NCBI RefSeq assembly: GCF_964213995.1
Contig: NC_135825.1
Coordinates: 12,648,001 to 12,712,000, forward strand
Source: Mustelus asterias
Lineage: Eukaryota
DNA: 64,000 bases
Direction of reading: 5' to 3'
In this document: positions 1 through 64,000 of the stretch, one piece after another
Layout of the letters: each line of letters begins with the position of its first letter
Numbering within the stretch: the first letter of the stretch is position 1
Made by a program: the position numbers and the translations under genes
Notes under the pieces: model-generated
Database searches by the model: none
Told to the model about the DNA's origin: nothing
What the model saw: only the letters and a program-made list of their open reading frames with translations

Positions 1-90
1 CAAGCCAACAGTAACATATGTACATCCTTGTAGTACTGGCCAGACCCTGGCTCAATACTATCCAGTGGGAACCAACGATGGTTCACCACA
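1..90 (-). mobile_element. LTR (family LTR-A), truncated by the window edge, apparently inserted in a V-SINE
   Basis: Matches 40560-40647 and ends ...ggttcaccaca (TGTGG terminus on -). The SINE 3' part follows immediately at 91. Confidence 0.7.
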
Positions 91-679
91 GCCATGCAAA
101 ATTCTCCCTCAGTGTACCCGGACAGGTGCCGGAGTGTGGCGACCAGGAGATTTTCACAGCAACTTCGTTCCAGTGTTAATGCAAACTGTCTTGTGGCACA
201 GATAAATAAACTTAAAACTTATTGCCTGTTTCTTCAATAAAATCATCGCAGGTGGAGAAATTATCTCAGTTTGCCATGTGACACGATTACCAGGTTGCAC
301 AGCGAAATCATGAACAACAACGCTACTCCTCACATGGTCACCTGTCCCTGACTGTTCAGTCACTCCTATTAACCCATTCACCTTTTGTCACTATTAACAA
401 CCTTCATGCCTTATTGGCACCATTAACACTCCGCTTTGCCTTAAGTCCATGACCTTGGTCAATATTTCCTTTGCCCCAGTTGTTTAAGGGTGCCACAGTG
501 GCTCAGTGGTTAGCACTGCTGCCTCACAGCGCCAGTAAAACCTATTTACTTTCCTCATGCCTGCTGAAGCAGCAGGTTAATTTTCTGCATCTCAGGTACA
601 AGGACACCCAAGTCTCACTGAACACCAACATTTAATACTTTGTCGCCAGTCAAAAAATATTCATTTCTCTATCCTTCTT

Positions 680-2228
680 TCTGAAAGAAATGTCAGAGGT
701 AATAGCAGATGCGTTAGTGGTTGTTTATCAAAATTCGTTGGATTCTGGGGTAGTGCCGGCGGATTGGAAAACGGCTAATGTTACGCCGCTGTTTAAAAAA
801 GGAAATAGACAAAAGGCGGGTAACTACAGGCCGGTTAGCTTAACGTCTGTAGTTGGGAAAATGCTGGAATCCATCATTAAAGAAGAAATAGCAGGCCATC
901 TGGATAAGAATGGTTCGATTAAGCAGACGCAGCATGGATTCATGAGGGGAAAGTCGTGCTTGATGAACTTGTTGGATTTTTACGAAGATGTGACTAGTGC
1001 GGTTGACGGAGGGGAACCGGTGGTTGCGGTGTTTTTGGATTTCCTAAAGGCGTTTGATAAGGTGCCTCACAAAAGGTTGCTGAAGAAGATTGGGTCACAC
1101 GGAGTTGGGGGTAGGGTGTTAGCGTGGATTGGGGATTGGCTATCCGACAGGAAGCAGAGAGTCAGAATAAATGGGGGCTTTTCTGGTTGACGGATGGTAA
1201 CTAGTGGTGTGCCGCAGGGATCGGTACTGGGGCCTCAACTATTTACCATTTATATAGACGATCTGGAGGAGGGGACTGAGTGTAGGGTAACAAAGTTTGC
1301 AGACGACACAAAGATAAGTGGAAAAGTGAATCGTGTGGAGGGCGTAGAAGGTCTGCAGAGGGATTTGGACAGGCTGAGTGAGTGGGCGAGGATCTGGCAG
1401 ATGGAGTATAACGTTAACAAATGTGAGGTTATTCACTTTGGAGGAAATAATAGCAAATTGGATTATTATCTAAAAGGAAAAAAATTACAACATGCTACTG
1501 TGCAAAGGGACCTGGGGGTCCTTGTGCATGAGATGCAAAAACCCAGTCTGCAGGTGCAACAGGTGATCAAGAAGGCAAATGGGATGTTGGCCTATATCGC
1601 AAGGGGGATAGAATATAAAAGCAGAGATGTCTTGCTGCATCTGTACAGGGCATTGGTGAGGCCGCAGCTGGAATACTGTGTGCAGTATTGGTCCCCTTAT
1701 TTGCGGAAGGATATATTGGCCTTGGAGGGAGTGCAGAGAAGGTTCACCAGGTTGATACCAGAGATGAGGGGTGTTGATTATGAGGAGAGACTGAGCAGAT
1801 TGGGTTTGTACTCGTTGGAATTTAGAAGGCTGAGGGGGGATCTTATAGAGACGTATAAGATAATGAAGGGGCTGGATAGGGTAGAGGTGGAGAGATTCTT
1901 TCCACTTAGAAAGGAAGCTAGAACTAGAGGGCACAGCCTCAAAATAAAGGGGGGTCAGTTTAGGACAGAGTTGAGGAGGAACTTCTTCTCTCAGAGGGTG
2001 GTGAATCTCTGGAATTCTCTGCCCACTGAAGTGGTGGAGGCTACCTCGTTGAATATGTTTAAATCACGGATAGATGGATTCCTGATCGGTAAGGGAATTA
2101 GGGGTTATGGGGATCAGGCGGGTAAGTGGAACTGATCCACTTCAGATCAGCCATGATCTTATTGAATGGTGGGGCAGGCTTGAGGGGCTAGATGGCCTAC
2201 TCCTGCTCCTGTTTCTTATGTTCTTGTG
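680..2228 (+). mobile_element. 5'-truncated young CR1/HER1-like LINE (ORF2 reverse transcriptase and C-terminus plus 3' UTR), nested in an older antisense CR1
   Basis: ORFs 690-1190 and 1194-2135 share one frame split by a single TGA at an expected Trp. Motifs NYRPVSLTS, GVPQGSVLGP, KFADDTK, and a CR1-type tail ...tcttatgttctt. Confidence 0.92.
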
Positions 2229-2416
2229 TTTACCAAAATGGATAACTTCACATTTCTCCACATTATCCACCATTTGCTACCATCCTGCCCACTCACCTAG
2301 CCTGTCAATATCTCTTTGTAGACACTTTTATCCTCCTCACTGCTAACTTTCCCACTGAGCTTTGTATCATTGGCAAACATGGATAGGTTAGCCTCAACTC
2401 CATTATCTAAACCATC

Positions 2417-3736
2417 CAAAATTATGGAGTACTTCGAAAGGTTAGTCATGGCACGAATCAATTCCAGCCTCCCAGATTGCCTGTATCCACTACAGTTCGT
2501 CTATCGCTGCAACAAGTCCATAGCAGATGCCATTTCCTCGGCCCTGCACTCAACACTGGAACACCTAGATAACAAAGATACCTATGTCAGACTCCTATTT
2601 ATTGACTACAGCTCAGCCTCCAACACCATTATTCCTACGAAACTCATCTCCAAATGCCATGGCCTAGGCGTTGGCTGCTCCCTCTGTGACTGGATCCTGA
2701 ACTTCCTAACCCACAGACTACAATCAGTAAGGATAGGCAACAACACCTCCTCCACGATCATCCTCAACACCGGTGCCCCACAAGGCTGTGTTCTCAGCCC
2801 CCTACTATATTCTTTATACACCTATGACTGTGTGGCCAAATTTCCCTCCAACTCGATTTTCGAGTTTGCTGATGACACCACCGTAGTGGGTCGGATCCCA
2901 AACAATGACGAGACAGAGTACAGGAAAGAGATAAAGAATCTGGTGAATTGCGGAAATTTCTTCTTCGCAGAAGAACGGCAACAATAATCTCTTCCTCAAT
3001 GTCAGCAAAACGAGGAGATTGTCATCTCAGGAAGTGTAGTGGAGAACATGCCTCTGTTTACATCAACAGGGATGGAGTAGAAATGGTTGAGAGCTTCATA
3101 TTTTTAGGTGTCCAGATCACCAACAACCTGTCCTGGCTCCCCCTTGCTGACACTATAGTTAAGAAAGCCCACCAATGCCTCTACTTTCTCAGAAGACTAA
3201 GTAAATTTGGCATGTCAGCTACGACTCTCACCAACTTTTACAGATGCACCATAGAAAACGTTCTTTCTGGTTGTATCACAGCTTGGTATGGCTCCTGCTC
3301 AGCCCAAGACTGCAAGAAACTACAAAAGATTGTGAATGTAACCCAATCCACCATGCTAACCAGCCTCCCATCCATTGACTCGGTCTACACTTCCCGCTGC
3401 CTCGGCAAAGCAGCCAGCATAATTAAGAACCCCACGCACCCCGGACATTCTCTCTTCCACCTTTTTCCATCAGGAAAAAGATACAAAAGTCTGAGGTCAC
3501 GTACCAACCGACTCAAGAATAGCTTCTTCCCTGCTGCCGTCAGACTTTTGAATGGACCTATCTCGCATTAAGTTGATCTTTCTCTACACCCTAGCTATGA
3601 CTGTAACACTACATTCTGCACCCTCTCATTTCCTTCTCTATGAACAGTATGCTTTGTCTGCATAGCATGCAAGAAACAATACTTTTTACTGTATACTAAT
3701 CCATGTGACAATAATAAATCAACTCAAATCAAATCA
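2417..3736 (+). mobile_element. 5'-truncated Rex1/Babar-like LINE (RT region plus 3' UTR with (AAATC)n tail), frameshifted
   Basis: [46 protein letters not shown] motifs. Tail tgtgacaataataaatcaa... Confidence 0.85.
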
Positions 3737-3737
3737 A

Positions 3738-4046
3738 ACCAGTGGTTAGCATTGCTGCCTCACGGCGCCAAGGACCTGTGTTCAGTTCTGGCCTCAGGTC
3801 ACTGTCTGTGTGGAGTTTGCACATTCTCCTCGTGTCTGCGTGGGTTTCCTCCGGGTGCTCCGGTTTCCTCCCACAGTCCAAAGATGTGTGGGTTAAGTTG
3901 ATTGGCTATGCTAAATTGACCCTAGGCCCAGGGGAGTTAGCAGAGTAAGTATGTAGAGTTATGGGAATATGACCTGGGTGGGATTGTGGTCAGTGCAGAC
4001 TCAATGGGCCAAATGGCCTCCTTCTGCACTGTAACGATTCTATGAT
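3738..4046 (+). mobile_element. HE1-type V-SINE (tRNA-derived head, V core, CR1-like tail)
   Basis: gtggttagca...ggagtttgcacattctcc...gggtttcctccgggtgctccggtttcctcccacagtccaaagatgtg...ctgcactgt...attctatga. Confidence 0.85.
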
Positions 4047-4992
4047 CCTTGTGGCATCATCCAGTAACAGACACCCAAGTTGCAAATGATTCCCAATTGA
4101 TTTCAGGACTCCATTTTCTGTCCTTTTACAAATCCTCTCGTCATGAGAATATATAACCCAACACCATAAATAACTGGATGCAAATGTGTTGGGTATGATA
4201 CTGCATAAGAAGTGGTGGGACAGCTGGAACTGTGACTAATGGGGCTGGGAGAGATTGCAGCATCAATGTTACAAAACCTAAGAACAAGTGACAGATGGCC
4301 CAGTGAGGGAGGGGGAGGGAGGGGATTTGCATAGGAACAAAAAATGTAAGGGACATTTATAAAAAGGTTAAGATGGAAGAGAAAGATCACAGTTTAAAGT
4401 TGTTGAACTTAACATTGAGTCCTGAGGGCTACCCACCAAGCAGGGGTCAGAAAATTCCAGCCCTGATCTCCGTAATGCTAACCATGAAACTATTATCAAT
4501 TGTCAAAAAAAAAAGCATTTAGTTCACTAATGCCTATTAGGGAAGGAAACCTGCCATCCTTATCTGGTCAGACCTCCATGTGACTCCAGATTCACAGCAA
4601 TGTTGTTGACTCTTAAATGCCCTCTGAGTAGGTCCAGCAAGCTACTGAGTTCAAGGGCAGTTAGGAATGGGCAACAAGCGTTGCCTTGCCAATGATGCCC
4701 ACATCACATAGATAAAATTTTAAAAATCATTGTACTTTTCATGGATTAAGAAAGGTTTCCAGATTTTCTGACCCAATGGAGTCAGGCATTTGTTGGGATT
4801 TGGACATTGGAACCATTTCCAGGTCCAAACCCCATCCCATGTCGGCACTTGACTCCCAATGCAATGTTTTGCTTGGAAGGCCACTTTGTGGCCAGGGACA
4901 GCTCTCACTGACCAATCAAGGAGGGCAGATGGGTGGGTTCCCTACACTGGAGGGCCAGTAGGAGCCCCTCCGGCAGTGAGAGAGTGACTTAA

Positions 4993-5117
4993 AGGCAAAA
5001 TACTGCGGATGCTGGAATCTGAAACAAAAACAGAAGATGCTGGAAAATCTCAGCAGGTCTGACAGCTCCACAGATGTTGTTAGACCGTGTGAGGTTTTCC
5101 AGCATTTTCTGTTTTTG
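4993..5117. mobile_element. Short palindromic copy of a second PLE-like family (also at 37428-37525 and 52640-52746)
   Basis: aaaaacagaagatgctggaaaatctcag ... gaggttttccagcattttctgttttt inverted arms. Confidence 0.55.
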
Positions 5118-5977
5118 AGTGAGAGAGTGACAGCCTGATAAGGAGAGGGAGGATATCTTAAGATGCGGGCACCCTTTCTGTGGTTTTAAAGTGATCCAAT
5201 AAAAACTGCCCAGACTGTCCTCCATCTGCTGACTTGATTTGTCTGACTTTGGACAAGATGAGCTAATAAACCGACGCAATCTCATGAAACCTCCATGCCT
5301 CTATCTTCAGCCTAATGACCAATAATCTGTGTTGATTGTGGGATCAATAGTATTCAGGACACCAGGAATAACTCCCTTCCTCTTCCTTGTAATAATTTTA
5401 CATCCATCTCAGAGGGCAGCGTGAGACCTCTTGTTGCACACATCCCAAAAAAAAAAGCACGTCCCACAATGCCACATTGGAGTGTCAGCCTCGCTTTCTG
5501 TGCTCAGATCCTGGAGTGAAAACCAGAGCTCTCTGACTCCGATGTGAGGACACTGCAACTGAGCCGCAGCGCGTGGATTTTGTTTTCTGAAAACTCCAAT
5601 CAAGGGTATCGAAATTGTGCCTGATCGGAATTTGGACAAATTATCCCAAGCAGGAAAATGGCGAGAAGCAAATGAACTGGATCACAAAGCACATCTTATG
5701 TACAGAATTTAAATGATTTAATAGAGATTGCAAAAGCTGTACAGTTTTGACACTGCTTGCAGCAGTCGTTCTGTTCCCAACAATTAAACAGTTGATCCAA
5801 TTCTTCAAACAACACTAAGAGAACAATTAGACTTTTATATAGCGGCCGAGTGTTGTACCATGAATGCAGTGGTACTTATTTATTCAAACTAGACATGCTG
5901 TAAGGTCTGAGGGTGTCACAACTGAAAACTGTCCTTTCTATTCTCAGCTTTTGCCATGATTGTGATCTCACAAGAGC

Positions 5978-5995
5978 TAAAGGGAAGGAAATGAC
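5978..5995 (+). promoter_or_regulatory. Candidate Ets/PU.1-type site upstream of gene 1
   Basis: Purine-rich aaagggaaGGAAatg about 90 bp before the ATG. Motif match only. Confidence 0.25.
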
Positions 5996-6077
5996 TGGTT
6001 AGATGCTGCAGTGCAGAAACAGGGTCACTGAAGTAAAGATCTGTGTCCGCAAAGTGGAATTGTAGAACGTTGAAACA

Positions 6078-6117
6078 ATGGGTTCTACCCTTCTCCTGTC
6101 CATTGCTTTCCTATCAG
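6078..6117 (+). CDS. Gene 1 exon 1, signal peptide (MGSTLLLSIAFLS)
   Basis: Good Kozak context aacaATGg, in-frame TAG upstream at 6063-6065, hydrophobic leader, donor TCAG|gtaaga in phase 1. Confidence 0.8.
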
Positions 6118-9100
6118 GTAAGAATGTATTTGAAAGGATGTGATTGCACTGGAAGGGGTGCAAAGGAGATGCTGCCTGGGATGGAACATTTAAGTTATGA
6201 AGAGAGATTGGATAGGCTTGGGTTGTTTTCATTGGAGCAGAGAAGGGGCGACTTGATCAAGGTGTACAGGATTGTGAGGGTCGTGGACAGAGTGGATATG
6301 GAGCACCTGTTCCCCTTAGTTGAAGGGTCAGTCACGAGGGGACATAGGTTCAAGGTGAGGGGCAAGAGGTTTAGGGGGAAATGTGAGGAAAAGCTTTTAT
6401 ACCCAGAGGGTGGTGACGGTCTGGAATGCGCTGCCTGGGAGGGAGGGTTGCCCTCACATCCTTTAAAAAGTACCTGGATAAGCACTTGGCACATCATAAC
6501 ACTCAGGGCTATGGGCCAAGTGCTGGCAGATGGGATTAGCTGGGGGTTCAGGTGTTTCTAATGTGTCGGTGCAGACTCGAAAGGCCTCTTCTGCGCTGTA
6601 TAATTCTATGATTCTATGTTCTCCTTTGGATTGTTGAAAGCAAAAGAAATATATAGTTGCGTCAGTCTAGCCCGAAATGAAAACCTTGTGACATCAAGTC
6701 AGCTGTTGAGAAATATCCTTCTGCTTTGAAAAGCGATGTTATTTTTCGAGATCAGCATTAATTGTCTTTAGGGAAAAAGATTTTTAAAAATACCTCTCCT
6801 ATTTCACAAAATAAATAATACAGCTCAATCTCAGTTTAACAAACTCTAACCACCTGATCGAACAATAATTTCCTTTAGTTTTGATTGGTGTGAGGCTAGG
6901 AGTTCAGACCTGGACGGAGAGAATTTTATGATCAGGCAAGATTGTTTTTCTGAATTTGTAATAATGGGACTTTATACCTTGAGCTCACCAAACCTCTTTA
7001 AGTGAACCGACTTGTTCAGTCCATCATTCTGATTAGTCATAAAATTTTACTTCGTAAATCAGTTGAGTCGTATCAATGAGTGTCAGAACGCAGTAATTTT
7101 CTTAATCTCAATGTATTTGCAAAATGAATGAGAATATTAATTGGGAGTAAGATATTATATTGTAATCATTTGATTTGAAATCTGTTGAATGCCACATTCC
7201 CTGTGACTTCCACAAATGCCAAAGCAGAGCAGGGCAAAGTTTTTAAACTTAAAGGGTGGCACGGTGGCACAGTGGTTAGCATTGCTACCTCATAGCACCA
7301 TAGTCCCCAATTCAATTCCGGCCTCGGGTCACTGTCTGTGAGGAGTTTGCACATTCTCCCCGCGTCTGCATGGGTTTCCTCTGGGTGCTCCGGTTTCCTC
7401 CCACAGTCAAAAGATGTGCTGGTTAGGTTGATTGGCCATACTAAATTAACCCTAGCGTCAGGGGATTAACAGGGTAAATATGTGGGGTTACGGGAATAGG
7501 GCCTGGGTGGGATTGTGGTCAGTGCAGGTTCGGTGGGCTGAATGGTCTCCTTCTGCACTGTAGGGACTCTATGATTCTACTCTATAAGCAGTCAAAAAGG
7601 TTTCTAAAATTTATAGTTTTTAACCGATATTAATAATGTTGAGATTTTAACCACCAACAAACGGACGATGTGGTGACAAAATCTGACCAGGTGAGAAATC
7701 CCTGTCTTTGGAGATCGTACAGACATGTCACCATGTATATAAACTGAGCAACGCAGTCTGATAATCATGTTGATTAACAGGAGAATTTCAACCCCTTATG
7801 AGTTAAATAGGCAGAATCGTACAACTCATCAGTGAAACCATTGCATGCTTTGAACTAGAGTTCTGACTGATTTATTTTAAAGACTGTTTTTTTAAGTAAT
7901 GAAATATTTGTACGACAGATGCAAAGTCCTCGTTGTTTATATTTCGCACCATTGGGATATACTCAACACCACCAACAAACAGAGGACGCCATTTTGCCTC
8001 CATTCCAGCCTTCTACCTGCCTGGGGGGGATGTTCCCCCATCTCCCGACACCCTCCCGTCCCTTTCCAGCGTGGTATTCCAAGACCTCTGCCAGAAATTG
8101 AATTCTGACAATTACGTCAAAGAACCCCCCACCCCACCCCCACCACTCCCTGCATTGGATGGTTTGCACTGCCATATTTCCCTGCCCAACCACATAAACC
8201 AGCTGGGAAGCCCCGTGGACCAGAAGATATGAGTCGCAATTGTGGCCTAAAGAGAATGGCACACACATACATTGTGTCTTCACAATACTTTCTCTATTAT
8301 TCTTGGCTCTTCCACTGACATCTAAATGTAAGTGGGATCAATTCTACTGTACGAAGGACATAAAACATTGTTTATAAAGTTTATTTATTAGTGTCACAAG
8401 TAGGCTTACGTTAACACTGCAATGAAGTTACTGTGAAAATCCCCTAGTTTTTCACACTCCGGCACCTGTTCCGGGGGGGGGGGGATTTAGCATGGCCAAT
8501 GCACCTAACCAGCACGTCTTTCGGACTGTGGGAGGAAACCGGAGCACGCGGAGGAAACTCACACAGACAACGTGTAACTCCACACAGACAGTGACCCAAG
8601 CCAGGAATCGAACCCGGGTCGCTGGCGCTGTGAGTAGTGCTAACCACTGGAAGACCCTGCCAGCGACCAACGACATGCCATCTTTGTCATCGCAAACCCG
8701 GCATTGGGGGTTCAGAAAATCCCAGAGCCAAGGACTATCTCACCACAAAGTAAAAAACAAACAGAAACTACCCCAGAGACATCATCAATGTGCATTGTAA
8801 GGATAACACAGGATGTCTCATCGAATCATAGAATCCCTGCAGTGCAGAAAGAGACCATTTGGCCCATCACGTCTACGCTGACTCTCCAACAGAGCACCTT
8901 ACCCAGGCCCACCCTCTGCCCTATCCCCATAACCGTACATATTTACCCGACTAATACCCATAACCTACACACCCTGAGACACAATTTAGCATGGCCAATC
9001 CACCTAACCTGCACACCTTTGGGAAGAAGGCCACACAGACATAGGGAGAATGTACAAGCTTCACACAGTCACCCAAGGCTGGAATTGAACCCGGGTCCCT

Positions 9101-12100
9101 GGCGTTGTGAAGCAGCAGTGCTAACCACTGTGCCACCATGTCACCCCATCAAGAGGCTTTGTCAGGAATGTGTAGAGGTAAAGTTAAGGTGTCAGAGGTA
9201 GTGTACAAACCTCCAAACAACCCATCTACCCAACCGTTGGAGCAGCACCTGTCCCACATGTGGCAGAGTCTGCAGATCACACACTGGACTTATCAGCCAT
9301 CAGAAACCCATGGAACCAAAGTGGAAACAAGTCATCCTCAATCCAGTGGGACTGCCTTAGAAAGTGCAGATAATACACCGTTCTCTGGTGCTCCTGCAAA
9401 CTCCTCAGATTGTACCTTCTCATAGGCCATGTTAGCCTGTGACAGTACATTCACCAGCCATTATTACAGTCTGGCACATCAACGTCTGACTCCAACACGG
9501 ATGTGAATGTTATAATCGACTACACAAACAGTCTCACTTCTTGTTTGTTGAACCCAATAAGAGGAAATCTGAGAATGCTTCAGAAGGAACAAACCGTTCT
9601 GCAAAACACCACCACAATGTTCTAGACCACACCAAGCAAAGCCTTCTCGGTGCACTTCCCCACAAAAACTGTAAAAATGCACCAATTCTTTGCTGTTTCG
9701 TTTCTTCCCACTCTTTCCACCCCAACCCTCGGGTCTCTTCCCTCAGAGCCAGATCAATCATTCTGGATCTGTCTCTGCTCCCTCCCTCCCACCGAACTCT
9801 GCTTCCACTATATTAGTTCCAGTCCCTTCTTCACAGCAAGATGGCTTCAGCCCTTTTCTCCTATTCGTCTGAAGTCTTACGTCCTGCTACAACGTACCTT
9901 CTCACCCATCTCTCAGCTGGATAAAGTGCAATGTAAACAGGCTTATCAGCAATTTTAATTAAGTTTAAGTTTAAGTTTATTTATTAGTGTCAACACTGCA
10001 GTGAAGTTACTGTGAAAATCCCCTAGTCGCCACACTCCGGTGCCTGTTTGGGTACACTGAGGGAGAACTTAGCCAGATCAATGCGCACTGGCAGCATAGA
10101 TAGTGAGTGACGGGGAACAGGGCAGTGGTGAACAGTTAAAGGAACGTGATTTTCCATGATCTTCCATGATTTTTCCATGATTTTCTAAGTTATTTAACGA
10201 ATTGGAGGAAGGTATATAGTGGGGTTTCCCAGTGGTCAACATTAACTCACTACATTTTTTGATTTTATATTAATGACCCAGATTTAGTTGCGACAAGCAC
10301 AATTTCAAAAGTTGCAGATGAACACAAAACTTGGAAGCATTGTAAACTGTGAGGAGGATAGTGATAGACATCAATAAGACAGAGATGTTGTGGTGAAAGG
10401 GGCAGGCAAGCGACAAATGAAATTTAAGGCAGAAAAGTGGGAAGTGATTCGTTTTGGGAAGAAGAACAAAGAGAGACAACGTAAAATAAAGAATACAGTT
10501 CGAAAGATAACGCAGGAACTGAAGGCACTGTTGCTAAGTTTGCAGATGATACAAAGATATGTAAAGGGACAGGTCATATTGAGGAAGCAGGGGGGCTGCA
10601 GAAGGACGTGGACTGGTTAGGAGAGTGGGCAAAGAAGTGGCAGGTGGAATACAATGTGGAAAAGTGTGAGGTTATGCACTTTGGAAGGTGGATTGGAGCC
10701 ATAGTCTATGTTCTAAATGGGGAAATGTTTAGGAAATCAGAAATCACAAACGAAATTGGGAGTCCTTGTTCAAGATTCTCTTAAGGTTAACGTGCAGGTT
10801 CAGTCAGCAGTTAGGAAGGCAAATGCAATGTTAGCATTCATGTCGAGAAGGCTAGAACTCAAGAATAGGGATGTACTTCTGAGGCTGTATAAGGCTCTGG
10901 TCAGACCCCATTTGGAGTATTGTGAGCAGTTTTGGGCCCTGTATTGGAAGGATATGTTGGCCTTGGAAAGGGTCCAGACGAGGTTCACAAGAATGATCCC
11001 TGGGATGAAGAGCTTGTCGCATGAGGAACGGTTGAGGACTCTGGGTCTGTACTCGTTGGAGTTTAGAAGGTTGAGGGGGGGATCTTATTGAAACTTACAG
11101 ATACTGTGAGGCATGGATAGAGTGGACGTGGAGAGGATGTTTCCACTAGGAGGAAAAATTAGAACCAGAGGGCACTACCTCAGGTGAAAGGGACGATCCT
11201 TTAAAACAGAGATGAGGAGGAATTTCTTCAGCCAGAGTGGTGAATCTGTGGAACTCTTTGCCGCAGAAGGCTGTGGGGGCCAGGTAATTGAGTGTCTTGA
11301 AGACAGAGATAGATAGGTTCTTTATTAATAAGGGGATCAGGAGTTATGAGGAAAAGGTAGGAGAATGGGGATGAGAAAAATGTCAGCCATGATTGAATGG
11401 CGGAGTAGACGCGATGGGCCGAGTGGCCTAATTCTGTTCCTATGTCTTATGGTCTTACAGGAGCATAGGACCTGGGGGTAAATGAGCACAAATCATGTGA
11501 CAATGTTGATTGAGGAAGCGGTTGAAAGGCCATACAGGATCCTGATCTCTTTAATTCCAGGCATAATGTACCACAGCAAGAAGGTTATGGTCAACCTCTG
11601 GGAAACACTGGTGCAGCCTCAATTCAAGTCCAATTCCGGGAGCCACACTTTGGAAAGGACAGGGAGATGCTGGAAAGAATGCAGAGAACATTAACAAGAA
11701 TGTTCCCAGGGATTAGTGACTTCAGTCGCATGGATAAATTGGAGAAGGTTCTGCTTAGAGGAGATTGAGAAGAGGTGCTCAAAATCATGAGGGGTCTCGA
11801 CAGAGCACAAGTGGAGAAATTGTACCCATTGGTGCAAACGTTGATGAATGGCTGAATGACATGGCATGAACCATGTTTACGCAGTGAGTGGTTGGGATCT
11901 GGGGTGCACCAGTTGACAGCTGGTGGAGGCAGATTCAATCATAGTTTCCAAAAGGAAATTGGGTAACTATCTGATTAGAAAAAAATTGCAGGACTATGAG
12001 GTCAGCGTGGAGGTGGAGGACTAGCTGAGTTGTTCTCACAGGGAGCCAGAATTGTCATGATGGGCTGAATGAAGTCCTTCAGTGCTGCAATTATTCCGCA

Positions 12101-15100
12101 TGCCTCACACCAAAAGTCCAATGTTACAGTAGAGTGGTGCAAAAGATTTGGAGCATAAGGCAGACAAACTCACTCAAATTTGAGAGTATTAGATTTTTTG
12201 CTCCCAGCTGTGCTTTTCAAAATTAAATGGGAGAAACATCGGGATCTATGTGAAGGAAATCAGTTGTCCTCACAGATCTGTGCCTCATTTTAGCATTCGC
12301 ATCGATACACCTGACGGTACTCTCAATACCCCTGCACAATAACACAATAACTCTCATGAACCTTCCACCTTTAACTCCGGGACCAAACTCTACCTTCTCA
12401 TCACTTTCTCCATACCTTATCTGCTCCTGTATCTTAGGGGCAGCACGGTGGCACAGTGGTTAACACTGCTGCCTCACAGCACCACGGACCCGGGTTCGAT
12501 TCCAGGCTTGGGTCACTGTCTGTGCGGAGTTTGCACATTCTCCCCGTGTCTGCGTGGGTTTCCTCCGGGAACTCCAGTTTCCTCTCTGAAAGTCTGAAAG
12601 ACATGCTGGTTAGTTGCATTGGCCATGCTAAATTCTCCCTCAGTATACCTGAACAGGCGCCGGAGTGTGGCGACTAGGGGATTTTCACACTAACTTAATT
12701 GCAGTGTTAATGTAAGATTACTTGTGGCACTAATAAATAAACTATAAATTTAAACATTATCCAAATCTCAAAAAAATATGTTCACTGTTCGAACACCTGG
12801 CCTCTCACTTCTCTCTAAATTTATATATCCCCCTTCGGTCTCACCCATGTATGATCTTTCATGTACACATATTGGGCATGTTTGCCACTCTAGACCTGTT
12901 ATAACTTCCACAGGTCCAGAAGATGACTTTGGATCGTAGGGCAAATTCTACCCCCAGACATTCCAATCAGGACTCCACCCCCAGTTCCTCTGAAATCCAC
13001 GGCAATTTGGAATGTAACAGTAGGCCTTTCCCCATCCCTGCCTGGCATCTTCTGCCTGATCCAAATCCCCTTTGTCAAACTGGTGCTTACTTTTTGTTGC
13101 ATCTTTGTTATTAAAAATGTGGAAGAAACAAACTCAGTAAAGTGCTAACAATCAAGTAGCTAAAATGGGGAACACTGAAGCAAGTGGGTGGCACAGTTGT
13201 TAGCACTGCTGCCTCACAGAGCCAGGGACCCGAGCTCGATTCTGGCCTCGGGTGACTGTGTGGAGTCTGCACTTTCTCCCCGTGTCTGCGTGGGTTTCCT
13301 CCAGGTGCTCCGGTTTCCTCCCACAATCCAAAGATGTACAGGTGAGGTGGATTGACCAAGGTGAATGTGTGGGGTTACGAGGACAGGGGTGGGGACGGGC
13401 GTGGGTAAGATGCTCTGTTGGAGAGTCGGTGCAGACTCGATGGGCCGAATGGCCTCCTTCTGTACTGTGGGGATTCTATGAAGAGTGCAGTCAGTGAATA
13501 AAAGCCAATGAGATAAACAAGAGAGTTCCAGAAAGATCAATGAAGGAGCCACTCAGAGAGGATGAAAGAGTGGAAAACCAACAAAACACCAGAGAAGGTT
13601 CCAGAAAATGAAAATGAGTGGCATGCTTAGAGAGAAGGGAACATTAATTTTCTTACATTTCTCGGAAGTGTAAAATTATTGTATTTTAAAATGTATGGTA
13701 TTTTCACACTTACAGTTACTTACGCTTCAATAACTGGGCCAAGTGAAAAAGTTGCGACAGTGGGAGGAACAGTCCAATTCAAATGCCGGTTCGACACATC
13801 TTATCATGATTATCAGAAGTACTGGTGCAGAGGCTTTTACCGGAGGAGCTGTACTGTTTTAGTGCAAACCCAAAACCATGAGATGAAAAGCCACGATGGC
13901 AGAATAAAAATTCAAGCTAACAATGCAAAAGGAGAACTTATAGTTGATATGGAGCGAATAACACAAAACGATAAGGGCTGGTACTGGTGTGGAATAGAGA
14001 GACCCCACATTCTGGATCTACTAAGTTCCACAGAACTTAAAGTAAATCAAGGTAGGGCACAAATACATGTTTATTTGTGTGTGTATATTTAAGAATTTAA
14101 TGACATATTTATATTATACAACAGGTTTATATAATTTAATGCAGACTTAATTGTATATTTTGTCAATTGTCCAAGATCCTGGTTTCTCAGTCCAATGTTA
14201 AAATGTTAAAAATTAGGACAATATTGTAAAACCATTGGGGGGGGGGGATTCTCCCGTCCCACCCACCACAGGAATTGTAGTGGGCAGGGGGGCGGACCAC
14301 GCAAATGTCCATTGACCTGGGATGGGATTCTCCGGTTTTGGGGCGAACGAGGGCGGAGAATCCCACCCCATGTGTTGTGCTTTGATCGTTCTACTTAATG
14401 CAGAATTTCAATGAGTAATCACTGCAAATGTATCTTGCTGGTGAATCTGTAACATGAGGATAGCAAATAATCAAATGATATTTTTATACTTCATTTCGAA
14501 TAGCTCCGAAGCCATTTGCAAAGGACAAGGAAAGACTAAGGTAAATGGCCAATGTATTTGAACTGGCGTACTTTGAGCATTTTTAAAAATATGACTGCGC
14601 AAGTGTAATAATCAGAAATGTTCTCGCAGCATTTGTAAGATTTTTTTATGAGATGTGGGCATTACTGGCTTGGCCAGCATTTATTGCCCATTGCTAATTG
14701 CCCTTGAGAAGGTGATGGTGAGCTGTACTCATGAACTGCTGCAATCCATGTGGTGTAGGTACACCCACAGTGCTGTTAGAGAGGGAGTAAAGACTTTGAT
14801 CCAGTGAAGGAATGGCAATATAGTTCCACATCAGGGTGGTGCCAGGGTGCCAGGGGATGGGGAGGGGGCAGTGCCCAGCTGCTCCTGTCACCACCTGGGG
14901 GCTAAACGCATCTCTGAGCCCCCAATCTGGTCATTTTTGGAAACCAATCATGATTCCTGTCGGCGTGATGTCAAGCCAGCAGAAGCAATGATATGGGGAC
15001 GGCAAAAAACTTTTCTGCTAATTTAAATGTATTTAAATTGATGGGAATTAGTTTCATGTCTTCATGCCTGATTACGTTGCTGACGGGGGGTGGGGAAGAT

Positions 15101-18100
15101 CTCCCAGCCATTATGGCCCTCTTGGAAGAGTTAGCAGCCATGACAGGATTTGCATCCAGTGCAAAATCGCCCCCTGGTTCTCACGTTGAATAATTTTCCT
15201 GATGAAGTGACTGTGCTGAGGAATTTCATCTTCTTAGACTCTGAGGACAACTTCCTATCTCACCAATTCCATTTGCCCCCAGCAGCCATTGGTGACCTAA
15301 CTTAACTGAATGGTCAACGAATGCTGAATAATGGGTGGACTGGACTAAGATTACTCAAACACAAACCTTTTGAGTATCATTTTAAATGTATTCCTTCCAG
15401 GGATGTGAATGTTGCTGGCTAGCGCAGCATTTGTTGCCCATTCCTAACTACCCTTGTGAAGGTGTTGGGGTCAGCGGGGGGATGGTGATGAACCACCTTC
15501 TTGAATCACTGCGGTATGTTTGGTGTAAGTATACCCACAATGCTGTTAGGGAGGGAGTTCCAGGCTCTAGACCCAGTGACAATGAAGGGATGGCAATATG
15601 TTTCCAAGTCAGGATGGCATGTGGCTTGGAGGAGGGGTTTCATATGGTGGTTTTCCCATGCATCTGCTGCTCTTGTCCTTCTAGGTGGTAGAGGTCACAG
15701 GGTTGGAAGTTGCTGTCGCAGGAGCCTTGGTGATTTCCTGCAGGGCATCTTGTAGGTGGTACACACTGATGGCACTTGCATGGGTGGTAGAGGGAGTGAA
15801 CGTTTAAGGTGGTGAATGGGGTGCCAATCAAGCAGGTTGTCTTGCCCTGAATGTATCAAGTTCCTCAAATATTGTGGACTTGTGCCTTGTAGATGCTGGA
15901 CTGACAGTTACTCACCTCAGCATTCCCAACCACTAGCCTACTCTTGTAACCACAATATTCATGTGACTGGTCCAGTTCAGTTCTGGATTTTGAGAGTGTT
16001 TATAGTTGATAGTATACAAGTAAAAGAGATCATCTTTCAATTAGTTTGAGTTGGATTCAAGAACAGTTTCATAAATTAAAACACATTTTTCTTTCATACA
16101 ACCTCCCAGTCCTGTACGGTTGGTTTACACAATGTCTTCACAGGAGCATTATCAAGCACAATTTGGCTTTGATATAAGCAAATATTTGGCCAAAATAAGC
16201 ATCTTAAAGGTGTAAAGGGAGGTAGAGAGACAGAGAGCTGTATGGAGGGAATTCCGGAGCTTGGGGCACAGGCAGCCCATGGCCACCAGTGGGGGAGCAA
16301 TTAAAATGAGGGATGCTCAGAGGCCAGATTCTTAGAAATGCAGATATCTTGGAAGGTTCAAAGAATCATAGAATCCCTACAGTGCAGAAGGAGGCCATTC
16401 GGTCCATCAAGTCTGCACTGACTCTCCGAAAAAGCATCTTACCCAGGCCCACCCCCTGCCCTAACTCTGCACCCCCGTGCATTTACCATGGCCAATCCAC
16501 CTAACCCGCACATCTTTGAATACTAAGAGACAATTTAGTATGGCCAATCCACCTAAGCTACACATCTTGGGACATTAAGGGACAATTTAGCATGGCCAAT
16601 CCACCTAAGCTACACATCTTGGGACATTAAGGGACAATTTAGTATGGCCAATCCACCTAACCTACACATCTTGGGACATTAAGGGACAATTTAGCATGAC
16701 CAATCCACCTAACCTACACATCTTGGGACATTGAGGGACAATTTAGCATGGCCAATCCACCTAACTCACTCATTTTTGGACACCAAGGGACAATTTGGCA
16801 TGGCCAATCCACCTAACGTACACATCTTTGGACATTAAAGGACAAATTAGCATGGCAAATCCACCTAAACTGCATATCTTTGGACTGTGGGAGGAAACCT
16901 GAGCACCCGGAGGAAACCCACGCAGACACGGGGGAGAATGTGCAAACTGCCCGCAGACAGTCTCCCAAGGCGGGAATCGAACCCTCGTGCTTTGAGGCAG
17001 CAGTGCTAACCACTGTGCCACCATGCCGCCTTTGTAGGGTTTGAGGAGATACTGAGACATTGAGGCAGGAGGTCATGGGGAAATTTGAAAACAAGGATGG
17101 GCATTGAAAGAGAAACCAGAAAAAAAAATTAAATGGCAGAATTGAATTTTTGGAAAATGCAGATGTTAATTTATATTTACTGCATGTTTAACCAACAGCT
17201 TTAGGGAAATGGAACCTTCGTACCACACTTTTCGTGCAGTATTTTGCACACCAACCACATTTCTAGAACTGAAATAATTGAATGTTCTCGCCCAAAACCA
17301 CTTGTAATCTTTACCATAACTCTGCTCAGCAGCACCTCATCACAGTTTGCAATGGCGAGACCATTCTGTGGGACACATGTTGATTGAGGTGCATTTCTCT
17401 GCATTTCAGTGTCATCCAACATTTCTGTAACGAGTACTATCCTCCACATGACTGAGGGGTGACCAAGTGCGAGTCAGACTGGGAGTCTTTGCTACTCTAT
17501 CTAAGCGACAAAGTAATAAGCTCTTGATTGTTTTATGAATGCAAAAGGAAGACAGTTTTGGGGTTTGCTCGCTATTTATCAGAGTTAGTTAAAGACGGTG
17601 CAGTCAATACTGGTTAGGCTGATTGGCCATGCTAAATTGACCCTAGTGTCAGGGGGATTTGCAGGGTAAATATGTGGGGTTACGGGAATAGGGCCTGGAT
17701 GGGATTGTGGTCGGTACAGATTCAATGGTCCGAATGGCCTCCTTCTGTACTGTTGGGATTCTATGATAATATACACTCAGTTTTCATGTTGTGCCTGTGA
17801 TGGGGGTGCTGAACTTAAGAACATAGGAATTGCTAGAAAAAAAAGGAATGACTGAAACCCACCTAGCTTGCCTTCTACCATCCTGGCCATCACACGATAT
17901 AATGATAATAGAGTTGTTGATTAATAGAATCATAGAATCCCTTCAGTGCAGAGAGAGGCCATTCAGCCCACACCGACAACAATCCCACCCAGGCCTTATC
18001 CCCGTAAACCTGTTAGTTCTCCTGATTCTAAGGGGCAATTTAGCATGGCCAATCCACTTAACCCACGCATCTTCAAAGTGTGGGAGAAAACTGGAGCACC

Positions 18101-21100
18101 TGGAGGAAACCCATGCAGACAGGGGGAGAATGTGCAAACTCCACACAGACAGTCACCCAAGGCCAGAATCGAACCCAGATCTCTGGTGCTATGAAGCAGC
18201 AGTGCTAGCCATTGTGCCACCGTGCCGCCCAAATCATAGCCAATAATTGTAGTCAATCTCTATCAATTGGATGACAACAGGGGCATGGGTATGCTGTGGA
18301 AAAAATCCCTAGAGGGATTTGGAATGTTTATTCCTGTTAGAAAAGCATGTTGTGCGTTGTTTATATTGCAATATTTTCCAAATTCTAACCATTTGCATGA
18401 GGTGGTTCAGTTTTGCGTTTACAAGATGGCACAATGGTTAGCACTGCTGCCTCACAGCGTCAGAGACCCAGGTTCGATTCCCAGTTCGGGTCACTGTCTG
18501 TGTGGAGTTTTCACGTTCTCCCCGTGTCTGCGTGGGTTTCATCCGGGTGCTCCGGCTTCCTCCCACAGTCCGAAAGACGTGCTGGTTAGGTGCATTGGCC
18601 GTGCTAAATTCTCCCTCAGTGTACCCGAACAGGCACCGGAGTGTGGCGACTGGGGGATTTTCCCAGTAACTTCATTGCAGTGTTAATGTAAGCTACTTGG
18701 GACACTAATAAATAAACTTTAAACTTAATTTTATGACCACTTAATCCTTAGAATTTTCACACGCCATGATGGTAAGAAGCAAGATCATATTATAGTCAAC
18801 ACCAAAATTACTTTCGTTACCGTTACATTAATATTCACAACCAAAATTGTGCCAGGAATTCAAATTTCTTTCACTCGATCAGTGGCGTCCTAGAACCTAA
18901 ATTCTGTAATTTCTTCCCTAACACTTTCTATCTCTTTAAAACTCTCCTCTTCTAAGTTGCTCTTACCTGAGCAGTTGGTTACCTGTCCTGAGGTCTCACC
19001 ATGTGACTCAGTGGAAAGTTGGTCTGATAATATGTCTGTGAAAAGCCTTAGATAATTTTACAATATTAAAGGTGCTATATAAATTCAAATCGTTGTTCTT
19101 GCGTTTGCCCAGTTGTATAAAACATTTACAACTGACTGCCCTGCCCTATTGTTCGAGAGGCTCAGAAAAGTAAGGAAATTGGAAAGAGGATTGGTTTATC
19201 TTTTTAAAGAAAGGGTGCGCTTTCTCTCCAGAGTTTTCCCCTGTTCACCTACTGAGGTTCGGCTGAGAGATCCAAGTTATCCGTGATGGACTGGAAAGAA
19301 ATGCAACATAGTTAGAATGTAAATGATAGGAGACAAAGACAACAAGGGCAAGACTTGATGGTGTGAAGAAGCAACAGTTGTCCCACCTTCTCAAGGGCAA
19401 TTGGGGCTGGGCAATAAATGCCTCAGCCAACCACATCCCATGATCAAATAGAAACAAACTGGCAGATATTGAAAACTGTTGCGTTATTGTACATGTTTAC
19501 ATGCCTTGGCCCATGCGTGGCTGATTGCATGCCTGCCTATACTCACATGGTTTCTCACTGTTTATCCGCTAACCGCCCAGACTTTTCCTGACACTCGGAC
19601 TAATCTTTGGAATTTTGACGGTGATGCTTCTCGGGCTTGTGATCCTCGTCATCAGAAAAATAAGAAAGCACAAATATAACGGTAAGCTCTGAATTAAAAA
19701 GCAATTTTCACACAGCTAAAACGGATCCCATCAGGCAAACAGACCCAACTGCAACATAGGAAAAAGAACACCTGGAGAGAGACCTTTAACAAATCACACC
19801 CGTCGAGGCCATAGGAACATGGGAACATTGGAATTAGGAGCAGAAGTAGGCAATTCAGCCCTTCAAGCCTGCTCCGCCATTCAATCAGATCATGGCTGAT
19901 CTTTCCCTTAAATCCATCTCCCCACCTGTTCCCCGTATCCCTTTAACCCTTCTTTTTATGAGAAATATATCTATCAGATTCCACCACGCTATGGGGCAGC
20001 GAGTTCCACAAATTCACCACCCTCTGCGAGAAGCAGTTCCTCCTCATCTCAGTTTTAACTCTATCGCCTCTCAACCTATACCTGTGACCTCTTGTTCCAG
20101 ATTGCCCCACAATGGGAAACATTCAGTCTACAATTACTCTACCAATCCCTTTTAGTACTTTATCTACCTCGATCCAATCCCATCTTATCCTTCTAAACTA
20201 CAGCGCGTATAAGCCCAAACTGTTTAATCTCTCCTCTTGTGTCAACCCTTTCATAGAATCATAGAATCATACAGTGCAGAAGGAGGCCATTTGGCCCATT
20301 GAGTCTGCACCGACCACAACCCCACCCAGGCCCTATCCCCATGACCCCATGCACTTACCCTAGCCAGTCCCCCTGACACTAAGGGGCAATTTAGCATGGC
20401 CAATCCACCTATCACGCACATCTTTGGACTGTGGGAGGATACTGGAGCACCCGGAGGAAACCCACGCAGACACAGGGAGAATCCCCGGAATCAATCTGGT
20501 GAACCTCCTCCGAACGGCCTCCAATGCCGCCACATCCTTCCTCAAATAAGGAGACCAAAAAGTGGACACAACACTCCAGATGTGGTCTCAGCGACACCCT
20601 ACACAATTGCAACAGCACTTCTCTACTTTTACACGCCAGCCCCCTTGCAATAAATGCTAGCCTTCCGACCGACCTCCATCTGCATGTCAACAGAATGTAC
20701 ATTTTGCAACGGCAGAAATCTCCGTGTATTTTCATTTTAACCTGGCACCAGGCTCAGTGAAGCAGTGAGCCAAGGGTGACGGTACTTCCTTTATCTCTTT
20801 GGAAGAATAGGAACTCTGTTGCAGTGTCTATTCAGCGCAGCATAATAGTGACAGGATTGCGAGTAACATCGTGGCAATTTGTATGTGGCACATAGCAATG
20901 TTTATTGTTCCTTGCTGATGATTTTAAAAATGCTTGGGAGTCATTTTAGCAACACAAAGGTGATTTTATTTCTTAATTAAAAGGACTTCTTGTCTGTATT
21001 TTCTCTCTCTTTTGTGTGCTGAGAATCAAGACTCCAGTTTGGTACTGGAGAAAGAAGTGGAACAATTATAATTTTTCGAAAGCAGGATGTATGAGTGAGC

Positions 21101-24100
21101 TATCAAATATCAGATGATCCCTTTGCAAATAGAACTGCCATTATTAAATTAGCTGATGAATAATCACGTGCAGAACTGTTCGCAATTTGTCGACTTGTCA
21201 CCCATTTCAGAGCGAGATTCAATTAAAACAATTGAATCAGGCAATTCCAAAGAAAACAAAAAGGGATTCTGTTTACGCAGCGTCCTCTGTACCCTGATAC
21301 TCCGAGGTACTTCACACTCAAGGCATGGTGGCACGGCGGTTAGCACTGCTGCCTCACAGCACCAGGGACCCGGGTCCAATTCCAGCCTCGGGTGATTGCG
21401 TGGAGTCTGCAGGTTCTCCCTGCGTCTGTATGTGCTCCCTCCGGGTGCGCCAGCTCCTTCCCACACTCCAAAGGTGTGCAAATTAGATGGATTGGCCATG
21501 CTAAATTGCCCCTCAGTGTCCAAAGATGTGTAGACTTGGGGATTAGCAGTGGGGTTGCGGGGATAGGGCCTGGGTGAGTAACCCTGTCACAGAGTTGGTG
21601 CAGACTTGATGGGCTGAATGACCTCCTTCTGCACCATAGATTCACTGATTCAATGTATTTCTTCTTTAATATTGCTGAGAAAAGAGACATGCTGTTGAAG
21701 TTTTTCATCTTGTACTCATCAGGACAGATTCACAAGAATAACTAATCTCAAAGAGAACAACAATTTGTGCTGCATGGAGAAGAGGGTGCTGATTGGTTGG
21801 CAAGTGAGTTCTTGCAAATCTTTCCATGATGAATACAAAGCAAAAAGTTTCGCCAGCATCTCTTTATTCAGCAATACTCAGCGCTATCAAGTGACAACTT
21901 CTTAAATGTTATGATTATTGATAAATAGAACAGGAAGCATGCTTAACAAGGCCCTACGTACACCAAAACCAATAAATGACCAGATAATGAGGACAATGTC
22001 CACAATATTAATACAAGCTCATGCAAATCTCACCAGGATGGGAACCTCTTGCTGACACTCAGGGTTCAGCCTTTTGAGGCTAATTACTCACAGCTCCAGA
22101 TGAAGATCAGGAGCAGAATTAGGCCACTCAGCCCATCGAGTCTGCTCCTCCATTCAATCATGGCTGATATTTCTCTCATCACCATTTTCCTGCCTTGTTC
22201 CCTAACCCCTGATCCCTTTATTAATCAAGTTCAAAGGGAAGCTACAGCATAATATGTCAGATATTCTTCCAAATATCAGAAAGGCTCAAAAAAATGCATC
22301 TTAATCGATTGGCAGCATTTGCCGAGGCAAAAATGGGAGAGGACTGAAGCATGGTGGGGATAAATGTGAGAATAGGTCATCCAATTTAACTGCGGATAAG
22401 TGGTAGAATCATCCAGTGGGCGGCACAGTGACACAGTGGTTAGCACTGCTGCCTCACAGTGCCAGGGACCCGGGTCCAATTCCAGCCTCGGGTGATTGCG
22501 TAAAGTCTGCAGGTTCTCCCTGTGTCTGTATGTGTTCCCTCCGGGTGTGTCAGCTTTTTCCCACACTCCAAAGGTAAGCAAATTAGATGGATTGGCCATG
22601 CTAAATTGCCCCTCAGTGTCCAAAGATGTGTAGACTTGGGGATTAGCAGTGGGGTTGCGGGGATAGGGCCTGGGTGAGTAACCCTGTCACAGAGTTGGTG
22701 CAGACTTGATGGGCTGAATGACCCTCTTCTGCATCATAGATTCACTGATTCAATGAATTACTTCTTAAATATTGCTGAGAAAAGAGACATGCTGTTGAAG
22801 TTTTTCATCTTGTACTCATCAGGACAGATTCACAAGAATAACTAATCTCAAAGAGAACAACAATTTGTGCTGCATGGAGAAGAGGGTGCTGTTTGGTTGG
22901 CAAGTGGGATCTTGCAAATCTTTCCATGATGAATACAAAGCAAAACGTTTCGACAGCATCTCTTTATTCAGCAATACTCAGCGCTACCAAGTGACAACTT
23001 CTTAAGTGTTATCATTATTGATAAATAGGACAGGGAGCATGCTTAACAAGATCCTGCACACACCCAAAACCAATAAATGACCAGATAATGGGGACAATGT
23101 CCACAATATTAATATAAGCTCATGCAAATTTCACCAGAGTGGGAACCTCTTGCTGACACTCAGGGCTCAGCCTTTTGAGGCTATTTACTCACAGCTCCAG
23201 GTGAAGATCTGGAGCAGAATTAGGCCACTCAGCCCATCGAGTCTGCTCCTCCATTCAATCATGGCTGATATTTCTCTCATCACCATTTTCCTGCCTTTTC
23301 CCCATAACCCCTGATCCCTTTATTAATCAAGTTCAAAGGGAAGCTACAGCATAGTATGTCAAATATTCTTCCAAATATCAGAAAGGCTCAAAAAAATGCA
23401 TCTTAATCGATTGGCAGCAGTTGCTGAGCAAAAGTGGGAGAGGACTGAAGCATGGTGGGGATAAATGTGAGAATAGGTGATCCAATTTAACTGCGGATAA
23501 GTGGTAGAATCATCCAGTGGGCGGCACGATGGCACAGTGGTTAGCACTGCTGCCTCACGGCGCCAGGGACCCGGGTTCAAATCCAGCTTCAGGTCACTGT
23601 CTGTGCGGAATTTGCACATTCTCCCCGTGTCTGCGTGGGTTTCCTCCGGGTGCTCCGGTTTCCTCCCACAGTCCAAAGATGTGAGGTTTACGTTGATTGG
23701 CCATGCTAAATTGATCCTAATGTCAGGGGGACTAGCAGGGTAAATATGTGGGGTTGCAAGAGTGGGGCCTGGGTGGGATTGTGGTCGGTGCAGACTCAAT
23801 GGGCCGAATAGCCTCCTTCTGGACTGTAGGGATTCTATGATTCTATGATCCATGCTGGATTCCCTATTCTACGTCTACCAGTATGAGATGACTGTATGAG
23901 GTAGTTGTGAGAACAGCACAGCTATTTTACATTCCATGGCAGACTTGTTATGAGTCAGAGTTATGCTGTAAGAATCTGGGAGTAGTTTAGGTCTGTAATA
24001 AAAGTGAAAGCTGCAACATAAGTTATGAGAAGCTTGTATGTTGCAAGGTCCATATTTTCATGTTTTTTGGGGACATACTGCCTTTTATAGAAGATATCAG

Positions 24101-27100
24101 TCAGTTTTTGTTGGTTTTCTGGGTGAATACATATAAAATTAAATATACAAACTCCCCAATGGTTCAGTTGAAAGACCAATCCCCCAATGCAATTCCATGG
24201 GGACAATATCCAAGTATTGAATGAGGTTATGCAACATCTGTAGATAGGCAAGTATGTCTACTGGTGAAAGATTTGCAGCAACGTCTCATAGAAATAGAAT
24301 CATAGAAACCCTACAGTGTAGAAGGAGGCCATTCGGCCCATCATGTCTGCACTGACAACAATCCCACCCAGACCCTATCTCCGCTGAGTTACCTTGCTAA
24401 TCATCTAACCTATCACATCCTGGGACACTAAGGGTTAATTTAGCATGTCCAATCGACCTACCCTGCACATCTTTGGACTGTGGGAGGAAACCGGAGCACC
24501 CGGAGGAAGCCCACGCAGACACGGGGAGAATGTGCAAACACCACACAGACAGTGACCCAAGCCAGGAATCGAATCCGGACCTCTGGAGTTGTGAGGCAGC
24601 AGTGCTAACCACTGTGCTACCGTGCCGTCCTATTTATTGTTATTTATAATGAATCATAGTGAGGCTATTGAGATTTATGTGTAAGGGAATATCCAATCTT
24701 CTAACCAAAAGAGAAAAGGAACAAAGTTAGGGTGGGATTTTCCAGCCCTTCCCACCGGTGGGATCTTCCAGTCCCGCTGAAGGCTACCCTCCTCACCGGG
24801 TTAGCCCGATGGCAGGACAGGTGAGTAATACGAAACGCCATAAGGTCCCAGCAGGACCGGAAGATTGAGCCAATAGCCAATGGCGAGTAGCCTTTGGCGC
24901 CAGGAAACATGCCATGGGGGCTGGTAAATCCCGGCCAAAGACTTAGAGGCAGCCAGGGAGAAAGAAAGGCAACAGCAAGGGTGAGTGTGTGAGAGCCTCA
25001 CAGAGATTGGAAAGAGAGACAATGGGGGAGAGATCTTGAGCCTGTAGAACATAGAACATAGAACATTACAGCACAGAACAGGCCCTTCGGCCCACGATGT
25101 TGTGCCGACCTTCATCTGAAACCAAGATCAAGCTATCCCACTCCCTACCATCCTGGTGTGCTCCATGTGCCTATCCAATAACCGCTTAAATGTTCCTAAA
25201 GTGTCTGACTCCACTATCACTGCAGGCAGTCCATTCCACACCCCAACCACTCTCTGCGTGAAGAACCTACCTCTGATATCCTTCCTATATCTCCCACCAT
25301 GAACCCTATAGTTATGCCCCCTTGTAATAGCTCCATCCACCCGAGGAAATAGTCTTTGAACGTTCACTCGATCTATCCCCTTCATCATTTTATAAACCTC
25401 TATTAAGTCTCCCCTCAATCTCCTCCGCTCCAGAGAGAACAGCCCCAGCTCCCTCAACCTTCGCCATCCGCACAAATGCTGTGGGGCTCAAGATCCAGAA
25501 GTTGCAGTTCTTGCCGGCGAGATCACAATATTGGATTTCCCTCCGCCCCTCACTGGTGATGTCATCAGAGTTACGCCCCTAATGGGTGTAAACATGCTTC
25601 ATATGAAATTCAATACACTTGAATCTCGTCAACAAGCACCCTCCCTATATATTGACATCCCTTGTACGTTAACACATGACATCATGCTGGTGCAGTTTAC
25701 AACAGGTTCCCCTAGACATGAACCTGTCGTGGGGATCTTCCCGGGAGCGTAACATTGAGTATAACCCCTGGAGGACAGGGACATAGCCAGGCAGTGGTCT
25801 GGCAATGCCCCTTGGCAATGTCCAATGCCGGCATCTCCACATCAATGCCCCTTGGCACAGGTTGCCATTGCCAGGTTGGCACCATGCCCATGCCTATCTG
25901 ATAGTGCCAACCTGACAATGCCAACCTGTGCCAAGGTGAGGGCTGCAGTGGGAGTCTCATAGGGGAGGGAGGGGGATTAATTTGTATGTGGTGGTGGCCG
26001 GCGCAGACAGAGGAACAGGGGTTACAAAGCAGTGGGAGGAGGTGGGTGCCAGTTCCAATCGTTGGGGGAACAGGGAGGGGAGAGGGCAATGATCAGGTGG
26101 AGGAGGCCAATGATTGGGGGGGGGGAACTAATTGAATTCAAATTGAAGTTATTGAAAGGGTAATTGAGCAGTGAAGCAATATCAGAACATATAATGATAT
26201 TTAATACGGCACGGTGGCACAGTGGTTAGCACTGCTGCCTCACAGCGCCAGGGACCCGGGTTCAATTCCCAGCTTGGACCACCATCTGTGTGGAGTTTAC
26301 ACATTCTCCCCATGTCTGTGTGAGTTTCCTCTGGATGTGCAGGTTAGATGGATTGGCCATGCTAAATTGCCCCTTAGTGTCAGGGGGACTCGCTAGAGTA
26401 AATGCATGGGGTTATGGGGATAGGGCCTGGGTGGGATTGTGGCCGGTGCAGACTCAATGGGCCGAATGGCCTTGTTCTGCACTGTAGGGATTCTATGATT
26501 CTAACACAACAGGCTGGAACATCTTTCCTCACAGTATGTAATTAATATTATTCCATGTTTGATGTTAATGTTTTCTTATGTAATGAAATGTGAGACAAGG
26601 TCCTAACTGAGATTTTCACCAATTATTCAGTATAGATCAATTGCTTTCCCCAAATTACCTCAATATTCTCATTGATCGGAGTTTCTCATCTAATATTAAA
26701 TTGGGAATATCGAAAGGTGCAATTTAATTTTAAAAAGCATGGCACTTAATACCTCAAAAACAGTCACATTTTAAACCTTTCTGCTGCTTTTTTTCATTAC
26801 CTTTATGTTTGCATTTTCCAGACAACGGAGAGAAGGAAGCAACAATAGAAAATTCGGTTCCGAAGTCAAACTCTGTGGTAAGGCTGTAACCTGTCGACAG
26901 CACTGGGTGTTTTCACACTTGTGGAGTCTCCTACCCTGTGGAGTTGGCATGATAGAGAGACATGCTTTACGCATTCATCTGAAATTCCTGAGAGCCAGCA
27001 CTCACAATAGCTTTCAACTGGTGAGACCTCTATGTCCCCACCTGCTGAGGACATACACGGCCAACATGCCCCCTTGACACTGAAAGGTCAGCGGATGGAA

Positions 27101-28974
27101 TAGTGGAAGATTCACCCTCCACCTGGCGAGAGTGTTCAGCTGTGCGATTCTTCCCCTTGTTTCTGGCCTCTACCTATTGCAGAAGCATCCAAGGCCCAAT
27201 CAGAATTTTGGGGCCCAGGTTTTTTGTTGGTTGGAGACCCACTTTGACGCTCAGATACATGACCCTGTAATCTAGGAGGCCAGACCAATTACTGATCAAA
27301 TTTTACACATCAGACTGTGAAAGTGGACTGCCAATAGTTTACTTCATAAAGTATAATCCCCTTACAGTGCAGAAGTAGGCCATTCAGCCCATTGAGCATG
27401 CCAAACCCTATCCCCATAACCCCACGTATTTACCCTGCTGATCCACCCCCTCCCCCCCCACCCCCCCCCCAACCTACACAGCTTGGGGCACTAAGGCGCA
27501 ACTTTAGCATGGCCAATGAACCTTATCCGCACATCTTTGGACTGTGGGAGGAAACCGGAGCACCCGGAGGAAACCCACGCAGACACGGGGAGAATGTGCA
27601 AACCCCACACACAGTCACCCAAGACCGGAATTGAAGACGGGTCCCTGGCACTGTGAGGCAGCAGTGCTAACCACTGTGCCACCATAAGTTCATAAGTTCA
27701 TAAGATATAGGATCAGGATTAGGCCATTCAGCCCATCGAGTCTGCTCCGCCATTCGATCATGGCTGATATGCTCCTCATCCCCATTTTCCTGCCTTCTCC
27801 CCATAACCTTTCAACCCATCACCAATTAAAAATCTGTCTAACTCCTCCATAAATTTTCTCACTGTCCCAGCATCCACCGCACTTTGGGGTAGCGAATTCC
27901 ACAGATTCACAACCCTTTGGGAGAAGTAGTTTCTCCTCAACTCTGTTTTAAATTTGCTACCCCTTATCCTAAGACTATGACCTCTCGTCCTAGACTGCCC
28001 CACCAGCAGAAGCATCCACTCCACGTCTACTTTATCCATACCTTTGATCATCTTGTAAACCTCAACTTGATCTCCCCTCATTCTTCTAAATTCCAGAGAG
28101 TATAGGCCTAAACTGTTCAATCTCTCTTCATACGACAAACCCCTCATCCATGCCGCCGTCACAGTGTTGCTAAAATATGGCTGAACTATTTTCCATAACC
28201 CAAGTTACCAATTAACTCAAGCAGTTGTATTTACTGAGGGGAATTCCCGACTGTCCATGCCGGCTGGATTCTCCAGTCCCGCTGGCAGCAATGGGATTTC
28301 CCCCGTGGGGGAAATCCCATTGACAGCAGCGGGACCAGAGAATCCCATCACTAGCGAACAGCACATCACCTTCCACCCCCAAGAAACACACGGATGGGAG
28401 GCCAGAGAATTCCCTCCAATACCAATTCACTGCCTATTTATTATAGTAAGTAGTCTCACAACACCAGGTTAAAGTCCAACAGGTTTATTTGGTAGCACGA
28501 GCGTTCGGAGCGCTGCCCCTTCATCAGGTGAGTGTCTGATAAAGGAGCAGCTCTCGTGCTACCAAATAAGCCTGTTGGACTTTAACCTGGTGTTGTGAGA
28601 CTACTTATTGTGCCCACCCCAGTCCAACGCCGGCATCTCCACATCGCATTTATTATAGAGCTTTGAAATATGTTTATTTTCCCAAGTAAAACATTACCTT
28701 AAGTTTCATTTTTGTAATTCAATGATGGATTGACTCATTGCTTCAATGCCTTCAGTCACACTCTCACATTCTTTATCTTCAGCTGTCCAAAGAGTTGGAA
28801 GAAGGAGTTACTTACGCCACTGTGACAATTCAGCCCAATAATCACCCTCAGGAGGACTCTGCTGCTTATGATAATGTGAAACCTTCCAATAGTCAGGAAG
28901 CAATCAAGCCGCCAGTTAACGAACCTCCTGCTTCGGAACCAACGGAATATTCCACAGTTGTGTTCAAAAAGTAA
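6078..28974 (+). CDS. Gene 1: complete six-exon CD300/CMRF35-like (pIgR-like family) single-Ig-V inhibitory receptor, 253 aa. Join 6078-6117,13716-14051,14504-14540,19581-19681,26822-26877,28783-28974
   Basis: All introns are GT-AG with phases 1,1,2,1,0. The exons sum to 762 nt, an open frame ending in TAA. Product: MGSTLLLSIAFLS-VTYASITGPSEK...CRF...KYWCRGFYRRSC...DKGWYWCGIERP...-APKPFAKDKERL-RLFLTLGLIFGILTVMLLGLVILVIRKIRKHKYN-DNGEKEATIENSVPKSNSV-LSKELEEGVTYATV...AYDNV...TEYSTVVFKK*. Confidence 0.85.
6168..6620 (+). mobile_element. CR1-like LINE 3' fragment
   Basis: LSYEERLDRLGLFSLE...TRGH motifs and attctatg tail. Confidence 0.85.
7253..7580 (+). mobile_element. HE1-type V-SINE, full length
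   Basis: Head, V core and tail present. Confidence 0.88.
8376..8650 (-). mobile_element. V-SINE, alternative-tail subfamily
   Basis: Same head and core, tail ...ttgtgacactaataaataaac. Confidence 0.8.
8822..9146 (-). mobile_element. HE1-type V-SINE
   Basis: Head and tail recognisable. Confidence 0.8.
9248..9360 (+). mobile_element. RTE-like LINE 3' end remnant
   Basis: Translates as CPTCGRVCRSHTGLISHQK, the C2H2-like C-terminus typical of RTE-clade ORF2. Confidence 0.5.
10150..12090 (+). mobile_element. Old CR1 fragment interrupted by a younger CR1 3' fragment (about 10510-11456)
   Basis: KFADDTK, LYKALVRPHLEYCEQFW and LGLYSLEFRR motifs. The degenerate older copy resumes at about 11457. 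Confidence 0.8.
12437..12752 (+). mobile_element. V-SINE, alternative-tail subfamily, full length
   Basis: Head, V core, then attctccctcagt...ggagtgtggcgactaggggattttcac...ttgtggcactaataaataa. Confidence 0.85.
13186..13480 (+). mobile_element. HE1-type V-SINE
   Basis: Head, core and tail. Confidence 0.85.
13716..14051 (+). CDS. Gene 1 exon 2, Ig V-type domain with four cysteines (CD300/pIgR type)
   Basis: Acceptor ttttcacacttacag|, donor CAAG|gtaggg, 336 nt, phase 1-1. Motifs C..KYWCRG.....C and D.GWYWCGI. Confidence 0.95.
14237..14369. mobile_element. Harbinger-like MITE (related copies at 24730-24936, 28261-28417, 32070-32197, 36076-36212, 46201-46329, 47838-47962, 49831-49998, 50001-50125, 60223-60351, 61635-61820)
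   Basis: Terminal inverted repeats GGGYGGRATTYTCC...GGARAATYCCRCCC around 120-200 bp bodies. Several share an internal ttgacct/aggtcaa motif. Superfamily inferred from the GGG/GGC termini. Confidence 0.55.
14504..14540 (+). CDS. Gene 1 exon 3, short stalk (APKPFAKDKERL)
   Basis: Acceptor tttttatacttcatttcgaatag|, donor TAAG|gtaaat. The 37-nt phase 1-2 exon bridges exon 2 to the TM exon exactly. Confidence 0.7.
15380..15990 (-). mobile_element. 3' fragment of a second CR1/L2-like LINE family (tail ...gggatgggcaataaatgctggcc)
   Basis: Same tail seen at 14640-14840, 19370-19450 and on the second tRNA-SINE family. Confidence 0.55.
16362..17030 (-). mobile_element. HE1-type V-SINE with an internal 52-bp tandem expansion
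   Basis: Head 16960-17030, tail 16362-16480, array between them. Confidence 0.85.
16487..16882. repeat. 52-bp tandem repeat, about 7.5 copies (catggccaatccacctaacctacacatcttgggacattaagggacaatttag)
   Basis: Unit starts at 16487, 16539, 16591, 16643, ~16694, ~16747, 16799, 16851. Confidence 0.9.
17925..18230 (-). mobile_element. HE1-type V-SINE
   Basis: Head, core and tail. Confidence 0.85.
18427..18725 (+). mobile_element. V-SINE, alternative-tail subfamily
   Basis: Same structure as 12437-12752. Confidence 0.85.
19581..19681 (+). CDS. Gene 1 exon 4, transmembrane helix and basic stop-transfer (LFLTLGLIFGILTVMLLGLVILVI-RKIRKHKYN)
   Basis: Acceptor cgcccag|, donor AACG|gtaagc, phase 2-1. 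Not in the ORF track in this frame. Confidence 0.85.
19810..20660 (-). mobile_element. CR1-like LINE 3' fragment split by a V-SINE (20252-20485)
   Basis: FWSPYLRKDVAALEAVRRRFTRLIPG on -, CR1 tail at 19810-19890. Confidence 0.8.
21670..21876. mobile_element. Palindromic copy of a third PLE-like family (duplicated at 22770-22976)
   Basis: attgctgagaaaagag...cacaagaa and ttcttgcaaatc...ctctttattcagcaata are imperfect inverted arms, each with a hammerhead-like core. Confidence 0.55.
21692..21727 (-). ncRNA. Hammerhead ribozyme-like motif (third PLE family; second copy 22792-22827)
   Basis: - strand cuguc CUGAUGA guacaagau GAAA aacu UC aacag. Confidence 0.4.
23519..23850 (+). mobile_element. HE1-type V-SINE, full length
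   Basis: Head, core and tail. Confidence 0.88.
24287..24630 (-). mobile_element. HE1-type V-SINE, full length
   Basis: Head, core and tail. Confidence 0.88.
25045..25465 (-). mobile_element. CR1-like LINE 3' fragment
   Basis: ORF 25128-25475 LGLFSLERRRLRGDLIEVYK...FFTQRVVGVWN and (ttctatg)n tail. Confidence 0.88.
26207..26503 (+). mobile_element. HE1-type V-SINE with an internal deletion
   Basis: Head and tail intact, part of the V core missing. Confidence 0.85.
26822..26877 (+). CDS. Gene 1 exon 5, membrane-proximal cytoplasmic segment (DNGEKEATIENSVPKSNSV)
   Basis: Long polypyrimidine tract ending ttttccag|, donor TGTG|gtaagg, 56 nt, phase 1-0. Confidence 0.75.
27355..27685 (-). mobile_element. 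HE1-type V-SINE
   Basis: Head, core and tail. Confidence 0.85.
27686..28150 (-). mobile_element. CR1-like LINE 3' fragment
   Basis: ORF 27776-28162 LSYEERLNSLGLYSLEFRR. Confidence 0.88.
28447..28647. mobile_element. Penelope-derived palindromic (inverted pseudo-LTR) insertion
   Basis: Arms are reverse complements, homologous to 51384-52062, 11-bp TSD ATTTATTATAG (28436-28446 / 28648-28658). Confidence 0.8.
28496..28530 (-). ncRNA. Minimal hammerhead ribozyme motif, degenerate (GAAA>GAAC)
   Basis: - strand cac CUGAUGA a ggggc agc gcucc GAAC gc UC gug. Confidence 0.5.
28783..28974 (+). CDS. Gene 1 exon 6 (terminal), cytoplasmic tail with VTYATV (ITIM), AYDNV (YxN) and TEYSTV (ITSM)
   Basis: Acceptor ctttatcttcag|, phase 0, three spaced tyrosine motifs, TAA at 28972-28974. 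Confidence 0.9.
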   Translation: MSKELEEGVTYATVTIQPNNHPQEDSAAYDNVKPSNSQEAIKPPVNEPPASEPTEYSTVVFKK

Positions 28975-29208
28975 TATTCTTCCAACATGACGACTGCAAG
29001 CCACTTTTGACCCACTTTCTGAAGAACGATATTCCTGCAAATTGTAAATTGTTCTATTAGGGCATGAGTATAATTTTACACCTTTGTTTCCAGCCAATGC
29101 ATATTGGAAAAATCTCAAGCAGAGTGCCTGCATTTTTCCAATATTTGGCTGTGGCAGGTCTCCTTTGGAATGCATAGTTTCTCTCTACCTGCCCTATTTC
29201 TTCTCGTT

Positions 29209-29456
29209 GGGGGGTTGTGGGGTGTTGGGATGGGTGGGGGGAGGGAGATTGTGGGTGTTGGGCTGGGTGGGGAGAGGGAGGTTATTGGTGTTGAGCTGGG
29301 TGGGGGAGGGAGGTTGTGGGATGTTGGACTGGGTTGGGGGGAGGGAGTTGTGGGGTGCTGGGGTTGGGCAGGCGGGGCAGGGGAATGAGGGTTGTTGTGG
29401 GACATTGTGCTGAGCGGGGGGGAGGGGCGTGGTGGTGAGCGAGGCTGTGGGGGTGA
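29209..29456 (+). repeat. G-rich degenerate minisatellite (~33-bp units) in the predicted 3' UTR of gene 1
   Basis: About 5 copies of gggtgttgggctgggtggggggagggagNttgt. Confidence 0.75.
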
Positions 29457-30725
29457 TGTCCAAAACTAGGGAGCAGAACCTTAAACTCAGAGCCAGGCAG
29501 TTCTGGGATGATATCAGGAATCATTGTCCTGAACAAAGGATGGTGTGGAAATCTGGATCTATCTCTCCCAAAAAGCTGTCAAGGATGAAGATTGGGATTG
29601 ACAGATTTTTATGAAGCAAAGGTATAATTATTTCCCTGCCCATGGGCAGACAAGATTATATCCTTTGAAATATTTAATAATTTAGTATAAAAAGCATTGT
29701 TGTGAAGCAACAATAACTGTGATTCATCGAGAATCACAATGTTGTAGTTCCCCGGAATGTTCTATCAAAGGTAATCAGTGAAGCGAAGGCAGGTTAATGG
29801 AGTTAGGATACAGATCAGCCCTGATCTGACTAAATAGCAGGTTAGAGGGGCTGAATGGCCTACTCATGTTCTTCTGAACCTATAACCTGCTACACCACAG
29901 TCAGCATCATTGCTTACCTGGCCAGCAATGTTCCCGCTAATCTTAAAGGGACCATGCAGTGCAACAAGCAGGCCGCACACATGTTCGAGGGAACATTGTT
30001 CGGCGCTCACCCTCACTCTGGTAAAATGACCACCATTTTCTAAAACAAAACAAAATAGCAAGCATTCTGTTACATTAATGATGGATGGGCAAACCACGCA
30101 CAGTCCTGTATTTTTATGGACCTGTACATGTACTGTGGCTGCGTCACTGAGGCATATACAGCACCAGAACAACACAGGATAAGATACACAACTGCAATTA
30201 CTCCCTGACTATTCACAGTATGTAGGCAGAATAACACTTAGGCGATCCTTGAAATGTTTAACAATTCATTGTGAAGCGGCGATAATTCTTTCTGTAGTAA
30301 TGCATGGAGAATCCCAGCTGTTAAACGGTGTTGTTCACTATGATGCATTATCGCTTACCGTCATTGTAGCTACTGTTGATGTGTCTGTTTTTATTTAATG
30401 CTGATGGCATATTACAATGAGAGTCCTGTCCTCTAGGTTACGTTCTGTGCTAAAGGGTGCTCAGAGCGCTGGGCATTATTTAACATAATGGAGCTATGAC
30501 CGACTGATGCTTAACCCATGCTGGAAAATCAATGGGTACAGCCCCTTGTTCTATTCAATTAGGCTGAGTAACTAAGAGTGCTATTCTTTGGTTAATGCAA
30601 TTGGGATTGAGTGATGTTAATGCTATCCTTGATTACTGGAATTGGGAACCTCACCAAATATGAAAGGTCATTGGATGAATTTCCAGTAACTGCAGCTGAA
30701 ATCTTATTTATTCCTTTCAGTGCAA

Positions 30726-30731
30726 AATAAA
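30726..30731 (+). terminator. Candidate polyadenylation signal of gene 1
   Basis: AATAAA about 1.75 kb after the stop, with a GT/T-rich tract near 30841-30862. Other weaker signals are possible. Confidence 0.3.
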
Positions 30732-31091
30732 CATTCTTGCAACACGCTAAGGATGTTCAGTCTCGACGCCCTTGCCATACCGAGACCATTTCTGTTCTGC
30801 AAAACTTTATTTCAGTCTTTATAATGCCAATTTATCCCATTTCGTTTTGTTCTTTGTGTTGTAAATTCACACCTGCGTGGTGGGAAAAGTTGGATTAGTT
30901 GATATTTTGAACATAACGCATCCATGAGGGAAAACCTTGAATGTTTATGCAGCAATCTTTGGCCAAGCTGGGCCATTACTGCAAGGACGGTGAGAATATT
31001 GGACATATAGGGCACGGTTTTCCCACCCCGATACCCTGGTTGAGTAGCGTAGCGGGAAGTGTAAGCAGGAGACCAATAACAGCACGATACA

Positions 31092-31414
31092 GTGGCACGG
31101 TGGCACAGTGGTTAGTGCTGCTGCCTCACAATGCCAGGGATCCAGGTTCAATTCCTCAGGTCACTATCTGTGTGGAGTCTCCATGTTCTCCCCATATCTG
31201 CGTGGGTTTCCTCCGGGTGCTCCGGTTTCCTCCCACACTCCAAAGATGTGCAGGATAGGTTGATTGGCCACACTAAATTGCCCCTTAATGTCAGGGGGAT
31301 TTGTAGGCTAGATACGTGGGGTTACAGGGATAGGGTCTGGGTGGGATTGTGGTCGGTGCAGACTCAATGGACCGAATGGCCTCCTTCTGCACTGTAGGGA
31401 TTCTATGATTCTAT
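31092..31414 (+). mobile_element. HE1-type V-SINE
   Basis: Head, core and tail. Confidence 0.87.
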
Positions 31415-34400
31415 CATAACAGGAATCAGCTTGGCCAATCGCAATCTTCCCAGGCCACTTTCATTAACATAATCAACCTCGCACCGGGGAACCGGGCAGT
31501 CATCAGAGGTCAGGGCTGGCTATCAGAGGTTGGGGTCAGCCATCGGAGGTCAGGGCTGGCCATGGGGGGTGGGGGTCAAGGTCGGCGATATCTGAGGGGC
31601 TGGGTGGTCTTTGCGGTTGTTGGCCTCGAGGGGTGGGGCGGTGGGGAGACTGGATGGACAGGGGCAGGTGATATCCAGGAACAGGGAACGGTGTTCAGGG
31701 TCGACGATCGGGAGGCTGACAATCGGGGGTGGGGGGTTGCATGTCACCCGATCTCCCAGATATAGTGGCACATGCGCAATGGCCCCCTGAGCACACTGCT
31801 GCCAGCCTCTCAGTGGATTTAGGCTCCACCCCCGCCCCCATATTGCAGCCTCCATATTGCACAGAGTGCTGTAAGCTATCAAAACCCAGCTCATCCAAAA
31901 AATGGGCAGGAAAACCTTCTATTTTCCCACCCATTGGAATTATTTTGGGAAAATCATGTCTGCAGTGATTGAGATGAATCAGATAGATGCGATTACGGGG
32001 AATCCAGATATATACATGAGCAAAAAAGTGTAAAAGAATATCCCAATCTGCTGAGAAGGACTAAATAGTGGGTGGGACTTTATGGCCTCATTCATTCTGA
32101 AATTGTCAAATCCCACCTGAGGTCAACAGACCTTCCCATTGTCCGCCCCAAGCCCACTCCGATTCCCGTTAGCAGGCGGGGCCGTAGAATTCCAGCCAGA
32201 GTGTGAGGAAGGTCAGGTGGGGTGAATTGGCCGATTTCTGTGTTATGAATTCTGCGCACTGCTAACAAGCTCAATAGCAGAATCAAAAATTAAATTTGCA
32301 CATGACTTCTTAATGCGAAAGAATGCCTTCCAGGTTCATTTTCAGGTGAAAGCTCCACCTGCATGTAACAAAGTCCAATTTTCTTAACTTGCTTGGGAAT
32401 GAAAATTAATTTCTCCACACACCTGCGAGATCTAAGGGTGCAACATTTGAAGGATCAGTCAGTTTAGGGTGATCTTCGAGCAAGGTTAATGTTTAGCTCA
32501 GGTTATAACTGATGAAGATGCCAATGGCTTGAATGTTGCAGTAGTAATGATGGCGAAAATGTAAGCAGTCACCATCATTACTCTACTGAAATTGGCAGCC
32601 AGTTCAGAGTTCACACAAGTGCATAATAACAGAAGTTGGTGTCAGTAACTCTTTGCTTCTCCATCGAGTGTGCTGTTGAGGTTCCCCCAGACTATAGTCC
32701 CTTAGTAATCAATGATTTCATGAAACGCCCCATTTTTGCGCCATTGGCCTTGCAGTTAAAACTGAAAAAGTTACACCTTGTTGAATGAGTTGTAACTGGA
32801 CTTTAAATGGTGTACTAACTTTTTAATTCCGACCAAACTCCATCATAAGCCCTGACAAGCTCATTTTAAGTTTGTGGAATATCAAATTTCTTCATTATCA
32901 TAGAATCGTAGAATCCCTACAGTATAGAAGGAGGCCATTCGGCCCATCGAGTCTATACCGACCACAATCCCACCCAGGCTCTATTCCTGCAACCCCACAT
33001 ATTTACCCTGCTAATCCCTCTGACACTAGGGTCAATTTTGCATTGCCAATCAAACTAACCCACACATCTTTGGACTGTGGGACTTATGATGAAAAGAATT
33101 CACAAAACTTTAAGTTTCATAACATTGATCTTTGAGCTTCAAACTAAATCCAATCATAATCATTTTATTTCGCTATCCAAAACTCAAAATTAAAAGTAAA
33201 GGGATTCAGTGTTTTTAACTTCCTGCTTTGCTGCGTCTGAGAATACGTTAGTGGGATTGGCTGCTTACCCTCCTTGCTGGTGTCACTGCTGCTGCACACT
33301 TGGAGATCCCCTTGACTTGTTACGGTATTTACCTTGTCTTTGAGCAGGGGGAAGTCCACACCACAGAGCTCGAGAGATCTTTGTGGATTGCTTTCTTAGA
33401 GGTTCAATGGCGGGTGCCACTGTTTTGCTGCTGAACGCAAAATCTAGCCCAATGTCATTGACATGGAGTCACCAACTGGCACCTTTGGAGTGTGCCAATA
33501 TTTAAGAGCCAACAACCAATTGGCTTCCATGTAAATGGATGATTGACTCATCACTAAGTAGAATAAAGTAGAATTGTTCTTTTAATTTATATTATAGTCT
33601 TGATCCAAGTTGTCAACAATCCTTTGCCCAGTTAATCAATAATTACAGAACTGACATTACATCAAGTCTTAGATGTGACTGCAGTATTATGAAAAAGAAA
33701 CAAGTGTAGTGGCCAATACACAGTCAACCAGAGGCTGAGAATGAACTAATCTTTTATAATTTATTATCCAGGAATCCTGAGACTGACAAATATCCTTCAT
33801 CATTGAATCTGATCACTGGGTAAACTGGAGGATGGTGTGAAATGTTGTAGAGATGAGTTTTGTGCAACAGGAGATAATGAATTGTGTTGCAAACCACTTT
33901 AAAGTAATTCAATATTGGTTCTCAAGACACACAAACAAAACTGAAGCTGGCAACTGTGCAAATCCTTTTTGTTTTATCAATCTTGAAGCAGAACTGTACA
34001 CAAATGCAAAGGGATGCGATTAGAAATGTTTTGTCTAATAACTTCTGACTTTTGAAGTAGGAAACTAAATTCAACATATTTAGGAATCCATGAACAGTTT
34101 AGCTGATGTATTTACTGAGGTACTAATGACATACTAACCCGCAATTTTTAAATTTAAATTTGTTGGTGGTGGCGAATTGTTAATTCCCAGATACCTGTTA
34201 CTTTATCACCTGTGTTTGATGACTTTATTACATGTTGAAGTTACAGTACTTTTCTTCCAAAATGGCATTAAAACTTCACAAATACTTGATTTGAGCATGC
34301 AGCTTTCAGTTTTATCTTTCAACAGCACCGTCCAAACACACAACCTCCACAACCTTGAAGAACAAAGGAAACAGCCGTTTTAGAACACCTGCTAGTCCCC

Positions 34401-34958
34401 GTGATGTGGAGATGCCAGTGTTGGACTGGGGTGGACAAGGTGAGAGGTCACATGACACCAGGTTATAGTCCAACAGGTTTTTTTGAAATCACAACTTGGG
34501 GTGGCACGGTGACACAGTGGTTAGCACTGCTGCCTCACAGCACCAGGGACCCGGGTTCGATTCCTGGCTTGGGTCACTGTCTGTGTGGAGTTTGCACATT
34601 CTCCCTGTGTCTGGGCTTCCTCCAGGTACTCTGGTTTCCTCCCACAGTCCAAAGATGTGCAGGTTAGGTTGATTGGCCATGTTAAAATTGCCCCTTAGTG
34701 TCAGGGGGACTTGCTTTGGTAAATGCATGGGGCTGTGGATGTGGGGCCTGTGTGGTATGGTAGTTGATGCAGACTCGATGGGCCGATTGGCCTCCTTCTG
34801 CACTGTATGATTCTATGATTCACAAGTTTTCGGAGCACTGCTCCTTCATCGGGTGAAGGAGCAAGCATTTACCTAATGAAGGAGCAGCACTCCAAAAGTT
34901 TGTGATTTCGAATGAACCTGTTGGACTATACCCTGGTGTCATGTGACCTCTCATCCTC
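34401..34958. mobile_element. Penelope-derived palindromic insertion (related subfamily) split by a V-SINE (34498-34820)
   Basis: gatgtggagatgcc...ggttatagtccaacagg and its inverse at 34870-34958, flanking AGTCCCC duplication. Confidence 0.7.
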
Positions 34959-35104
34959 AAGTCCCCCTCAAGCTACACACCATTCTGACTCGGAATTATA
35001 TCAACATTCCTTCACTGTCACTTGGTCAACACTCTGAAATACCCTCCCTAACAGCACTGTGGGTGATACACCACATGAACTGCAGAAGTTCAAGAAAGTT
35101 CAAG

Positions 35105-35845
35105 GAAATGCTTAGGAAATCAGAAACACAAAGGGAATTCGGAGTCATTGTTCAAGATTCTCTTAAGGTTAGCGTGCAGGTTCAGTCAGCAGTCAGGAAG
35201 GCAAACGCAATGTTAGCATTCATGTCGAGAGGGCTAGAATACAAGAGCAGGGATGTATTTCTGAGGCTGCATAAGGCTCTGGTCAGACCCCATTTGGAGT
35301 ATTGCGAGCAGTTTTGGGCCCCATATCTAAGGAAGGATGTGCTGGCCTTGAAAAGGGTCCAGAGGAGGTTCACAAGAATGATCCGTGGAATGAAGAGCTT
35401 GTTGTATGAGGAACGGTTGAAGACTCTGGGTCTGTACTCGTTGGAGTTTAGAAGGATGAGGGGGGATCTTATTGAAACTTACAGGATACTGCAAGGCCTG
35501 GATAAAGTGGACGTGGAGAGGATGTTTCCACTCGTGGGAAAAACTAGAAGCAGAGGGCACAACCTCAGACTAAAGAGACGATCCTTTAAAACAGAGATGA
35601 GGAGGAATTTCTTCAGCCAGAGAGTAGTGAATCTGTGGAACTCTTTGCCGCAGAAGGCAGTGGAGGCCAGGTCATTGAGTGTCTTTAAGACAGAGATAGA
35701 TTGGTTCTTGATTAATAAGGGGATCAGGGGTTATGGGGAAAAGGCAGGAGAATGGGAATGAGAAAAATATCAGCCATGATTGAATGGTGGAGCAGACTCG
35801 ATGGGCCGAGTGGCCTAATTCTGCTCCTATGTCTTCTGGTCTTAT
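35105..35845 (+). mobile_element. CR1-like LINE 3' fragment (same subfamily as 10510-11456 and 50385-50850)
   Basis: ORF 34943-35761 ends in CR1 ORF2 C-terminal motifs and the CR1 3' UTR. Confidence 0.9.
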
Positions 35846-36645
35846 AGTCTAAAGCAGCTTCTCAGGGTCCTTAGTTATGGGCAGTGAATAAGACAAGCGA
35901 TACCAGCGACACTCACATGTCAGAAACAAATTTTAAAAATCATCAATCAAATTATGTAAATTGCATTCGTAAGACAAAGACTGTTATTTCAGAACTTGTG
36001 GTGCTGGTTCCAACTCTTGTCAGCAAGAGCACAGATCCGAAACTCAGGCGCAGACTCAGAAAATTGGTGCCTGTTGGCTGGAATTCTCTGGCGGTTCACA
36101 CCCTGCTATTGCTGCCAGCGAGAATGGAGAATGTGGCACTCAGCCAAACCTTCATTCAGAGCAGCAGGACTGGAGAATCCCAGCCCGCTGGCGAGGTCGG
36201 AGAATCCTGACCATTGTATTTTTCACGTGATATGGCAAGTCTTCTGCCATTGCAGAGCAGGAGCTTGATTTCGTCTGAATACAGAGATCTTTCGGGAGGC
36301 TACAGGATAAATACTTAACCCTCTGTCCCTCCCTTGCCTTGCTGCCTATCTGCTTCAGATCCTCTGATGTGAGAGAGTATCGAGGTGTAAGGCCCACCTC
36401 CTGCATCTTTTGGTATCTGTGTTGTCATGGCATCATCCGGACTGCTGATCAGTGCTATTGGATGATACGATTTCTAGATACACACACAGTGCAGATCAAA
36501 CTGCAATCTGATGGTAGTTGAGCTAGCTAGGGACAAGGTGCTGAGGAAGTAATTCTTAGTTGGTTTCTCTGGTTACAACTATCGGGAATCCCAGCTCACC
36601 CTCAGGAAAAAGCTGTTTGAGCAATTCACGAAATGGGTGGAGATT

Positions 36646-37040
36646 AGGGTGGCACGGTGGCACAGTGGTTAGCACTGCTGCCTCACAGCGCCAAGGACCC
36701 GGGTTCAATTCCGGCCTCGGGTCACTGTCTGTGTGGAGTTTGCACGTTCTCCCCGTGTCTGCGTGGGTTTCCTCCGGGTGCTCCGGTTTCCTCACACACT
36801 CCAAAGATGTGCGGGTTACGTGATTGGCCATGTTAAATTGCCCCTTAGATTTCCAAGATGTGTCGGTTAGGGGGATTAGTTATGATTTAAAGTGTTGGGT
36901 CACAGAGATACTAAATTGTCCCTTAGTGTCAGGGAGATTAGCAAGGTAAATACGAGGGTTTGTGGGGATGGGGCCTGGGTGGGATAGTGCGGGCTCAATG
37001 GGCCAAATGACCTCCTTCTGCACTGTAGGGATTCTATGAT
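36646..37040 (+). mobile_element. HE1-type V-SINE with an internal duplication
   Basis: Head, core, repeated ccaagatgtg/aaattgtccctta segment, tail. Confidence 0.85.
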
Positions 37041-37490
37041 CCTCGATGAACAATTGATTTCCATCTTCCTGGAGGAAATTTCTGGAAAGCCAAAGGACCT
37101 TTCCTGTTGAGGCATCTGCGAGTCGTTCCTTATGGAATAAGGGAAACCCCTTTCCTTTGTGTCAAAGGACGGTTTGTCCCTTGGACGCTGAAGCCCAGTT
37201 AGGTGAGGAAACAAGATCCTACCAAACGTTATTTCCATTCCACAGAAAGGATAAAGTAAGGCTTGCATTTAAATAGCGCCCTTCACAACCGTAGAGCAAC
37301 CCAAAATGATTCACCACAACAACGTACTTTGAAGTGAAATCACTTTGTAATATAATAAACACAGCAGCCAATTTGTGCACAGCAAGATCCCACAAACAGA
37401 AACAAAATAACATCTGATAATCTGTTTTAAAAACAGAGAATGATTGAAATATTCAGCAAATTGGACAGCATCTGTGGAGAGAGAAACAGT

Positions 37491-37525
37491 GCTAACATTT
37501 CAGTTTCATAACCTTTCATCAGAGC
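37491..37525 (-). ncRNA. Minimal type-I hammerhead ribozyme motif (PLE-associated)
   Basis: - strand gcu CUGAUGA a agguu aug aaacu GAAA ug UU agc: core intact, 3-bp stem I, imperfect stem II. Confidence 0.5.
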
Positions 37526-37595
37526 CTTGCAACAAACTCATTGTGATGTTGGTTGAGGGGGTGAATCTTGGCCAGCACACTGCTCTTCAGCTAAT

Positions 37596-37905
37596 GGGCA
37601 GCACTGTGGCGCAGTGGTTAGCATTGCTGCCTCACAACGCCAGGGTCCTGGATTCGATTCCCGGCCTCGGGCCACTGTCTGTGCAGAGTCTGCACGTTCT
37701 CTCTGTGACTGCGTGGGTTTCCTCCGGGTGCTCCGGTTTCCTCCCACAGTCCAAAGATGTGCAGGTTAGGTGGGTTGGCCATGCTAAATTGCCCCTTAAT
37801 GTTAGGAGGATTAGCTGGGGTAAATGCATGGGGATAGGGCCTGGGTGGGTTGGTGCAGACTCGATGGGCCGAATGGCCTCCTTCTGCACTGTAGGATTCT
37901 ATGAT
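37596..37905 (+). mobile_element. HE1-type V-SINE
   Basis: Head, core and tail. Confidence 0.85.
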
Positions 37906-38189
37906 TGGGATCGTATACAAAGAGGATAAAAGGACCTCACTCTAACAAACTAATTCAACATTTTTGTGCTTTCCATAATGCAGCATTCCCTCAGTACCAC
38001 ACTGAAGTGTCAACCTAGCCTCATGTGACCAAGTCTCTGAAGTGTGGTATGAAACAACAACCTTCTGACTCAGAGACAGTTGGCACAGCAATAACATATT
38101 CCCCGATATTGGCATAGAAACCCAAGGGTGGGTGGAAATTTGTGAGTTAACCAACTCACTGCCAAACCCAGGAGATCAGTAATAGTCAA

Positions 38190-39660
38190 TGGATATTTCC
38201 AGGCTGAGGAAGGTTTGTATTAGAGCTCCCCAGGGGTTGATATTGGGACCCTTGCTTTTTCTGATATATATTAGTGATCTAGATCTTGGTGTGCAGGAGA
38301 CAGTTTCAAAGTTTGCGGATCACACAAAACTTGGAAGCATTGTAGGACTTTTAAGGAGGCGTCTTGACAAATACATGAATAGGATGGGGATGGAGAGATA
38401 TGGTCCCCAGAGGGTGGGCGGTTTTAGTTCAGTCGGGCAGCACGGTCGGTGCAGGCTTGGGCCTGTTCCTGTGCTGTAATTTTCTTTGTTCTTTGACAGT
38501 GTAGAACCTCAAAAGGACATAGACAAGTTGGTGGAGTGGGCAGATAGATGGCAAATGAAGTTCAATGCAGAGAAGTGTGAGGTGATCATAGAATCATAGA
38601 ATCCCTACAGTGCAGAAGGAGGCCATTCTGCCCAATGAGTCTGCACCGACTACAATCCCACCCAGGCCCCATTCTCATAACCCCATGCATTCACCCTGAC
38701 TAGACCCTCTGACACTAAGGGGCAGTTTAGCATGGCCAATCCATCTAACCTACATATCTTTGTGTTTGGTAGGAAGAACATAGAGAACATGTAAAATAAG
38801 GGTAAGATTCTTGCAGAGAAACAGAGGGAGCTGGGTATATCTGTGCGTAGATCATTGAAGGTGGCAGGACAGGCGGAGAGAGCAGTTAATAACACTTATA
38901 GTATTCCAGGCTTTATTAATAGAACATAGAGTACAAGAGTGAGGAGGTTATACTGAACTTATACTAGACACTAGTTAGACCTCAATTGGAATATTGTGGA
39001 CAGTTCTGGGTTCTATACTATAGGAGAGATGTGAACGCATTGGCGAGAGATTGCTTCTTCCCGGTTGCTATCAGTCTTTTGAATGGACCTACCTCGCATT
39101 AAGTTGATCTTTCTCTACACCCTATGACTGTAACACTGCATTCTGCACCCTCTCGTTTCCTTCTTTATGAACAGTATGCTTTGTCTGTATAGCGCGCAAG
39201 AAACAATACTTTTCACTGTGTGTTAATACATGTGACAATAATAAATCAAATCAAATCAAAGAAGAGGTTTATAAGAATGGTCCCTGGGATGAGAAACTTC
39301 AGTTCTGAGGATACATTGGAGAGGTTGGGATTGTTCTCCTTGAGGAGAAGAAGGCTAAGAGGAGATTTGATAGAGATGTTCAAAGTCATGAGGGGGCTGG
39401 ATAAAGTTGATAGGGAGAAACTGCTCCCCCTCGTAAAAGGATCAAAAACGAGAGGGCACAGGTTTAAAGTGATTTGCAAAAGAAGAAAACGTGATGTGAG
39501 AAAAAAACTTTTCACACAACAAGTAGTCCAGGTCTGGAATTCACTGCCTGGAAGTGTGGTGGAGGCAGGTTCAATCGGGATGATTATTTGGATAGAAACA
39601 ATGTGCAGGGTTTGGGGAAAAGGCAGGAGAATGGCACTGAACCATTATGTACATGTGGGA
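38190..39660 (+). mobile_element. Older CR1 fragment interrupted by a CR1 tail, a V-SINE piece and a Rex-like 3' end (39050-39260)
   Basis: PQGLILGPLLFLIYI..KFAD at 38189-38340 and RFIRMVPG...RGHRFK at 39260-39560. Confidence 0.75.
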
Positions 39661-39669
39661 GAACCATCA

Positions 39670-40018
39670 TCATAGAAATCATAGAAACCCTACAGTCCAG
39701 AAAGAGGCCATTCGGCCCATCGAGTCTGCACCGACCACAAACCCACCCAGGCCCTACCCCCATATCCCTACATGTTTACCCACTAATCCCTCTAACCTAT
39801 GCATCTCAGGACACTAAGTGCAATTTTTAGCATGGCCAATCAACCTAACCCGCACATCTTTGGACTGTGGGAGGAAACTGGAGCACCCGGAGGAAACCCA
39901 CGCAGACACGAGGAGAATGTGCAAACTCCACACAGACAGTGACCCAAGCCGGGAATCGAATCCAGGTCCCTGAAGATGTGAAGCAGCAGTGCTAACCACT
40001 GTGCTACCGTGCCGCCCC
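39670..40018 (-). mobile_element. HE1-type V-SINE, young subfamily (near-identical to 54679-55030)
   Basis: Shares diagnostic cctctaacct...catctcaggacactaa...caatttttagcatgg. Confidence 0.9.
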
Positions 40019-40316
40019 AATGTGAACCAATGTGAACAGATAGCCTCCTTCCGTGCCATAACAATTCTGAGATTGGCAAACTTAAATTTAAATCGCTTGG
40101 CCTTCATAGAATCATAGAATCCTACAGTGCAGGAGCAGGCCATTTGGCCCATTGAGTCTGCACCGACCACAATCCCACCCAGGCCCTATCCCCATAACCC
40201 CATGCGTTTACCATGCTAATCCCCTTAACACTAAGGGACAATTTAGCATGGCCAATCCACCTAACCCGCACATCTTTGGTAATGATCACATTATGGTGAT
40301 TAAAGCAGATGGGTAG

Positions 40317-40647
40317 TGATGCGCGTTATTACTCACGAGGCTAGAGATGCTCAAGGAAATAAAGGCTTTTATTTACTATTACAATGAAGCTACCATATAT
40401 AGTACACGATCCCAGACTGAGGGGTCCCAGACAGAGCAGTGACCTTTATACCTCTCCCAGGAGGCGGAGCCCGACTGGGATGTACCATAATAACTATAAT
40501 ACAGGTAGAACAGCCCAACCCTAACCCCAACAGTAACAAGTAGAACAACCCAACCCTAACACCAACAGCAACATATATACAGACTCATAGTACTGGCCAG
40601 ACCCTGGCTCAGTACTACCTGGTGGGAACCAACGATGGTTCACCACA
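40317..40647 (-). mobile_element. Solo LTR (family LTR-A), 331 bp
   Basis: TG...CA termini, 5-bp TSD GGTAG (40312-40316 / 40648-40652), internal TATAAA and AATAAA on the - strand. Confidence 0.85.
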
Positions 40648-41270
40648 GGTAGACAGAGATATATCTGCTCAGCTCCCAAATATGGCAGCAACCCATGCAA
40701 GCTAAATTAATCTTAATAAAATAAAAATCTTTCAAGTACTATCCTTGTCACAGAATCTGATCCAATCTGTTTAATGGAACTTTAAAGTTGTGTATTCGAT
40801 ATATGTAACTGTGATTCTGATACAGATCATTCATGCATACAATCCCTACAGTGCAGAATGAAGCCACTCAGCCCATCGAGTCTGCACCGACAACAATCCC
40901 ACCCAAGCCGTATCCCCAAAACCCTACATATTTACCCCGCTGATCCCTCTAACGTACACATCCTGGGACACCAAGGGGCAATTTAGCGTGGCCAATCAAC
41001 CGAATGATGATCACTCGTTGTGATGCAATGCAAGGACTGAGGGCCGATTCTAGTTGAGATGATGAAACATGGGCAAGAGTTATAAATAAGCAAATATTAG
41101 AATATCACCTGATATGGCAAAGTCTCAAACTAACTAAAAACATGGAGTGACATTTGCAACGTTACCTTGAATAACAGATAACCTCGCAATGGCCTTTTGC
41201 GCAACTGATCGGCAAACATTTCATTACTGCCAAGTTTGTGAATTCTATCTCGCGGGTAGGAAAGGGATCA

Positions 41271-41280
41271 CAGTTCCTGA
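41271..41280 (-). promoter_or_regulatory. Candidate Ets/PU.1-type site upstream of gene 2
   Basis: cagttcctga reads TCAGGAACTG on the - strand, about 65 bp before the ATG. Motif match only. Confidence 0.25.
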
Positions 41281-41342
41281 ATAAAATCAGGCTGTGCAAA
41301 GTGGCATTCTGTCCATAATATTGGCTGGATATTTTTCTAAAC

Positions 41343-41391
41343 ATGAGAAACATTGAATTTACCATCATCCTCATCACTCTGTCATTATCAG
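41343..41391 (+). CDS. Gene 2 exon 1, signal peptide (MRNIEFTIILITLSLS)
   Basis: aaacATGa start, hydrophobic leader, donor TCAG|gtaagg in phase 1, the same junction pattern as gene 1 exon 1. Confidence 0.8.
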
Positions 41392-44300
41392 GTAAGGAAG
41401 CAAATGGAATGAGCACAAGTTGGAGATAAGTCATTTTGTTAACTTTCTCTCCAGGTGCTTTCATCCCTTCATATTTAACAGACTGATCAGCGTTCTATGT
41501 GACGGAAGCTGCAATATGGATGTGTCCATAAAGCTTGGTGCCGTTTGATTTTCACAATGGAATGTATTATTAAATTCTGTAGATTTAAATTTTCAATGTG
41601 TTAACGTGGAAGTATCAGCAATATTAGAATATTAACGATTGAGAAGTTATGAGAGTCCAAAGCCTGTTAATTTAATTTAACAAAAGCACCAATACAATTT
41701 TATGAATGCGTTCAGTATGTGTTTGCTTTAAGTCAAAGATTCATTTCCAGAATATTTTCATGTCAGCGTCATTTGTCACTTAATTTTTCGGTGAAAAATC
41801 CATGTGACAATGTTGTTCTGAGTTCACTAAGTAAGCTACAGTTAAATTAAATATATTTTCATGTCACTTTTTAACATTCTCTGCTTTCCAAAATTCCATT
41901 TTCAGTCTCATTATGTAGAGTTTTTGTCCTCCACCGTTGATGACCCAAATTTCCAAGGTATTTGAACGCTGCTGGAGCAGGTAGTGGCACCGTGGTATTG
42001 TCACTGGACTAGCAATCCAGAGACCCAGGGTAATGTTCTGGGGACCCAGGTTCAAATCCCACAGGAGCAGATGGTGGCATTTGAATTCAATAAGAATTTG
42101 GATTTAAAAGTCAAATGATGACCATTGTCGATTGTTGGAAAAACCCATCTGGTTCACTATTGCCCTTTAGGGAAGGATATCTGCCATCCTTACCCAGTCT
42201 GACCTACATGTGACTCCAGATCCACAGCAATGTGGTTGACTTATAAATGTCTCCTCGAGGGTGCATAATAGATGGTGGCCCTGCCAGTGATGCCCACATC
42301 CCATGAACACATAAAAATAAAGGTAAGGGTGGAATTTGGGATAGGGCCTTGTTGCTCCAAATTGTGCTCCATAAGAATAATGTTGATGTTGCTTGTAGAG
42401 TCACAGAGATACACAGCACAGAAGCAGGCCCTTCGGCCCAACTCATCCATGCCAACCAGGTTTCCTAAACTGAACTAGTCCCATTTGTCTGCGTTTGGCC
42501 CATATCCCTCTAAACCTTTCCTGCACATGTACCTGTCCAAAGATCTTTTAAATGTTGTAATTGTACCTGCCTCTACGACCTCCTCTGGCAGCTCATTCTA
42601 TATACGTACCACCCTCTGTGTGAAAAGGTTGCCCCTCAGGTCCCTTTTAAATCTTTCCCCTCTGACCTTAACCTATGACCTCTAGTTTTGGACTCCCTTA
42701 CCCTGGGGAAATGACCTTGGCTATTCACCTGATCTATACCCCTCATGATTTTATAAACCTCTATAAGGTCACCCCTCATCCTCCTACACTCCAGGGAAAA
42801 AAGTTCCAGCCTATCCAACCTCTCTGAATAATTCAAACATTCCTGTCCCAGCCTTGTAAATCCTTTTTGTACCCTTTCCAATTTAATAACATCCTTCCTA
42901 CAGCAGATCGACCAGAATTCTACGCAGTATTCCAAATGTGGCCTTACCAATGTCTTGTGCAGTTGTAACATAACGTCCCAACGCCTGTATTCAATGCTCT
43001 GACCGATGAACCCAAGTATGCCAAACATCTTTTTCACCACCCTGTCTACCTGTGACCTCACTTTCAAGGCACTATTTACCTGCACCCCTAGGTCTCTCTG
43101 TTCGACAACACTCCCCAGGGTCTTACCATTAACTATGTAAGTCCTGCCCTCGTTTGTCTTACCAAAATGCAACACCTCGCATTTATCTGAATTAAACCCT
43201 ATCTGCCATACCTCGGCCCATTGACCCAGTTGATCAAGATCCCATTATAGTCATAGATAACCTTCTTCACTGTCCACTACACCACCAATTTTGGTGTCAT
43301 CTGCAAACTTACTTACCATACCTCCTATATTCTCATAAAAATCGTTGATATAAATGACAAAGAACAGTGGACCTAGCCCGATCCCTGTGGCACACCGCTG
43401 GTCATAAGCCTCCAGTCTGAAAAACAACTATTTACCACCACCCTCTGTCTCCTACCGGCAAGATGTGGAGATGCTGACATTGGACTGGGGTAAGCACAAT
43501 AAGAAGTCTCACAACACCAGGTCAAAGTCCAGCAGGTCCACCTGGCAGCACTAGCCCTCGGAGCCTCAAGCTCCTTCCTCAGGTGAGTCAGGGAACCCTA
43601 CCGGCAAGCCAATTTTGTACCCAATTGGCTAGTTCACCCTGGATCCCATATGATCTAACCTTCATGACCAGTCTACCATGCCATACCTTGTTGAAGGCCT
43701 TGCTAAAGTCTATAGAAACAACGTCTACCGCACTGCCTCATCTTTTTTCTTGGTCACCCCTTCAAAGAACTCTATCAAATTTGTAAGACGCGATTTCCCG
43801 CACACAAAGCCGTGTTCACTATCCCTAATCAGTCCTTGCCTTTCCAAATGCAGGTAAATCCTGCCTCTCAGAATCCCCTCCAACAACTTACCCACCACTG
43901 AAAATAGTCTCACCGGCCTGCAGTTCCATGGCTTTTCCCTGCAGCCTTTCTTAAGTAACGGCACAACATTTGCCTCCCTTCAGTCTTCCGGCACTTCATC
44001 CGTGATTGTCAATGATACAAATATCTCTGCCAGGGGGCCCCACAACTTCTTCCCTAGCTTCCCACAATGTCCTGGGATACACCAGATCAGGTGCCAGGGT
44101 TTTACCTACCTTTATGCATTTTAAGACCTCCAGCACCTCCTCTTCTATAATGTGGACACTTTTCAAGACATAACTACTTACTTCCCTGAGTTCCCTAGCT
44201 TGCATGGCTCTCTCCACGGTAAATACTGATGAAAAATATTCATTTAGAATCTCACCCAGCTCCTGTGGCTTCACACATAGATGACTTTGTTGATCTGGCA

Positions 44301-47300
44301 TGGTGGCACAGTGGTTAGCACTGCTGTCTCACAGTGCCAAGGACTCGGGTTCAATTCCGGCCTTGGGCCACTGCTTGTGTGGAGTTTGCATGTTCTCCCC
44401 GTGTCTGTGGGGGTTTCCTCTGGGTGCTCCAGTTTCCTCCCACAGTCCAAAGATGTGCAGGTTAGATTGCCCCTTAGCATCAGGGGGACTAGCTAGGGTA
44501 AATGCATGGATTAATGAGGATAGGATGGGATTGATTTTGATTTGATTTGATTTTTTTAATTTTGATTTGATTCATTATTGTCACATGTATTAACATACAG
44601 TGAAAAGTATTGTTTCTTCCGCACTATACAGACAAAGCATACCATTCATAGAGAAGGAAATGTGCAGAATGTAGTGTTACAGTCATAGCTAGGGAAAGAT
44701 CAACTTAATGCAAGGTAAGTTCATTCAAAAGTCTGACAGCAGCAGATAAGAAACTGTCCTTGAGTCGGTTGGTACGTGACCTCAGACTTTTGTATCTTTT
44801 TCCCAAAGGAAGAAGGTGGAAGAGAGAATGTCCGGGGTGCGTGGGGTCCTTAATTATGCTGGCTGCTTTGCTGAGGCAGTGGGAAGTGTAGACAGAGTCA
44901 ATGGATGGGAGGCTGGTTTGCGTGAGGGATTGGGCTACATTCACGACCTTTTGTAGTTTCTTGCGGTCTTGGGCAGAGCAGAAGCCATACCAAGCTGTGA
45001 TACAACCAGAAAGAATGCTTTCTATGGTGAATCTGTAAAAGTTGGTCAGAGTCGTGGCTGAAATGCAAATTTCCTTAGCCTTCTGAGAAAGTAGAAGCGT
45101 TGGTGGGCTTTCTTAACTATAGTGTCGGCATGGGGGGACAAGGACAGGTTGTTGGTGATCTGGACACCTAAAAACTTGAAGTCTCGACCCTTTCTACTTC
45201 GTCCCCATTGATGTAGACAGGGGCACGGTCTCCTTGTGGTCGGTGCAGACTCGATGGGCCAAATGGCCCCCTTCTGCACTGTGTGATTCTATGGATTCTA
45301 TGATCTTTAAGGGGCCCTATTCAATCCCTGGTTATTTTTTGCCCTTAATATACTTGTAGAATCTCTTTTGATCCTCCTTTGTCTTATCTGTCAAAGCTAT
45401 CTCATCTCCCCTCCTGATTTCTCTTTTAAGTGTACTCCGACACCCCGTATACGCCTCAAGGGGTTCACTTGACCCAGTCACCTATATCTGACATATGCTT
45501 CCTTCTTTTTATTAACCAGAGCCTCAATATCTCTGGTTAATTGCCAGTTTTTGCTTACTCCTGCCAGCCTTGCCCTTCACACTAACAGGAGCATGCTGGC
45601 CCAGAATTCTCATTACCGTGCTTTTGAAAGCCTCCCATTTGCCAAACGTTCCTTTACCTGCAAACAAACTCCCACAGTCAACTTTTGAAAGTTCCTGACT
45701 AATACCATCAAAATTGGCCTTCCCCAAATTTAGAACTTTAGCTTGTGGACCAGACCTAAGCTTTTCCATAACTATTTTCAAAACTAATAGAACCTGACAG
45801 GGAGGGAGGAAAAGAGGAGTTTCACGGAAACAACTTCATAGAATCAATGCAGATGGAGGCCCTTTGAGTCTGCACCGACTCTCTGACAAAGTATCGATAC
45901 AAGGCCCTCTCCCCTGCTTATTCCCATAACCCTACACATTAATCATGGCCAGTTCCTCCTAATCTACACATCTTGAGAGACAATTTATCCTGGCCAATCC
46001 ACCTAACTTGTGCATCTTTGGACTGTGAGAGGAAACTGGAGCACCCGGAGGAAACCCACACAGACACAGGGAGAACGTGCAAACTCCACACAGGCAGTCA
46101 CCCGAGCCGGGAATCGAACCCGGGTCCCTGGTGCTGTGAGGCAGCAGTGCCAACCACAGTGCCACCGTGCCACCCCCAAACCTAGCCACTCTCACATCAA
46201 GGGCAGGATTCTCCAACTGTGTTCGCCTGAAAACCTGAGATTCCCCCCCAATTTCAATGGACCTTTACTTGGTCCGCCCCTCGTCCGCTAGGATTCCAGT
46301 GGGCAGATGGGATAGGAGCATTCTGGCCCAGATCTCAGCAACGTTGACTGAGAAAGAATATAGAAATAGCTATGATTGAGAAACCAGCTGTAAGTAAACT
46401 TAATTTTATTTTTCCAAAAATGTTGGTTAAAGTGTATCTAAGATATGTTTGTTTTGAGGCTATCTCTGACTTAAGGTCATTCTGGTTCAATATTTAATAG
46501 CACATCATAATATCCTGTAGGTAATAAGATTGTCCTCAGCTTAAACCCTTGCACCACAGAAATGTTTCAACGTGTGTTGTTCCCTCTCCATTTGCCCTCT
46601 AATTTTCTATGTCACAAGGATTGATGAGTCTGTAATTTACCGAAAAGAATAATCACGGCAAACAACTTTTTGACAAGGGGCCAGATCCAGGCTGTTTGCT
46701 ATTCTTGCAATCAAATAGAACTTGATGAACGTCAATGACACTGATGACCTTGTTTAAAGTTCTGATTCATGGTCGGGAAATGGGCAGCCCGGAATTCAGT
46801 CCTGACTTTTGCAAGACAATAGCGAACACTCTTCACTCATTTATAAAATCACCTTTTACAAAGAACAAAGAAAAGTACAGCACAGGAACAGGTCCTTCAG
46901 CCCTCAGAACCCTTGTCGATCATGATGCCCCTAACTAAACTAAAAAAAAATCTTCTGCCCTTACTCGGTCCATATCCCTCTATTTCCTCCCTATTCATGT
47001 ATCCATCCAGATGCCTCTTAAATGTTGCTAAGGTGCCTGCTTCCACCAACTCCTCTGGCAGCGCGTTCCAAACACCCACCACTTTCTGCGTGAAAAACTT
47101 CCCCTGCACATCTCCCTTAAACTTTATCCCTCTCACCTTGAAACTGCGCCCTTTTATAATTGACACCTCCAACCTGGGAAAAAGCCTCTGACTATCCACC
47201 CTGTCGATGCCTCTCAAAATTTTGTAGACCTCTATCAGGTCTCCCCTCAGCCTCCGTCTTTCCAGTGAAAACAATCCTAGTTTATTCAACCTCTCCTCGT

Positions 47301-50300
47301 AGCCAACGCTCTCGAGACCAGGCAACATCCTCGTGAAACTTCTGTGCACTCTCTCCAAAGCTTCCACGTCCTTCTGGTAGTGTGGCGACCAGGCCTGCCC
47401 ACAATACTCTAAAGGTGGCCTAACCAAGGTTTTATACAGCTGCAACATGATTTCCCAACTCTTGTACTCAATGCCCCAGCTGATGAAGGCAAGCATGCCA
47501 TATGCCTTCTTAATCACCTTGGCCACCTATGTTGCCACTTTTAGAGAACTGTGGACCTCCACGCCCAGATCCCTCTGTATGTTAATGTTCCTAAGGGTTC
47601 TGCCATTTACAGTATAATTCATACTTAAATTTGATCCTCCAAAATGCATCACCTCGAACAATAGCAAATAGCGCACACGTACATTGTTGTAAATGATCAC
47701 TAACTTTTTGGAATAGGTGGAAAAGGAGTTTCATTATCCCTATGGACATTTTAGAAGACATTTTACCCACAAAACATACTTCATTTTGCCAGAACACTAA
47801 ACTCTGTGTTTGATTCTTTTTTCTTATTTGATATATTGGCCTGAACTCTACCATCTCGCCTGCCACAGAATCGGCGCAGGTGAGTGTCCAACAACGGAAA
47901 TTTCTGTTGACCTCGGGAGAGAATTTCCGGTCTCACCCGAGCGAGGCCATAAAATCCTATCCATAATTATTCTAGGTCATTTCTGAATTTTCAAGAATTG
48001 ACAGGTAAGCAATATGTTAACGTGAATCTGAGTGTTAAGACTAAAACATAGGAAAGTCGATTTTCTGTTGGAACCGGATTATTGCAAACACGCAGGTAAC
48101 TACCCAGTGTAATTGGTCTAAGACCAATTCTCAGTGACCTCAAGGACATTTGGAACAGCTCATTGATCAGATGAGTCAGGAGGCCTGGCATCTCCAGCGC
48201 TGAGATAAGGCTGGTGGAGATGACTTAGGATGGTGTGGTGGGGACTACTAAACAAAGCAGGCAAGAAGAAGGACGTGCCCCAAGCTCATCTGATAAAAAT
48301 CATTTTAAATCCCCTTCTTGAATTTTCTGAATGGGCTGAAGAGTCCCTTTAAAGCAATGATGGGTAACTTAGGCTAGTGAGGGGGCTGCATGAGTGGCCC
48401 TCCTTCATCTTAGTGGGTCGCAAGATTCAAATTGGGCTTGTTCATGCACCATGACCCCATGAATAAGATAAAACACATTTAATACACGCCAAATATTTCA
48501 TAACAAATTATAGAAAATGCTTAATCATTTATATATTAATAGAACGATCATCAATTTCAAATGGTAAAAACAAAACAAATATTTACACTATGGATGCAGG
48601 GGGAGTGCACAGCTCTCACAGTCAATGTTAGACCATAAGACCATAAGACATAGGAGCGGAAGTAAGGCCATTCGGCCCATCGAGTCCACTCCATCATTCA
48701 ATCATGGTTGATTTCAACTCCATTTACCCGCTCTCTCCCCATAGCCCTTAATTCCTCGAGAAATCAAGAATTGATCAATTTCTGTCTTGAAGACACTCAA
48801 CGTCTCGGCCTCCACAGCCCTCTGTGGCAATGAATTCCACAGACCTACCACTCTCTGGCTGAAGAAATTTCTCCTCATCTCTGTTCTAAAGTGACTCCCT
48901 TTTATTCTAAGGCTGTGCCCCCGCATCCTAGTCTCCCCTGCTAATGGAAACAACTTCCCTACGTCCATCCTATCTAAGCCGTTCATTATCTTGTAAGTTG
49001 AGAGCACTCAGCACGCACCTCACTTCACTTGTCTTGGCATATCACTTAAATCATACTAGCAGGATGTGGTGAACCATAGTTGGTTACCACGATGAGTACT
49101 GAACCACAGATGGTCAGCACTATGGGTACTTGTAGATATGTTACTGTTGTCACTGTTGGGGTTAGGGTTGGGGTGTTCTACCTGTTGATATTGTTCTGTG
49201 GTACACTCCAGTTGGCTCCGCCTACCTGGAGGAGTATAAAGGTCACTGCACTGCCTGGTGACCCTTTAGTCTGGGATTGTATTGTATATAGTATGCTCCA
49301 TTCTTGTTAGTAATAAAAGCCTTTATTTCCCGGGTACGATCTAGCCTCCCGAGTGATTTAATCGCGCATCACAGGAAAAAAAACTACACAGACGTAAATC
49401 AGCAGAATGTGGCAACTCTGCACATGGGAAACAGTCAACAATCTTATAGCTGCACTCAGAACCCAAATGGTCCGTATGTAACCCAGCACTGCTTTAAGAG
49501 AACTATTCAGTACCAAGTATCAATGAACAGGGCTTTGTGACATATCTACACCTCTTGGGCCATGGGAGTTGCAGCAGGATCCTATTGACCCCATGTTTTG
49601 GGCAGGCACCTGGGCCATCCATTACAAACCCTCTTGTAAAATGATGGAGACCCACATGCTAGCAGGAATGGGGCACAGATATCACTCCTATCCTGTAACT
49701 GTTCTATCCACACCCCCAACAGACAAATGAAAATCAACCCCAGTGAATCATCGAGTATTCACTCATGTTGACAATTCAAGGTTACAAAATCAATGTAGCT
49801 ATTGAATTAAATAGTGGGCGAAAAGTATCTGGGTGGGATTTTTCACCCGTGCTCGTCCCAAGACTGGAAAATCCCGCCCGAGGTCAACGGACCTTTACAT
49901 GGTTCCCCCCCCCCCCCCCCCCCGCCACAACCCCCACCCCCCCCCCCCCCCCCGCTCACTCTGATTCCCGTGGCAGGCGGGACAGGAAAATTAGCTCTAT
50001 GGGGCAAATCTTACGGCCTCGCTCGGGCGAGACCGGAAATTCCTGCCCAAGGTCAATGGAGATTTCCGTTGTCAGACTCTCGCCCGCTCCGATCCCGTGG
50101 AGGGTGAGGTGGTCGAGTTCCGGCCTATGTGTTTATTTTTAAAATATTTTAGCTTCCTATTTTTCACACGAATGGGAGGAGGACTTCTGACTGAATATTA
50201 ACAAAGTAATAAGGCGTTAGTGCTGAATGCTAAATTCCATAAAACGTATCAAAGGAAATTGGCCAGTTCCGAGTTGTAACACTAGAATTTCCATATTGCC

Positions 50301-53300
50301 CTTTGGGGAATTTCCATAATGCTGATTTGGGGATGGGATTGGCCAGCAACATCGACTCAATTGCTCGCAACAGGTCAAGTTATGATCTCTGGAATGAAGA
50401 GTTGGTCGTATGAGGAACAGTTGAGGACTCTGGGTCCGTACTCATTGAACTTTAGAAGGATGAGAGGGGACTTACAGGAAACTTACAGGATACTGCGAGG
50501 CCTGGATAGAGTGGATGTGGAGAGGATGTTTCCACTAGTGGGAAAAACTAGAACCAGAGGGCACAACCTCAGGCTAAAGGGATGATCCTTCAAAACAGAG
50601 ATGAGGAGGAATTTCTTCAGCCAGAGAGTGGTGGATCTGTCGAACTCTTTGCCGCAGAAGGCTTTGGAAGCCAGGTCATTGAGTGTATTTAAGACCGAGA
50701 TAGATAGGTTCTTGATTAATAAGAGGATTGGGGGTTATGGGGAAAAGGCAGGAAAATGGGGATGAGAAAAATATCAGCCATGATTGAATGACGAAGCAGA
50801 CTCGATGGACCGAGTGGCCTAATTCTGCTCCTATGTCTTATGGTGTTATGATTATACATGGTCAGTGGAATTACCCATTCAGCCGATTTGTTTCCTCCTT
50901 AGCCTTCGAGGCTTCCTTCAAGCTCGTAGTCCTGACATAACCCATTGTTTTCCACTCTAACAGGTTCACACGGAGTATTGGGACCAGTGGAGGTGAATGG
51001 AAAATTAGGAGGGTCCATTACCGTCAACTGTAAATACAACATTCCGGTGAACAGGAATTCAGAGAAGTATTGGTGTCGGGGAGGCCGAAGATTTTCATGC
51101 ACAGTGTTAGCAGGCACACAGAGAAGACAGCAGGAAAGATACAACATTGTGGACAACCAAACCAGTGGAATATTTTCGGTGACAATGAGGCAATTGTCAC
51201 TGGAGGATATTGGATGGTATTGGTGTGGGATAGCAAGGCTGGGAAACGATGAAATGGCTTCTGTCAAATTGAATGTTCTGGAAGGTAAGCCCAATAATTA
51301 ATCAGAATCGATTGACTTCGAATACAATGGTAGCATTTCAATAAATGGACTGCTTCCCGTCCTGGCTGTTCTATAGAATAGAAGTGGAGATGCCGGCGTT
51401 GGGGTAAACACAGTAAGAAGTCTCACAACACCAGGTTAAAGTTCAACAGGTTTATTTGGTAGCAAAAGCCACTAGCTTTCAGAGCGCTGCCCCGTTGTCA
51501 GGTAAGCGGGATTCTGTTTACAAACAGGGCATATAAAGACACAAACTCAATTTACAAAATAATGGTTGGAATGCGAGTCTTTACAGGTAATCAAGTCTTA
51601 AAGGTACAGACAATGTGAGTGGAGAGAGCATTAAGCACAGGTTAAAGAGATGTGTATTGTCTCCAGACCGGACGGTTAGTGAGATTTTGCAAGCCCAGGC
51701 AAGTCGTGGGGGTTACAGATAGTGTGACATGAACCCAAGATCCCGGTTGAGGCCGTCCTCATGTGTGCGGAACTTGGCTATCAGTTTCTGCTCAGCGACT
51801 CTGCGTTGTCATGTGTCATGAAGGCCGCTTTTCTTTTTAGAACGCTCTCTCCACTCTCATTGTCTGTACCTTTAAGACTTGAGTACCTGTAAAGACTCGC
51901 ATTCCGACCATTATTGTGTAAATTGAGTTTGTGTCATTATATGCCCTGTTTGTGAACAGAACTCCCACTTACCTGACAAAGGGGCAGCGCTCCGAAAGCT
52001 AGTGGCTTTTGCTACCAAATAAACCTGTTGGACTTTAACCTCGTGTTGTGAGACTTCTTACAATAGAATAGAATCTATAGAATCCCTCCAGTGCAGAAGA
52101 AGGTCATTCGGCCCATCAAGTCTGTACCGACCACAATCCTACCCAGGCCCCATTCCCGTAAACCACGCATTTACCCTCTAATCCCCCTGACACTAAGGGG
52201 CAATTTAGCATAGCCAATCCACTTTCCAGACTCGAAACAAAGAACAAAGAAAATTACAGCACAGGAACAGGCCCTTCGGCCCTCCAAGTCTGCACCGACC
52301 ATGCTGCCCGACTGAACTAAAACCCCCTACCCTTCCGGGGACCGTATCCCTCTATTCCCATCCTATTCATGTACTTGTCCAGGCGCCCCTTAAAACTCAC
52401 TATCGTATCTGCTTCCACTACCTCCCCCAGCAACGGGTTCCAGGCACCCACCACCCTTTGGGTAAAAAACTTCCACGTACATCTCCTTTAAACCTTGCCC
52501 CTCGTACATTAAACCTGTGCCCCCCAGTAATTGACTCTTCCACCTTGGGAAAAAGCTTCTGACTGTCCACTCTGTCCATGCCCCTCATAATCTTGCAGAC
52601 TTCTATGAGGTTGCCCCTCAACCTCCGTCCTTCCAGTGAGAAACATTAACTCTATTTTCTCACTACACAGATGCTGCTGGATCTGTCGCATTTCTCCAGC
52701 ATTTTCTGTTTTTGTTTCAGATTCCATCATTCGCAGTGTTTTGCTTATAGTTTCGTTCTTTCAGGTGCAAAGGGCTGAACGAACATCTATAAATTGCCTT
52801 GACTCTTGTGATATTTGTCACTCTGTTTTACCAGCATGTACTTCCATGGCCTTCAGCAATGATGTATTGTCCTTTATTCTTGCAGCTAGCTTACCCAACC
52901 TCAGACATGTGCACGGGACTTTAGGAGAAGCTGTCACGTTAAAGTGTCAGTATCAAGTACCATATTACCGACACCATGAGAAGTACTTGTGCAAGGGGTC
53001 AGAGAGGAAGTCATGCATTGTGATTGCCAGAACTCAAAAGCAGAATGCAAACAGCGATGGAAGGATAATTACTATGGATAACCGGACCAGTGGAGTGTTT
53101 GCTGTCACCTTGACGGAACTATCCATGGAGGATGCGGGGCTTTACTGGTGTGGAATAACAATCATCGGTTACGACAATATGGTTCCCTTGCAACTGAATA
53201 TTTTTGAACGTAAGACAAATGTTTACTTCTTCCTAATAAGCAGTTCCCATATACTGAAACAAAATGTTAAATGTTCTGCTATGAGGGACTGTTGCAACAC

Positions 53301-56300
53301 ATGTCATTGGCTTCATCCAATTCATTAGCAAATAAAGAATTTCTTAGAGAGAGGAGAGAGAGAGATGTAATAGAGGTGTACAAGATTGTGAAGGGGATAG
53401 ATAGGGTGAACGGTGGGAAGCTTTTTCCCAGATCAGAAGTGACGTTCACGAGGGGTCACGGGCTCAAGCTGAGAGGGGCGAAGTATAACTCAGATATTAG
53501 AGGGATGTTTTTTACACAGAGGGTGGTGGGGGCCTGGAATGCGCTGCCAAGTAGGGTGGGGGAGGCAGGCACGCTGACATCATTTAAGACTTACCTGGAT
53601 AGTCACATGAGCAGCCTGGGAATGGAGGGATACAAACGATTGGTCTGGTTGGACCAGGGAGCGGCACAGGCTTGGAGGGCCGAAGGGCCTGTTTCCTGTG
53701 CTGTACTGTTCTTTGTTCTTTGTTCTTTATATTGCATGATCCGGTACAGATGAAAGTGTTGGAATTTTGGGGGTGAAATGGATCTTTGGGCTTTGCCTCA
53801 TTCATTATGCCCTTTGGCTCACACACTTGCGCAGAATCATAGAAAGCCTTATAACAGAGGAGTAAATTAATCTTCTCCCAACTCCCTCTCACCCTCCAAA
53901 GTCTTATACCTCAGCAGAAGCTAGGTGAGGAATGTCTGGAATATGTAACCGAGCTTCCCCGGAAAATCCATCCGACACATAGAATCGCAGAATCCGACAG
54001 TGCAGAAGGAAGACATTCGGCCCATCGAGTCTGCACCAACCACAATCTCACCTAGGCCCTTAACCACATAATTCTATGCATTTACCCCAGCTAGTCCACC
54101 CTTAAATTGCTAAGAGGCAATTTAGCATGGGCAATCCACCTAACCCACACATCTTTGGACAGTGGGAGGAAACTGGAGCAGACACGGGAGGAATGTACAA
54201 ACTCCACACAGACGGTGACCCAAGCCGGGAATTGAACCCGGGTCCTTGGCGTTGTGCGGCGGCAGTGCTAACCACTGTGCCACCATGCCGCCCCAGATTT
54301 CCTTCTCTAAAGGGCATTAGTGAACCAGATGGGTTTTTACAACAATCGACAATGGTTTCATGGTCATCATTAAACTTTCTGCCGTGGTGGGATTCAAACC
54401 CAGGTCCCCAGGGCATTACCCTGGGTCCCTGGATTACTAGTCCTGCGATAATACCACTATGCCACCACCTCCCTCGCCTCCTCTCAAAGTAGCATGATGC
54501 CACTCCTAAGATTTTGTCCCCTCCATTAACTCCATGCCACGTTTACACAACAACATGCCTAGGTATTCAATCCAAACATGGCTCCACCCATACTTGAGAG
54601 GTCTTGATATCCAAGTTGATGTACCTCTGCCAGGACATTGAACTGGACGGTGATCTAATGAGGAAAGTTGAGGAAGGATCATAGAAATCATAGAAACCCT
54701 ACAGTACAGAAAGAGGCCATTCGGCCCATCGAGTCTGCACCGACCACAATCCCACCCAGGCCCTACCCCCATATCCTTACATATTTTACCTACTAATCCC
54801 TCTAACCTACGCATCTCAGGACACTAAGGGGCAATTTTTAGCATGGCCAATCAACCTAACCCGCACATCTTTGGACTGTGGGAGGAAACCGGAGCGCCCG
54901 GAGGAAACCCACGCAGACACGAGGAGAATGTGCAAACTCCACACAGACAGTGACCCAAGCCGGGAATCGAACCCAGGTCCCTGGAGCTGTGAAGCAGCAG
55001 TGCTAACCACTGTGCTACCGTGCCGCCCCAGATATGTGTCATTGGAAAATCTCAGAGTAATCTCTATAGCATGGCATTTCACCATTCTGACAATGTCTTG
55101 CAAAATTATATTTGCTTTTCCAATTACTTCTCCATATTACCTCTATCCACCTCCTTTGGAAAGCGCCCAATTGTTTCTGTTATTGATTTTGGGCTATTCA
55201 AACAGGAGTAGATTCATCCCTTTGTTTAAAATATAGGTGCAATGTTTTGTTTAATTTTAGTTTTCAATTGGCACGGTACATTGACAATATTTTTATTTTT
55301 TTCACTCATGGGACGTGGGCGCCACTGGCTGGCCAACATTTGAAGCTCATCCCTAGTTACCCTTGAGAAGGTGATGGTGAGCTGCCATCTTGCAACTGAG
55401 TGGCTTGCTAAGCCATTTCAGAGGGCAGTTGAGAGTCAACCACATGGCTCTGGAGTAACATGTAGGCCAGACCAGGTAAGGACGGCAGCTTTCCTTCTCT
55501 AAAGGACATTAGGTGAACCAGCTGGATTTTTCCAATAATCAACAACGGTTCCATGGTCATCAGTAGATGCTTAATTCCAGATATTTTTTAGTGAATTCAA
55601 ATTCCACCGCCTGCCATTGCGGTATTCGAACCTGGATCTCCAGAACGTTAGCTCAGTTTGTGGATTGATAGTCTAGTGATAATATCACTAGGTCGTCACC
55701 ATTGCCACGCCGCCTCCTAATTTGCATTTTTGTGTCTTAAATGTAGAAACCTGTCCCAAGGCTGATCACAGCAGCAATGTCAAGCAAGATTTGACACCAA
55801 GCCATATAAGGAGCATTGGAACATATGACCAAAAACATTGTCAAAGAGGCCATTTTGAGCAGAGAATGCTAGAGAGGTGGCAAGGTTTAGGGAGGGAGCT
55901 TGGGACTTGGCAGCTGAAGCCTCAACTACCAATGGTGGAACAATGAGAATTGTCAAAGTAAAACAGTTTAGTATCACTCAAAGATCATAGTAAAGGTTGA
56001 TGTGAAGATGCCATAAAGATGATACTTTAAGGGAAATGTTCATAAATCCTGTTGGGATGATGTGAAGTTAGCTTACTCTGTATATCGTGTTGATTTGGGA
56101 GTGCTTGATGCCAACACATTTGGAAAAAGAAGTGCTTCAGTTCCCCAGTGCTGGCATGCCTTAGGAACATAGGAAACAGAGTCAGCCATTCAACCCAGTG
56201 AGCCTGCTCCGCCATTCAATATGATCATGACTGATCGGACACTTCAATGCCTTTTACCCACACTTTCCCCCATGCCTTTACGTTATTGTTAATCAGACAT

Positions 56301-59300
56301 CCATCAATCTCTACTTTAAACATGCACACTGACTGAGCTTCCACAGCCCTCTGGGACAGAGAATTCCAAAAATTCACTACACCCCGTGCAAAGAAATTTC
56401 TCCTCATCTCCTTATCTAAGTGGCATTGCTCCTTATTTTCAACTTGTGCCACCTTGGTCCCAGAATTCCCAACCAAGGGAAACATCTCACTAGCATCTAC
56501 CCTATCTGTTCCTTTAAGTATTTTGCATCTTTCAATGAGATCACCTCTCATTCTTTGAAAGTCTAGAGAATACATGCCTAGGCTGCCCAATCTCTCTTCA
56601 TAAGACCGTCCCACCATCCTGGGAACAAGTCTGGTGAACCTTCATTGCACTACCTCTATGGCAATAATACCCTTTCTGAGGTATGTGGACCAAAACTGCC
56701 CACAATGCTCCAGTGCAGTCTAACCAAGCTTCTATACAATTGAAACAACTCCTGTACTCTAATCCCCTTGCGACAAAGGCAAACACTCCATTAGCCTTTC
56801 TAGTAGCTTGCTGCGAGGGAGATGATGGTATAGTGGTGTTGTCGCTGGACTAGTAATCCAGAGACCCAGAGTAATTCTCTGGGGAACTGGGTACGAATCC
56901 CACCACAGCAGATGGTGGAATTTGAATTCAATAAAAGAAATCTGGAATTAAAAGTCTAATGATGATCATGAAACCATTGTTGATTGCTGGAAAAACCCAT
57001 CTGGTTTACTAATGACTTTTAGGGAAGAAAACCTTCATGCTAGCCTTCAGTGACTTATAGACAAGAAGGGTGTCATGTTGAAATTCAGGTTATTGCACTG
57101 ATTGGCTAGATTGACTGCAAAGGACTGTGTAGTAGAAACAATACTCTTTTCAGCTGCTTGCAATGTGGCAGTAAACAGAAACAGACACATATCACAGCCA
57201 GCAATAACTGGTGCAAAAAAAACTTCCCGGACCTGAGCTGTGGGTGAATAGTAAGGTGATTTGATAATGCTGCAACATTTAATCTTGCCAAAGTATGAAA
57301 ACATTGGAATCCAATAACAATGTGGGGTGGAAATTGATCGAATTTCAGATCAACCCACGTGATCGCTACAATAGTTCCGACACACCTTGCCGTTTGATCA
57401 GAAAATGATTTACACAATTACCAACAAACTCCAAAGATGTGCAGGTTAGGTTGATTGGTCATGCTTAATTGCCCCTTAGTGTCAGGGTAAATACGTGGAT
57501 GTAATAACTCCACAGAAGCAAAAGTCCCATCACTAAGTTACTTTATTTACATTATACATCTGTACACAGCCAGCTCTGAATGCAGGCTGGGAGTCTGACA
57601 CACCTGCTTTAAATAGGGAGCATGAGGCTCCCTGATTTAACCATCAATTAGGACTCATCAGGTAGTTCATACTCCAGCAAGCCCACCTCAGTAGCCTGGC
57701 TGAAGTCATCACAGTGGGTTTAAGGGGCCTAGGTGGGATTGTTGTCGGTGTTGGCTCGATGGATTGAAGGGCCTCCTCCTGCACTGTAGGGATTCTATGA
57801 TTCAAACAAGATTGCCCCACTAGATTTCAGCTAATGGCGCATTGATGTCTTTGCTTTTTTTTATTCATTCGTGGGACATGGGCGTCGCTGGCTGGCCAGC
57901 ATTTATTGCCCATCCCGAGTTGCCCTTGGAGGGAAGCTGCGAGTCAACCACATTGCAGTGGGTCTGGGGTCACATGTAGGCCAGACCAGGTAAGGACGGC
58001 AGATTTCCTTCCCTGAAGGACATTAATGACCCAACAATCGCCAATGGCTTCATCAGTAGATTCTTAATTCCAGGTATTTTTTTATTGAATTCAAATTCCA
58101 CCATCCGCCGTGGCGGGATTCGAACCCGGGTCCCCAGAACATTAGCTGAGCTTCTGGGTTAATAGTCTAGTGATAATACCACTAGGCCATCGCCTCCCTT
58201 TATTTGGTAGGAGGAGTGGGGGGGGCGGGTGCAGAAGACCAAACCAGGGTCTTAAAAAAGTATTGAAGGCACTTGATAGCTTGCGGGAAAAGTCAGGCTA
58301 TCAAAAAAATGATCGGTATCCAACAAACTAATTCTCCTCATAGTGGTTCCTTGCAGTCAGGTCTGTAGAGGAAAAATGATCAATAGGGGAACAATCATCT
58401 TTGAAATGAAAAGCATGGCGTTCCTCGCAGGTTAGACTACATGCAACAGAATATTTTGGAAAATTTGCAGCTGAATACCTGACGCATCGCTGTTATTCTT
58501 ATTGCTTTTACAGCTCTCGCAACAACAACATTGCCCAAAGAACCTCAGAAAACAATCAGCTGGGAAAGTGAAAGGTAACTTTGTGACTCAATCTATTTAA
58601 TTAAATTAACATCCTTTCAAGGACTTCAGAACAGAGGCCCTGCTATTCTTGCGTGTTCTAACGTGAACGTAGCAGCCTATATCACTGCTCATTCAGGACT
58701 TGCCCCGAGCCACACGGATCGGAATGTAGCTGCCAGCCCAGTTGGTTGCTGGCTGTTTTTAGGCAGGAGTGAGGAGGGGTAGGGGAGAGGGGCATTGCTT
58801 GTTCTGTGTCTTCCTTGGCAAATGCCTCTAGGTCAGAATTCTGACACCGCGGAAGAATATTGGAAACTGGGTTCAGTCAGCAGTCACTTTGATTTGATTT
58901 GATTTGAATTGATTTATTATTGTCACATGTATTAACATACAGTGAAAAGTATTGTTTCTTGCACGCTATGCAGACAAAGCATACCGTTCATAGAGAAGGA
59001 AACGAGAGAGTGCAGAATGTAGTGTTACAGTCATAGCTAGGGTGTAGAGAAAGATCAACTTAATGCAAGGTAAGTCCATTCAAAAGTCTGACGGCAGCAG
59101 GGAAGAAGCTGTTCTTGAGTCGATTGGTACGTGACCTCATATTTTTGTATCTTTTTCCCGACAGAAGAAGGTTGAAGAGAGAATGTCCGGGGTGCATGGT
59201 GTCTTTAATTATGATGGCTGCTTTGCCGAGGCAGCGGGAAGTGTAGACAGAGTCAATGGGTGGGAGGCTGGTTTGGGTGATGGACTGAGTGTTTAAGAAT

Positions 59301-62300
59301 GTTTTCTCATTACCGTGACTCATGCTGCCAGATATTCTTTTATCGTTTTCCTTCCTGAAGTTGCTGACTCATTGCTGAGAAGTGAATTCCAATTGTGTCA
59401 TTGTTCACTCATGAGCCTTGACATCATTATCCATCTGTTTGATCCCAAATTCTGTCACAGCCAAACTGAAATCTGCCCTCACTTGATGTTTGTACTTGCA
59501 GAGATCCAATAAAGTGTCCCGGCTGGCAAGATATTTTTCCCATCTCCTGAACCCGAGAAAATGAAAGTTGGGGCAGGAGACTATGGTGTGACGGTATTGT
59601 CATTGGGCTAGTAATCCAAAAACCCAGGCTAGTGCTCAGGGGGCATGGGTTCGAATCCCACCAGGGCAGCTGGTGCCATTTCAATTCAATTAATAAAAAA
59701 GTTGAGATTTGAGAGCTAGCTTCCATGATGGTGACTATGAAAGTATCAGAAAAACCTATCCTGTTCACCAATGTCCTTCAGGGAAGGAAATCTGCCATCC
59801 TTACCCGGTCTGGCCTACATGTGACTCCAGATCCTCAACAATGTGCTTGACTCTTGACCGCCCTCTGAAATGGCCTGGTAAGCCACTCAGCTCAAGGGCA
59901 ATTAGGGATGGACAACAAATGCTGGCCTTCTAATTGATGGCCACATCCCATGAAGGAATAACTAAACAAATAATTATTCTGCCATTTCAACAAAGATTAT
60001 ATATCTCAGCACATGCCCAGAATCTCCCTGAGCTATGTTGCAGAATCTCCCTGAGCCATGTTGCTTAACCCACCTGCCTGATGAACAATAGAGGAGGACA
60101 GGAATTATTTTCCATTGCTGACCGCTTCTGGTCAGTTGGCTCTGAAGTAAAGAAAATTAGATGTTAAAGCTACTGCTTCTGTTGATCTTTGAACGATCGG
60201 ACTAATTCAATGTGGCAGGTACAGATCAGAATTCTTCCACCCCACCCGCCACTGAAATTGTAATGGACGGGTTGCGGACAATGTGAAGGCCCGCTGGCAG
60301 TCGAGTGGGAATTTCCGGCTCTTAGACCAGCACGGTCGGAGAATTCCGCCCACGGTCTTTAATACAATGAGCAGAATAACACTAGGATGACAGAGGGATA
60401 ACAGAGATTTTATAATTCTATAATTTGGCTTGGATATGACGCTTTAACGCTCCAAGTTTGTTCAGTGATTTGGTGTCTAGAATTGCATAATGTAAATTGG
60501 TAGAACACCCATCTGGTATTTACTGTGAAATGTTCTGTGGTTTTCCGATGACTGTTCCTTTTGCTGACTTCCGCTAAATCAAGGTTAAAACAGAAATATT
60601 TTCAGAGCATTGTATGGAAAGGGACACAATTTTGCAGATGTGGGTTTTCCTTTGCATTTCTCAGTTATTCCAAAAGCTCAGAAGGGAACCTGACGTTACA
60701 GAGAGTTGGGGCTGAATGTCGGAGGTTGGTGCTAGGCAGGTATTTTCACGCGGTGGCCATACAATAAGGAACAGAAGCCCGCCCCCAAGAGTTGCTAGAC
60801 CAATCGGAGGCTCAGCAGCATCAGCAACATGTTCTGAGGCAGTCACTACATGAAGAGCCTCGATACCCAGGCACCCTCAAAGAGGGACAGGTGGCATTGA
60901 ACAAAGCCAGGGCCTGGCGGGGGTTGGGGGGGGTGTAGTGGACATGGAGAACCACAAAACCAGCAGGAATATAAACATAACACGGTGGCACAGTGGCTAG
61001 CACTGCTGTCTCACAACACCAGGGACTCAGGTTCAATTCCGGCTGCCGGAAGTTAGCTTAATATTGCTTTTTAGTTATTGGTTCAGGAGCCAAATCTATT
61101 TCAATGTCTCTTTCCACGATCAATCCAAATCACAAATTCTTGCAACTGCACCAATCGCCCTCTAACTATGGGTCAATCACTCATGAAGGTTCATTCACAC
61201 TATTTAAAATTAACCAGCTGATCTCTATCCAGGAACTTGCTTGTGGATATTAATTGAGGAAGCGATTAGAGTTATCTGTGATTCTTTTTTGTTGATGGTC
61301 ACTATCAAGGGTGAGTGGATCAGGAATATTGGCCAGGGACCAACTATATGGTCTCAGTCAGAAATCCGGGCAGATATTTTTAAATTCATTCATGGGATGT
61401 GGGCGTCGCTGGCTGGGCCAGCATTTGTTGGCCATCCCTAATTGCCCTTGAACTGAGTGGCTTGATAGGCCGCTTCAGAAGGGCATTTAAGAGTCAACCA
61501 CATTGCTGTGGTTCTGCAGTCACATGTGGGCCAGGCCAGATAAGATGACCGATTTTTTTCCCGAAAGGACACTGAAGAAAACCAGATGGGTTTTTTCAAC
61601 AATCGACAATAGTCAGCAATAGACTTATGCACTGGGGCGGGGAGGGAGGGCGGGGCGGGGGGGGGGGGGGGGGGGGGGGGGTGAGCGGGGGGGCGGTGGG
61701 GGGGGAGTCGGGGGGGGCGTGAGTTGGGGGGGGTGGTGGTTGGCAGCAGAACATGAAAAGGTCCGTTGACCTCAGGCAGGATTTTCTAGTTTCGGGGCGA
61801 GCGCAGCCAGAACACCCCGTCCATAATTTCAGATGTTTATGGAGTTCAAATTTCACCATTTGCCATGGTGGGATTCAAAAGCAGGTCCCCAGTGTCAATA
61901 CCACTGCACCACCACCACCTCCCCATGAATCATAGGGTCCCTGCCAACAGTAGAACCTTCCGGTTCTGCCTAAGGCAATGGACGTTTCAGCGGCTTGGAC
62001 ATCTTGCTGTCTTGCCTCTGCTGCAACAAGGCTGTAAGATCCTACCCCCTGTTCCTGTGGAGTTGCACCCTGCAAATATCAGTACTTTCAGCTGTATAAA
62101 AGGGGGAAAGAAATTGGGAAATTGAAGAAGAGTCACCGGAGAATGAAAATTACTTTCAATTTAGAGAAATTAACTTCCTTCTCTTTGTCTTCACAGCACC
62201 TCAAATGTTTTCATCGCACTGGTGGTCCCTGTGCTCGGAGCATTATTTGTAGTGATCCTTATTACTAGTATTCTTGTTGCAAGATGCAGAAAGAAATCTG

Positions 62301-62306
62301 CGGCTG
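41343..62306 (+). CDS. Gene 2: two-Ig-V pIgR-like/CD300-like type I receptor, 3'-partial. Join 41343-41391,50964-51284,52886-53209,58514-58574,62197-62306. Cytoplasmic exons probably lie beyond the window
   Basis: GT-AG introns with phases 1,1,1,2,1 and an open frame of 288 codons: leader, D1, D2, Thr/Ser-rich stalk, uncharged TM followed by RCRKK. Confidence 0.85.
41980..42320 (+). mobile_element. Second tRNA-derived SINE family (other copies at 4480-4720, 54295-54470, 55290-55715, 56820-57030, 57855-58200, 59580-59960, 61375-61920)
   Basis: tRNA-like head gtggtattgtcactggactag...ggttcaaatcccac, body gaattcaat...aaaacccatctggttcact...agggaaggaa, tail gatgcccacatcccatgaa. Confidence 0.7.
43463..43596 (-). 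mobile_element. Short Penelope pseudo-LTR copy inserted in CR1, with clustered T>C (sense A>G) changes
   Basis: 12-bp TSD CCTACCGGCAAG (43451-43462 / 43597-43608), homologous to the 28447 and 51384 copies. Confidence 0.8.
44535..45232 (-). mobile_element. Rex1/Babar-like LINE 3' fragment inserted in a V-SINE
   Basis: Homologous to 3050-3736, (GATTT)n tail, SINE resumes at about 45235. Confidence 0.85.
45836..46176 (-). mobile_element. HE1-type V-SINE
   Basis: Head, core and tail. Confidence 0.85.
46860..47657 (-). mobile_element. CR1-like LINE 3' fragment
   Basis: ORF 46897-47526 with CR1 ORF2 C-terminal motifs. Confidence 0.88.
48630..49000 (-). mobile_element. CR1-like LINE 3' fragment
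   Basis: ORF 48714-49007 and (tcttatgg)n tail. Confidence 0.85.
49065..49371 (+). mobile_element. Solo LTR (family LTR-A), 307 bp
   Basis: TGTGG...CATCA termini, 5-bp TSD CAGGA (49060-49064 / 49372-49376), TATAAA and AATAAA, homologous to 40317-40647. Confidence 0.85.
50385..50850 (+). mobile_element. CR1-like LINE 3' fragment ending about 110 bp before the D1 exon
   Basis: Homologous to 35380-35845. Confidence 0.85.
50964..51284 (+). CDS. Gene 2 exon 2, Ig V domain D1
   Basis: Acceptor ttttccactctaacag|, donor GAAG|gtaagc, 321 nt. GPVEVNGKLGGSITVNCKYNIPVNRNSEKYWCRGGRRFSC...EDIGWYWCGI. Confidence 0.95.
51384..52062 (-). mobile_element. Penelope-like element 3' fragment with an inverted pseudo-LTR (fold-back structure)
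   Basis: - strand encodes QRRVAEQKLIAKFRTHEDGLNRDLGFMSHYL*, the C-terminus of a GIY-YIG endonuclease. 51845-52061 is an inverted copy of 51413-51630. Flanking duplication ATAGAATAGAA. Confidence 0.85.
51970..52004 (+). ncRNA. Minimal hammerhead ribozyme motif, degenerate (CUGACAA)
   Basis: uac CUGACAA a ggggc agc gcucc GAAA gc UA gug, with G8 of the core mutated. Confidence 0.4.
52235..52642 (-). mobile_element. CR1-like LINE 3' fragment
   Basis: RGNLIEVCKIMRGMDRVD on -, (ttctttg)n tail. Confidence 0.8.
52886..53209 (+). CDS. Gene 2 exon 3, Ig V domain D2
   Basis: Acceptor cctttattcttgcag|, donor GAAC|gtaaga, 324 nt. CQY...EKYLCKGSERKSC...EDAGLYWCGI. Confidence 0.93.
53350..53727 (+). mobile_element. 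CR1-like LINE 3' fragment
   Basis: DVIEVYKIVKGIDRV...FFTQRVVGAWNALP and ttctttg tail. Confidence 0.82.
53978..54294 (-). mobile_element. HE1-type V-SINE
   Basis: Head, partial core and tail. Confidence 0.82.
54679..55030 (-). mobile_element. HE1-type V-SINE, young subfamily
   Basis: Full length, near-identical to 39670-40018. Confidence 0.9.
56160..56815 (-). mobile_element. Older CR1-like LINE 3' fragment
   Basis: ORFs 56225-56617 and 56598-56786 carry degenerate CR1 motifs. Confidence 0.75.
57500..57713 (-). mobile_element. Short solo LTR (family LTR-B) inserted in a V-SINE
   Basis: TGTAATAACT...AGTCATCACA imperfect inverted termini, near-TSD GTGGA/GTGGG, SINE sequence resumes on both sides. 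Confidence 0.65.
58514..58574 (+). CDS. Gene 2 exon 4, stalk (PLATTTLPKEPQKTISWESE)
   Basis: Acceptor ttcttattgcttttacag|, donor AAAG|gtaact, 61 nt, phase 1-2, Thr/Ser/Pro-rich. Confidence 0.75.
58888..59290 (-). mobile_element. Rex1/Babar-like LINE 3' fragment
   Basis: TSLPPIDSVYTSRC...RLKNSFFP and (GATTT)n tail. Confidence 0.85.
62197..62306 (+). CDS. Gene 2 exon 5, transmembrane (STSNVFIALVVPVLGALFVVILITSILVARCRKKSAA)
   Basis: Strong acceptor ttccttctctttgtcttcacag|, donor GCTG|gtaagt, 110 nt, phase 2-1. Confidence 0.88.
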
Positions 62307-62461
62307 GTAAGTTACAGAATTTCAAAAATTCCAATTCCAAATTAAAAGGAAATCCTCTCTCTTTCCAACTGGACAAAGTCAAGAGTGAAGCAGGAAATTT
62401 CCCCCAGAGCACCTTCTGCTAAATTGTCCGCAATTGCCTCCAGAGAGGCAGTAATGGGGTT

Positions 62462-62712
62462 TGTGATAACCCCCCAGGGACTTGCATGGGGACATCACTG
62501 ATTGACCTCCCTATAGGACTTGTTGAATCCATGGTGATTGGCAATTACCTTACCAGGTGGAGTTCGTATGCAGAGCCCCTTATAAAGCAGGCCCCTGAGT
62601 GGGTCCATTAATGTGGACCTGTTTGTGTTCATCACAGGCTTGTGGTTGTGCTTTCCTTTGTTTTGTGCAATAAAGCACTGTTCCTTTACAGCTGACTCCT
62701 GGAGATTTTATA
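62462..62712 (+). mobile_element. Short solo LTR (family LTR-C)
   Basis: TGTGATAA start, 5-bp TSD GGGTT (62457-62461 / 62713-62717), TATAAA at 62581 and AATAAA near 62669. Confidence 0.65.
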
Positions 62713-63089
62713 GGGTTACTGCAGATTATGGTATCACGACAACTCCAAGGAACTTCACAGCCTGAGTCACAGTTACAAATTTCACCTGGGCAAAAGCAGT
62801 ATCTCGCAGGTTAGAGTACAAGGGTCTCCCCTTCAGCCATAGCAGAGTGTAAAATAGACTCCACACAGCCAGTAGCTAGTCACAGGCTCCTGAGAAGCCT
62901 AAATAGCGTCAATCAACAGCCACAAGAGACAGGGCCAATGCGAGATGCAAAGAAAGAGAGAATACTTGTATTTATACAACACCATTCACCTCAGAACATT
63001 CCACAGGGCTTTGCAGCAAATCAAGTACTTTTTTAATGTTGCAAATGTAGAAGATGCAACAAGCTCCCACAAACCAGCTTGTCTACTAA

Positions 63090-63587
63090 AAGGACGTGGA
63101 GGCTTTGGAGAGAGTGCAGAAAAGGTTTACCAGGATGTGGCCTGGTATGGAGCATATTAGGTATGAGGAGAGTTTGAATAAACAGGGATTGTTCTCCCTG
63201 GAAAGACGGAGGCTGAGGGGCGACCTGAGAGAAGTTTATAAAATTATGAGAGGTATCGATGGGGTGAACAGTTGGAAGCTTTTTCCCAGGGCAGAAATGA
63301 CAATTACAAGGGGGCACAATTCAAGGTAACGGGGGAAAGGTTCAGTGGAGATGTGCGGGGGAAGTTTTTTACACAGAGGGTGGTGGGAGCCTGGAATGCA
63401 CTGCCAAGTGAGGTGGTTGAGGTAGACACGTTAGCGACATTTAAGACTTATCTGGATAGACACATGAACAGATGGGGAATAGAGGGATATAAGCGTTTGG
63501 TTTAGATAGGTAAACATGATCGGCGCAGACTTGGAGGTCCGAATGACCTGTTCCTGTGCTGTGCTGTTCTTTATTCTTTGTTCTTTT
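63090..63587 (+). mobile_element. CR1-like LINE 3' fragment
   Basis: ALERVQKRFTRM...FFTQRVVGAWNALP. Confidence 0.85.
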
Positions 63588-63589
63588 TT

Positions 63590-63872
63590 ATTTTAGTGGT
63601 ATTGGTTGAGGGATAAATATTAGTCAGGACACTGGGAAATATTCCCTTTCTCACCCTTGATATGGGAGCACAGAACCTTCAACATTCGCCTAAAGCAGAC
63701 GGAGGCCTCAGTTTACCATCTTATCCAAAAGGCGGATTCCCAAACGGTGCTTCACTGTCTCAGTGACGCACTGGAGTGTCAGGCTGGATCTTTGTGTTTG
63801 AGTCTATGCAGAAGGACTTGAAGCCACAACCCACTGACTCAGAGTGTTACCAACTGAGGCACAGCTGACACC
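63590..63872 (-). mobile_element. Old SINE of SacSINE1/DeuSINE-like type (remnants also at 5300-5570, 37250-37600, 37960-38080)
   Basis: Antisense ctcagt...cactggagtgtcag...cttgaa.ccacaacc..ctgactcagag head. Family name from recollection only. Confidence 0.45.
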
Positions 63873-64000
63873 TGCAGGAATCTCTAGGGCGGCAGTAGCC
63901 AAGCCGAACAATGACTCAGAATATGCTTTGGCCCTGCAGATTTAAATGAAGCCATAGAAAGAGAACAATATACAATGCAGTGCACACAAGTAGTAAGTGT

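Follow-up and report, generated by a model that had tools for sequence, protein, structure and literature searches.

The window analysed here is a 64,000-nucleotide stretch of DNA (C25:12,648,001-12,712,000) that holds, at positions 43463-43596, a 134-bp insertion lying inside a LINE and bounded on both sides by a 12-bp target-site duplication. It corresponds to the 3′ end of a minus-strand Penelope-like element (PLE), and its pseudo-LTR (pLTR) carries a cluster of sense-strand A>G changes (Table 1). These changes alter both the poly(A)-signal-like hexamer and the GAAA box of the hammerhead, as the preliminary description of the window had claimed. The candidate hammerhead comprises a 3-bp helix I, a CUGANGA box, an extra A, helix II, the GAAA box, a palindromic helix III and a UA cleavage site; read by eye against the available text of PMC4209133, A14 (43557) and A15.1 (43556) are changed to G, and N7 (43578) is changed too. 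The minimal-hammerhead register rules against 43546 as the cleavage base, and this assignment was therefore dropped. An Rfam search of the window returned no hammerhead match at E values up to 1, and folding of the 134-bp copy recovered helix II only (z -0.5). Changes in the hammerhead core are known to abolish cleavage. The AATAAA hexamer and the hammerhead core of this copy are predicted to be non-functional, and 5′ truncation by itself already leaves the copy non-autonomous.

Table 1. Features of the edited PLE copy, related fold-backs in the window and unedited parent loci elsewhere
Feature	Position	Strand	Basis or remark
Target-site duplication, left copy	43451..43462		direct repeat, identical to 43597-43608
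PLE 3′ tail extension, unedited (0/7 As)	43463..43499	-	comparison with relatives; tail as in the available text of PMC11167929
pLTR body, 5′-truncated, with 8 sense-strand A>G	43500..43588	-	29-relative column comparison and nearest-neighbour yardstick
Eight edited positions	43523, 43538, 43539, 43541, 43542, 43556, 43557, 43578	-	29-relative column comparison
AATAAA hexamer, putative poly(A) signal; 4/5 As changed to G here	43537..43542	-	sequence
Minimal hammerhead motif, candidate	43549..43585	-	eye reading and helix II fold; minimal-hammerhead features from the available text of PMC4209133
5′-junction bases (8), unlike the PLE family	43589..43596		family comparison
Target-site duplication, right copy	43597..43608		exact repeat; run X4 contig crosses the junction with 0 differences
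Fold-back PLE sister, head-to-head, unedited; locus type yielding hairpin RNA	28445..28645		sequence comparison
Fold-back PLE copy, unedited; long arm encodes the end of a GIY-YIG domain	51380..52061		sequence comparison, translation
Unedited parents of three sets	C5:108.21 Mb, C22:37.73 Mb, C14:105.19 Mb		

Longer relatives encode a reverse transcriptase followed by a GIY-YIG domain in one frame that runs into the same pLTR; one of them, L089, gave RVT_1 (E 3.6e-6) and then GIY-YIG (E 3.7e-4), both just under the Pfam cut-offs. The family also displays other PLE hallmarks, namely a pLTR with a candidate minimal hammerhead (read by eye; Rfam without match), an optional tail and an inverted, 5′-truncated copy. 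Its translations contain a CX4CxxC linker; a CX2-5CxxC linker between reverse transcriptase and endonuclease is given as a trait of the Neptune clade in the consulted text of PMC8557442, and since Nematis shares it, it does not single out Neptune. Known C-terminal GIY-YIG PLEs, as far as the available parts of PMC8557442, PMC4209133, PMC11167929 and PMC3846280 describe them, resemble the elements found here in domain order, in a pLTR with a minimal hammerhead, in an optional tail of about 35 bases, in head-to-head inverted arms and in short target-site duplications; unlike here, edited genomic copies are not reported in those parts. On how the inverted arms arise, the consulted text of PMC3846280 does not decide but prefers self-priming with antisense RNA as template, and that of PMC11167929 describes a PLE enzyme that nicks and extends both strands, starting at two sites that bound the tail.

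To establish which differences are private to the 134-bp copy, we scored it column by column against its 29 closest genomic relatives. Seven of the eight T>C sites (on the plus strand) that the preliminary description had listed proved to be private, with T in 29/29 relatives at 43523, 43538, 43539, 43542, 43556 and 43557 and in 27/29 at 43541, whereas 43546 turned out to be a subfamily variant with C in 28/29. The scoring added an eighth private site that had been missed, 43578, where the relatives have T in 22, A in 5 and C in 2 cases (n=29). All eight edits are A>G on the sense strand, as had been proposed, and T>C affects 8/32 scorable Ts, compared with 107/8017 (1.3%) in the 109 unflagged arms that served as background (binomial P = 8e-9). 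The proposed restriction to As with a 5′ U or A also stood: within the pLTR body, 8/13 As after U or A but 0/11 after C or G are changed (Fisher P = 0.0017). The remaining private differences are A>G at 43532, G>A at 43477 and 43499, and G>C at 43589; the change at 43532, which lies on the opposite strand, is unexplained, though within background. For this copy, the marks of an RNA intermediate are the target-site duplication and 5′ truncation only. One tight junction-pattern search returned four loci, none convincing as its parent, and did not find the origin of the eight bases at its 5′ junction. The fold-back locus L138, which has one diagnostic base in common with it, was rejected as parent for want of the matching tailed arm and junction.

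A check for assembly error was negative: in run X4, one contig equals 43508-43587 with 0 differences and a second crosses the right junction, also with 0 differences (runs X1-X4 are contigs, not raw reads). As a separate observation, contigs of X1 and X2 omit the insertion (window 43455-43604) and may stem from an empty allele or from a LINE paralogue closely similar to this one; the longest insertion-skipping contig mismatches 13/80 left-flank bases.

The strand-bias comparison that the preliminary description had suggested, extended to copies throughout the 3.68-Gb genome, revealed a clustered excess of A>G on one strand. Whole-genome searches with a 26-base core of the family gave 162,888 exact, unedited matches, and arms with three forced changes numbered 31 for sense A>G (about 0.4 expected), 10 for antisense A>G, 1 for G>A and 0 for C>T. 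Nineteen overlapping loci were removed, and 172 arms from 88 loci and the window were each scored by comparison with the nearest relatives that carried no flag. Of the 62 arms flagged in this way, 59 were retained; the pooled counts leave out the weakly flagged arms of L069 (4 A>G) and of window 34401-34520 (5 A>G) as well as the duplicate L033. On the inferred RNA strand of the 59 edited arms, A>G reached 863/2467 (35%) and every other change 0.4-3%, with no excess of transversions (A>C 9/2467, A>T 28/2467). At least 48 distinct edited loci were seen, including the first parent set described below. Because 3/16 edited copies found without selection fit the forced pattern, a rough estimate is 165 sense-edited arms, or about 1 in 1,000. 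Clustered sense G>A of the APOBEC type was not found: the 134-bp copy has two G>A, and the genome controls gave 1 (G>A) and 0 (C>T). No A>G or T>C bursts appeared in 52 LINE 3′ hits, and 1 of 68 SINE hits showed a T>C excess.

Several neighbouring cases were set apart. A SINE copy at window 21322-21640 has T>C at 10/75 positions, mostly before G or C on the plus strand, which is not an ADAR context; it was rejected and possibly retains ancestral CpG. Window 34401-34520 and 34866-34953 form a fold-back of a more divergent PLE subfamily, and the five A>G in one of its arms were judged to be subfamily divergence. At L037:1619-1888, an insertion has two edited arms with an unedited arm between them, and its non-PLE spacer is partly inverted and appears edited.

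Four edited loci had a unique 3′ flank in common, and a search with this flank returned 26 matches, 19 of them near full length. Two of these, L118 and L119, are unedited parents that form a local duplication on C5 (108.21 and 108.29 Mb); each contains a fold-back PLE whose arms, 541-785 and 1231-1473, are 89% complementary, and after it comes a CR1-type LINE end. The 17 further loci are mostly 5′-truncated, and ten stop at the terminal microsatellite of the CR1-type LINE. Of these 17, which were found by the unique flank alone, every one of the 16 with at least ten As in its arms is edited. The paired arms show A>G at 141/341 and 454/816 As. Outside them the counts are 10/435 (loop together with unpaired arm), 3/136 (tail), 56/6074 (3′ flank) and 4/424 (5′ flank), giving 595/1157 paired As (51%) versus 73/7069 unpaired As (1%). 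The edit patterns of 14 near-complete sense arms differ at 12.1 sites per pair, compared with 11.7 expected for independent molecules, and are nested in 2/91 pairs.

The two longest copies of this set are spliced: they start at the parent's splice acceptor, hold the end of the upstream exon directly next to the last exon, without the 1,707-base GT-AG intron that separates the two in the parent, and one of them has a 158-base 5′ inversion. Since two daughters lack the intron, the source is the last exon of a spliced gene; and since copies of this set end at the CR1-type LINE 3′ end, Penelope's reverse transcriptase is not necessarily the one that mobilized them. In some members the flank differs slightly, and these may derive from an older allele or source. 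The host gene (L118/L119, also L144, L153 and L161) carries the fold-back PLE and CR1-type 3′ end in its 3′ UTR, has at least 17 retrocopies and is likely expressed in the germ line. Its last exon holds an open frame with a weak RanBP2-type zinc finger; a gene name was not obtained, with Atlas hits under 0.9 and the zinc finger below the Pfam cut-off.

Two further parent sets were found, in both of which the parents lie on other chromosomes than the edited copies. The 73-base spacer of L064 matched one other locus, L109 (C14:105.19 Mb), an unedited locus flanked by a 12-base duplication of its own. Relative to L109, the daughter L108 has 33 A>G, all within about 280 bases of one arm, and 6 other substitutions in an alignment of 1,188 bases, with the caveat that the arm corresponding to the sense arm of the parent itself carries no edits in the daughter. 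The structure of the daughter requires an intermediate with a second PLE arm, which was not found. The daughter locus itself (L108/L064, C68:34.58 Mb) is complex, with the 3′ end of one PLE subfamily joined to an arm from another locus, a SINE and flank, and then a fold-back, an arrangement that suggests template switching between RNAs.

In the third set, the loop junction of L103 matched one other locus, the unedited L141, and the daughter runs from a tail-less pLTR end through the loop into the second arm and 1.3 kb of parent flank. Comparison of L141 with L140 placed 44 of 58 T>C in the fold-back arm bins, while 0/21 Ts were changed in the loop bin. A second T>C cluster (8/11) lies at the far end, in non-PLE transduced sequence (L142:2830-2867 against L143:4800-4840), and no inverted partner for it was found in the 10 kb fetched.

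Both inverted arms were changed on the same genomic strand at 17 two-arm loci, as expected if a hairpin RNA was edited on both sides and then copied through. Four other loci (L040, L042, L048 and L058) carry mirror-image sense edits in both arms; outside the search pattern these pairs disagree at 3/21 edited sites, 16 of which come from L040, compared with 68% between loci (700 pairs; P = 6e-7). Both arms of such a new head-to-head insertion are thus likely to come from one edited sense RNA or its cDNA. Mirror pairs were seen at 4/27 sense and 0/10 antisense loci, a difference that is not significant (P = 0.56).

Where the true parent is known, the editing rate by 5′ neighbour was 0.69 for A, 0.61 for U, 0.43 for C and 0.34 for G (U or A versus G, odds ratio 3.8, P = 9e-17), and 18 arms outside the search pattern gave 0.66 for U, 0.60 for A, 0.34 for G and 0.28 for C. 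The bias is moderate, a third of the As after G being changed. By 3′ neighbour the rates were 0.62 for A, 0.59 for G, 0.54 for U and 0.40 for C, with no clear preference for a 3′ G; a preference for 3′ A is described for amphibians and invertebrates in the available part of PMC5625713. Several similar loci with an A_deamin domain occur in the genome, on C24 (41.7, 44.7 and 45.0 Mb), C69 and C544, which suggests duplicated ADAR-, ADAD- or ADAT-type genes or assembly duplicates.

Changes from A to G only, at a rate of about 50%, limited to predicted duplex, on either RNA strand, lowest after G and present in copies that passed through RNA are the established signature of ADAR, whose product reverse transcriptase reads as G. 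From this signature we infer that ADAR was the editor. We consider it highly probable that the 134-bp copy is a retrotransposed piece of a pLTR whose eight sense A>G were introduced by ADAR on a double-stranded RNA hairpin before insertion. This copy has a single arm, in which the unedited tail (0/7 As) is what bears on confinement to duplex, and its duplex origin would follow by analogy with the parent-daughter sets; the editing reading of it is drawn from its own spectrum, sequence context and duplication together with that analogy. More generally, the edited copies are likely inherited DNA records of ADAR acting on hairpin RNAs before reverse transcription.

Three other origins of the changes were weighed. 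Error by the reverse transcriptase, through a skewed dNTP pool or duplex displacement that places dG opposite T or U in bursts, would suit the fact that every edited locus with a known parent is a retrocopy and so passed through reverse transcription, and pool-biased hypermutation is known for retroviral reverse transcriptases. We regard it as very unlikely, because the edits end at duplex borders inside one continuous cDNA (51% in paired arms versus 1% outside), are depleted after a 5′ G and are present in copies with both CR1-type and PLE-type 3′ ends, and because bursts of G>A or C>T are absent. Still less likely is mutagenesis of the DNA in place after insertion, whether by polymerase eta at WA sites, by deamination of adenines within an R-loop or a DNA hairpin, or by conversion with the copy's own edited cDNA. 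The polymerase eta hotspot, an A after A or T, does resemble the observed 5′ bias, and ADARs can edit the DNA of RNA:DNA hybrids in vitro, as stated in the available text of PMC12925331. This explanation is largely refuted by the parents, since their fold-backs could form the same DNA hairpins and are unedited while moved and spliced copies are edited. Edits are also found in single-arm copies unable to fold in place and, in mirror image on opposite DNA strands, in four fold-backs; a transversion excess is absent, and the left host flank of the 134-bp copy (6 T>C, 6 A>G, 5 C>T and 7 G>A) has no T>C excess, in a comparison with five distant relatives only.

The remaining explanation, which attributes the changes to a PLE subfamily rich in G or to faulty assembly or sequencing, seems to us scarcely credible. 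Position 43546 is indeed a subfamily variant, and three of the four runs leave the edited core (43538-43558) uncovered; against this, run X4, the only one to cover it, has the exact bases. A multi-copy subfamily sharing the changes, named in the preliminary description as a case that would speak against editing, was not found: the pattern occurs in no second copy, the best other match is 91% identical, and the five other loci with the same 19-mer have other edits that are unlike those of the 134-bp copy and, one duplicated pair aside, unlike each other's. Edited copies in general differ as independent draws would.

Editing of a hairpin transcript before reverse transcription remains the preferred reading, and the chain proposed in the preliminary description, from hairpin PLE RNA through hyper-editing and reverse transcription to insertion, gained support in that each link was found elsewhere in the genome, as unedited fold-back loci and as retrocopies with A>G nearly confined to arms predicted to pair. 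The PLE would insert as head-to-head inverted repeats, an arrangement observed here and already known, and a read-through or host-gene transcript of such a locus would be predicted to fold into a long hairpin RNA, parents of this kind being present in the genome. Most of the hairpin RNAs are of this read-through or host-gene kind. Of the As in paired regions, about half would then be converted to inosine, least often after G, which fits the pattern observed, with the enzyme deduced from it. A reverse transcriptase, of PLE or CR1 type as the copy ends suggest, would read inosine as G and insert the resulting cDNA, duplicating the target site. Traces of this step are the copies at new loci, their duplications and 5′ truncations, a single 5′ inversion and the loss of an intron. 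In the 134-bp copy, it was probably Penelope's own enzyme, because the tail is intact and the duplication is 12 bp long; it would have started at the unpaired, unedited tail and stopped after 134 bases. We lean, with some reserve, towards a broader interpretation in which the edit scars are barcodes of single RNA molecules that reveal how Penelope integrates, with both arms of a head-to-head insertion copied from one sense RNA or its cDNA, fold-back transcripts in this germ line are nearly always edited before retrotransposition (16/16), and the inverted architecture feeds ADAR and thereby inactivates the ribozyme of the offspring.

The fixation of edits by reverse transcription is already known. 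In the available text of PMC11702581, 3/235 insertions of L1-made processed pseudogenes in cultured human cells were ADAR-edited, with clustered T>C limited to inverted repeats of the 3′ UTR and put into DNA by a LINE reverse transcriptase, as here. Those pseudogenes are experimental and somatic and involve Alu duplexes, whereas the copies described here are natural and inherited and involve a single Penelope fold-back insertion, with at least 48 loci and 16/16 scorable retrocopies of one source edited. Rous-associated and avian leukosis proviruses likewise show about 50% A-to-G change in an inverted-repeat region, fixed via reverse transcription (PMC12925331, available text); they are exogenous retroviruses, whereas the edits described here affect host transcripts and a retrotransposon that is not viral, and unedited parents lie in the genome that holds the copies. 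Massive editing of lizard Penelope RNA (over 40,000 sites) and hyper-editing in elephant shark brain, with upstream G depleted, are described in the consulted part of PMC5625713, which deals with RNA reads only, whereas the edits found here are in genomic DNA. The APOBEC-edited LTR retrotransposons described in the available text of PMC4866542 are also deaminase-made, inherited, hypermutated copies found by sister comparison, but they carry G>A from cytidine deamination of LTR-element cDNA, as opposed to duplex-limited A>G on either RNA strand in PLE and LINE retrocopies. For human L1, restriction by ADAR1 is reported as editing-independent (PMC5224506, consulted text). A literature search, which covered few subscription papers, found no report of inherited ADAR-edited Penelope copies in genomic DNA, of a parent-daughter series or of a germ-line Penelope record with parents.

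Whereas ADAR edits are normally lost together with the RNA, those seen here are inherited, and would provide a record, readable from genome sequence alone, of editing in germ cells or early embryos of what the repeat content suggests is a cartilaginous fish. The 16 independently edited retrocopies of one source approximate past single-molecule editing data on site preferences and duplex borders, and the scars make the origin of Penelope inverted repeats testable in terms of one RNA or two and of which strand. In this way RNA editing would, via retrotransposition, mutate genomic DNA itself, as an A>G analogue of APOBEC editing that screens for G>A miss. At about 1 in 1,000 arms its scale is modest, which indicates a side route and not a shown defence.

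Two minor features of the window were also noted. Within SINE-like sequence, 16481-16885 is a tandem array whose unit measures about 52 bases. A stop-free frame on the plus strand at about 52790-53210 appears, from its translation, to resemble an immunoglobulin V-type exon of a CD300/pIgR-like receptor.

What the first reader, a model, noticed from the sequence alone, without database searches (positions are those of the whole stretch)
50964..51284. Shark two-domain receptor whose D1 carries a pIgR / Fc-alpha-mu-R-like CDR1 loop: candidate polymeric-Ig receptor
Seen: D1 of gene 2 reads VLGPVEVNGKLGGSITVNCKYNIPVNRNSEKYWCRGGRRFSC (VNR at 51047-51055). Established: the N-terminal domain of human pIgR reads about IFGPEEVNSVEGNSVSITCYYPPTSVNRHTRKYWCRQGARGGC. 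Its VNRHxRKYWC CDR1 loop, shared with Fc-alpha/mu receptor, is the main contact for polymeric IgA/IgM. Typical CD300 domains lack VNR here, and so does gene 1 in this window (TSYHDYQKYWC). Sharks have J chain and pentameric IgM, and to my knowledge a convincing pIgR orthologue has not been established in cartilaginous fish. The C-terminal half of the same domain (DNQ...F.VTM..L...D...YWCGI...GND) looks CD300f-like. Inference: this may be an ancestral-type mosaic of the CD300/pIgR/FcamR family and a candidate IgM-binding or transport receptor. Caveat: the loop is one residue shorter and H-T-R is replaced by N-S-E.
Basis: partly seen in the sequence, partly recalled or inferred. Interest (0 to 1): 0.85.

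Follow-up and report, generated by a model that had tools for sequence, protein, structure and literature searches.

The report
Shark CD300-like receptor, not pIgR
This exon encodes the outer domain of a conserved shark immune receptor that shares a small Asn-Arg loop motif with the antibody transporter pIgR, but by descent it belongs to the CD300-like receptor family.

Summary
Window 50964-51284 is a phase-1 exon that encodes the quoted V-set domain, with VNR at 51047-51055. The window is Mustelus asterias. NCBI's automatic name for its model of this locus is 'polymeric immunoglobulin receptor-like', and that model fuses two genes.

Gene 2 has its own leader, then D1, D2, a stalk and an uncharged TM segment. 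It has one D1-type copy in each of nine shark species.

An Asn-Arg pair in pIgR register occurs in 20 of 350 family domains: 7 of 9 shark D1s and 13 tetrapod pIgR-type D1s, and none elsewhere. So the resemblance is specific, but small:
- Val is in 1 of 9 sharks, and a close relative's transcript reads Ser-Tyr-Arg.
- Only 2 of 6 named pIgR contact residues match. Arg34 is an invariant Glu.

D1 sits with D2 in a cartilaginous-fish-only clade (100/96). That clade lies inside a 63-domain CD300-like set with no pIgR domain (93/89). Forcing D1 with pIgR D1 is rejected (AU p 0.029). Forcing the whole clade with pIgR D1 is not (p 0.070).

Verdict: a lineage-specific CD300/MDIR-like receptor, not a pIgR orthologue. 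IgM binding is untested. Synteny, tissue expression and FCAMR could not be examined. The scan holds 21 unchecked notes of CD300/pIgR-like genes elsewhere in this genome.

The parts
41344..41392 (+). Gene 2 leader exon, coding part: ATG plus signal peptide MRNIEFTIILITLSLS, phase-1 donor GT at 41393
   Evidence: Read directly. tblastn of the Heptranchias orthologue, residues 1-17, 82% identity. A homologous leader is present in 8 of 8 other shark models.
50964..51284 (+). Gene 2 D1 exon: V-set Ig domain with two disulfide pairs (the finding)
   Evidence: Exact match to residues 257-363 of XP_078098063.1. Spliced to D2 in a relative's transcript contig.
51047..51055 (+). Codons Val-Asn-Arg of the CDR1-like loop
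   Evidence: Across nine sharks: V 1 of 9, N 8 of 9, R 8 of 9, both N and R 7 of 9. The listed differences of organism B's transcript read Ser-Tyr-Arg here.
52886..53209 (+). Gene 2 D2 exon: second V-set Ig domain, phase 1 to phase 1
   Evidence: 45.5% identical to D1.
58514..58574 (+). Gene 2 stalk exon, Thr/Ser-rich (PLATTTLPKEPQKTISWESE)
   Evidence: acceptor AG 58512-13, donor GT 58575-76.
62197..62306 (+). Gene 2 transmembrane exon. The helix has no charged residue. RCRKK stop-transfer sequence. The cytoplasmic exons lie beyond the window end.
   Evidence: Residues 531-577 of the stored model were not found in the window.
6078..28974 (+). Neighbouring gene 1: a single-V CD300-like inhibitory-type receptor. 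Leader 6078-6116, Ig 13715-14050, stalk 14503-14538, TM 19579-19680, tail 26821-26877 and 28783-28971 with VTYATV and TEYSTV, then its own stop.
   Evidence: Exact peptide mapping of XP_078098063.1 residues 1-253. ORF ending VVFKK*. Exon ends were not checked base by base.

Best explanation
The exon encodes the membrane-distal V-type Ig domain (D1) of a type I membrane receptor of the starry smooth-hound. Its order is signal peptide, D1, D2, a short Thr/Ser stalk, an uncharged transmembrane helix, and a cytoplasmic tail of about 70 residues encoded beyond the window.

The gene has one D1-type copy in each of nine shark species. It lies in a tandem cluster of CD300/CMRF35-like receptor genes, the kind described in skate as MDIR.

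D1 and D2 are each other's nearest relatives, so the two-domain ectodomain arose by duplication inside the cartilaginous-fish CD300-like lineage. It is not an orthologue of pIgR or FCAMR. I read the Asn-Arg pair in CDR1 as convergence, or at most a small retained ancestral trait.

How it works (inferred, not shown): D1's CDR loops bind a conserved ligand at the cell surface. The tail has no ITIM or ITAM but has three conserved tyrosine motifs, one of them NPxY in 5 of 9 species. This suggests internalisation or sorting rather than classical inhibitory or activating signalling. The ligand is unknown. A CD300-type ligand such as a membrane lipid is more likely than polymeric IgM.
For: Locus identity: stored protein XP_078098063.1 (Mustelus asterias, 'polymeric immunoglobulin receptor-like') maps exactly to the window exons.

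Orthologues: the D1-type domain scores 152-173 bits in three shark representatives, and the next best domain scores 106. The word search found 9 shark proteins among 55 candidates and nothing else.

Similarity:
- PDB phmmer: mouse CD300lf 76.8 bits, human CD300f 65.0, human pIgR D1 alone 58.7, FCMR 25.7.
- BLASTP: own D2 45.5% identity, CLM domains 38-43%, pIgR D1 29-37%.
- Foldseek: CD300lf TMq 0.70-0.73, pIgR 0.60-0.68.

Trees:
- FastTree of 559 domains gives a cartilaginous-fish-only clade of 27 tips, support 0.983.
- IQ-TREE of 92 domains gives that clade as 25 rows at 100/96. It lies inside a 63-row set with no pIgR domain, at 93/89.
- AU test of shark D1 plus pIgR D1 held together: lnL 25.45 lower, p 0.029.

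Clade signature: Glu before KYWC/KYLC in 22 of 27 clade domains, against 23 of the 323 other domains that have the register.

Contact residues: by the alignment, of Asn30, Arg31, His32, Arg34, Thr48 and Tyr55 (named in PMC7707832, passages read) only Asn30 and Arg31 match. Arg34 is Glu in 9 of 9 sharks.

Cluster: gene 1 with ITIM-type motifs lies upstream. Fused models in other sharks show a further single-V gene downstream.

Tail motifs and the uncharged TM helix.

Expression: an 826-nt contig at depth 435 in run X4 (a close relative) joins 51282 to 52884, which is D1 spliced to D2.
Against: - The Asn-Arg pair in exactly pIgR's register is otherwise confined to tetrapod pIgR-type D1 among the 350 registered domains. 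It is kept in 7 of 9 sharks, including the sevengill Heptranchias, so it is not noise.
- The AU test does not reject joining the whole cartilaginous-fish clade to pIgR D1 (lnL 14.14 lower, p 0.070).
- The link to tetrapod CLM is weak (26/47).
- The alignment has 110 columns, and FCAMR, FCMR, named teleost pIgR and a TREM outgroup are missing from the trees.
- Gene conversion between D1 and D2 could hide an older ancestry.
- A tail without ITIM or ITAM and a one-copy pattern across sharks also suit a pIgR-like endocytic role.
- No ligand, tissue or synteny data were obtained.
- The D1 model is only moderate (pLDDT 73.4, and residues 49-64 are under 50).
Confidence: 0.75

Rival explanations
1. 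Ancestral-type relative of pIgR/FCAMR. D1 (or the D1/D2 clade) descends from the same ancestral domain as pIgR D1 and kept the Asn-Arg of CDR1. The C-terminal half was homogenised with D2 or drifted towards the CD300-like consensus.
For: xNR in register occurs only in shark D1 and the tetrapod pIgR-type D1 clade (20 of 350 domains). The N-terminal half is 44% identical to pIgR D1 against 38% to shark D2, while the C-terminal half is 27% against 49%. Joining the whole clade to pIgR D1 is not rejected (p 0.070). The ectodomain has two domains, like teleost pIgR (PMC4786434, passages read).
Against: D1 plus pIgR D1 is rejected (p 0.029). The tree of the N-terminal half alone shows no pIgR affinity. 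A 93/89 branch separates all pIgR domains from the set that holds D1. The 44% versus 38-40% gap is about two residues in 37. His32, Arg34, Thr48 and Tyr55 are not matched. The locus holds CD300-like ITIM genes.
Confidence: 0.1
2. Functional analogue. Whatever its descent, the receptor binds polymeric IgM, with or without J chain, through D1 and carries or internalises it, so it does a pIgR-, FCMR- or CD300LG-like job in sharks.
For: One D1-type copy in each of nine sharks, with a conserved CDR1 core nr.sEKYWC. An uncharged TM helix and a tail without ITIM or ITAM; NPxY in 5 of 9, and two further conserved Tyr motifs. Transcribed at high contig depth in a relative. Sharks have J chain and polymeric IgM (PMC10801876 and PMC10663602, passages read).
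Against: PMC10801876 (passage read, citing Flowers 2021, which I could not read) states that the elasmobranch J chain C-terminus is unique and that J chain serves only IgM polymerisation there. pIgR CDR1 docks on that C-terminus through Arg31 and His32 (PMC7707832). His32 and Arg34 are replaced. Stegostoma has Asn-Trp, Cetorhinus Lys-Arg, and the close relative Ser-Tyr-Arg. Mustelus itself lacks the NPxY tyrosine (NPVD). There are no binding or tissue data.
Confidence: 0.12
3. One gene, as in NCBI's model. Gene 1 and gene 2 would form a single 577-residue protein, so that 'D1' is the second of three Ig domains and not an N-terminal ligand-binding domain.
For: Stored models join a gene-1-like part to the gene-2 part in Mustelus, S. 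canicula, Chiloscyllium, Heterodontus and Stegostoma, and in one S. torazame isoform.
Against: Gene 1 has its own TM helix, an ITIM-type tail and a stop codon at 28972-28974. Gene 2 has its own ATG and signal peptide at 41344-41392, and a homologous leader is present in 8 of 8 other shark models. Models in S. torazame, Heptranchias and Rhincodon start at that leader, and the Cetorhinus model starts a few residues before it. An ectodomain placed after a TM helix and a cytoplasmic tail makes no topological sense. The relative's contig carries only 117 nt upstream of D1.
Confidence: 0.05

Closest known systems
CD300 / CMRF35-like molecules (CLM), especially CD300f/CLM-1
   Same: V-type Ig domain with two disulfide pairs and the KYWC[RK]G motif. 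Best sequence match (76.8 bits) and best fold match (TMq 0.70-0.73). On the same side of the domain tree (93/89). Lies in a tandem multigene cluster next to an ITIM-bearing member.
   Different: Two V domains instead of one. No ITIM, ITAM or charged TM residue. No one-to-one orthology with any mammalian CD300 (sister link 26/47). Carries Asn-Arg in CDR1, which no sampled CLM domain has.
Polymeric immunoglobulin receptor (pIgR), domain 1
   Same: Same superfamily and the same double-disulfide V fold. Asn-Arg at the same distance from KYWC as Asn30-Arg31, which contact J chain in mouse SIgA (PMC7707832). Multi-V ectodomain and a tail without ITIM or ITAM. NCBI's automatic name is 'pIgR-like'.
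   Different: 29-37% identity. A separate clade. His32, Arg34, Thr48 and Tyr55 are not matched. The model shows no helical turn in CDR1 (moderate confidence). D2 is not of the D5 type. Linkage and function are untested.
Skate modular domain immune-type receptors (MDIR)
   Same: A cartilaginous-fish multigene family of activating and inhibitory receptors whose Ig domains resemble CD300, TREM/TLT and pIgR (description read in PMC3031540; the original 2006 paper is recalled, not read). Little-skate and stingray 'pIgR-like' proteins fall in the same clade as D1/D2.
   Different: No sequence named MDIR was fetched, so identity with that family is not shown. The D1-type domain was found only in sharks.
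Teleost pIgR (two-domain secretory component)
   Same: Two tandem V-type domains on a type I membrane protein. Binds polymeric Ig without J chain (PMC4786434 and PMC10663602, passages read).
   Different: Trout SC scores 103.6 bits summed over two domains, lower per domain than CD300lf. No named teleost pIgR was in my trees.

Membership tests
pIgR | N-terminal domain groups with pIgR D1 in a domain phylogeny | tested here: not met
   IQ-TREE of 92 domains: shark D1 lies in a cartilaginous-fish clade at 100/96, and pIgR D1 is separate. AU p 0.029 against D1 plus pIgR D1. The looser grouping of the whole clade with pIgR D1 has p 0.070 and is not rejected.
pIgR | D1 ligand-contact set: Asn30, Arg31, His32, Arg34, Thr48, Tyr55 | tested here: not met
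   2 of 6 match by the alignment (N and R). His32 is Asn, Arg34 is Glu (9 of 9 sharks), Thr48 is Val, Tyr55 is Arg. The residue list comes from PMC7707832 (passages read).
pIgR | Membrane-proximal domain of the D5 type | tested here: not met
   D2 clusters with D1 and the batoid domains. pIgR D5 forms its own clade.
pIgR | Linkage with FCMR, FCAMR and IL10-family genes | not testable with these tools
The window holds only CD300-like genes. Unchecked scan notes describe CD300/pIgR-like genes from about 636 kb before to about 223 kb beyond the window.
pIgR | Epithelial expression, transcytosis, cleavage to secretory component, binding of polymeric Ig | not testable with these tools
   The only evidence is a spliced transcript contig in a relative, tissue unknown.
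CD300 / CMRF35-like | V-type Ig with two disulfide bonds and the YWC[RK] motif (as defined in PMC3031540) | tested here: met
   C22, C37, C45, C87 and KYWCRG in D1. These cysteines are invariant in 9 of 9 sharks.
CD300 / CMRF35-like | Closest to CD300 domains by sequence, fold and tree | tested here: met
   A 63-row set that excludes all pIgR domains, at 93/89. The direct sister link to tetrapod CLM is only 26/47.
CD300 / CMRF35-like | Single Ig domain, with ITIM signalling or a charged TM residue | tested here: not met
   Two V domains, an uncharged TM helix, and no ITIM or ITAM in the orthologues' tails.
CD300 / CMRF35-like | Member of a tandem cluster of paired receptors | tested here: met
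   Gene 1 with VTYATV and TEYSTV lies upstream in the window. A further single-V ITIM-type gene follows gene 2 in the Heptranchias model.
Skate MDIR | Cartilaginous-fish multigene receptors built from a variable number of CD300/pIgR/TREM-like Ig domains | tested here: inconclusive
   The domain number varies (S. torazame has D2 twice). Skate and ray proteins are in the same clade. No sequence named MDIR was compared.

The most novel reading that the evidence does not exclude
Sharks do have a receptor for polymeric IgM, and it is this conserved two-V-domain gene. Its D1 uses an Asn-Arg CDR1 like pIgR's, either retained from the common ancestor of the CD300 and pIgR families or re-invented. On that reading, receptor-mediated uptake or transport of polymeric Ig predates bony fish.
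Probability: 0.1. Interest if true: 0.85.

Novelty: new member of a known kind. Interest (0 to 1): 0.35.

Why it matters
Whether cartilaginous fish, the oldest lineage with immunoglobulins and J chain, have a polymeric-Ig receptor is an open question. The papers I could read place the first pIgR in bony fish and assign shark J chain to polymerisation only.

This work shows that the gene automatically named 'pIgR-like' at this locus is not the missing orthologue. It is a CD300-like gene born within cartilaginous fish.

It also singles the gene out. It has one D1-type copy in each of nine sharks, no ITIM or ITAM, and a CDR1 Asn-Arg seen elsewhere only in the pIgR D1 clade. That makes it a reasonable candidate for a direct IgM-binding test.

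Tried and rejected
- FCAMR, FCMR and teleost pIgR as named references. The pIgR-D1 word search listed only mammalian pIgR (best 120 of 154). The last search used a region of the turtle protein that I had not checked against its domain map, and it returned only turtles and one bird.
The only context comes from the window itself, from fused models in other sharks, and from unchecked scan notes.
- Flowers et al. 2021 was not held, by DOI or by PMC id. I know its conclusion only through one sentence in PMC10801876.
- Tissue expression. No listed run is on record as RNA. One contig run of a relative proved to be spliced, but its tissue is unknown.
- Mosaic idea. The half-domain identities lean weakly towards it, but the tree of the N-terminal half gives no pIgR affinity. 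Rejected as evidence of descent.
- ESM Atlas. It returned V-set clusters with automatic names such as 'FCAMR-like' and 'pIgR-like' at 0.92-0.94. These are leads only and were not used.
- Pfam on the full models found nothing in gene 2's tail.
- The structure model has no helix in CDR1, but the model is of moderate quality, so I give this little weight.
- Literature. Six searches found no paper that claims a shark pIgR. The library lacks most subscription journals.
- Supplements I did not see may bear on two claims: Datasets S1/S2 of PMC10801876 on the shark J-chain C-terminus, and the Akula 2014 supplements on the screened shark sequences.
Full report
OBSERVATION

The stretch 50964-51284 is a complete phase-1 exon. 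The acceptor AG is at 50962-63 and the donor GT at 51285-86. Translated literally from 50964 it is full of stops. Pfam calls it a V-set domain (E 1.7e-15). A six-frame pattern scan finds three domains of this type in the window: gene 1 (13784-13990), D1, and D2 (52945-53151).

WHAT AND WHERE

A search of 1.84 billion representative proteins gave 2806 hits at E up to 0.001. The best 150 were listed. When these 150 were scored domain by domain, three shark proteins carry a D1-type domain at 152-173 bits, and the next best domain of any kind scores 106.

A word-index search with the catshark protein found 9 proteins among 55 candidates. All are sharks, and 7 of the 9 are named 'polymeric immunoglobulin receptor-like' by NCBI.

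One of them, XP_078098063.1 of Mustelus asterias, matches the window exon by exon without a mismatch. So the window is starry smooth-hound, and this locus already carries that automatic name.

The model fuses two genes:
- Residues 1-253 are gene 1: leader, one V domain, TM helix, and a tail with VTYATV and TEYSTV. Gene 1 has its own stop codon at 28972-28974.
- The rest is gene 2.

Gene 2 has its own ATG and signal peptide at 41344-41392 with a phase-1 donor, and a homologous leader is present in 8 of 8 other shark models. It continues with D1, D2 (52886-53209), a Thr/Ser stalk (58514-58574) and an uncharged TM exon (62197-62306). The tail exons lie beyond the window.

Contigs of three runs of organism A are identical to the window, including intron flanks, so these are DNA. 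Run X4 of a second organism holds an 826-nt contig at depth 435 that joins 51282 directly to 52884. It differs at 12 letters plus 2 gaps of 322 (D1) and 17 of 325 (D2). This is a spliced D1-D2 transcript of a close relative. Its tissue is unknown.

THE MOTIF

In the nine shark orthologues the loop reads:

| Species | CDR1 string |
|---|---|
| Mustelus | NIPVNRNSEKYWC |
| S. torazame | NRPRNRNSEKYWC |
| S. canicula | NIPSNRNSEKYWC |
| Cetorhinus | SVPSKRNYEKYWC |
| Heptranchias | SIPSNRDFEKYWC |
| Chiloscyllium | NIARNRDSEKYWC |
| Heterodontus | STPSNRNSEKYWC |
| Stegostoma | NIASNWNSEKYWC |
| Rhincodon | NIASNRDSEKYWC |

. Val is present in 1 of 9, Asn in 8 of 9, Arg in 8 of 9, and both Asn and Arg in 7 of 9. 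The Glu before KYWC is invariant. In the relative's transcript the listed differences (one base put in after 51046, G to T at 51049, 51050 left out) turn Val-Asn-Arg into Ser-Tyr-Arg. Tyr is the usual family residue at that place.

Among 559 domains cut from the stored proteins, 350 have the K.WC register. Of these, xNR in pIgR's register occurs in 20: 7 shark D1s and 13 tetrapod pIgR-type D1s (VNR in mammals, birds and a turtle; ANR in turtle pIgR-like proteins). It occurs in no other domain. So the resemblance is specific to two lineages. That makes it a single coincidence, but a real one.

In mouse SIgA, D1 Arg31 and His32 bond to the C-terminal Asp of J chain, and Asn30 contacts J-chain Arg106. 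Arg34, Thr48 and Tyr55 also contact the ligand (PMC7707832, passages read). By the alignment the shark domain matches only Asn30 and Arg31. His32 is Asn, Arg34 is Glu, Thr48 is Val and Tyr55 is Arg.

DESCENT

Against solved structures:

| Chain | Bits |
|---|---|
| Mouse CD300lf | 76.8 |
| Human CD300f | 65.0 |
| Human pIgR D1 alone | 58.7 |
| CD300a | 52.3 |
| FCMR | 25.7 |

. By BLASTP, D1 is 45.5% identical to its own D2, 49.5% to Heptranchias D2, 50.5% to a sturgeon domain, 38-43% to CLM domains and 29-37% to pIgR D1.

A FastTree of all 559 domains puts shark D1 (9), shark D2 (10), skate and stingray (6) and elephant-shark (2) domains in one clade with support 0.983. Tetrapod pIgR D1 forms its own clade elsewhere.

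A careful IQ-TREE of 92 chosen domains by 110 columns gives:

| Grouping | Rows | UFBoot / SH-aLRT |
|---|---|---|
| Shark D1 | 9 | 93/95 |
| Cartilaginous-fish clade | 25 | 100/96 |
| That clade plus tetrapod and amphibian CLM | 40 | 26/47 |
| Set of CLM, fish, shark gene 1 and gene 3 domains, with no pIgR domain | 63 | 93/89 |

.

Holding shark D1 with the seven pIgR-type D1 rows costs 25.45 log-likelihood units (AU p 0.029). Holding the whole 25-row clade with them costs 14.14 (p 0.070), which is not rejected.

In the N-terminal 37 residues, D1 is 44% identical to pIgR D1, against 38% to shark D2 and 40% to CLM. In the remaining 69 residues it is 27% against 49% and 38%. A tree of the N-terminal block alone is unresolved, and its nearest rows are shark and newt CD300-like domains.

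Glu before KYWC/KYLC marks 22 of 27 clade domains, against 23 of the 323 others that have the register.

The AlphaFold model is moderate (pLDDT 73.4, and residues 49-64 are under 50). It shows no helix in CDR1. Its best fold matches are CD300lf (TMq 0.70-0.73) ahead of pIgR (0.60-0.68).

Limits of the trees: few columns; rows chosen by me; no FCAMR, FCMR, named teleost pIgR or outgroup; and possible gene conversion between D1 and D2.

HOW IT LIKELY WORKS

Shown:
- A transcribed, spliced type I receptor with two V domains.
- One D1-type copy in each of nine sharks, from sevengill to houndshark.
- An uncharged TM helix.

From the orthologues' tails:
- No ITIM or ITAM.
- NPxY in 5 of 9. Mustelus has NPVD.
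- A DITYD-type tyrosine in 9 of 9.
- FPxYI in 8 of 9.

Inferred: ligand binding through the D1 loops, followed by internalisation or sorting rather than classical inhibitory or activating signalling. The ligand is unknown. By family, a lipid or other CD300-type ligand is the default. Polymeric IgM remains possible, at about one chance in ten.

COMPARISON AND NOVELTY

The gene works most like, and descends with, CD300/CMRF35-like receptors. It fits the description of skate MDIRs given in PMC3031540 (passages read), but no sequence named MDIR was compared. It fails the tested pIgR membership features: tree position, contact set and D5-type domain. Linkage and function were not testable.

Akula et al. 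found no PIGR homologues in sharks (PMC4016189, passages read), and Stadtmueller et al. place the first pIgR in teleosts (PMC4786434, passages read). My six searches found no paper that claims a shark pIgR.

The scan's own unchecked notes describe CD300/pIgR-like receptor genes from about 636 kb before to about 223 kb beyond this window. I confirmed only the part inside the window.

VERDICT

The gene is an already auto-annotated, lineage-specific CD300/MDIR-like receptor with a small but specific pIgR-like loop feature. Interest is moderate to low unless IgM binding is shown.

Noticed in passing
window 6078-62306: NCBI's model XP_078098063.1 joins two separate receptor genes. It skips gene 1's stop codon (28972-28974) and gene 2's own leader exon (41344-41392). 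Models in five other shark species make a similar join.
   Followed up: partly
window about 51140-51150 (D1 residues 59-61): Mustelus D1 lacks three residues (R-L-F in most species) that the other 8 of 9 sharks have between the C' and D strands. No insertion is listed there for the close relative's transcript. The AlphaFold model is least confident at this spot (residues 49-64 under 50).
   Followed up: partly
window 51046-51050: In the close relative's transcript, three of the listed differences in D1 fall within five bases of the CDR1 codons, although the exon is otherwise about 96% identical. This could mean local rapid change or a small conversion tract.
   Followed up: no
window 26821-28974: Gene 1's tail carries ITIM/ITSM-like motifs (VTYATV, TEYSTV). 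It gives a sub-threshold Pfam match to SIT, the SHP2-interacting adaptor (26.1 bits against a cut-off of 27.6).
   Followed up: partly
stored protein P0002 (Scyliorhinus torazame): This catshark orthologue has the D2 domain twice in tandem, and the two copies are nearly identical. So the domain number of this gene varies among sharks.
   Followed up: no
window 41323-41343: The last seven codons before gene 2's ATG are open in frame. The last three (F-L-N) match the residues that precede the leader Met in the S. canicula (FLLN) and Cetorhinus (LFLN) models. The 5' leader may be conserved or be part of read-through transcripts.
   Followed up: no
window, many places, e.g. 39840-40079, 44300-44545, 54851-55042, 36560-36823: A short interspersed repeat gives look-alike ORFs on both strands (…GGTVAQWLALL… / …HGGTVVSTAAS…). 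It occurs in the introns of both genes, along with LINE reverse-transcriptase fragments (690-3571, 34943-35761).
   Followed up: no
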